A DNA stretch of 24,594 nt from an uncultured Candidatus Saccharibacteria bacterium (GCA_964432405.1 CAYSNH010000002.1:1-24594); one strand, 5' to 3'; shown: positions 1-24,594, counted from the first letter of the stretch. Notes: generated from the sequence alone by a model not told the origin. Program-made: numbers and translations.

Positions 1-911
1 TAGATCTTTAAATATTTTCGAATAGCTACATGAGCAGAAACAACTCCCAAAGACACTCCAAAAACCAATTGATAACTAGCTAGCTTCCAAAAATTGTTAG
101 CGTAATAACTAGCGAGACTAGTATCGGAAACGAAGAACTTAAGATAGGGCGATACAAAGCCCACAATAGGCCAAATGATAACCATACTAAGAATAGCTGC
201 GATGACGCTATAAATAATACCAGTGACAACATAAGGGCCGACAATGAAATTGTTAGGCGATCCCATCAGCCTCATTACCCCCAATTCTTCTCTGTTAGAA
301 TAGATAGCTAAGCTAATAGTATTAAAAGTTACCAAAATAGCAGCAATTGATAGGAACAAGGTTAAGCCAAAGCCAAATTTTTCAGCCGTATCAACAATAT
401 TACCCAGCCTTTCTATAACCAATTGATTTTGGCGATAGGTAGTTTTTTCAATAACCGGCTGCCAAGTTGCCTGCTTATCCAAAAAGGCTACGATATCAGA
501 ATAATCATTAGGATTATTAGCTTTGACATTTAATGAGGCGGCAAGAGGGTTATCATCTAATTCTCGTAGCGCTTGGTTGATGGTAGGGTCGTCCTCATGA
601 CGTTTTTTGAACATAGCTAGGGCCTTCTCTCTCGAAATGAATTCTACCTGCTTAACGTTCTCTTGTTGCTCTAATCTTCTTTGAATGGTCAAAATACTAC
701 CCTCTTTAGCTTCAGGGGTGAAATATATACTAACGTCGATCTTGTTTTTTAAATTAGCTATACCGGTTTCGGTCATTACCCGAAAGAGAATCAATCCTTG
801 GAAGATAGTTAGGGTTAATAATAATATGCTTATGGTAGCAACAGATAGCCAGCGATTACGCTTAAAATTATTCCAGCCGTATTTAAATATTCTAGAGATT
901 ATAGTAGTCAT
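1..911 (-). CDS. ftsX: Cell-division ABC transporter permease FtsX; essentially full length, stop codon lies on the window edge
   Basis: Absent from the ORF track because it runs off the left edge. Reverse-strand ATG at 911..909, one nt after the ftsE stop. Hand translation begins MTTIISRIFKYGWNNFKRNRWLSVATISILLLTLTIF and ends GVSLGVVSAHVAIRKYLKI, followed by TA- at the edge. TM / extracytoplasmic loop / C-terminal TM layout and position after ftsE fit FtsX. Confidence 0.8.
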   Translation of the reverse strand, partial: MTTIISRIFKYGWNNFKRNRWLSVATISILLLTLTIFQGLILFRVMTETGIANLKNKIDVSIYFTPEAKEGSILTIQRRLEQQENVKQVEFISREKALAMFKKRHEDDPTINQALRELDDNPLAASLNVKANNPNDYSDIVAFLDKQATWQPVIEKTTYRQNQLVIERLGNIVDTAEKFGFGLTLFLSIAAILVTFNTISLAIYSNREELGVMRLMGSPNNFIVGPYVVTGIIYSVIAAILSMVIIWPIVGFVSPYLKFFVSDTSLASYYANNFWKLASYQLVFGVSLGVVSAHVAIRKYLKI

Positions 912-912
912 T

Positions 913-1596
913 TTATTTTAAAATATAACGTCCTTTTTTCTCGTCCCTTATAATCTTACCATTATCCATACTGATAACTCTTTTACCAAGATTGTTGATA
1001 ATATCTTTGTTATGAGTGGCTAATAACACGGTAGTTCCTAGCTCATTAATCTTTAAAAGAATATTAATAATTTCCCAGGTATTACCAGGATCCAGATTAC
1101 CAGTTGGCTCATCAGCAATTATTAAAGCTGGTCGATTGACCATGGATCGAGCAATAGCTACCCGCTGTCTCTCACCTCCTGATAGTTCATGAGGAAAGTT
1201 ATTAACTCTATCAGCTAAACCAACCATATCTAAGACTTGTGGAATAACCTCATCTATTTCTTGCTTGGTTTTTCCACTAGCCTCCATAGCAAATTGAATA
1301 TTTTCATAGGCGGTTTTTAAAGGAAGGAGACGAAAATCTTGAAAAACAATACCAATCTTACGTCTCAAAAAAGGAATATCTTTGTGATTCAATCTACCAA
1401 TCTCATGCTCGCCAAACAGAACCTTGCCACGAGTCGCCTTCTCTTCACCGATAAGAAGTTTAATAATGGTTGATTTTCCAGCACCAGATTTACCAACCAG
1501 GGTGACAAATTCTTTAGGATTGATTTTGAAAGAAACGTTATCTAAAGCGGCAGAATTACTATTATATATTTTAGAAACGTTAATAAAGTTAATCAT
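913..1596 (-). CDS. ftsE: Cell-division ATP-binding protein FtsE (ABC ATPase)
   Basis: Walker [13 protein letters not shown] signature LSGGERQR, Walker [14 protein letters not shown]-loop ATHN. 227 aa, directly upstream of ftsX. Confidence 0.9.
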
Positions 1597-1600
1597 GCGA

Positions 1601-2323
1601 TTATAATTCTAACTCGGCTTCTATGAACTTATCAAGCTTTCCCTCTAAAACATCCTCGGGTTGATTGACGGTAACGCCAGTTCGATGATCTTTGACTTTT
1701 TTATAGGGGTGGAGGACGTAAGAGCGAATCTGATTTCCCCACTCAGGGGTTATTTTGGTTCGTAAATTACCAAGCTCCTTTTCTTGCTTCTCCTCCATTA
1801 ACTTAAATAAGCGAGCTTTTAGGAGGTTAAGGGCTTTTTCTTTATTTTGCATTTGAGATCTTTCTGCTTGAGAGGCAGCGCTAAGACCGGTTGGTAGATG
1901 GACTATCCGAACAGCGGTTTCACGCTTATTAACGTTCTGACCACCCGGACCACTAGAGCGAGACATCTCCACCTTTAAATCGTCCTCGGGTATTTGTATT
2001 TGACCAGCTTCTAATTCAGGCAGTTCTGGCACTATCTCCACCAAAGCAAAAGAGGTGTGGCGTAGTTTTTTAGAAGAAAAAGGAGAGATCCTAACAAGAC
2101 GATGAACACCAACTTCATTTTTAAGATTGCCGTAAGCATAGTCTCCTTTTATCTCTAGTTGTAAATCATCAGTAACAACAACCTTCCAGCCCCTTTTTTG
2201 AGCATATTTGTGGTACATATTGAATAGCATATGCGACCAATCTTTAGCATCATCACCACCAGCACCAGCATAGATAGAGAGATGAGCATTATTACGATCG
2301 TATTTTTTATCTAATGATTTCAT
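1601..2323 (-). CDS. prfB: Peptide chain release factor 2, N-terminally minimal (domains 2-4 only, 240 aa)
   Basis: SPF stop-codon recognition tripeptide (RISPFSS), GGQ motif (SGPGGQNVN), and RF2-like GVHRLVR and IRSYVLHPY blocks. Aligns to E. coli RF2 only from about residue 105 onward. The ATG is 1 nt from the tRNA-Thr 3' end. Confidence 0.85.
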   Translation of the reverse strand: MKSLDKKYDRNNAHLSIYAGAGGDDAKDWSHMLFNMYHKYAQKRGWKVVVTDDLQLEIKGDYAYGNLKNEVGVHRLVRISPFSSKKLRHTSFALVEIVPELPELEAGQIQIPEDDLKVEMSRSSGPGGQNVNKRETAVRIVHLPTGLSAASQAERSQMQNKEKALNLLKARLFKLMEEKQEKELGNLRTKITPEWGNQIRSYVLHPYKKVKDHRTGVTVNQPEDVLEGKLDKFIEAELEL

Positions 2324-2324
2324 G

Positions 2325-2396
2325 AGCCGGAGGTGAGATTCGAACTCACGACCTCTACTTTACGAAAGTATTGCTCTGCCCCTGAGCTACACCGGC
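2325..2396 (-). tRNA. tRNA-Thr (anticodon CGU), CCA not encoded
   Basis: Hand-folded cloverleaf on the reverse strand: acceptor GCCGGTG/CTCCGGC (one U-U), D arm GCTC-AGGGGCA-GAGC, anticodon arm ATACT-TTCGTAA-AGTAG, T arm GTGAG-TTCGAAT-CTCAC, discriminator T. 72 nt. Confidence 0.85.
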
Positions 2397-2407
2397 AATA
2401 TGACCTT

Positions 2408-2436
2408 ATTATCCCTTATTTTATTACTTTTTTCAA
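2408..2436 (-). promoter_or_regulatory. Sigma-70-like promoter for tRNA-Thr (and prfB-ftsEX)
   Basis: Reverse strand TTGAAA (2436..2431), 17-nt spacer, GATAAT (2413..2408), 11 nt upstream of the tRNA 5' end. Confidence 0.45.
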
Positions 2437-2447
2437 ACATCCTTGGA

Positions 2448-2475
2448 TTGACATGTTTAATACATAATGTATGAT
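2448..2475 (+). promoter_or_regulatory. Sigma-70-like promoter for the 2512..3054 gene, back to back with the tRNA promoter
   Basis: TTGACA (2448..2453), 16-nt spacer, TATGAT (2470..2475). Followed by a strong SD, AAAGGAGG, a few nt before the ATG at 2512. Confidence 0.45.
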
Positions 2476-2511
2476 TTTTAGACTAGCTCTTTAAAAATCA
2501 AAGGAGGATAA

Positions 2512-3054
2512 ATGTCAAAAGAAATGCCAAAAAATGCTTTCCAGAGCGCAAAGTTTATATTACAAAAAGAGAACTCCAGTCTGGCAAATAGCATTTACAG
2601 AATGTTGTTAGAAAATGATTTTGTTCGAGAAGAGAAACTTCAACCATCTTTTGTTGGTTTCCTTAGCTTAATAAAACTGATTAAGGAGGGATTATCTATT
2701 TCAAAGAAGCGATTTGGTAGGAGAGGAATACCTCAAAACCTCACAATCGTTACCGCTGACTGCAACAAACCTCCAGAAAGGTTTTGTTATCAAGCAGAGA
2801 ATGACGAGTTGATTATAGGGATGCTGTTCTTAGCACGCAACGTTGTTAAGCTAGAAAAGAACCAAAAGGTGAAGATGTTAAATCAAAGCCTGACTATCTT
2901 TCAGGCAGTGAAATTGATAACTGTTCAGGAGTGCTACCATCGATATCTAATCAGATCATCAGGGAGAAGATTAGACCAAAAAACCAGAGAGGCTGTGAAA
3001 GTAGAAGCTCAACAAAAAGTTTTGGAGATGATCAAGGGTGAGTCTATCGTTTAA
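2512..3054 (+). CDS. Hypothetical protein, 180 aa, no recognisable domain
   Basis: ORF with its own promoter, canonical SD and terminator. Lone plus-strand gene in a minus-strand block. No motif recognised by eye. Confidence 0.6.
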   Translation: MSKEMPKNAFQSAKFILQKENSSLANSIYRMLLENDFVREEKLQPSFVGFLSLIKLIKEGLSISKKRFGRRGIPQNLTIVTADCNKPPERFCYQAENDELIIGMLFLARNVVKLEKNQKVKMLNQSLTIFQAVKLITVQECYHRYLIRSSGRRLDQKTREAVKVEAQQKVLEMIKGESIV

Positions 3055-3064
3055 GCTTGCTCAG

Positions 3065-3088
3065 GCCGCTAAATAAGCGGCTTTTTTA
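3065..3088 (+). terminator. Rho-independent terminator
   Basis: GCCGCT (3065..3070), loop AAATA, AGCGGC (3076..3081), then a T-run at 3082..3087. The T-run overlaps the stop codon of the convergent minus-strand gene. Confidence 0.6.
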
Positions 3089-3658
3089 TTTTCTTTTAAT
3101 TCCCGACTCGGTCCATGAAAATTCTTTGGTAAAAATATGAACCTTGGCTTCTTTCTTTTGATTCTTTAACCAACTATTAAAATCTCTATTTTCTGACGAG
3201 AATCTTTCTTCAATCAACTCCCTTTCAGCCTGTGGAATGAGAATGACGTCTTTAAAATCATTAAAATCTAGATTAAACAAAGCACTGGCGGCGGCTTTTA
3301 ACTTAGGATCTTGAAGGTATTTTTTAACTTTAGCTGCTACTAATTCTTGCTTCTTGTCCCCCATTAGCTCATTGATGTTATCGGCGATAATAATTTTTTC
3401 AATTACTTTATCTAAAGTAGCTTGCTTTATATCCTTTTTTATTTTTTTAATCTGCTTCTTACTAACCTCCTCTCCTTTATATGTATGAAGTATTTGGCTG
3501 TAGTATTTAAGAGCTGAGTTATATTCTTTTTCCACCTCACTCCCCCAAACAAGCTGAGAATTAACTAAAGCAATTGGATACCATCCAGAACGAATCATGT
3601 TTAACGCCCCAAAGCCTAGAAAGACTATGGCTATTAAGATAATGTATAATTTTTTCAT
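3086..3658 (-). CDS. Membrane-anchored SurA-N-terminal/PpiD-like chaperone-like protein (tentative)
   Basis: N-terminal TM (LYIILIAIVFLGFGAL), then IALVNSQLVWGSEVEKEY and a helical Lys-rich region resembling SurA_N-type domains. No PPIase motif seen. Its start overlaps the upstream stop by 4 nt (ATGA). Confidence 0.4.
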   Translation of the reverse strand: MKKLYIILIAIVFLGFGALNMIRSGWYPIALVNSQLVWGSEVEKEYNSALKYYSQILHTYKGEEVSKKQIKKIKKDIKQATLDKVIEKIIIADNINELMGDKKQELVAAKVKKYLQDPKLKAAASALFNLDFNDFKDVILIPQAERELIEERFSSENRDFNSWLKNQKKEAKVHIFTKEFSWTESGIKRK

Positions 3659-3927
3659 TGAGATTCTGGAACAACTATAATGAGTTTTTCGCCTGGTTTA
3701 ACATAATTAAACCGCGATCGAAGTTCTTTTTCAAGATTGTCTGCGTTTTTAAGGTATTTTATTTCAGCCAATAATTCACCATTTTCATTAAGAAGGGGTT
3801 GTAACTCACTTCCTATTTTATCAAGATCGGTTTGTAGGGCGGTTCTTTGTTTACTGAGAGAGTAAATTTGAAAGCCTAAGCCAGCTATACAAATGATTAA
3901 TATAATACCAAATAAGGTTTTCATCAA
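3655..3927 (-). CDS. Septum formation initiator family protein (FtsB/DivIC-like)
   Basis: 90 aa: N-terminal TM, leucine-zipper-like coiled coil, C-terminal LEKELRSRFNYVKPGEKLIIV typical of the FtsB/DivIC family. ORF-track start is TTG at 3927; an ATG follows at 3924. Stop is TGA at 3655..3657. Confidence 0.65.
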   Translation of the reverse strand: MMKTLFGIILIICIAGLGFQIYSLSKQRTALQTDLDKIGSELQPLLNENGELLAEIKYLKNADNLEKELRSRFNYVKPGEKLIIVVPESQ

Positions 3928-5406
3928 TTAGAACCCTCCAGGACTAGTGGGAATAGGTATCACTCCTCCAGGACCAGGACTAGTGGGAATAGGTATCACT
4001 CCAGGTGTAGGAGGAATGGTAGGTGCTCCTGGTGATACAGGTCCAGGAGTAGAAGGAAAGGTTGGAGAAGTAGGAAAATTTGGAATGGTGGGTGTTATAG
4101 GAGTTGCGCCAGGTGTTACTGGCCCTCCTGGATTAGTTCCTGGAGTTTGCGGATTTCCTATTATTGGCGGTGTTTTCGGTTCTGTGATTTGAACATCGCT
4201 AGGAGGATTAGGCTCTGGAGTAGCTGGGCCAGCACTACCATATATGCCAAAATTCCACTTTAATGGATCTTGGGGAATATAAACATTATCAGGAACCATT
4301 GAAACTATAAGGCACTTGGGATCAGGTTGGTTTTTAAGTTTTAGGCACATTCCTGTGAGCGGCATACCTATCACGTGATTAGTGAAATTTTGATGAGGAA
4401 TAGCCATCTCATTAAAATATTTTGGGTCTATCACAGGAAGTTTCGTAGGACCCTTGTCTATCTGCTCAACTATAAAAGTATCTGAATTATTACCAGTCAA
4501 ATTAGGTCTATCTATTCGGGGCCCCGCTCCAATAACAACGGGTCCATTTTCTATATAATCTGATATATTAGCAAAAGCTCCATCTTCTCCATAAAAATCA
4601 CTAATAGGCATGACTACTCCTTGCGTACTGTCATTTATTTTGGTTAACGAATCTCTATAAGCTTGCTCTAAACGCGGATCACCTCTCCAACTTCTTGGCA
4701 TGGGCAACCAAGGAAATATTTCTCCTGGTTTAAGCCATCTACTATCACCAATAGTTATTGAATGATAATAATCATCTTTTATAGTGTACATTTCTTTATA
4801 CAGATCACTATCTGGAGTGGTTCCAACAAATATACCTACAGTTTTACCATCAGGACCCCTAACTGGAGCTCCTGGAAGTAAATTGACTATAAGATCATTG
4901 GGGAAAACAAACTGGCCAACTTTTGGATCATATTTTAAGCCAGTTAAAACTGGTTTACCATCCGCACCTATGTATGGAATGGTGTATATAATAGTATTGC
5001 CATTTTTATCAAGTCCAGTTTTAGATGGATCATTTCCTGGATTGAGAAAGGTTGGAATGTCGTCTAGCTTAGGATCCATAATAGTATATATGTATCTAAA
5101 TCCGGTGGGACCATTAGGACCAACAAGAGGTTTTGTTACCACACCTACAGATCCAGTAGTGAGGTCTTTGATACTACCAACCGGATAAACAAAAGGCCTT
5201 CCTTTAATGTGCTGATCAGGATAATGATAAAGAACCGGCCTAAAGTGACCGGGAGTAATTTCAACCTGAACATAAACACCTCCACTAATATCGATGCCCT
5301 GAGCTCGAACTCGTTTTTCTTCAGGTAATTTTGGATAGATTATTAATACAAAGAGTATTAATGAGATATAAAAGACTAATTTTTTATTTTTATTTTTATT
5401 TTTCAT
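3928..5406 (-). CDS. Membrane-anchored or secreted protein of unknown function with a Pro/Thr/Gly-rich C-terminal tail (492 aa)
   Basis: MKNKNKNKK plus hydrophobic helix at the N-terminus, about 400 aa of unrecognisable globular sequence, then a roughly 90-aa P/T/G low-complexity tail ending in a duplicated GVIPIPTSPG unit. Confidence 0.7.
   Translation of the reverse strand: MKNKNKNKKLVFYISLILFVLIIYPKLPEEKRVRAQGIDISGGVYVQVEITPGHFRPVLYHYPDQHIKGRPFVYPVGSIKDLTTGSVGVVTKPLVGPNGPTGFRYIYTIMDPKLDDIPTFLNPGNDPSKTGLDKNGNTIIYTIPYIGADGKPVLTGLKYDPKVGQFVFPNDLIVNLLPGAPVRGPDGKTVGIFVGTTPDSDLYKEMYTIKDDYYHSITIGDSRWLKPGEIFPWLPMPRSWRGDPRLEQAYRDSLTKINDSTQGVVMPISDFYGEDGAFANISDYIENGPVVIGAGPRIDRPNLTGNNSDTFIVEQIDKGPTKLPVIDPKYFNEMAIPHQNFTNHVIGMPLTGMCLKLKNQPDPKCLIVSMVPDNVYIPQDPLKWNFGIYGSAGPATPEPNPPSDVQITEPKTPPIIGNPQTPGTNPGGPVTPGATPITPTIPNFPTSPTFPSTPGPVSPGAPTIPPTPGVIPIPTSPGPGGVIPIPTSPGGF
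3938..4002. repeat. Perfect 29-bp direct repeat with 36-bp period inside the C-terminal tail coding region
   Basis: ccaggactagtgggaataggtatcactcc occurs at 3938..3966 and again at 3974..4002. It encodes the duplicated 12-aa GVIPIPTSPGPG unit. Confidence 0.9.
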
Positions 5407-5418
5407 AAATATAATTTA

Positions 5419-6447
5419 CTACTTAGGGAATTCAAATGGCTTGGTTGGGTCTGAATATATGGTTCCCAGATCCTTTTTGCCTACTGGCAAAGGAGGTCTT
5501 GGGTTGGGAGGTTTTGGCCTAGGAGATGCCTGAGATTGATTTAATCTTTTTTCATAATCTGCTTTAATTTTTTGAGCTATTTTTAAAGCTTTATCTAGCT
5601 CTCCTAATGGAGTGAATGTCCTAATTGGTACCTGTCTAACAAAAGGAAAGGGGTCAAATACACTTCTATATCTTCCCGTAAAATGACCTGGATAATCATA
5701 AACATTAAAGTAATCTTCATAATCTGCTCCAAGATATTTCTTGAAATGACCTCTTAAAGTTAAGCCTTCTGCAGTTCTATGATTGGGATCTAAAAAAATA
5801 TTTCCTTTGTTTTTTACTGGACTAGGTCGGGGCGTTACTACGGGAGGTTTAACTGGCTTCCATCCACCATCATCAAGAATTATTATATCAGGCTTAGGCT
5901 TAGGCTTAGGGGTTGGCTTAGGGGTTGGTTTAGGGGCTGGTTTATTTTGATCAAGATAGCCTTGAATGATTTCTGCAGGTGTCCTTTCATCAGCAGGTTG
6001 TCCCATATTAATAATAACAGATGGATCTGTTTTTTCCAGAAATACAACCTCTATATTTTGACCATAATATGTTCCAGTTAGTGTTCCATCCGGCTCTTTA
6101 GCTGAATAATAGTTTTTAATGAGATCTGCTATAAATTTTTTATCATCCTTTTTTTCCTCCGATCGAATACTCACCCATACTTCATGATTTTTATCAAACT
6201 CACCATTTAGTATAAGATGAGCTTTTAATATGTAGTAATCAATGCCGCTTTTGATGGGGCCCAACCCCCCAGGAGCTTCTTTGTATTTATATATTATATC
6301 AAAATTATATTTAATTATACCTACTTCAAAAACTCCTTTCTCTTCAGCTTTAATAAAAGGACTTTCTAATTTAAAAAGAAAAACCATCACTAAAATAGCT
6401 ATAACCAGCCAAATTATCTTATCTATTTTTTTTGCTCTAGTAGTCAT
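5419..6447 (-). CDS. Membrane-anchored protein of unknown function with a central (K/T/A)P repeat linker (342 aa)
   Basis: N-terminal basic stretch plus TM (IIWLVIAILVMVFLF), two unrecognisable domains separated by KPAPKPTPKPTPKPKPKP, and a Pro-rich C-terminus. Confidence 0.7.
   Translation of the reverse strand: MTTRAKKIDKIIWLVIAILVMVFLFKLESPFIKAEEKGVFEVGIIKYNFDIIYKYKEAPGGLGPIKSGIDYYILKAHLILNGEFDKNHEVWVSIRSEEKKDDKKFIADLIKNYYSAKEPDGTLTGTYYGQNIEVVFLEKTDPSVIINMGQPADERTPAEIIQGYLDQNKPAPKPTPKPTPKPKPKPDIIILDDGGWKPVKPPVVTPRPSPVKNKGNIFLDPNHRTAEGLTLRGHFKKYLGADYEDYFNVYDYPGHFTGRYRSVFDPFPFVRQVPIRTFTPLGELDKALKIAQKIKADYEKRLNQSQASPRPKPPNPRPPLPVGKKDLGTIYSDPTKPFEFPK
5891..5940. repeat. Hexanucleotide tandem array (GGCTTA/GGGGTT units) encoding the Lys/Thr-Pro linker
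   Basis: ggctta ggctta ggctta ggggtt ggctta ggggtt ggttta ggggct, read directly from the sequence. Confidence 0.85.
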
Positions 6448-6454
6448 TTATATT

Positions 6455-7555
6455 TTATTTTTGAGCATCTATTAAAGCCTGTCTCGCTTCTTCTTGTTGT
6501 CTTAGTAAAGTCTTCCATCCTGGTTTATCTAAAAACTTATTTAATGAGGTACTAGAGCAACCTATATTTCTTGGTGGCTTAGTTGCCGGATCTACAGAAT
6601 TACAAACGCCAAAAACAGAAATCACGCCGGTTCTAGAGTCAACGTTATATATCCCACCGCCCGATCTGCCTCCTTCTACTTCAAGATTATTTCTAGGATC
6701 AATAAAAATAAGTTCTCCTGATGGACCAATAAAGTTACTCTCAGTAACTACGCAACTAGTTTGAGGAGTAGGAATTTGACCAGGTTGAGGAAAATAGGCA
6801 GGTAATCCACCATGAGGACAGCCTACTTGAAAGACTTTATTGCCTTTTTCAGGCGGGGTTGAAGAAATAATGACTGAGGGCAATTCTGATGCCGCAGGTA
6901 TGGAGACAATTGCTAAATCAGGCGCACTATCCCATTGATTAACTATTCCTGTTACCGTTTTGATAATCTTTCCATTTATATCAAAAATCTCAATTTTAAC
7001 TTTTCCATCACTATCATCTCTAATAACGTGCCAATTAGTGATAATAGCCTCTCTTCTTCTCCCTTTTTTATCAATATACTCACCAATTGAAAATCCACTA
7101 CCTTTTCCCATGCCTTGTGGATTACTGGTTGTAATTCTAACATTAGCTAGTTTAGCATTCTTTATCTGATCTTCCATAGAAGGAATGCTTATGGGAGGCT
7201 CTATTTCTGGATAGTCATCAGCACTAATATCAATTCCTTCGTTCCTTCGAAGATCTTCTTCGAGTCGTTGCCTACCCCTTTCATTATCCCGTGGATCGAA
7301 ATTAGTAATAATTGGATCTTCATTAATTAACTTGCCATCTTTCTCTATCGTAATGACATAAAGAGTCATACCATCCTGAACTCTTTTTTCAATATCTATA
7401 TCAATGCCTGGCTGTTCAGCAAAAATTACTGGCTGATCAATAACACCAGAATCCTGACTTACCGTTACCACACCTAGCAACAAGGTAAAAACAGCAATTA
7501 AAAGCCACCAGAGCGAGTTTTCTTTAAATTTTCTAAATAAAGGGTTGTTGATCAT
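6455..7555 (-). CDS. Membrane-anchored trypsin-fold (PA clan, S1-like) serine protease
   Basis: N-terminal TM (LWWLLIAVFTLLLGVVTV). Candidate catalytic triad in canonical order: His in ITNWHVIRD, Asp in APDLAIVSI, Ser in GGRSGGGIY. No PDZ domain seen. Confidence 0.65.
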   Translation of the reverse strand: MINNPLFRKFKENSLWWLLIAVFTLLLGVVTVSQDSGVIDQPVIFAEQPGIDIDIEKRVQDGMTLYVITIEKDGKLINEDPIITNFDPRDNERGRQRLEEDLRRNEGIDISADDYPEIEPPISIPSMEDQIKNAKLANVRITTSNPQGMGKGSGFSIGEYIDKKGRRREAIITNWHVIRDDSDGKVKIEIFDINGKIIKTVTGIVNQWDSAPDLAIVSIPAASELPSVIISSTPPEKGNKVFQVGCPHGGLPAYFPQPGQIPTPQTSCVVTESNFIGPSGELIFIDPRNNLEVEGGRSGGGIYNVDSRTGVISVFGVCNSVDPATKPPRNIGCSSTSLNKFLDKPGWKTLLRQQEEARQALIDAQK

Positions 7556-8286
7556 TATTTAATAACTAAATTACCATTAATCACTTGGACTCTAATTTTA
7601 GCTGGGACAGCATTTCCTTTCCAACCTATTTTCCGTGCTTGTTTAATAGTAAGATAATAACCCGGTTGTCCAAAACTACTTCGACAGTGCGGACACCATT
7701 GAGGCTCAGTTATCTTAACTTCCACAAAAGTATTTGGTTTTTGTAATACTTTTTCTAATTCTTCTAAGGTAACGTAATATAATTTATTCTTTCCGAAAGT
7801 TCCCAAAAAAGTACTAAAGTATCCTGAATATTTTGGATTTGGATGAAGCTTAAAGTCCTTGAATGATTTCTCAAAATCGTGATACTGAGAAACTTGGGGA
7901 GGGGTAGACGTTGTTGGAGGCTCAGGCTGTTCGTGATCTTGCTCTCTTAGCTTCTCTCTTAGGTTCTCAATAGCTTCTTCAACTCCATTACTAGGACCAA
8001 TAATGATGTTTCTAGTAGGTTTAGAGGGTCTAGTTGTAGGAGGAGTAACTGCTTCTTCATCAATAGGAGGGACTGATGAATCTCCTGACTGAGCACTAAT
8101 CTCTGCTTGAATAACTGCTATTTCTTGATTGAGCTCTTTAATTTCTTTGGTTACTTTGTTTAAGCGCTCAATATAGTTTTTTAAAGTATCTACTGGATCT
8201 TTTCCCTGAACATATCCAATAGTAGGGGCTAGTAGAATGCCTGCTACAAGAATAACTCCTATTGTTTTGAAGATTCCTTTGTGCAT
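7555..8286 (-). CDS. Secreted or anchored coiled-coil, Pro-rich protein with a C-terminal WCPHC motif (243 aa)
   Basis: Signal-like N-terminus (IGVILVAGILLAPTIGYVQG), coiled coil, PPTTRPSKP and EPPTTSTPP linkers, and a C-terminal roughly 70 aa containing WCPHC (7684..7698). Start is 1 nt after the upstream stop; its stop overlaps the next ATG by 1 nt. Confidence 0.7.
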   Translation of the reverse strand: MHKGIFKTIGVILVAGILLAPTIGYVQGKDPVDTLKNYIERLNKVTKEIKELNQEIAVIQAEISAQSGDSSVPPIDEEAVTPPTTRPSKPTRNIIIGPSNGVEEAIENLREKLREQDHEQPEPPTTSTPPQVSQYHDFEKSFKDFKLHPNPKYSGYFSTFLGTFGKNKLYYVTLEELEKVLQKPNTFVEVKITEPQWCPHCRSSFGQPGYYLTIKQARKIGWKGNAVPAKIRVQVINGNLVIK

Positions 8287-8287
8287 A

Positions 8288-9757
8288 TTATTTTTTCTTT
8301 AAACTATCAAGCTCTTTTTTCAATTCGGCTATTTGTTCTAAGTAAGTGTCAAGATCAGGTTTGCCATTAGGATCCTTATATACGTCTTGCCAATTTTTAC
8401 CTAAGTAAGTGATGAGGTCCGTCAATATCTTTATTTTTTCTGCTACTTTAGCATCCCTCTCTTTGATTTTATCAGCTAATTTTTTTTCAAGATCTTCTTT
8501 TTCATCAAAAGGCGACTGAATTTCTAAATCCTCATATCCTCCAGGCAAGCCCTCTCTTATCTCATCTTCAATAATCTTAAAATCATTATTTTTTTGGTAT
8601 TCAAGAAGAGCTTCCAACGAAATTTTAATTTCTATTTCTGAACATCCCGATTCTGTGCAAACTTGAATCTTAATTACACAATCAGTTTTTCCTTTTTTAT
8701 CAAAGCAAAATGTGCCAATAATATTTCCCTCTTCATCAACTGGTATTTTTATCTCACCGTCTGAAACCGCAAATGGATCAGTTGTTGGGGGTTCAGCTCC
8801 ATCTGATTGTGCGTCATCCATAGAATCTTGTCTCTCTTGTCTCTGTTGTATGAGATCTCTTAATTGTTGAATTCTTTCATCCCTTGCAGCATTTTCTTTT
8901 CTAAGCCTTTCTATCAGTGCAGCTGCCTCAGCTTCTGTTTTTGGATCTGAGCCTTTGGAAGGAGGGTTGTTCATTCTTTGAGCTAAAAGACTTATTAAGC
9001 TAATAGATGTTCTTTTTTTACCAATACCAAGCTCTTTTTCTAATCTTCTTTCTTCAGCTTCTTTTTCCATTGCCTCCCTCTCTAATTTATTAATTTCCTG
9101 TATTTGAGCCTTGGTAGGAGGACGTACAGGAGGTGTTATAGGCACAATACCATTTTGATAAAAAGCAACTTTATTCATTATTGCCGCAAGCGCTTTCTTA
9201 GCGCTTTCCACCTCTTTTTTTGAGCCTGGGTCCGTTGAAAAAGCTACAATAAATATAGGCTTATTAAATCCATGATATATAGTATTTTGCGCTCCTGTAT
9301 TTGGATTTCTAACTATTTCCGTGTGACCTAAAAGATTTCTTATTTTTATAGCATCCTGTCGAATACCAACTATATGATTTTTTATTCTATTATTATCAAA
9401 TTTTATTTTGCCTTCTTTCATATCTTTCATATCTTTTATCAAGGCATTTACTTTCTTATTTTCTGTCAGTAGAACTCTTTTAATTTCTTCTATATTTTTA
9501 ATAGCCGCCCTCCTTATATCGTTGCCAAGTAAAGAGGCTCTGATATCTGCATTGAGCTTTTTTTGTTTTTCGACCATAAGATCAAAGTTAACAATAATCA
9601 TTTGATTAACTTCCCGCAGAACCTTATCTAAGTCTTCCTTATTTGGCTGCCCAACAGCGCCAGTAAAAACATTACCTTGCTGACCAAATCCTATAATCAA
9701 CAATAATAAAAGCGCTCCTAATACAATAAGACCTTTTTTTCTACTTTTAGCTTTCAT
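8288..9757 (-). CDS. Membrane-anchored coiled-coil protein of unknown function (489 aa), first gene of the operon
   Basis: MKAKSRKKGLIVLGALLLLLIIGF anchor, long charged coiled-coil regions, and a four-Cys cluster (CFDKKGKTDCVIKIQVCTESGC). No family recognised. Confidence 0.7.
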   Translation of the reverse strand: MKAKSRKKGLIVLGALLLLLIIGFGQQGNVFTGAVGQPNKEDLDKVLREVNQMIIVNFDLMVEKQKKLNADIRASLLGNDIRRAAIKNIEEIKRVLLTENKKVNALIKDMKDMKEGKIKFDNNRIKNHIVGIRQDAIKIRNLLGHTEIVRNPNTGAQNTIYHGFNKPIFIVAFSTDPGSKKEVESAKKALAAIMNKVAFYQNGIVPITPPVRPPTKAQIQEINKLEREAMEKEAEERRLEKELGIGKKRTSISLISLLAQRMNNPPSKGSDPKTEAEAAALIERLRKENAARDERIQQLRDLIQQRQERQDSMDDAQSDGAEPPTTDPFAVSDGEIKIPVDEEGNIIGTFCFDKKGKTDCVIKIQVCTESGCSEIEIKISLEALLEYQKNNDFKIIEDEIREGLPGGYEDLEIQSPFDEKEDLEKKLADKIKERDAKVAEKIKILTDLITYLGKNWQDVYKDPNGKPDLDTYLEQIAELKKELDSLKKK

Positions 9758-9760
9758 GTA

Positions 9761-9789
9761 TTGACAAAATGTTAATTTTATTATATAGT
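9761..9789 (+). promoter_or_regulatory. Near-consensus sigma-70 promoter for the small plus-strand ORF
   Basis: TTGACA (9761..9766), 17-nt spacer, TATAGT (9784..9789). Confidence 0.55.
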
Positions 9790-9828
9790 TATGAAAGAAA
9801 CTCGTTCATTAACAAGTCTTAGGAGAAG

Positions 9829-9942
9829 ATGATGAAAAATAAAATCATTTACTTCCTTCTGGGAGTGGCAACTACTCTCGCGTGCATTCGAGGCTATCAG
9901 CTTTTCTGGATTTGGTACTGGAAAACTTACCCTTTAATGTAA
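9829..9942 (+). CDS. Small hydrophobic membrane peptide, 37 aa (MMKNKIIYFLLGVATTLACIRGYQLFWIWYWKTYPLM)
   Basis: Below the ORF-track size cutoff. AGGAG at 9821..9825, tandem ATGs at 9829 and 9832, one predicted TM, Trp/Tyr-rich C-terminus, TAA at 9940..9942. Flanked by its own promoter and terminator. Confidence 0.5.
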   Translation: MMKNKIIYFLLGVATTLACIRGYQLFWIWYWKTYPLM

Positions 9943-9949
9943 CGCTCAT

Positions 9950-9978
9950 CCAACCTGTAACTGCAGGTTGGTTTTTTT
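9950..9978 (+). terminator. Rho-independent terminator of the small ORF
   Basis: CCAACCTG (9950..9957), 6-nt loop, CAGGTTGG (9964..9971), then T7 (9972..9978). No U-tract in the minus-strand orientation. Confidence 0.65.
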
Positions 9979-10030
9979 ATTGAACTAATATAAGTATATT
10001 ATAAATAGCTACCCAGTACTTGTGTATAAG

Positions 10031-11800
10031 TTACTTCTTCAATAACTCTTTAAAAATAGAGGCAGGGATCTGAACCTGAGTCTTGTCAGCTCTCTCCTGC
10101 AAACGAGCCTTACCCTTCTGTTGTTTTTTCCATAATTTCATCTTTCTAGTCCGGTCACCACCATAGAGGTAGCCGGTAACATCCTTACGAAACGCCGGAA
10201 TGGTTTCTCGAGCGATAATCTGACCATGCGCTTTGGCTTGTAGGGCCTGTTTAAACTGCTGACGAGGAAGAAGCTCCTTAAGTTTTTCCACTGAAGCTCT
10301 AGCCTCTCGATCCACCTTATCCTTAGGGAGAATGCGGGTTAACCCTGGAACCACAAAGCCCGCTACTAATATTTCTAGCTTTTCTAACTCATTAGCCTGA
10401 TAACCAATTAATTCATAACTAAGAGAAGCGTAACCCTCTGATAAGGATTTCAATTTATCATCAAAGTCACTAATCAAGTCGGCTAAAGGCAATTTAGCTT
10501 TTATTAACATGCGATTACCTAAATTCTCAGTCTCAAAATCACTCAGACGGAAAACGTCGGTCAAAGACATAACACCTCCTAGATATTCAGCAGGAGCAAT
10601 GATTTCTAGCTGAACCATCGGTTCCTGGGCCTCTACATAGTCATCAGGGAAATCTTTAGGGCTATTAATATCTTGCATGCCTGATCTGGTCTTAACCTTA
10701 TACTTCACCGAAGGAAAACTCTGGACGGTTTCTAAATCAAACTCTTTAGCTAATCTTTCAGCGATAATCTCAAAGTGAAGCTGACCAAGAAAACCACTCT
10801 GAAAACCTCTGCCTAGTAATTCACTAGAGTCTGGCTCAAAAACCAAAGAGGAGTCGTTAAGCTGTAATTTAGCTAAAGCCTGCTTCAAATTATCAAAATC
10901 ATTATTATCTTGAGGATAAAAAGAAACGAAGACCACGGGTTGTGGCTCCTGATAATCAGCTAAAGCAGCAGAAGGAGTATCTTTTAGGGTGATTGTGTCA
11001 CCAATCTTGATCTGATTAGGATCTTTGATGCCTGTAGCGATATAACCTATCTCGCCATTAGCCAGTTGCTCACTAGCAGTTAACTTGGGCTGGAAATATC
11101 CTAACTCCTTAATCTTGCTTGAGGATTTAGTAGCGACAAAGTGAATATTTTTAAAAGGATTGAGCTGACCTGAAAAAACTCTAATAAAAGCGATGACTCC
11201 TTTGTGGTCATCATAATATGAGTCAAAGATAAGGGCTTGATGCTTCTCATCACCAGCTTGAGGAGCGGGAATGTCTTTAATAACATGCTCCAACAAATCC
11301 TCCACCCCCTCACCCGTCTTACCTGAAACCTTGATGATATCGCTAGAATCAACTGCTAATAACTCTGCCAGTGTATTAATAGTGTCTTCTAGATGAGCGG
11401 GTTTGAGATCAACCTTGGTAACTGCGCCGATAATCTTGAGACCAGCCTTTTTAGCAGCTTCAAAGTTAGCTAAAGTCTGAGCCTGAATACCTTGAGCGGC
11501 ATCGACTAATAAGATGGCGCCCTCAACAGCAGCTAGAGCCCGAGAGACTTCGTATGAAAAATCTGAGTGACCTGGGGTATCGATTAGGTTTAAGATGTGG
11601 TCCTTATAGGTCATGCGTACCGGAGCCATTTTGATAGTGATACCTCTTTCTCTCTCTGACTCCAACTGATCGAGATATTGGGGTTGTAGCTGGCGTTTAG
11701 AGACGGTTGAGGTAGCTTCAAGCAGCCGATCGGCCAAGGTCGACTTCCCATGATCAATGTGGGCGATAATAACAAAATTTCTAATTTTTTTTGTATCCAT
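10031..11800 (-). CDS. lepA: Translation elongation factor 4 (LepA)
   Basis: G1 AHIDHGKST, G3 DTPGH, TKVD G4 variant, and a LepA-specific C-terminus (YGGDRTRKMKLWKKQQKGKARL). The ORF track starts at TTG 11806. The ATG at 11800 (MDTKKIRNFVIIAHIDHGKS) matches LepA N-termini better. Confidence 0.9.
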   Translation of the reverse strand: MDTKKIRNFVIIAHIDHGKSTLADRLLEATSTVSKRQLQPQYLDQLESERERGITIKMAPVRMTYKDHILNLIDTPGHSDFSYEVSRALAAVEGAILLVDAAQGIQAQTLANFEAAKKAGLKIIGAVTKVDLKPAHLEDTINTLAELLAVDSSDIIKVSGKTGEGVEDLLEHVIKDIPAPQAGDEKHQALIFDSYYDDHKGVIAFIRVFSGQLNPFKNIHFVATKSSSKIKELGYFQPKLTASEQLANGEIGYIATGIKDPNQIKIGDTITLKDTPSAALADYQEPQPVVFVSFYPQDNNDFDNLKQALAKLQLNDSSLVFEPDSSELLGRGFQSGFLGQLHFEIIAERLAKEFDLETVQSFPSVKYKVKTRSGMQDINSPKDFPDDYVEAQEPMVQLEIIAPAEYLGGVMSLTDVFRLSDFETENLGNRMLIKAKLPLADLISDFDDKLKSLSEGYASLSYELIGYQANELEKLEILVAGFVVPGLTRILPKDKVDREARASVEKLKELLPRQQFKQALQAKAHGQIIARETIPAFRKDVTGYLYGGDRTRKMKLWKKQQKGKARLQERADKTQVQIPASIFKELLKK

Positions 11801-11807
11801 AAACAAA

Positions 11808-11935
11808 GAACCCTGTTTTTGGTAATTCCAGCTAGATGTTAGAGTGGGTAAGATCTCAGATTAATTCCACGGAACTAAACTATATTGACCTCCCGTTAGG
11901 AATACGATTGACCTGGAATATCAAGAACAGGATTC
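11808..11935 (-). promoter_or_regulatory. Structured 5' leader of lepA, closed by a long-range helix
   Basis: In minus-strand RNA, GAAUCCUGUU (11935..11926) pairs with AACAGGGUUC (11817..11808): 10 bp including one U-G. UUCCAG (11918..11913) pairs with CUGGAA (11831..11826), with shorter pairs between. The 3' arm ends 7 nt before the ATG. Confidence 0.4.
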
Positions 11936-11942
11936 TGCCTAT

Positions 11943-11951
11943 ATTATAACA
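11943..11951 (-). promoter_or_regulatory. Extended -10 promoter element (TGTTATAAT) for lepA
   Basis: Reverse strand reads TGTTATAAT. The expected transcription start, about 7 nt downstream, coincides with the first base of the 5' helix arm (about 11935). Confidence 0.4.
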
Positions 11952-11972
11952 AAAATAAGCGATTAAAGAAAG

Positions 11973-12569
11973 TTATTCTAAAATACCGTCTAAGTTAGTA
12001 TCGTAAAGAATAGCCTCTTGGATATTACGATAGTTAAGCAGTTCCTGCTCATTAAACCAGAGCTTGATCTCCGCCTCCGCCTCATCCACGTCACCAGAAG
12101 CATGAATTAGATTTCTAACCGCTCTGCCATCAGTGTCAGAGACTTGGTAGGAGTCGATAGTGTAATCACCTCTAATAGTGCCCACATCAGAAGAAAGAGG
12201 TTCAGTGGCACCAGTTATCTTTCGCACTACGCCCACCGCGTGCATCCCTTGCCAAACCATCGCTACTACCGGCCCAGAAGATAGGTATTTTTTAAGGCTA
12301 TCTAAAACCTGATCAGCAATCACTATCGGATCCTCAGAGGGAGGTTGCTGGCCTTTCTTTTTATACGCCTCGATAGATTTTTCTCCAACATTCTTTTTCC
12401 ATTCAGGATTAACAGTATAATGCTGCTCAATCATCTCTACCGTAGGAACAGCCATTTTAAGGCCTATTAATTTAAGACCGCTCCTTTCGAAGCGTTGAAT
12501 AATCTCACCAATTAAAGATCGTTGCACCCCATCAGGTTTAATAACCACGAGGGTTTTTTCATTTTTCAT
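11973..12569 (-). CDS. ndk: Nucleoside diphosphate kinase, long form (198 aa)
   Basis: TLVVIKPDGV N-terminus and catalytic His context NLIHASGD. Compared with the E. coli enzyme it carries an insertion after the HY motif and a C-terminal extension. Confidence 0.85.
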   Translation of the reverse strand: MKNEKTLVVIKPDGVQRSLIGEIIQRFERSGLKLIGLKMAVPTVEMIEQHYTVNPEWKKNVGEKSIEAYKKKGQQPPSEDPIVIADQVLDSLKKYLSSGPVVAMVWQGMHAVGVVRKITGATEPLSSDVGTIRGDYTIDSYQVSDTDGRAVRNLIHASGDVDEAEAEIKLWFNEQELLNYRNIQEAILYDTNLDGILE

Positions 12570-12573
12570 TTTT

Positions 12574-12933
12574 TTATTTTATAGTTTTTATTAAAGGAAT
12601 CCCGTTAATTCCAGAAGGAATATAGATTTGAGTGTGATTTGGACTTCGAGCCATCTTCTCTTGAGCCTTGATAGCTAGATACTGAAGATATTGATCATTT
12701 AGTGATTGATTAATAATCTTTTGACTCTGAGCTATCCCCTTAGCCTCCTCAACTCTAATTTCAGCATTTTGCTTCTCTACCTGAATCAATTGCTCTTGTT
12801 GCTTGATTCTAATCTCATTAACCAATACCTCATTCTGAGCATCAGCCCTCTTCTGATATCGAGAAAAGGCTGGTAGGCCGAAAGCAAGGCCGATTAACAA
12901 AATGACTGACAATATAAACAACGGTAGTCTCAT
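12574..12933 (-). CDS. Membrane-anchored coiled-coil protein, resembling the C-terminal part of SPFH/prohibitin proteins (tentative)
   Basis: N-terminal TM (LPLFILSVILLIGLAFGL), then a helical AEIRVEEAKGIAQSQKII...YLQYLAIKAQEKMA...IYIP segment resembling the region after the SPFH core. Confidence 0.35.
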   Translation of the reverse strand: MRLPLFILSVILLIGLAFGLPAFSRYQKRADAQNEVLVNEIRIKQQEQLIQVEKQNAEIRVEEAKGIAQSQKIINQSLNDQYLQYLAIKAQEKMARSPNHTQIYIPSGINGIPLIKTIK

Positions 12934-12942
12934 AAGTTTTTT

Positions 12943-14349
12943 TTATTTCTTCTTTTTCTTGATTTCCAAACTAAGCTCTTTCAACTGATCTGCTGATACT
13001 TCACTAGGTGAGTTCATCATCAAATCTTGCATCTCGCCTGTTTTTGGAAAAGCAATAACTTCACGAATATTGGGCTCATTATTAAGGATTGCAACCAATC
13101 GGTCAAGACCTAGAGCAACACCACCATGAGGTGGAACTCCATAATCGAAGGCTTTGAGAATGTGACCAAACTTAGCCTCAACCTCGGTTGACTTGTTACC
13201 TAAAACCTCAAAAGAGGCCTGAAGAAGCTTTGGATCATGAATTCTGATAGAACCACCACCAACCTCATAACCGTTTAAGACCAAGTCATACTGATAGGCC
13301 AATATCTTACCAGGATCATCAGCAAAGGCTTTTTTCAGCTCTTTAGCATCTTTAACCTTAGGCTGAGTGAAGGGATGGTGCATAGCTCCCCAACGCTTAT
13401 CCCCCTCCTTGTATTCAAAAGCTGGGAAATCAACCACAAAAGCAAATGCTAACTCATCAGGATCATCCTGCTTGTTTCTCAAATCTGGTCGATCAGACTT
13501 ATATTTTTTCATTGCTTCCTTATGAGTTAGGCGAGGAAAAGGCGTCTGCTTTATTTTTTTATCAGGATAGATTTCTTTAACCAGCTTGATCATCAGGTCT
13601 TCTGTGAGCTGCATAACCTCTTCTGAGTCTGTAAAGCTCATCTCAATGTCTAGTTGAGTAAAGCCAGGTTGACGATCACCCCGAGGATCCTCATCTCTAA
13701 AGCAATGTGGTAGCTGAAAGTATTTTTCAAAACCAGCCACCATCAATAACTGCTTATACTGTTGCGGTGACTGAGGAAGGGCGTAGAACTTGCCCGGATT
13801 CATTCGAGAAGGAACTAAGAAGTCTCTAGCTCCCTCAGGAGTTGATTTAGAAAGAATAGGGGTCTCTATTTCAACAAAATCTTCAGCCGTTAAATGGTTG
13901 CGAATAAATTGATTGGTTTTGTGCCTCATCCGAAGATTTTTTTGTAGGCGAGGTCGTCGCAGGTCAAGATAACGATATTTGAGACGACTCTCCTCACCAA
14001 TGTCAAAACCATCGCTATCGATAGCGATAGGTGGAGTCTGAGCCTCACTAATGATCTCAATATTTTCCGCCTTAATCTCCCACTGACCACTAGCTAGATC
14101 AGGATTGATAAGGTTTTCTGGTCGCTTGTTAACCTGGCCGGTTAATTTAATAACCCACTCTGGACGAAGCTGTTCGGCCTGACCAAAAAGTATTTTATCC
14201 TTTGCTACAAAAACACATTGAGCTAGACCGGTACGATCCCGAAGATCTATGAAAATAAGTTTGCCGTGATCTCGTCTGATAGAAACCCAGCCCATTAAAG
14301 TAACCTTCTTGCCCTCATGTTTACCAATATCACTAGTTAAGATTCTCAT
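12943..14349 (-). CDS. aspS: Aspartate--tRNA ligase, bacterial-type core without the GAD insertion domain
   Basis: OB-fold N-terminus (VTLMGWVSIRRDHGKLIFIDLRDRTG), QSPQQYKQLLM, motif 2 FRDEDPRGDRQPGFTQLDIEMSF, motif 3 GGVALGLDRLV. The ORF track starts at TTG 14385. The ATG at 14349 (MRILTSD) aligns with known AspRS N-termini. Confidence 0.85.
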   Translation of the reverse strand: MRILTSDIGKHEGKKVTLMGWVSIRRDHGKLIFIDLRDRTGLAQCVFVAKDKILFGQAEQLRPEWVIKLTGQVNKRPENLINPDLASGQWEIKAENIEIISEAQTPPIAIDSDGFDIGEESRLKYRYLDLRRPRLQKNLRMRHKTNQFIRNHLTAEDFVEIETPILSKSTPEGARDFLVPSRMNPGKFYALPQSPQQYKQLLMVAGFEKYFQLPHCFRDEDPRGDRQPGFTQLDIEMSFTDSEEVMQLTEDLMIKLVKEIYPDKKIKQTPFPRLTHKEAMKKYKSDRPDLRNKQDDPDELAFAFVVDFPAFEYKEGDKRWGAMHHPFTQPKVKDAKELKKAFADDPGKILAYQYDLVLNGYEVGGGSIRIHDPKLLQASFEVLGNKSTEVEAKFGHILKAFDYGVPPHGGVALGLDRLVAILNNEPNIREVIAFPKTGEMQDLMMNSPSEVSADQLKELSLEIKKKKK

Positions 14350-14377
14350 TGATAAAATGATAGGATATTTAGCCGGT

Positions 14378-15412
14378 TTAGGCAATTACACCTCCCCCCA
14401 ACATCTGACCCTGGGCATCATAAAAAACAGCTGACTGACCAGGAGCGATAAATTTTTGAGGATCGGAGAAGATCAACTTGTTATTATTCAATAGGGCCTT
14501 AAACAAAGGTTGGCGGTAGCGTAAGCGAGCAAAGACAGTCTTCTGCTTCGGCTGATCTTTAATAAAGTGAAGATCTATCAGATCCACTTCGTCTTTAAAT
14601 AACTCCTCATTTTTATCCCCCTCTGCCACGGTTATAGTATTATCCCTAACACTCTTTTCAGAAATATAATGAGGTGTATTACTTAGCTCTCCTAAGCCCA
14701 AACCATGACGCTGACCGATAGTATAGAAATGAGCACCATTGTGCTGACCCACTTTTTCACCACTAGTATTTAAAACCACCCCTTTCTTGGCGGGAATATA
14801 ATCTTTCAAGAAATCAGCCAAGGAAACCTGCCCTAGAAAACAGATGCCTTGAGAATCCTTCTTTTCCGAGGTTAAGAGCTCATACTTTTGAGCCAGCTTT
14901 CTAACTTGCTCTTTGGTATAGTCACCTAGAGGAAAAAGGCAGTGTTGTAGTTGGTTTTGGGTAAGGGTCCAGAGAAAGTATGACTGATCTTTGTTCTTGT
15001 CTTTTGCCTGATATAAGCGACCGTCTTTCAACGCTACATAATGACCGGTAGCAATCTGGTCAGCTCCTAAAGATAAAGCTTTTTCTAGAAAGAGACCAAA
15101 CTTAATTTCCTTGTTACACATCACATCTGGGTTGGGTGTTAGACCTCGCTCATAACCATCAACCATATATTGAACCACCTTGTCTTTATACTCTTGTTCT
15201 AGATCAAAAACATAAAAAGGAATGTCTAACTGCTCTGCTACCCGACGAGCGTCTTCAGCATCCTTTATCCCGCAACCATCAATATTAAAACATTTGATAT
15301 GACAACCAACCACCTTAAAACCCCGCTTCTGTAAAAGAGCGGCGGTAACAGAACTATCAACGCCACCAGACAAGGCGACAAAGATGGTTTTCTTGTCATT
15401 GTTCATTGACAT
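14378..15412 (-). CDS. mnmA: tRNA-specific 2-thiouridylase MnmA
   Basis: PP-loop SGGVDSS, catalytic Cys contexts MCNKEIKF and DSQGICFLG. The ORF-track start at 15448 adds 12 residues. The ATG at 15412 (MSMNNDKKTIFVALSGG) is more typical. The 3' end overlaps the extended aspS ORF. Confidence 0.85.
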   Translation of the reverse strand: MSMNNDKKTIFVALSGGVDSSVTAALLQKRGFKVVGCHIKCFNIDGCGIKDAEDARRVAEQLDIPFYVFDLEQEYKDKVVQYMVDGYERGLTPNPDVMCNKEIKFGLFLEKALSLGADQIATGHYVALKDGRLYQAKDKNKDQSYFLWTLTQNQLQHCLFPLGDYTKEQVRKLAQKYELLTSEKKDSQGICFLGQVSLADFLKDYIPAKKGVVLNTSGEKVGQHNGAHFYTIGQRHGLGLGELSNTPHYISEKSVRDNTITVAEGDKNEELFKDEVDLIDLHFIKDQPKQKTVFARLRYRQPLFKALLNNNKLIFSDPQKFIAPGQSAVFYDAQGQMLGGGVIA

Positions 15413-15495
15413 ATTAGCTATATCAGGATAATGTAAATGTAGTACCATTTCAAGGTAGAGTGGGTCTGACTCTAGTTCAGAAAAGGAGTGCGATC

Positions 15496-15693
15496 ATGTC
15501 AGGGAATTCTTCTCGCCACTCAACAACGCAGCTAGTTAGTTGTTTCCAAGGACTTCTTCAGGATTATCATAATCTTGACCCAGGAAAGATCGAAGACTTT
15601 CTCAAAAAACATTCGGGGAACAAAGAATTGATGGCGCGCATCAAATTATTACAAAATTATTATAAAGCTCGTCAAGAACTTTACCCCTGCTAG
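15496..15693 (+). CDS. Small hypothetical protein (65 aa from the SD-preceded ATG)
   Basis: AAAGGAG lies 7 nt upstream of the ATG at 15496, inside the longer 15460 ORF. Own terminator follows. No recognisable domain. Confidence 0.5.
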   Translation: MSGNSSRHSTTQLVSCFQGLLQDYHNLDPGKIEDFLKKHSGNKELMARIKLLQNYYKARQELYPC

Positions 15694-15701
15694 CTCGCTC
15701 G

Positions 15702-15733
15702 AACCACTCTGTGCTGGGAAGAGTGGTTTTTTA
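15702..15733 (+). terminator. Rho-independent terminator
   Basis: AACCACTCT (15702..15710), 9-nt loop, AGAGTGGTT (15720..15728), then a T-run. Confidence 0.65.
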
Positions 15734-15749
15734 TTTAATAAATAAATTT

Positions 15750-16322
15750 ATGCTTTCATATACAGAATTAAAACCCGGAAGAGCAATCATTGTTGATGGA
15801 CAGCCTTATGAGGTTGTTGATTACTCCTTCTCCAAAATGCAACGTCAAAAGGGTGTGGTGCAATCAAAGATAAGAAACCTGATCAACGGGAAGATTTTGA
15901 GCAGGAGCATTCATTCTAATGAGAGTTTTGAAGAAGCTGAGATTAATAAAGTGGATGTTAAATATCTATACAATCATCGTGGTGAATATTGGTTTAGCGA
16001 ATTAGATGATCCTAGTAAACGATTTTCTTTAACAGAAGATATTATTGGTGAGACTGGCCGCTTTCTCAAAGGTAATGCGGTTGTAACGGCTATTATATTT
16101 AAAGAAGATATTATTAATATAAATATTCCTATTAAAATGGATTTAAAAGTTAAAAGCGCCCCACCAAGTGATAAGGGCGATACTGCTACAGGCGGTCGAA
16201 AACCGGTTATTTTAGAGACCGATGCCAAAGTCAATGTCCCTCTTTTTGTTAATACAGGAGATGTGATCCGAGTTAATACTGAAAGTGGTGAGTATGTGGA
16301 GCGAGTAGAGAAAGCTAACTAG
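15750..16322 (+). CDS. efp: Translation elongation factor P
   Basis: Aligns along its full length with EF-P (DGQPYEVVD, KYLYN, KGDTATGGRKP, VPLFVNTGDVIRVNTESGEYVERV). The ORF-track start at 15711 lies inside the upstream terminator, so the ATG at 15750 (MLSYTELKPG) is used. Confidence 0.9.
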   Translation: MLSYTELKPGRAIIVDGQPYEVVDYSFSKMQRQKGVVQSKIRNLINGKILSRSIHSNESFEEAEINKVDVKYLYNHRGEYWFSELDDPSKRFSLTEDIIGETGRFLKGNAVVTAIIFKEDIININIPIKMDLKVKSAPPSDKGDTATGGRKPVILETDAKVNVPLFVNTGDVIRVNTESGEYVERVEKAN

Positions 16323-17803
16323 CTATCCTCCGTCACCTTCTCCTCTGACTCCTCGTTGCTCTTTAAAGCACCTTCTAAGGCGCTCCTTAGGGCGTCGATG
16401 TTAACTTCAGCCTTTTTCTTCTTAGGGTACTGTTTAGGCCTCTCCTGGCTTCTTGGCTTTAGAGCTTCTTTAAGAGATTTTTCTCCTTTACGCCTAGTCT
16501 TTTCTTCAGCTGGACTACCCTCACTCAACCATTCCTTGGCTATTTTTTCTTCTACCTTTTCTTTAGCTACGCTATAACGACTCCGAGTATTTTCGATAAT
16601 AACATCTTTAAAATCTTTAGCTGGCTTAATGTGTGGAGCGATGGTTTTAGCGGCAAATGGTCGTGAAGCAACTCCATCGATCATAAGCTTTATATAAATG
16701 TGATATTTAGAAAGATTAACCAGATCATTAGCCTCGTATTCAGGCAAGAACTCTTTCTCTACAAACTCCGCATCATCAGCTCCAATTCGAAAAATTATCA
16801 TAGTGCCAACGTTACCAAAAATAGCTGAGCGGATAGTACTCTTACCCTCCTCATCTAACTGCCTTAAATACTGATTAGCTAATATTAAGGAAAGGCGATA
16901 TTTTCGAGCTTCAGAAAGAATGTTGGCAAAAGATTCCGTAGCAAAGTTTTGAAACTCATCAACATAAAGATGGAAATCTTTTCTTTCTTTTTCAGGCATA
17001 TCAACTCGAGACATAGCAGCTAACTGCAACTTGGTAATGATCATGGCACCTAACAAAGCAGAATTATCCTCTCCAATTTTTCCTTTGGATAGGTTGACGA
17101 TAAGAATCTTTCGCCCATCCATTATCTCTCTCATATTAATAGATGAATGAGATTGACCTAACATATTACGAACCAAAGGGTTGGAGGTAAGTTGACCAAC
17201 CTTGTTTTGAATAGCAGCGGTAGCTTCTGATTCAAAGCGCTGACTGTATTTAGAAAACTCATCAACCCAGAAACTCTTGATGACTGGGTCTTTTAAGTTA
17301 TCCACAATCTCTTTTCGATATTTAGGATTATTAAGCATTCGTAGAATTCCTAATAAAGTAGTGCCTGGATATTCCAAGAGGGCTAACAAGGTGTTATTCA
17401 AAATATATTTCATCCGCGCTGACCAAACATCAGCCCATATCTTTTCAAAAACTCCCATCATGCTAGAAGCTACCAAATGACGATAATCCTCCCCTACCTC
17501 TTCTAAAGGATTGAAAGCTATTGGAAACTTGGTATCGGAAGGATCTATATAAATAACATCATCCATTCTCTCTTCCGGAATAAAGCTTAAAATCTTTTCT
17601 GCTGAATCACCATGAGGATCGATAAAAGCCAAGCCCTCACCAGCTTGGATATCGTTGATGATCATATTTTCTAGCAACGTACTCTTACCAACCCCAGTTT
17701 TTCCAAGAACATAAATATGCCGACGACGATCATCGGTCTTAATACCAAAGTTTCGAGGCTGATTACGAAAAATAGTTTCGCCTAAAGTAGTAATATTTTC
17801 CAT
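16319..17803 (-). CDS. Type IV coupling protein-like P-loop ATPase (TrwB/TraD/VirD4 nucleotide-binding domain) without a transmembrane segment
   Basis: RRRHIYVLGKTGVGKSTLL (Walker A preceded by RH), then FIDPHGD about 20 aa later as in TrwB, Walker B FHLYVDEFQNF, and RKYRLSLILANQYLRQL (compare the GLQSxSQL region). No N-terminal TM. Charged disordered C-terminal tail. Confidence 0.7.
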   Translation of the reverse strand: MENITTLGETIFRNQPRNFGIKTDDRRRHIYVLGKTGVGKSTLLENMIINDIQAGEGLAFIDPHGDSAEKILSFIPEERMDDVIYIDPSDTKFPIAFNPLEEVGEDYRHLVASSMMGVFEKIWADVWSARMKYILNNTLLALLEYPGTTLLGILRMLNNPKYRKEIVDNLKDPVIKSFWVDEFSKYSQRFESEATAAIQNKVGQLTSNPLVRNMLGQSHSSINMREIMDGRKILIVNLSKGKIGEDNSALLGAMIITKLQLAAMSRVDMPEKERKDFHLYVDEFQNFATESFANILSEARKYRLSLILANQYLRQLDEEGKSTIRSAIFGNVGTMIIFRIGADDAEFVEKEFLPEYEANDLVNLSKYHIYIKLMIDGVASRPFAAKTIAPHIKPAKDFKDVIIENTRSRYSVAKEKVEEKIAKEWLSEGSPAEEKTRRKGEKSLKEALKPRSQERPKQYPKKKKAEVNIDALRSALEGALKSNEESEEKVTEDS

Positions 17804-17818
17804 TATTTTAATTATACA

Positions 17819-19021
17819 TTATTCGGTAGGAAGGTTGCTTGGTGGAGCACCTTTCTTGAACTCAACTGAACGAACATTAGGAGCTCCAACGGTAATACTA
17901 GGAAAGTGATATAAGGTTGCCAGCTCTTCAATGTTAAAGATGGAAAATTTAGGGCTGCTAGAACCGATATAACCCGGGAAGATACGGCTACGATAAGTAT
18001 TATATATACTTCTTTTTTTGTTATAGACCCTTCTCTTTTTGAAAATATCCCTAAAGATGCCCCGAGTGATAGTCATGGTATCTAGATTAGGCATAAAGCT
18101 GTTAAGATTCATCGTGTTTAAATGCTGAAAGGTGCCCATGACAGCTGCAATATGATCTCGACTAAAGTGATCCTTGTGATCAATGAAGACAAAACGAATA
18201 ACGCACTCAAAACCAATCTTAGCCGCCTTATCATCAATGCCAGCTACCACCTCTCGCTCTCCTTTACTTAACGCCACAAAGGAAGCCGACTCCTCTCCTT
18301 TATTTCGACCCATCAACTCATCTCTAACAGCCTCGGCCTTCTTTTTCCAACTGGAATCGGTAGGGCGAACTAGAATCTGAATCCAAATTCTCTCACCTTC
18401 CTTTAGGCGAGACATGGCTTCCATAAGGATAGCGACCGTATCTAATTTCTCCTCTTCACCTCTTGCCTCAGCTTCAAAAGAGGCGTAAGTTCGAAAAGGA
18501 TAGGCGCTGTCTTTAACTAAAACAAACTCGGTGCCAAATAGGTCATAGTTGTCGTTGGGTAAGACCTCAGGTAGATCATCAACGTAGTCATCAACCACCT
18601 CTATCTCAGAATTAGGATATTGAGCATAAATAGCTGACTCTATTAAATTACGAGCCCCTTTATCGATACGAATATAAAAATGAACGCCGCTAGAGTCACC
18701 TACTAATTCAAAAGAGCCCCAGCCCTCTTGCTTACCACCAAAATACTTATCTCTAAATTTAGCTCCAAAAGAATAGGTTTGATTAAATGCAGCAAAAATT
18801 TGCTCCATAGCCTTGGGTGTCTTTTGAATCTCTCTGGGTGGAGTAATTTTCAAAAGTACCCACTCGATACTTTCCAGGTTCTTTTTACGAACATGAAATA
18901 ACCAAGCAGAAAGAAATATTAAAAATAAGATGATTGGAACAAACAACCACCAAGTAACAGCAAAAACATCTCCAATTGACTGAGCAAAATCTGAAACTAT
19001 GTCACCAAATGAAAAAGTCAT
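17819..19021 (-). CDS. Membrane protein of unknown function, operon partner of the coupling-protein-like ATPase (400 aa)
   Basis: N-terminal TM region (VFAVTWWLFVPIILFLIFLSAWLF), then a roughly 340-aa soluble domain with no motif I recognise. Ends 15 nt upstream of the ATPase ATG. Confidence 0.65.
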   Translation of the reverse strand: MTFSFGDIVSDFAQSIGDVFAVTWWLFVPIILFLIFLSAWLFHVRKKNLESIEWVLLKITPPREIQKTPKAMEQIFAAFNQTYSFGAKFRDKYFGGKQEGWGSFELVGDSSGVHFYIRIDKGARNLIESAIYAQYPNSEIEVVDDYVDDLPEVLPNDNYDLFGTEFVLVKDSAYPFRTYASFEAEARGEEEKLDTVAILMEAMSRLKEGERIWIQILVRPTDSSWKKKAEAVRDELMGRNKGEESASFVALSKGEREVVAGIDDKAAKIGFECVIRFVFIDHKDHFSRDHIAAVMGTFQHLNTMNLNSFMPNLDTMTITRGIFRDIFKKRRVYNKKRSIYNTYRSRIFPGYIGSSSPKFSIFNIEELATLYHFPSITVGAPNVRSVEFKKGAPPSNLPTE

Positions 19022-19056
19022 ATTTCTATTTATAATAGCAAGTTTATTAAGTAATT

Positions 19057-19078
19057 AAAAAAGCCTAGTTTCCTAGGC
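19057..19078 (-). terminator. Rho-independent terminator overlapping the stop codon of the regulator gene
   Basis: Minus strand reads GCCTAG-GAAA-CTAGGC followed by T6. The TAG stop of the upstream gene lies in the 5' arm of the stem. Confidence 0.6.
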
Positions 19079-20113
19079 CTTCTTAATCATGTAGCGACCG
19101 TCATCAAGTCGTCTAAAGTAATTTCTGTCTTGCAAGTTAAGTAAGAGAGTATTTTCTTTGAACATTCTTTGTTCTAACACTAATTTGATAACTCCTCTTG
19201 ATTCTTGAGGACCGTGCTTACGAAGAATCTGAGAGATAACTTCTCGAGCTGTACCGGCCATAAGATTAAATTCTTTTAGACCGTAAGTTCCTCTACCCAC
19301 TAGTACAAACCTACCATCCTTAATCAATTCATTGTGAACTGTTTGTGGGTTGGTAATTTTGTTTTTTCTTAAAAGATTGATTTTGGTTGTAAGTTCGGTG
19401 AAATGCATTGGAGCATTCTTTTTCTTCAAAACTAGATAAGCCCAATCACGAGAGGTCTTAGGATTAATCTCTGTCCAACTAGAAAGACCAAAATCATTAT
19501 AAGCGTTATTAGCAAACTTTTTAGAAACAGCCACGTAGTTAAGAGCTAGATGACGAGGACAACCACAAGACTTAATAGTCTTAACAAATACATCATCAAA
19601 CTTATTATTAATAATAAGATCGTCTTTTTTATTTTTAATACTGGCTGATAGCTTGATAATTAGATCGTTAGCCTTTTTAATCTGGCTGTCATTAACGTAC
19701 CAGAAAGCGTGATAATCTTTGTTTTCAGACTGACGATTAAATACGCCTGAACTCTGCAAGATAAATTTAATTTTATTATTATAATTATTAGCTTTTTCAG
19801 AGCCAATAACCTTTTTTAGGTCCTCACAAAGAACAGCTTCTTTCTGAACACCACCTAATTTATTAAAATGCTTCTGAAGATCTTTTACCAAATCACTAAA
19901 ACTGCCACGCGCAAACTTGGCTCGAACGCTATTCAAGGCCAGTAACTCGACCTGACGAACTCGTTCACGAGTAATGCTATATTTTTCACCAATCTTGGCT
20001 AAAGTCATTGGTTTTGCTTGATTAAGACCAAAACGACTAGAAAGAATATCTTTCTGCCGACTAGTTAGATCGGCAACCAAGGTATTAATGAGTTTATCGA
20101 TTTGATATTTCAT
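19073..20113 (-). CDS. Sigma-70 region 4 plus HARE-HTH fusion protein (putative transcription factor, 346 aa)
   Basis: N-terminus LTSRQKDILSSRFGL...MTLAKIGEKYSITRERVRQVELLALNSVR matches RpoD region 4.2. C-terminus WAYLVLKKKNAPMHFTELTTKI...HNELIKDGRFVLVGRGTYGLKEF matches the HARE-HTH (RpoE/delta N-terminal-like) pattern. No sigma region 2 or 3. Confidence 0.65.
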   Translation of the reverse strand: MKYQIDKLINTLVADLTSRQKDILSSRFGLNQAKPMTLAKIGEKYSITRERVRQVELLALNSVRAKFARGSFSDLVKDLQKHFNKLGGVQKEAVLCEDLKKVIGSEKANNYNNKIKFILQSSGVFNRQSENKDYHAFWYVNDSQIKKANDLIIKLSASIKNKKDDLIINNKFDDVFVKTIKSCGCPRHLALNYVAVSKKFANNAYNDFGLSSWTEINPKTSRDWAYLVLKKKNAPMHFTELTTKINLLRKNKITNPQTVHNELIKDGRFVLVGRGTYGLKEFNLMAGTAREVISQILRKHGPQESRGVIKLVLEQRMFKENTLLLNLQDRNYFRRLDDGRYMIKKA

Positions 20114-20121
20114 TGCTTTAT

Positions 20122-20150
20122 AATATAACAGTACTATTAATTTTAGTCAA
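20122..20150 (-). promoter_or_regulatory. Sigma-70-like promoter abutting the regulator start codon
   Basis: Minus strand TTGACT (20150..20145), 17-nt spacer, TATATT (20127..20122). Only 8 nt separate the -10 box from the ATG at 20113, and there is no SD. Confidence 0.4.
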
Positions 20151-20157
20151 CCCCCCC

Positions 20158-21045
20158 CTATTCCTTTTGCCAGGCAACTATCAGCGAACTGGCTACGCAA
20201 ATAGAGGAGTAGGTTCCTATTAGAGTTCCTAACAAGATTATTAGAATAAAGTAACTTAATGAGGCTGGGCCCATCAGATACATGACTACCAAAATGAAGA
20301 TTAACGTCAAAGAAGTGTTTATGGATCGAGCTAGAGTCTGATTAACGCTCATGTTAACTAATTCCGCAAAAGACTGCCCCTTAGCTTGATCTCTAAGATT
20401 TTCTCTTGTTCTGTCTAGAACCACAATAGTATCGTGAACTGAAAATCCCATTACCACCAAAATAGCTACCACAAGATTAACCCCTACTTCAACTCCCTGT
20501 GTATAACCTAGGTATGCGGTAAGGCCGATGGGAATAAGAGCGTCGTGGAACAACGTCATCAAAGTTACCACTCCATACTTCCAGGAGCTAACTGGATAAG
20601 ATACTTTTCTGAAAACAAAAGCGATGTAGAGAGAGATGGTTAAGAGTACGAGAATAAAAGCCCAAATAGAATTAGACCTTAGCTCTTGTCCCACCACTGG
20701 ACCAATACTTTCAAAGCGTAGCTCCTCAATCTCACCAAACTCACCCTCTAATTTTTCTAGGTAGTTGTTGTGAACCGTCTCATTAGTTTCTGGTAGGCGG
20801 AGTAAAAAGCTTTTGGTAGTTGGCTCCTGGGTAACGGTAAATTCTTTAATATTAAAGTCAGATTTAATGAAGCTTCTCAAATCATCAATTGAAGCTTCTT
20901 GCTCTATTCTAACTTGCCATAAAGCACCTCCAGCAAAGTCGATTCCTTGCTTGAGACCAAAGACACCAATCAAAACAATGCTAGCAATAACTAATAGCGC
21001 TGATAGGCTGAGAAATATTTTTCTTTTTCCAATTATATTAAGCAT
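20158..21045 (-). CDS. secF: Protein translocase subunit SecF
   Basis: GIDFAGGALW motif, six-TM layout, overlaps the secD stop by 8 nt. Confidence 0.88.
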   Translation of the reverse strand: MLNIIGKRKIFLSLSALLVIASIVLIGVFGLKQGIDFAGGALWQVRIEQEASIDDLRSFIKSDFNIKEFTVTQEPTTKSFLLRLPETNETVHNNYLEKLEGEFGEIEELRFESIGPVVGQELRSNSIWAFILVLLTISLYIAFVFRKVSYPVSSWKYGVVTLMTLFHDALIPIGLTAYLGYTQGVEVGVNLVVAILVVMGFSVHDTIVVLDRTRENLRDQAKGQSFAELVNMSVNQTLARSINTSLTLIFILVVMYLMGPASLSYFILIILLGTLIGTYSSICVASSLIVAWQKE

Positions 21046-22282
21046 GGTCTTTAATAATAGTGTTTAGAAAACTGCGGGTAACGGTAATAGCGCTAAACAT
21101 ACTGACGATTACACCAATCAACAAGGCCAAGGCAAATCCTTGAACAAAGCCAGAGGTGAAGTAATAAAGAATGACGGCGGTAATAATGGTAGTTACATTA
21201 GAATCTCTAATTGATGGCCAGGCTCTCTTAAAGCCTTCACTAATAGCAGTAGCTTTAGAAAGTCCTTTTTTAATTTCTTCTCTAGTTCTCTCAAAGATTA
21301 AAATATTAGCATCAACCGCCATACCAATAGACAGGATGAATCCGGCGATACCAGACAAGGTTAAAGTGATGCCAAAAAGTTTAAAGATGCCAAGAGTGAT
21401 AGCTAAATAAACTAATAAAGCGAGCGAGGCAACAAATCCAAAGCCTCGGTAATAAAAGATCATAAATGCTATTAAGATCAAAGTTCCTATCAAACCAGCA
21501 TAAAGGGTTTTTTGTAATGAGTCGGCTCCCAAAGAAGCTCCGATAGTTTGTTGATTAATTAAATTAATAGGAGCAGGTAAGGCGCCAGCATTGAAACGCC
21601 CCACCAATTCTTTAGCTTCTTGAATGGTAAATTGACCAGTAATTTGAGCCTGACCGCCGATAATCTTTTCCTGAACCACAGGAGCGGTGATGAGGTTGTT
21701 ATCTAAAAATACGGCTACCGGTTTACCAACGTTCCTACCAGTTATATCAGCAAATAACTGACTACCCTCTTTATTAAAAGAAAGACTTATCTGAGGTGAA
21801 CGAGTAACTTGATCAAAGGTTAATTGAGCGCCACTAATATAACGACCAGTTAATTCAGTGGGGGTAAACTGCAATTCACCACCTTCTTCAGTTGGAGCTC
21901 CTGATTCTGCAAAATAAAGTAAAGGAGTAAGGCCGATCTGTTTAATAGCCTCCTTAACATCTTTAACGCCAGCTAACTCAACAATTAATCGTTGAGAATC
22001 GCCACTCTTAGCTAAATAAACCTGAGGCTCACTAACACCAAAAAGGTTAACTCTTTTTTCAATAACGTCTCGTAGGCCATCAAGAACTATAGACTGGTCC
22101 GGCTCTTTAACCTTAGAGAGATCAACTTCATAAACCAAGTGACTGCCACCAATCAAATCAAGGCCTAAACGCCATTTTTGAAATTCAAATCGTTGATCAA
22201 ACCCTTGGGGCAAAATAAAGAATCCGGCCAAGAGGGTTATTAGTACGATTATTATTGAGTAAATAAATGCTTTTGATTGCAT
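21038..22282 (-). CDS. secD: Protein translocase subunit SecD
   Basis: LGLDLIGGSHLVYEV motif, periplasmic P1-type domain, C-terminal RND-like TM bundle, followed by secF. Confidence 0.88.
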   Translation of the reverse strand: MQSKAFIYSIIIVLITLLAGFFILPQGFDQRFEFQKWRLGLDLIGGSHLVYEVDLSKVKEPDQSIVLDGLRDVIEKRVNLFGVSEPQVYLAKSGDSQRLIVELAGVKDVKEAIKQIGLTPLLYFAESGAPTEEGGELQFTPTELTGRYISGAQLTFDQVTRSPQISLSFNKEGSQLFADITGRNVGKPVAVFLDNNLITAPVVQEKIIGGQAQITGQFTIQEAKELVGRFNAGALPAPINLINQQTIGASLGADSLQKTLYAGLIGTLILIAFMIFYYRGFGFVASLALLVYLAITLGIFKLFGITLTLSGIAGFILSIGMAVDANILIFERTREEIKKGLSKATAISEGFKRAWPSIRDSNVTTIITAVILYYFTSGFVQGFALALLIGVIVSMFSAITVTRSFLNTIIKDHA

Positions 22283-22312
22283 GAATTAAGTAATTTAGAA
22301 AATATCACGTTC

Positions 22313-22340
22313 TTGATTTAAATGCAACTTCTGCTATTAT
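22313..22340 (+). promoter_or_regulatory. Sigma-70-like promoter for tRNA-Lys
   Basis: TTGATT (22313..22318), 16-nt spacer, TATTAT (22335..22340), 12 nt upstream of the tRNA 5' end. Confidence 0.45.
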
Positions 22341-22352
22341 ACATCTACATAG

Positions 22353-22426
22353 GCCCCGTTAGCTCAGCCTGGTAGAGCAGTTGCCTTTTAAGCAAATGGT
22401 CGTAGGTTCGAATCCTACACGGGGCA
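22353..22426 (+). tRNA. tRNA-Lys (anticodon UUU), CCA not encoded
   Basis: Acceptor GCCCCGT/ACGGGGC, D arm GCTC-AGCCTGGTA-GAGC, anticodon arm GTTGC-CTTTTAA-GCAAA, T arm GTAGG-TTCGAAT-CCTAC, discriminator A. 74 nt. Confidence 0.88.
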
Positions 22427-22427
22427 C

Positions 22428-22456
22428 AAAAAAACCCGCTACGAGCGGGTCTTTTT
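22428..22456. terminator. Bidirectional rho-independent terminator shared by tRNA-Lys (+) and dnaJ (-)
   Basis: A7 - ACCCGCT - ACG - AGCGGGT - CTTTTT, so there is a U-tract in both orientations. Confidence 0.7.
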
Positions 22457-22457
22457 A

Positions 22458-23537
22458 TTAATTAATTTCTTTTTTCAATTCATCCAATATCTTTTTTGTC
22501 TTTCCAGAAACCTTTTTAGGAGTTTTGATTATGAACTTGATAAGTAGATCACCTCGTTTTTTTAAGAGACCACTTCCTAACTGAGTCATTCCCTTGTCAG
22601 GTACTTTAAACTCCTCGTTAAGATCAGTGCCTGCAGGAATTTTGAGATCCATCTCTTTCCCTTCGATTGTTTTAACCTTAACCTTATTATCCGACAAGAT
22701 ATCTAACAGATTGATTTCCTTCTTTATAACCAGGTCATCTCCTCTTAATTCAAAGTCTTGATGAGGTTGGATGATAATCTTTACATACAAATCACCAGCA
22801 GCCGCTCCTCGTTCACCGGCCTCACCAGCACCAGGAACTTTGATTATCTGACCACTACGAATACCTGGGGCGATAGCAACTGGAATAGATCTTTCCGTTT
22901 TGATACGACCAAAGCCAGCACACTTGCCACAGTTCTTGTTAGGAATCTGACCAGAACCAAAACATTTCTCACAACGTCTAATTTGAGAAAAGTTGCCAAA
23001 AAAAGTATTACGATTTTCTTTAATCTCTCCTCGACCATCACAGGTACTGCAATCGGTGAAGCCCTCCTTAGGGAAATGACCGGCTCCAGAACACTCCTGA
23101 CAGACTATTTGGGTAGGGTAAGAGATATCCTTCCCAACGCCTTTAAAAGCTTCTTCTAGGTTAATTTGAAAGCCAATCTCGAGATCTGAACCGCGTTGAT
23201 AGGTTTTTCTCCTCTTTACACCAAGCCCCTCAAACAAATTATCAAAAATGTCATTAATATTACCCAGATCTTCTAAGTTGGAATAATCAAAATTAAAATC
23301 AAACCCACCACCTTGGAAAGGGTTATTACCGTCAAAAGTTTGACCAAATTGATCATACTGACGTCTTTTATCTTGATTGGATAGAATCTGATAGGCTTCA
23401 TTGACCTCCTTGAACTTGTCCTCATTGCCGTTAGGACGATCGGGATGATATTCGTGCGCTAATTTACGATACGCCTTCTTAATATCATCTTCAGAAGCAC
23501 TCTTCTCTACCCCTAATATTTTGTAATAGTCTTTCAT
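22458..23537 (-). CDS. dnaJ: Molecular chaperone DnaJ
   Basis: J domain with HPD (EYHPDRP), G/F-rich region ([10 protein letters not shown]), four CxxCxGxG zinc-finger repeats ([32 protein letters not shown]), and a C-terminal substrate-binding domain. Confidence 0.92.
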
Positions 23538-23542
23538 GGTTT

Positions 23543-24490
23543 TTAAATTGAAACTACTTCCTGGGTAATTTTATTTGACCTAATATAAACAAAGCCTGTT
23601 AGTAAAAGCAACTTATACAATAGCCAAGCTAGAATACTAGCAACGATATTAATTACAAAGGTACCACCACTCACTAACAAAAAGGCGGATGCACCAAGAA
23701 AAGTAAATAAAGTGCCTTGGTATTTTTCAGGGACATTGTTTATTAATCCATCAACTATCTTCTTAGAGGCGGTAACAAAATCCTCATCTAATCTAACTTT
23801 TACCCCTGCTATCTTAGCAACTATCTCCTTTAGCTGATTGACCGTACCTTGAATAAGACTTTCTTGGTCTTCGGTAGATAGCTCCTCTAACTCCTCACCG
23901 TGCAATTCTGAAGCGGTTGACTCCAAAATGTCTTGCAAAGATTGATCGATAGAAAAATTAGGAATGAATTTAGCAATAGCTGGTTCTAATGGTCGAGTAG
24001 TGAGATCAATCGCCTCTTCAGAGATCTGAAAATCGTCTCTTTCAAAAGTGCTGAGGTAAGTGGTAACGGCGAAGAAGATCATCGCTAACGTTGCCAGCAT
24101 CATAATAGAATGCCGCAAACGAAAGAAATTAATCTTGACCATACCTTTTAAAGCGGATCGGCCATTAAAGTGAGAATAGGCTAGAAGAAGAAAGGTGATT
24201 GCCACTATGGGCAATAGCCAGATTGATGGTCGAATTAGAAAGGGCCAAGTCATAGCGGCCACCTCTAAACCGATAAAGATTAAAGCCATCTTCTTTTCTT
24301 CAATAATAAGAGTCTGAATAAAAAAGAGTGCTAGAAAGATAAAGCCCGCTATTACCGCCACTAAAAACCAATAGAAGTTAGTGGTGGTAATGCCAAAGAC
24401 ACTGGCGCTATAACCGAAAATAGCAGCTACCAAAACAGCGGTAGCGCCAAAGATTGTTATTTTTTGTTGCGGCTTTTCCAAACGGGACAC
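23543..24490 (-). CDS. Multi-pass membrane protein of unknown function (315 aa, GTG start)
   Basis: Several hydrophobic helices at the N-terminus, an acidic soluble insert ([16 protein letters not shown]), and C-terminal TM helices. Lies 5 nt upstream of dnaJ. Confidence 0.6.
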
Positions 24491-24510
24491 GTTATGGTAA
24501 TTATACCATT

Positions 24511-24594
24511 TTATTTTTCCTCTTGTTTATCCCCATCTGTTGCCTGATCAGCGTCCTTCTCAGGAGTTTGGTCAGGAGTTTGGTCAGGAGTTTG
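24511..24594 (-). CDS. 3' end of a CDS that continues beyond the right window edge; acidic repeat tail. Identity unknown; dnaK is only a synteny guess.
   Basis: The reverse frame reads QTPDQTPDQTPEKDADQATDGDKQEEK then TAA (24513..24511). It is open to the window edge. Confidence 0.5.
   Translation of the reverse strand, partial: QTPDQTPDQTPEKDADQATDGDKQEEK
24561..24594. repeat. 12-bp tandem repeat (caggagtttggt, 2.8 copies, cut by the window edge)
   Basis: Read directly from the sequence. Encodes (QTPD)n in the partial minus-strand CDS. Confidence 0.85.

What the first reader, a model, noticed from the sequence alone, without database searches (positions are those of the whole stretch)
3086..9757. 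Seven-gene translationally coupled envelope operon built around five unrecognisable membrane-anchored proteins
Genes at 9757-8288, 8286-7555, 7555-6455, 6447-5419 and 5406-3928 are packed with gaps of -1 to 12 nt. They run straight into an FtsB/DivIC homologue (0-nt gap) and a SurA-N-like protein (4-nt ATGA overlap). Each of the five starts with a basic stretch plus one hydrophobic helix, so all should be extracytoplasmic. Their bodies are coiled coils, Pro/Thr/Lys-rich linkers and globular parts that match nothing I recognise. The exception is the middle gene, which has a trypsin-type His/Asp/Ser arrangement. Four of the five contain Cys residues, in numbers from two to a four-Cys cluster. 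A dedicated protease, a possible thiol-oxidoreductase (next finding) and long linker proteins are co-transcribed with a divisome component. Together they look like one cell-surface or septal apparatus rather than random ORFans. In a reduced-genome, possibly episymbiotic, organism this could serve attachment or envelope remodelling. Function is pure inference.
Basis: partly seen in the sequence, partly recalled or inferred. Interest (0 to 1): 0.72.

Follow-up and report, generated by a model that had tools for sequence, protein, structure and literature searches.

The report
Hypervariable five-gene surface-protein cassette
Five tightly packed genes for membrane-anchored envelope proteins in a marine Patescibacteria genome are a lineage-specific, fast-evolving cassette, swapped between related species and inserted upstream of a conserved cell-division gene pair; this suggests an exposed surface interface, not a housekeeping division machine.

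Summary
There are seven co-oriented minus-strand genes with gaps of -4 to +12 nt. Each protein has one N-terminal hydrophobic helix. DivIC, SurA_N_3 and Trypsin_2 all score above Pfam's curated cut-offs, and the His/Asp/Ser triad aligns with DegS.

The seven genes are two evolutionary units.
- divIC and the surA_N-like gene belong to a conserved backbone. In 11 more distant Patescibacteria loci they sit 40-200 nt downstream of lepA.
- G1-G5 are a 4.9-8.8 kb island found only in the window's nearest clade (LepA at least 66% identical).

Inside that clade the five-gene order is usually kept, but the sequences diverge sharply. G1-G5 fall to 25-73% identity while the flanks stay 76-94% identical.
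- The window is a mosaic. G1-G3 resemble one relative and G5 resembles another, with the switch inside G4.
- The anchors of G2-G4 are 83-100% conserved (dN/dS 0.05-0.27). The ectodomains evolve at dN/dS of about 0.8-1.9.
- Their synonymous divergence is 3-10 times lower than that of the flanks, which implies recent exchange between species.
- Every island keeps a C-terminal CxxC domain. The protease is sometimes lost.

G1, G4 and G5 match no known family, and AlphaFold gave no usable fold. Best reading: an exchangeable, diversifying surface cassette. Its function is inferred.

The parts
8288..9757 (-). G1 (F1 type), 489 aa. N-terminal anchor, a long predicted coiled coil, a 4-Cys mini-domain (residues 351-372, nt 8642-8707), then a second coiled coil. 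No known family.
   Evidence: Relatives are 96% (L047), 64% (L005) and 28-30% (L032, L004) identical. The Cys region is the least conserved part, but the four Cys are kept.
7555..8286 (-). G2 (F2 type), 243 aa. Conserved anchor and coiled coil, a Pro/Thr linker, and a variable C-terminal CxxC domain (CPHC at residues 198-201, nt 7684-7695; Val-Pro at 227-228). Candidate thioredoxin-like thiol-disulfide oxidoreductase.
   Evidence: Only 69% identical in a same-species strain whose flanks are 99-100% identical. AlphaFold pLDDT is 44, with a beta-[CxxC]alpha-beta-alpha-beta-beta order. The top Foldseek hits are almost all thioredoxins but none is significant. A profile of this tail type gives no Trx hit in PDB.
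6455..7555 (-). G3 (F3 type), 366 aa. Strongly conserved anchor (MINNPLFRKFKENSLWW...), a short beta-rich region, and a PDZ-less trypsin/HtrA-DegS-like serine protease domain (His176, Asp213, Ser298; four Cys).
   Evidence: Pfam Trypsin_2 1.4e-10. DegS is the best PDB match. Triad alignment. NCBIfam HtrA/DegP models score about 25 bits against cut-offs of 416-450.
5419..6447 (-). G4 (F4 type), 342 aa. Conserved anchor, a unique middle domain (residues 38-196), a (PKPT)n linker encoded by a 12-nt tandem repeat at 5890-5944, and a C-terminal module shared with L004. It contains the mosaic breakpoints at about 6336-6340 and about 5859.
   Evidence: Residues 1-36 are 97% identical to L005 and the rest is unrelated. 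Residues 197-342 are 80% identical to the L004 201-aa protein.
3928..5406 (-). G5 (F5 type), 492 aa. Anchor, a globular region of about 360 aa with no detectable relatives outside the clade, two Cys, and a Pro/Gly/Thr-rich C-terminal tail (residue 394 to the end, nt 4227-3931) that ends in PGGF. It abuts divIC.
   Evidence: Identity is 81% (87% over the core) to L004 but about 31% to L005, L049 and L051. Against L004, dS is 0.11 compared with 0.83-1.44 in the flanks.
3655..3927 (-). G6, a DivIC/FtsB-type septum-formation protein (89-90 aa). Part of the conserved backbone, not of the island.
   Evidence: Pfam DivIC 8.7e-10. Present next to surA_N in all 25 or more related loci. dN/dS 0.06-0.14.
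3086..3658 (-). G7, a SurA_N_3-like membrane-anchored protein (190 aa) with no PPIase domain. Part of the conserved backbone; overlaps divIC by 4 nt.
   Evidence: Pfam SurA_N_3 3.7e-7. Family alignment A1. Found after divIC in all related loci.
10031..11806 (-). lepA, the conserved left flank of the island. In relatives without the island it is followed, 40-200 nt downstream, by divIC.
9829..9942 (+). Small conserved antisense ORF (37 aa, hydrophobic) between lepA and G1. It has a strong promoter-like site (9761-9789, 11 of 12 matches) and a hairpin plus T-run at 9950-9971. It marks the conserved left edge of the island.
   Evidence: Conserved in L004 and L005.
3063..3083 (.). GC-rich hairpin between the convergent ends of G7 and ORF 2512-3054. 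Candidate bidirectional terminator that closes the operon.

Best explanation
G1-G5 are a clade-specific, exchangeable cassette of five single-pass envelope proteins. It was inserted between lepA and the ancestral divIC-surA_N pair of a marine Patescibacteria lineage and is read in the same direction as that pair.

Each protein has an N-terminal cytoplasmic stub plus a membrane helix. In G2-G4 this anchor is sequence-conserved and under purifying selection. The anchor holds an ectodomain on a coiled-coil or Pro-rich stalk. The heads are a Cys-knotted coiled coil (G1), a CxxC thiol-disulfide domain (G2), a PDZ-less DegS/HtrA-like serine protease (G3) and two domains of unknown fold (G4, G5).

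Shown: the ectodomains evolve at dN/dS of about 0.8-1.9 and are reshuffled module by module. They are replaced by homologous recombination, with the conserved 5' gene ends and the flanks marking the breakpoints. Alleles are shared across species boundaries.

Inferred: this is the signature of an exposed cell-surface interface under diversifying selection. The partner could be a host cell, phages, or both. The CxxC enzyme and the protease may mature the cassette's own disulfide-containing partners, or act on the partner surface. Because the cassette abuts divIC, it is probably expressed with the division genes, but it is not part of the conserved division module.
For: 1. Insertion. In 11 loci with LepA 52-62% identical, divIC starts 40-200 nt after lepA. 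One more locus (L017) has a single unrelated 234-aa gene there. Seven lineages with LepA at least 66% identical have 4.9-8.8 kb of anchored-protein genes at that position.

2. Conserved order with extreme divergence. L032 has LepA, PrfB and FtsE at 91-92% identity, but G1 30%, G2 29%, G3 50%, only the G4 anchor, and G5 about 27%.

3. Mosaicism. G1-G3 are 55-73% identical to L005 but have little or no match in L004. G5 is 81% (87% over the core) identical to L004 but 31% to L005. The DNA breakpoints lie in G4 at about 6340 and 5859.

4. Anchors versus heads. Over the first 35 aa, F2-F4 are 83-100% identical, against 20-71% for the rest. Anchor dN/dS is 0.05-0.27. Ectodomain dN/dS is 0.75-1.84 within a species, against 0.05-0.08 for AspRS and LepA. 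The nonsynonymous:synonymous counts are 50:10 in the island and 7:20 in the flanks (Fisher p = 3.6e-7).

5. Exchange between species. Island dS is 0.11-0.30, against 0.83-1.44 in the flanks (W vs L004 and W vs L005).

6. Module shuffling. The same CSYC glutaredoxin-like tail (89% identical) sits on different bodies in L004 and L049. The DPNHR...YLGADYEDYF module occurs in F4-type and F2-type genes.

7. Recurrent function. All seven island types carry a C-terminal CxxC...[V/I/T]P tail. A profile of four of those tails hits DsbA, thioredoxins and glutaredoxins in PDB (best E = 6e-4, and nearly all of the listed hits are Trx-fold proteins).

8. ORFs stay intact across all lineages, and the four Cys of G1 and the triad of G3 are kept. 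That argues against decay.
Against: - No function is demonstrated. G1, G4 and G5 have no detectable homologues, and both AlphaFold models are of low confidence (pLDDT 28 and 44).
- The thioredoxin fold of the window's own G2 tail is not established.
- dN/dS was estimated with Nei-Gojobori on pairs with small counts. Values above 1 are not individually significant, so relaxed constraint cannot be fully separated from positive selection.
- Whether the N-terminal helices are retained anchors or cleaved signal peptides was not tested.
- An episymbiotic lifestyle and a host are assumed from the phylum, not shown for this organism.
- A single transcript is inferred from spacing only.
- The tight coupling to divIC is conserved wherever the island exists. 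That leaves room for a functional link to division.
Confidence: 0.6

Rival explanations
1. Housekeeping envelope-biogenesis or septal apparatus. The protease, oxidoreductase, SurA_N-like chaperone and linker proteins would form one secretion, folding and quality-control machine that works with DivIC at the division site. The analogy is HtrA, PrsA and Sec clustering at Gram-positive septa.
For: The cassette is tightly coupled to divIC and surA_N in every island-bearing locus, with a 3-nt gap or a 4-nt overlap. It has a DegS/HtrA-like catalytic domain. A CxxC domain is present in every island. G7 is SurA_N-like.
Against: The cassette is absent from 11 related loci that keep lepA-divIC-surA_N. 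The protease domain is missing in L004 and L006, and no G3-type protease is found in L014 or L015. dN/dS is near 1 and alleles are replaced, unlike the neighbouring DivIC and SurA_N proteins (dN/dS 0.06-0.14). There is no PDZ domain, and HtrA equivalog models score far below their cut-offs.
Confidence: 0.15
2. Surface-tethered attack or foraging toolkit. The protease and the thiol-disulfide enzyme would act on the surface proteins of a partner or host cell to release nutrients or breach its envelope. G1, G4 and G5 would be adhesins or spacers. Variation would track host surface diversity. This is a specific version of the best explanation, not an exclusive rival.
For: The enzyme slots recur while the sequences change. 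All islands have a CxxC tail. W-type islands have a Ser protease. The L014 and L015 islands instead carry a conserved protein with an HEASH (HExxH) motif. Long stalks and Pro-rich linkers would project the heads away from the membrane.
Against: The HExxH protein has no match in Pfam or PDB, so its peptidase nature is read from a motif only. L004 and L006 lack a recognisable protease. No substrate or host is known.
Confidence: 0.2
3. Remnant of an integrated mobile element or prophage that targeted the 3' end of lepA.
For: The insertion is at a fixed site immediately after lepA. L004 carries a second 48-bp copy of the lepA 3' end (96% identical to the window's) inside its island, followed by a hairpin and a reverse small ORF.
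Against: No integrase, transposase or phage structural genes are present. The only PHROG or PADLOC hits of note match the protease domain of G3; G2 has two weak PHROG hits on its coiled-coil region. The window's island has no flanking direct repeats. All island genes are envelope proteins in the backbone orientation. The lepA-end duplicate is better explained by recombination that stacked two island units.
Confidence: 0.05
4. Lineage-specific genes drifting under relaxed constraint, with no important function.
For: Whole-gene dN/dS is about 1. There are no homologues outside the clade.
Against: Five long ORFs (243-547 aa) remain intact, in order, in at least seven diverged lineages of an AT-rich genome. 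The anchors are under purifying selection. The catalytic triad, the CxxC motif and the 4-Cys pattern are conserved. Alleles are exchanged and retained across species.
Confidence: 0.05

Closest known systems
Staphylococcus aureus lpl tandem lipoprotein cluster, where the unit of evolution spans gene junctions (Tsuru and Kobayashi 2008, PMC2568036)
   Same: Tandem genes for exported or anchored proteins in which the 5' (signal or anchor) ends and the gene junctions are conserved while the central parts vary. Recombination between the conserved ends creates mosaics. Here the segments conserved between W and L005 likewise span junctions: G1 3' end plus G2 5' end, and G2 3' end plus G3 plus G4 5' end.
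   Different: The lpl genes are paralogous lipoproteins of one family. Here the five genes are non-paralogous, have bitopic or signal-type N-termini with no lipobox, and include enzyme domains. I relied only on that paper's abstract as listed.
Hypervariable gene module of Thermococcales centred on an Ig-domain protein (PMC8416519)
   Same: A lineage-restricted module of membrane or surface proteins at a fixed locus, with unique combinations of variable downstream genes. It is interpreted as a conflict or self/non-self recognition system.
   Different: Archaeal, with Ig-domain architecture and no sequence relationship. Here there is a five-gene fixed order, conserved anchors, and protease and CxxC heads. 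Known to me only from the abstract listed.
HtrA/DegS-type envelope serine proteases (S1C family) and DsbA/thioredoxin-fold extracytoplasmic oxidoreductases
   Same: G3 has the chymotrypsin-fold catalytic domain and triad, and its best PDB match is DegS. The sister alleles of the G2 tail match DsbA, Trx and Grx profiles. Both kinds of enzyme are membrane-tethered and face outward.
   Different: G3 has no PDZ domain and scores about 25 bits against cut-offs of 416-450 on the NCBIfam HtrA/DegP models. The Trx-like fold of the window's G2 tail is unproven. Both genes are hypervariable, unlike housekeeping HtrA and DsbA.
Polymorphic toxin and variable surface-antigen loci (CdiA-CT or Rhs-type C-terminal swapping; Mycoplasma and Borrelia variable lipoprotein loci). 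Comparison from general knowledge.
   Same: Conserved N-terminal trafficking or anchor part, a swappable C-terminal part, recombination-driven mosaics and dN/dS near or above 1.
   Different: No toxin domain, no adjacent immunity gene, no silent cassette archive, and no phase-variation repeats in promoters were found.

Membership tests
DivIC/FtsB septum-formation initiator (G6) | Match to the Pfam DivIC model above its gathering score; a small bitopic protein with an N-terminal TM helix followed by a coiled coil | tested here: met
   PF04977 at 38.7 bits against 28.9, E = 8.7e-10, covering residues 11-87. One N-terminal hydrophobic segment. NCBIfam FtsL and FtsB models score below their cut-offs.
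SurA/PrsA-type chaperone (G7) | SurA N-terminal domain together with a parvulin PPIase domain | tested here: not met
   The SurA_N_3 domain alone is present (30.6 bits against 27.2). No PPIase (rotamase) hit in Pfam or NCBIfam. G7 is therefore a SurA_N-domain protein, not a full SurA or PrsA.
Trypsin-like (S1/PA clan) serine peptidase (G3) | Pfam Trypsin_2 match above the gathering score, and a His-Asp-Ser triad in the canonical order and motifs | tested here: met
   PF13365 at 42.5 bits against 27.6. His176 (TNWHV), Asp213 (PDLA) and Ser298 (GRSGG) align with DegS and are conserved in W, L005, L032 and L033.
HtrA/DegP/DegS family (S1C) (G3) | Protease domain plus one or two C-terminal PDZ domains; score above the NCBIfam equivalog or subfamily cut-offs | tested here: not met
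   NF041521 scores 25.3 bits against 450 and TIGR02037 scores 23.8 against 416. There is no PDZ hit in Pfam.
Thioredoxin-fold thiol-disulfide oxidoreductase (G2 C-terminal domain) | CxxC at the N-terminus of helix 1 after strand 1 | tested here: met
   The motif VEVKITEPQWCPHC is at residues 198-201. In the low-confidence AlphaFold model a strand at 187-192 is followed by a helix at 199-204.
Thioredoxin-fold thiol-disulfide oxidoreductase (G2 C-terminal domain) | Significant profile or structural match to the thioredoxin fold, including the cis-Pro loop | tested here: inconclusive
   Val-Pro at 227-228 lies before the predicted strand 229-236. The W-type tail profile gives no Trx hit in PDB. 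pLDDT is 44. Nearly all of the top 50 Foldseek hits are thioredoxin-fold proteins, but the best E is 0.076. The tails at the same position in L033, L004, L014 and L015 do hit DsbA, Trx and Grx (E = 6e-4 to 0.1).
Mobile genetic element or prophage | Integrase, transposase or phage genes; flanking att-like direct repeats | tested here: not met
   No such Pfam, NCBIfam or PHROG hits. There are no long flanking repeats in the window. Only L004 has an internal duplicate of the lepA 3' end.
Lamassu or other known anti-phage defence system | An LmuA-type effector together with LmuB (SMC-like) and LmuC partners | tested here: not met
   G3 hits the PADLOC LmuA model at 2.4e-14 through its protease domain only. 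None of the other cassette proteins tested (G1, G2, G4, G5) nor ORF 2512-3054 hits a PADLOC model.
Polymorphic toxin system | Conserved N-terminal delivery part, variable C-terminal toxin domain and a cognate immunity gene immediately downstream | tested here: not met
   The pattern of conserved N-termini and variable C-termini is present. No toxin domain or small immunity-type gene was found; every island gene is itself an anchored protein.

The most novel reading that the evidence does not exclude
The cassette is a previously undescribed 'plug-in' surface-identity system of marine Patescibacteria. Five conserved membrane anchors would act both as assembly sockets in the membrane and as recombination handles in the DNA. 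Ectodomain modules (adhesin-like heads, a protease, a thiol-disulfide enzyme) taken up from related species, perhaps through the ComEC competence channel encoded nearby, could then be swapped in. That would change host range or escape phage or host recognition, with expression tied to cell division through read-through into divIC.
Probability: 0.3. Interest if true: 0.75.

Novelty: new variant of a known kind. Interest (0 to 1): 0.58.

Why it matters
How ultrasmall Patescibacteria recognise and hold on to partner cells is largely unknown beyond type IV pili. A locus with all of the following features is a concrete candidate for the exposed interface:
- it is confined to one clade;
- it keeps its gene order but turns over its outward-facing sequences at dN/dS of about 1;
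- its alleles are exchanged across species;
- it carries its own protease and thiol-disulfide enzyme.

The locus also shows why such regions fragment in metagenome assemblies, and why their proteins remain unrecognisable to homology and structure prediction. Finally, it gives a clean natural example in which membrane-anchor sequences are conserved while everything outside the membrane is replaced.

Tried and rejected
- **AlphaFold2 on the G5 core** (2-sequence alignment): pLDDT 28, unusable, so no fold search was run on it.
- **AlphaFold2 on G2** (7-sequence alignment): pLDDT 44. Foldseek against PDB returned mostly thioredoxins, none significant. I treat this as a hint only.
- **Homology searches:** an exhaustive phmmer search of the G5 core against 1.84 billion representatives found only G5 itself. 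The word-indexed search found one relative cluster.
- **Profile searches of PDB** with the F5 family alignment, G1, and the L014/L015 HExxH protein found nothing.
- **Pfam on 19 island proteins** from L004, L005, L006, L014 and L015 gave no hit above a gathering score.
- **PHROGs and PADLOC** gave only protease-domain hits for G3, plus two weak PHROG hits on the coiled-coil region of G2. I rejected the prophage and defence-system readings.
- **Rfam** found only tRNA-Thr in the region.
- **Repeat search** found no flanking repeats that would indicate a mobile element.
- **Literature searches** found no description of this locus. A Patescibacteria T4SS paper was checked and is not related.
- **Type IV pilin, PGF-CTERM and sortase-signal readings** of the N- and C-termini were considered and dropped. 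There is no G|F-x-x-x-E pilin motif, and the PGGF ending has no trailing TM helix.

Full report
**1.

The minus strand of the window carries seven consecutive ORFs at exactly the stated coordinates:
- G1 9757-8288
- G2 8286-7555
- G3 7555-6455
- G4 6447-5419
- G5 5406-3928
- G6 3927-3655
- G7 3658-3086

The spacings are +1, -1, +7, +12, 0 (or +3 from the ATG at 3924) and -4 nt. Independent gene calls on public contigs that carry identical proteins give the same genes.

Every protein has exactly one hydrophobic, TM-like segment at its N-terminus. In G1, G3, G4 and G5 it is preceded by 3-5 Lys/Arg; in G2 by one. Three proteins have Pfam hits above the gathering score:
- G6: DivIC, 8.7e-10
- G7: SurA_N_3, 3.7e-7
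- G3: Trypsin_2, 1.4e-10

In G3, His176, Asp213 and Ser298 align with the DegS triad. The Cys counts are 4, 2, 4, 0 and 2. G2 has a CPHC motif.

G1, G4 and G5 have no significant match in Pfam, NCBIfam, PHROGs, PADLOC or PDB sequences. The block is bounded by hairpins at 9950-9971 and 3063-3083. Rfam finds only the downstream tRNA-Thr.

**2. Source**

The same contig occurs in several marine metagenome assemblies. The nearest genome records are Patescibacteria MAGs. The neighbourhood is AspRS, a 119-aa ORF, NDK, LepA, [the block], PrfB, FtsE, FtsX, ComEC and an LTD-domain protein.

**3. The seven genes are two evolutionary units**

I used the G7 family as an anchor and fetched 32 related loci from genome and metagenome collections.

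In 11 loci with LepA 52-62% identical to the window's, divIC begins 40-200 nt after the lepA stop and is followed by the surA_N-like gene. These are L016, L018, L020, L022, L023, L024, L025, L026, L027, L037 and L042. One further locus (L017) has a single unrelated 234-aa membrane protein at that position.

Only the window's closest clade has 4.9-8.8 kb of extra genes at that junction. This clade has LepA at least 66% identical and comprises W, L046/47, L004, L005, L032, L049, L051/52, L033, L014 and L015.

G6 and G7 therefore belong to a conserved backbone. G1-G5 are a lineage-specific island inserted into it.

The boundary also shows in substitution patterns. Between the window and L004, synonymous divergence is 0.83-1.44 in LepA, DivIC, PrfB and FtsE. 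It is only 0.11 in G5, which abuts divIC.

**4. Conserved order, extreme divergence and mosaicism**

The order F1-F2-F3-F4-F5, then divIC, recurs in W, L046/47, L005, L049, L051/52 and L032, and approximately in L033. Protein lengths are similar. Sequence identity collapses relative to the flanks.

| Locus | Flanks or backbone | G1 | G2 | G3 | G4 | G5 |
|---|---|---|---|---|---|---|
| L032 | LepA, PrfB, FtsE 91-92% | 30% | 29% | 50% | only residues 1-35 (63%) | about 27% |
| L005 | DivIC 94%, G7 82% | 64% | 55% | 73% | only residues 1-36 (97%) | 31% |
| L004 | LepA 91.5% | 28%, partial | no match | only residues 1-38 (76%), on a 144-aa protein with no protease domain | residues 197-342 at 80%, plus residues 1-37 at 59% on a separate 202-aa protein | 81% (87% over the core) |

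L004 also carries four further unrelated anchored proteins in this region.

DNA comparison places the breakpoints in the window at about 6340 and 5859, both inside G4. The window is thus a mosaic: L005-like on the left and L004-like on the right.

A same-species strain (L046/47) has flanks 99-100% identical. Its G1, G3, G4 and G5 are 92-98% identical, but its G2 is only 69% identical. All the G2 differences lie in the C-terminal ectodomain, residues 80-226.

Many contigs that carry the G7 relative P0007 break just upstream of divIC. This is what strain-variable regions do to assemblies.

**5. Anchors conserved, heads diversifying**

For F2, F3 and F4, the first 35 residues are 83-100% identical between W and L005, L049 and L051. 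The rest is 20-71% identical.

Nei-Gojobori estimates:

| Comparison | dN/dS |
|---|---|
| Pooled anchors | 0.05-0.27 |
| G1, W vs L047 (same species) | 1.62 |
| G3, W vs L047 | 0.75 |
| G4, W vs L047 | 1.38 |
| G5, W vs L047 | 1.84 |
| AspRS and LepA, W vs L047 | 0.05-0.08 |
| Island genes, other pairs with dS below 0.5 | 0.65-1.9 |
| Backbone genes, other pairs | 0.02-0.14 |

In the W vs L047 comparison, the nonsynonymous:synonymous counts are 50:10 in the island and 7:20 in the flanks (Fisher p = 3.6e-7).

Island dS is 3-10 times lower than flank dS between the window and L004 or L005 (0.11-0.30 against 0.83-1.44). Island segments therefore share a more recent ancestor than the genomes around them, which means they were exchanged between species.

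The individual dN/dS values above 1 rest on small counts and are not significant on their own. The contrast with the flanks and with the anchors is robust.

**6. Modules are shuffled, but functional themes recur**

Two modules turn up on different bodies:
- A CSYC glutaredoxin-like tail is 89% identical between L004's 370-aa protein and L049's F2 protein, although the bodies differ.
- A DPNHR...YLGADYEDYF module occurs in W's G4, in L004's 201-aa protein, in L049's F2 protein and in P0018.

L004 also contains a second 48-bp copy of the lepA 3' end (96% identical to the window's) inside its island. It is followed by a hairpin and a reverse small ORF, as if two island units had been stacked by recombination.

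Despite this turnover, every island type has a protein ending in CxxC...[V/I/T]P:

| Locus | CxxC motif |
|---|---|
| W | CPHC |
| L005 | CRPC |
| L032 | CPLC |
| L033 | CPPC |
| L004 | CSYC |
| L014 | CPPC |
| L015 | CPPC |

A profile of the L033, L004, L014 and L015 tails hits *S. aureus* DsbA, thioredoxins and glutaredoxins in PDB. The best E is 6e-4, and nearly all of the 44 listed hits are Trx-fold proteins.

The window-type tail is weaker evidence. Its profile gives no Trx hit. The AlphaFold model is poor (pLDDT 44), though it has the beta-[CxxC]alpha-beta-alpha-[VP]beta-beta order. Its top Foldseek hits are almost all thioredoxins but none is significant, with a best E of 0.076. I therefore treat 'thiol-disulfide oxidoreductase' as likely for the slot and unproven for this allele.

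The protease slot is less constant:
- It is present in W, L046/47, L005, L049, L051/52, L032 and L033.
- The protease domain is absent from the G3-type genes of L004 and L006.
- L014 and L015 instead carry a conserved protein with an HEASH motif. That protein has no database match, so this is a motif-level observation only.

**7. What it most likely is**

Shown:
- a clade-specific insertion;
- conserved order;
- recombinational mosaicism with breakpoints at conserved 5' ends;
- purifying selection on the anchors;
- dN/dS of about 1 on the ectodomains;
- allele sharing between species;
- ORFs, Cys patterns and catalytic motifs that stay intact.

Inferred: the ectodomains are exposed at the cell surface on coiled-coil and Pro-rich stalks. 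The (PKPT)n linker of G4 and the Pro/Gly tail of G5 are encoded by tandem repeats. The ectodomains are under diversifying selection from a variable partner, either a host-cell surface or phages. The CxxC enzyme and the protease either mature the cassette's own disulfide-bearing partners (G1, G3 and G5 have Cys pairs) or act on the partner's surface.

Co-transcription with divIC is plausible from the spacing, but it is a consequence of where the island sits.

I put about 0.85 on the evolutionary description and about 0.6 on the 'exposed diversifying surface cassette' reading as a whole.

**8. Rivals**

- **Housekeeping septal or secretion-folding apparatus.** This is disfavoured. The cassette is absent from most relatives that keep divIC and surA_N. 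The protease is lost in some alleles. Selection on the cassette contrasts with that on DivIC and SurA_N.
- **Mobile element or prophage.** No integrase, phage genes or flanking repeats were found.
- **Neutral decay.** This is contradicted by intact long ORFs in at least seven lineages and by the conserved anchors and motifs.
- **Defence system.** The PADLOC LmuA hit reflects only the shared protease domain.

**9. Comparison with known systems**

- *S. aureus* lpl cluster (PMC2568036). This is the closest formal analogue. There, conserved units span gene junctions and the central parts vary.
- Hypervariable surface modules, such as the Thermococcales Ig-domain module (PMC8416519).

Both comparisons rest on the abstracts seen.

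At the protein level, G3 is a PA-clan serine peptidase but not an HtrA/DegP member. It has no PDZ domain and scores 25 bits against cut-offs above 400. G7 is a SurA_N-domain protein without a PPIase domain. G1, G4 and G5 belong to no described family.

I found no description of this locus in three literature searches.

**10. Verdict**

The finding is more interesting for its evolutionary behaviour than for any assignable biochemistry. I rate it a new variant of a known kind (a variable surface-protein locus), with interest 0.58.

Noticed in passing
window 9829-9942 (+), promoter-like site 9761-9789, hairpin 9950-9971: A 37-aa hydrophobic small ORF (MMKNKIIYFLLGVATTLACIRGYQLFWIWYWKTYPLM) lies antisense between lepA and G1. 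It has an 11-of-12 sigma-70-like promoter and its own hairpin plus T-run terminator. It is conserved in L004 and L005. Analogous reverse small membrane ORFs sit at the same place in L004 (92 aa) and L033 (201 and 110 aa). The public gene calls miss it.
   Followed up: partly
window 2512-3054 (+): A 180-aa ORF with no predicted TM segment and no family match, convergent with G7, is itself hypervariable. It is 96% identical in the same-species strain and 84% in L049, but only about 27% in L004, L005 and L032, whose flanks are 82-92% identical. It is absent in L006-type contigs and present as two diverged copies in L049.
   Followed up: partly
window 1601-2396 (-): The release-factor-2-like gene is only 240 aa (PCRF and RF-1 domains, with no N-terminal domain). 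It starts on the base right after tRNA-Thr(CGU) (2324-2396). The same 240-aa form is called in all close relatives.
   Followed up: no
L004 4715-4762, with the hairpin at about 4800-4830 and reverse ORF 4848-5126: A second copy of the last 48 bp around the lepA stop lies inside the L004 island. It is 96% identical to the window's version, closer than L004's own lepA end. A terminator hairpin and a reverse small ORF follow it. This looks like two island units stacked by recombination.
   Followed up: partly
L014 7086-8315 and L015 7504-8577: Two homologous anchored proteins (37% identical) in the more distant islands share an invariant HEASHGIN...R motif (HExxH) and a ...DWT..VLGF C-terminus. 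They have no Pfam or PDB match. They could be a novel metallopeptidase that fills the protease slot.
   Followed up: partly
window 16319-19021 (-): A VirD4/TraG-type coupling-protein homologue (494 aa; T4SS-DNA_transf, TrwB_AAD_bind and TraG-D_C hits) sits next to a DUF8128 membrane protein (400 aa), about 7 kb from the island. Orphan VirD4-like genes are reported to be common in Patescibacteria (PMC12102498).
   Followed up: no
L006-L013 (contigs carrying P0007): Twenty contigs carry this G7 relative. None exceeds 6 kb, and those examined break within 0-1.9 kb upstream of divIC. This is consistent with strain-level heterogeneity of the island fragmenting the assemblies. In L006 the gene next to divIC has an F4-type anchor on a 409-aa body with no F5 homology.
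   Followed up: partly
window 3938-4002 and 5890-5944: Coding tandem repeats lie in the G5 Pro/Gly tail (36-nt unit, 1.9 copies) and in the G4 PKPT linker (12-nt unit, 3.8 copies). Indels between the window and the same-species strain L047 fall in the G4 linker region. This suggests variation in stalk length.
   Followed up: no
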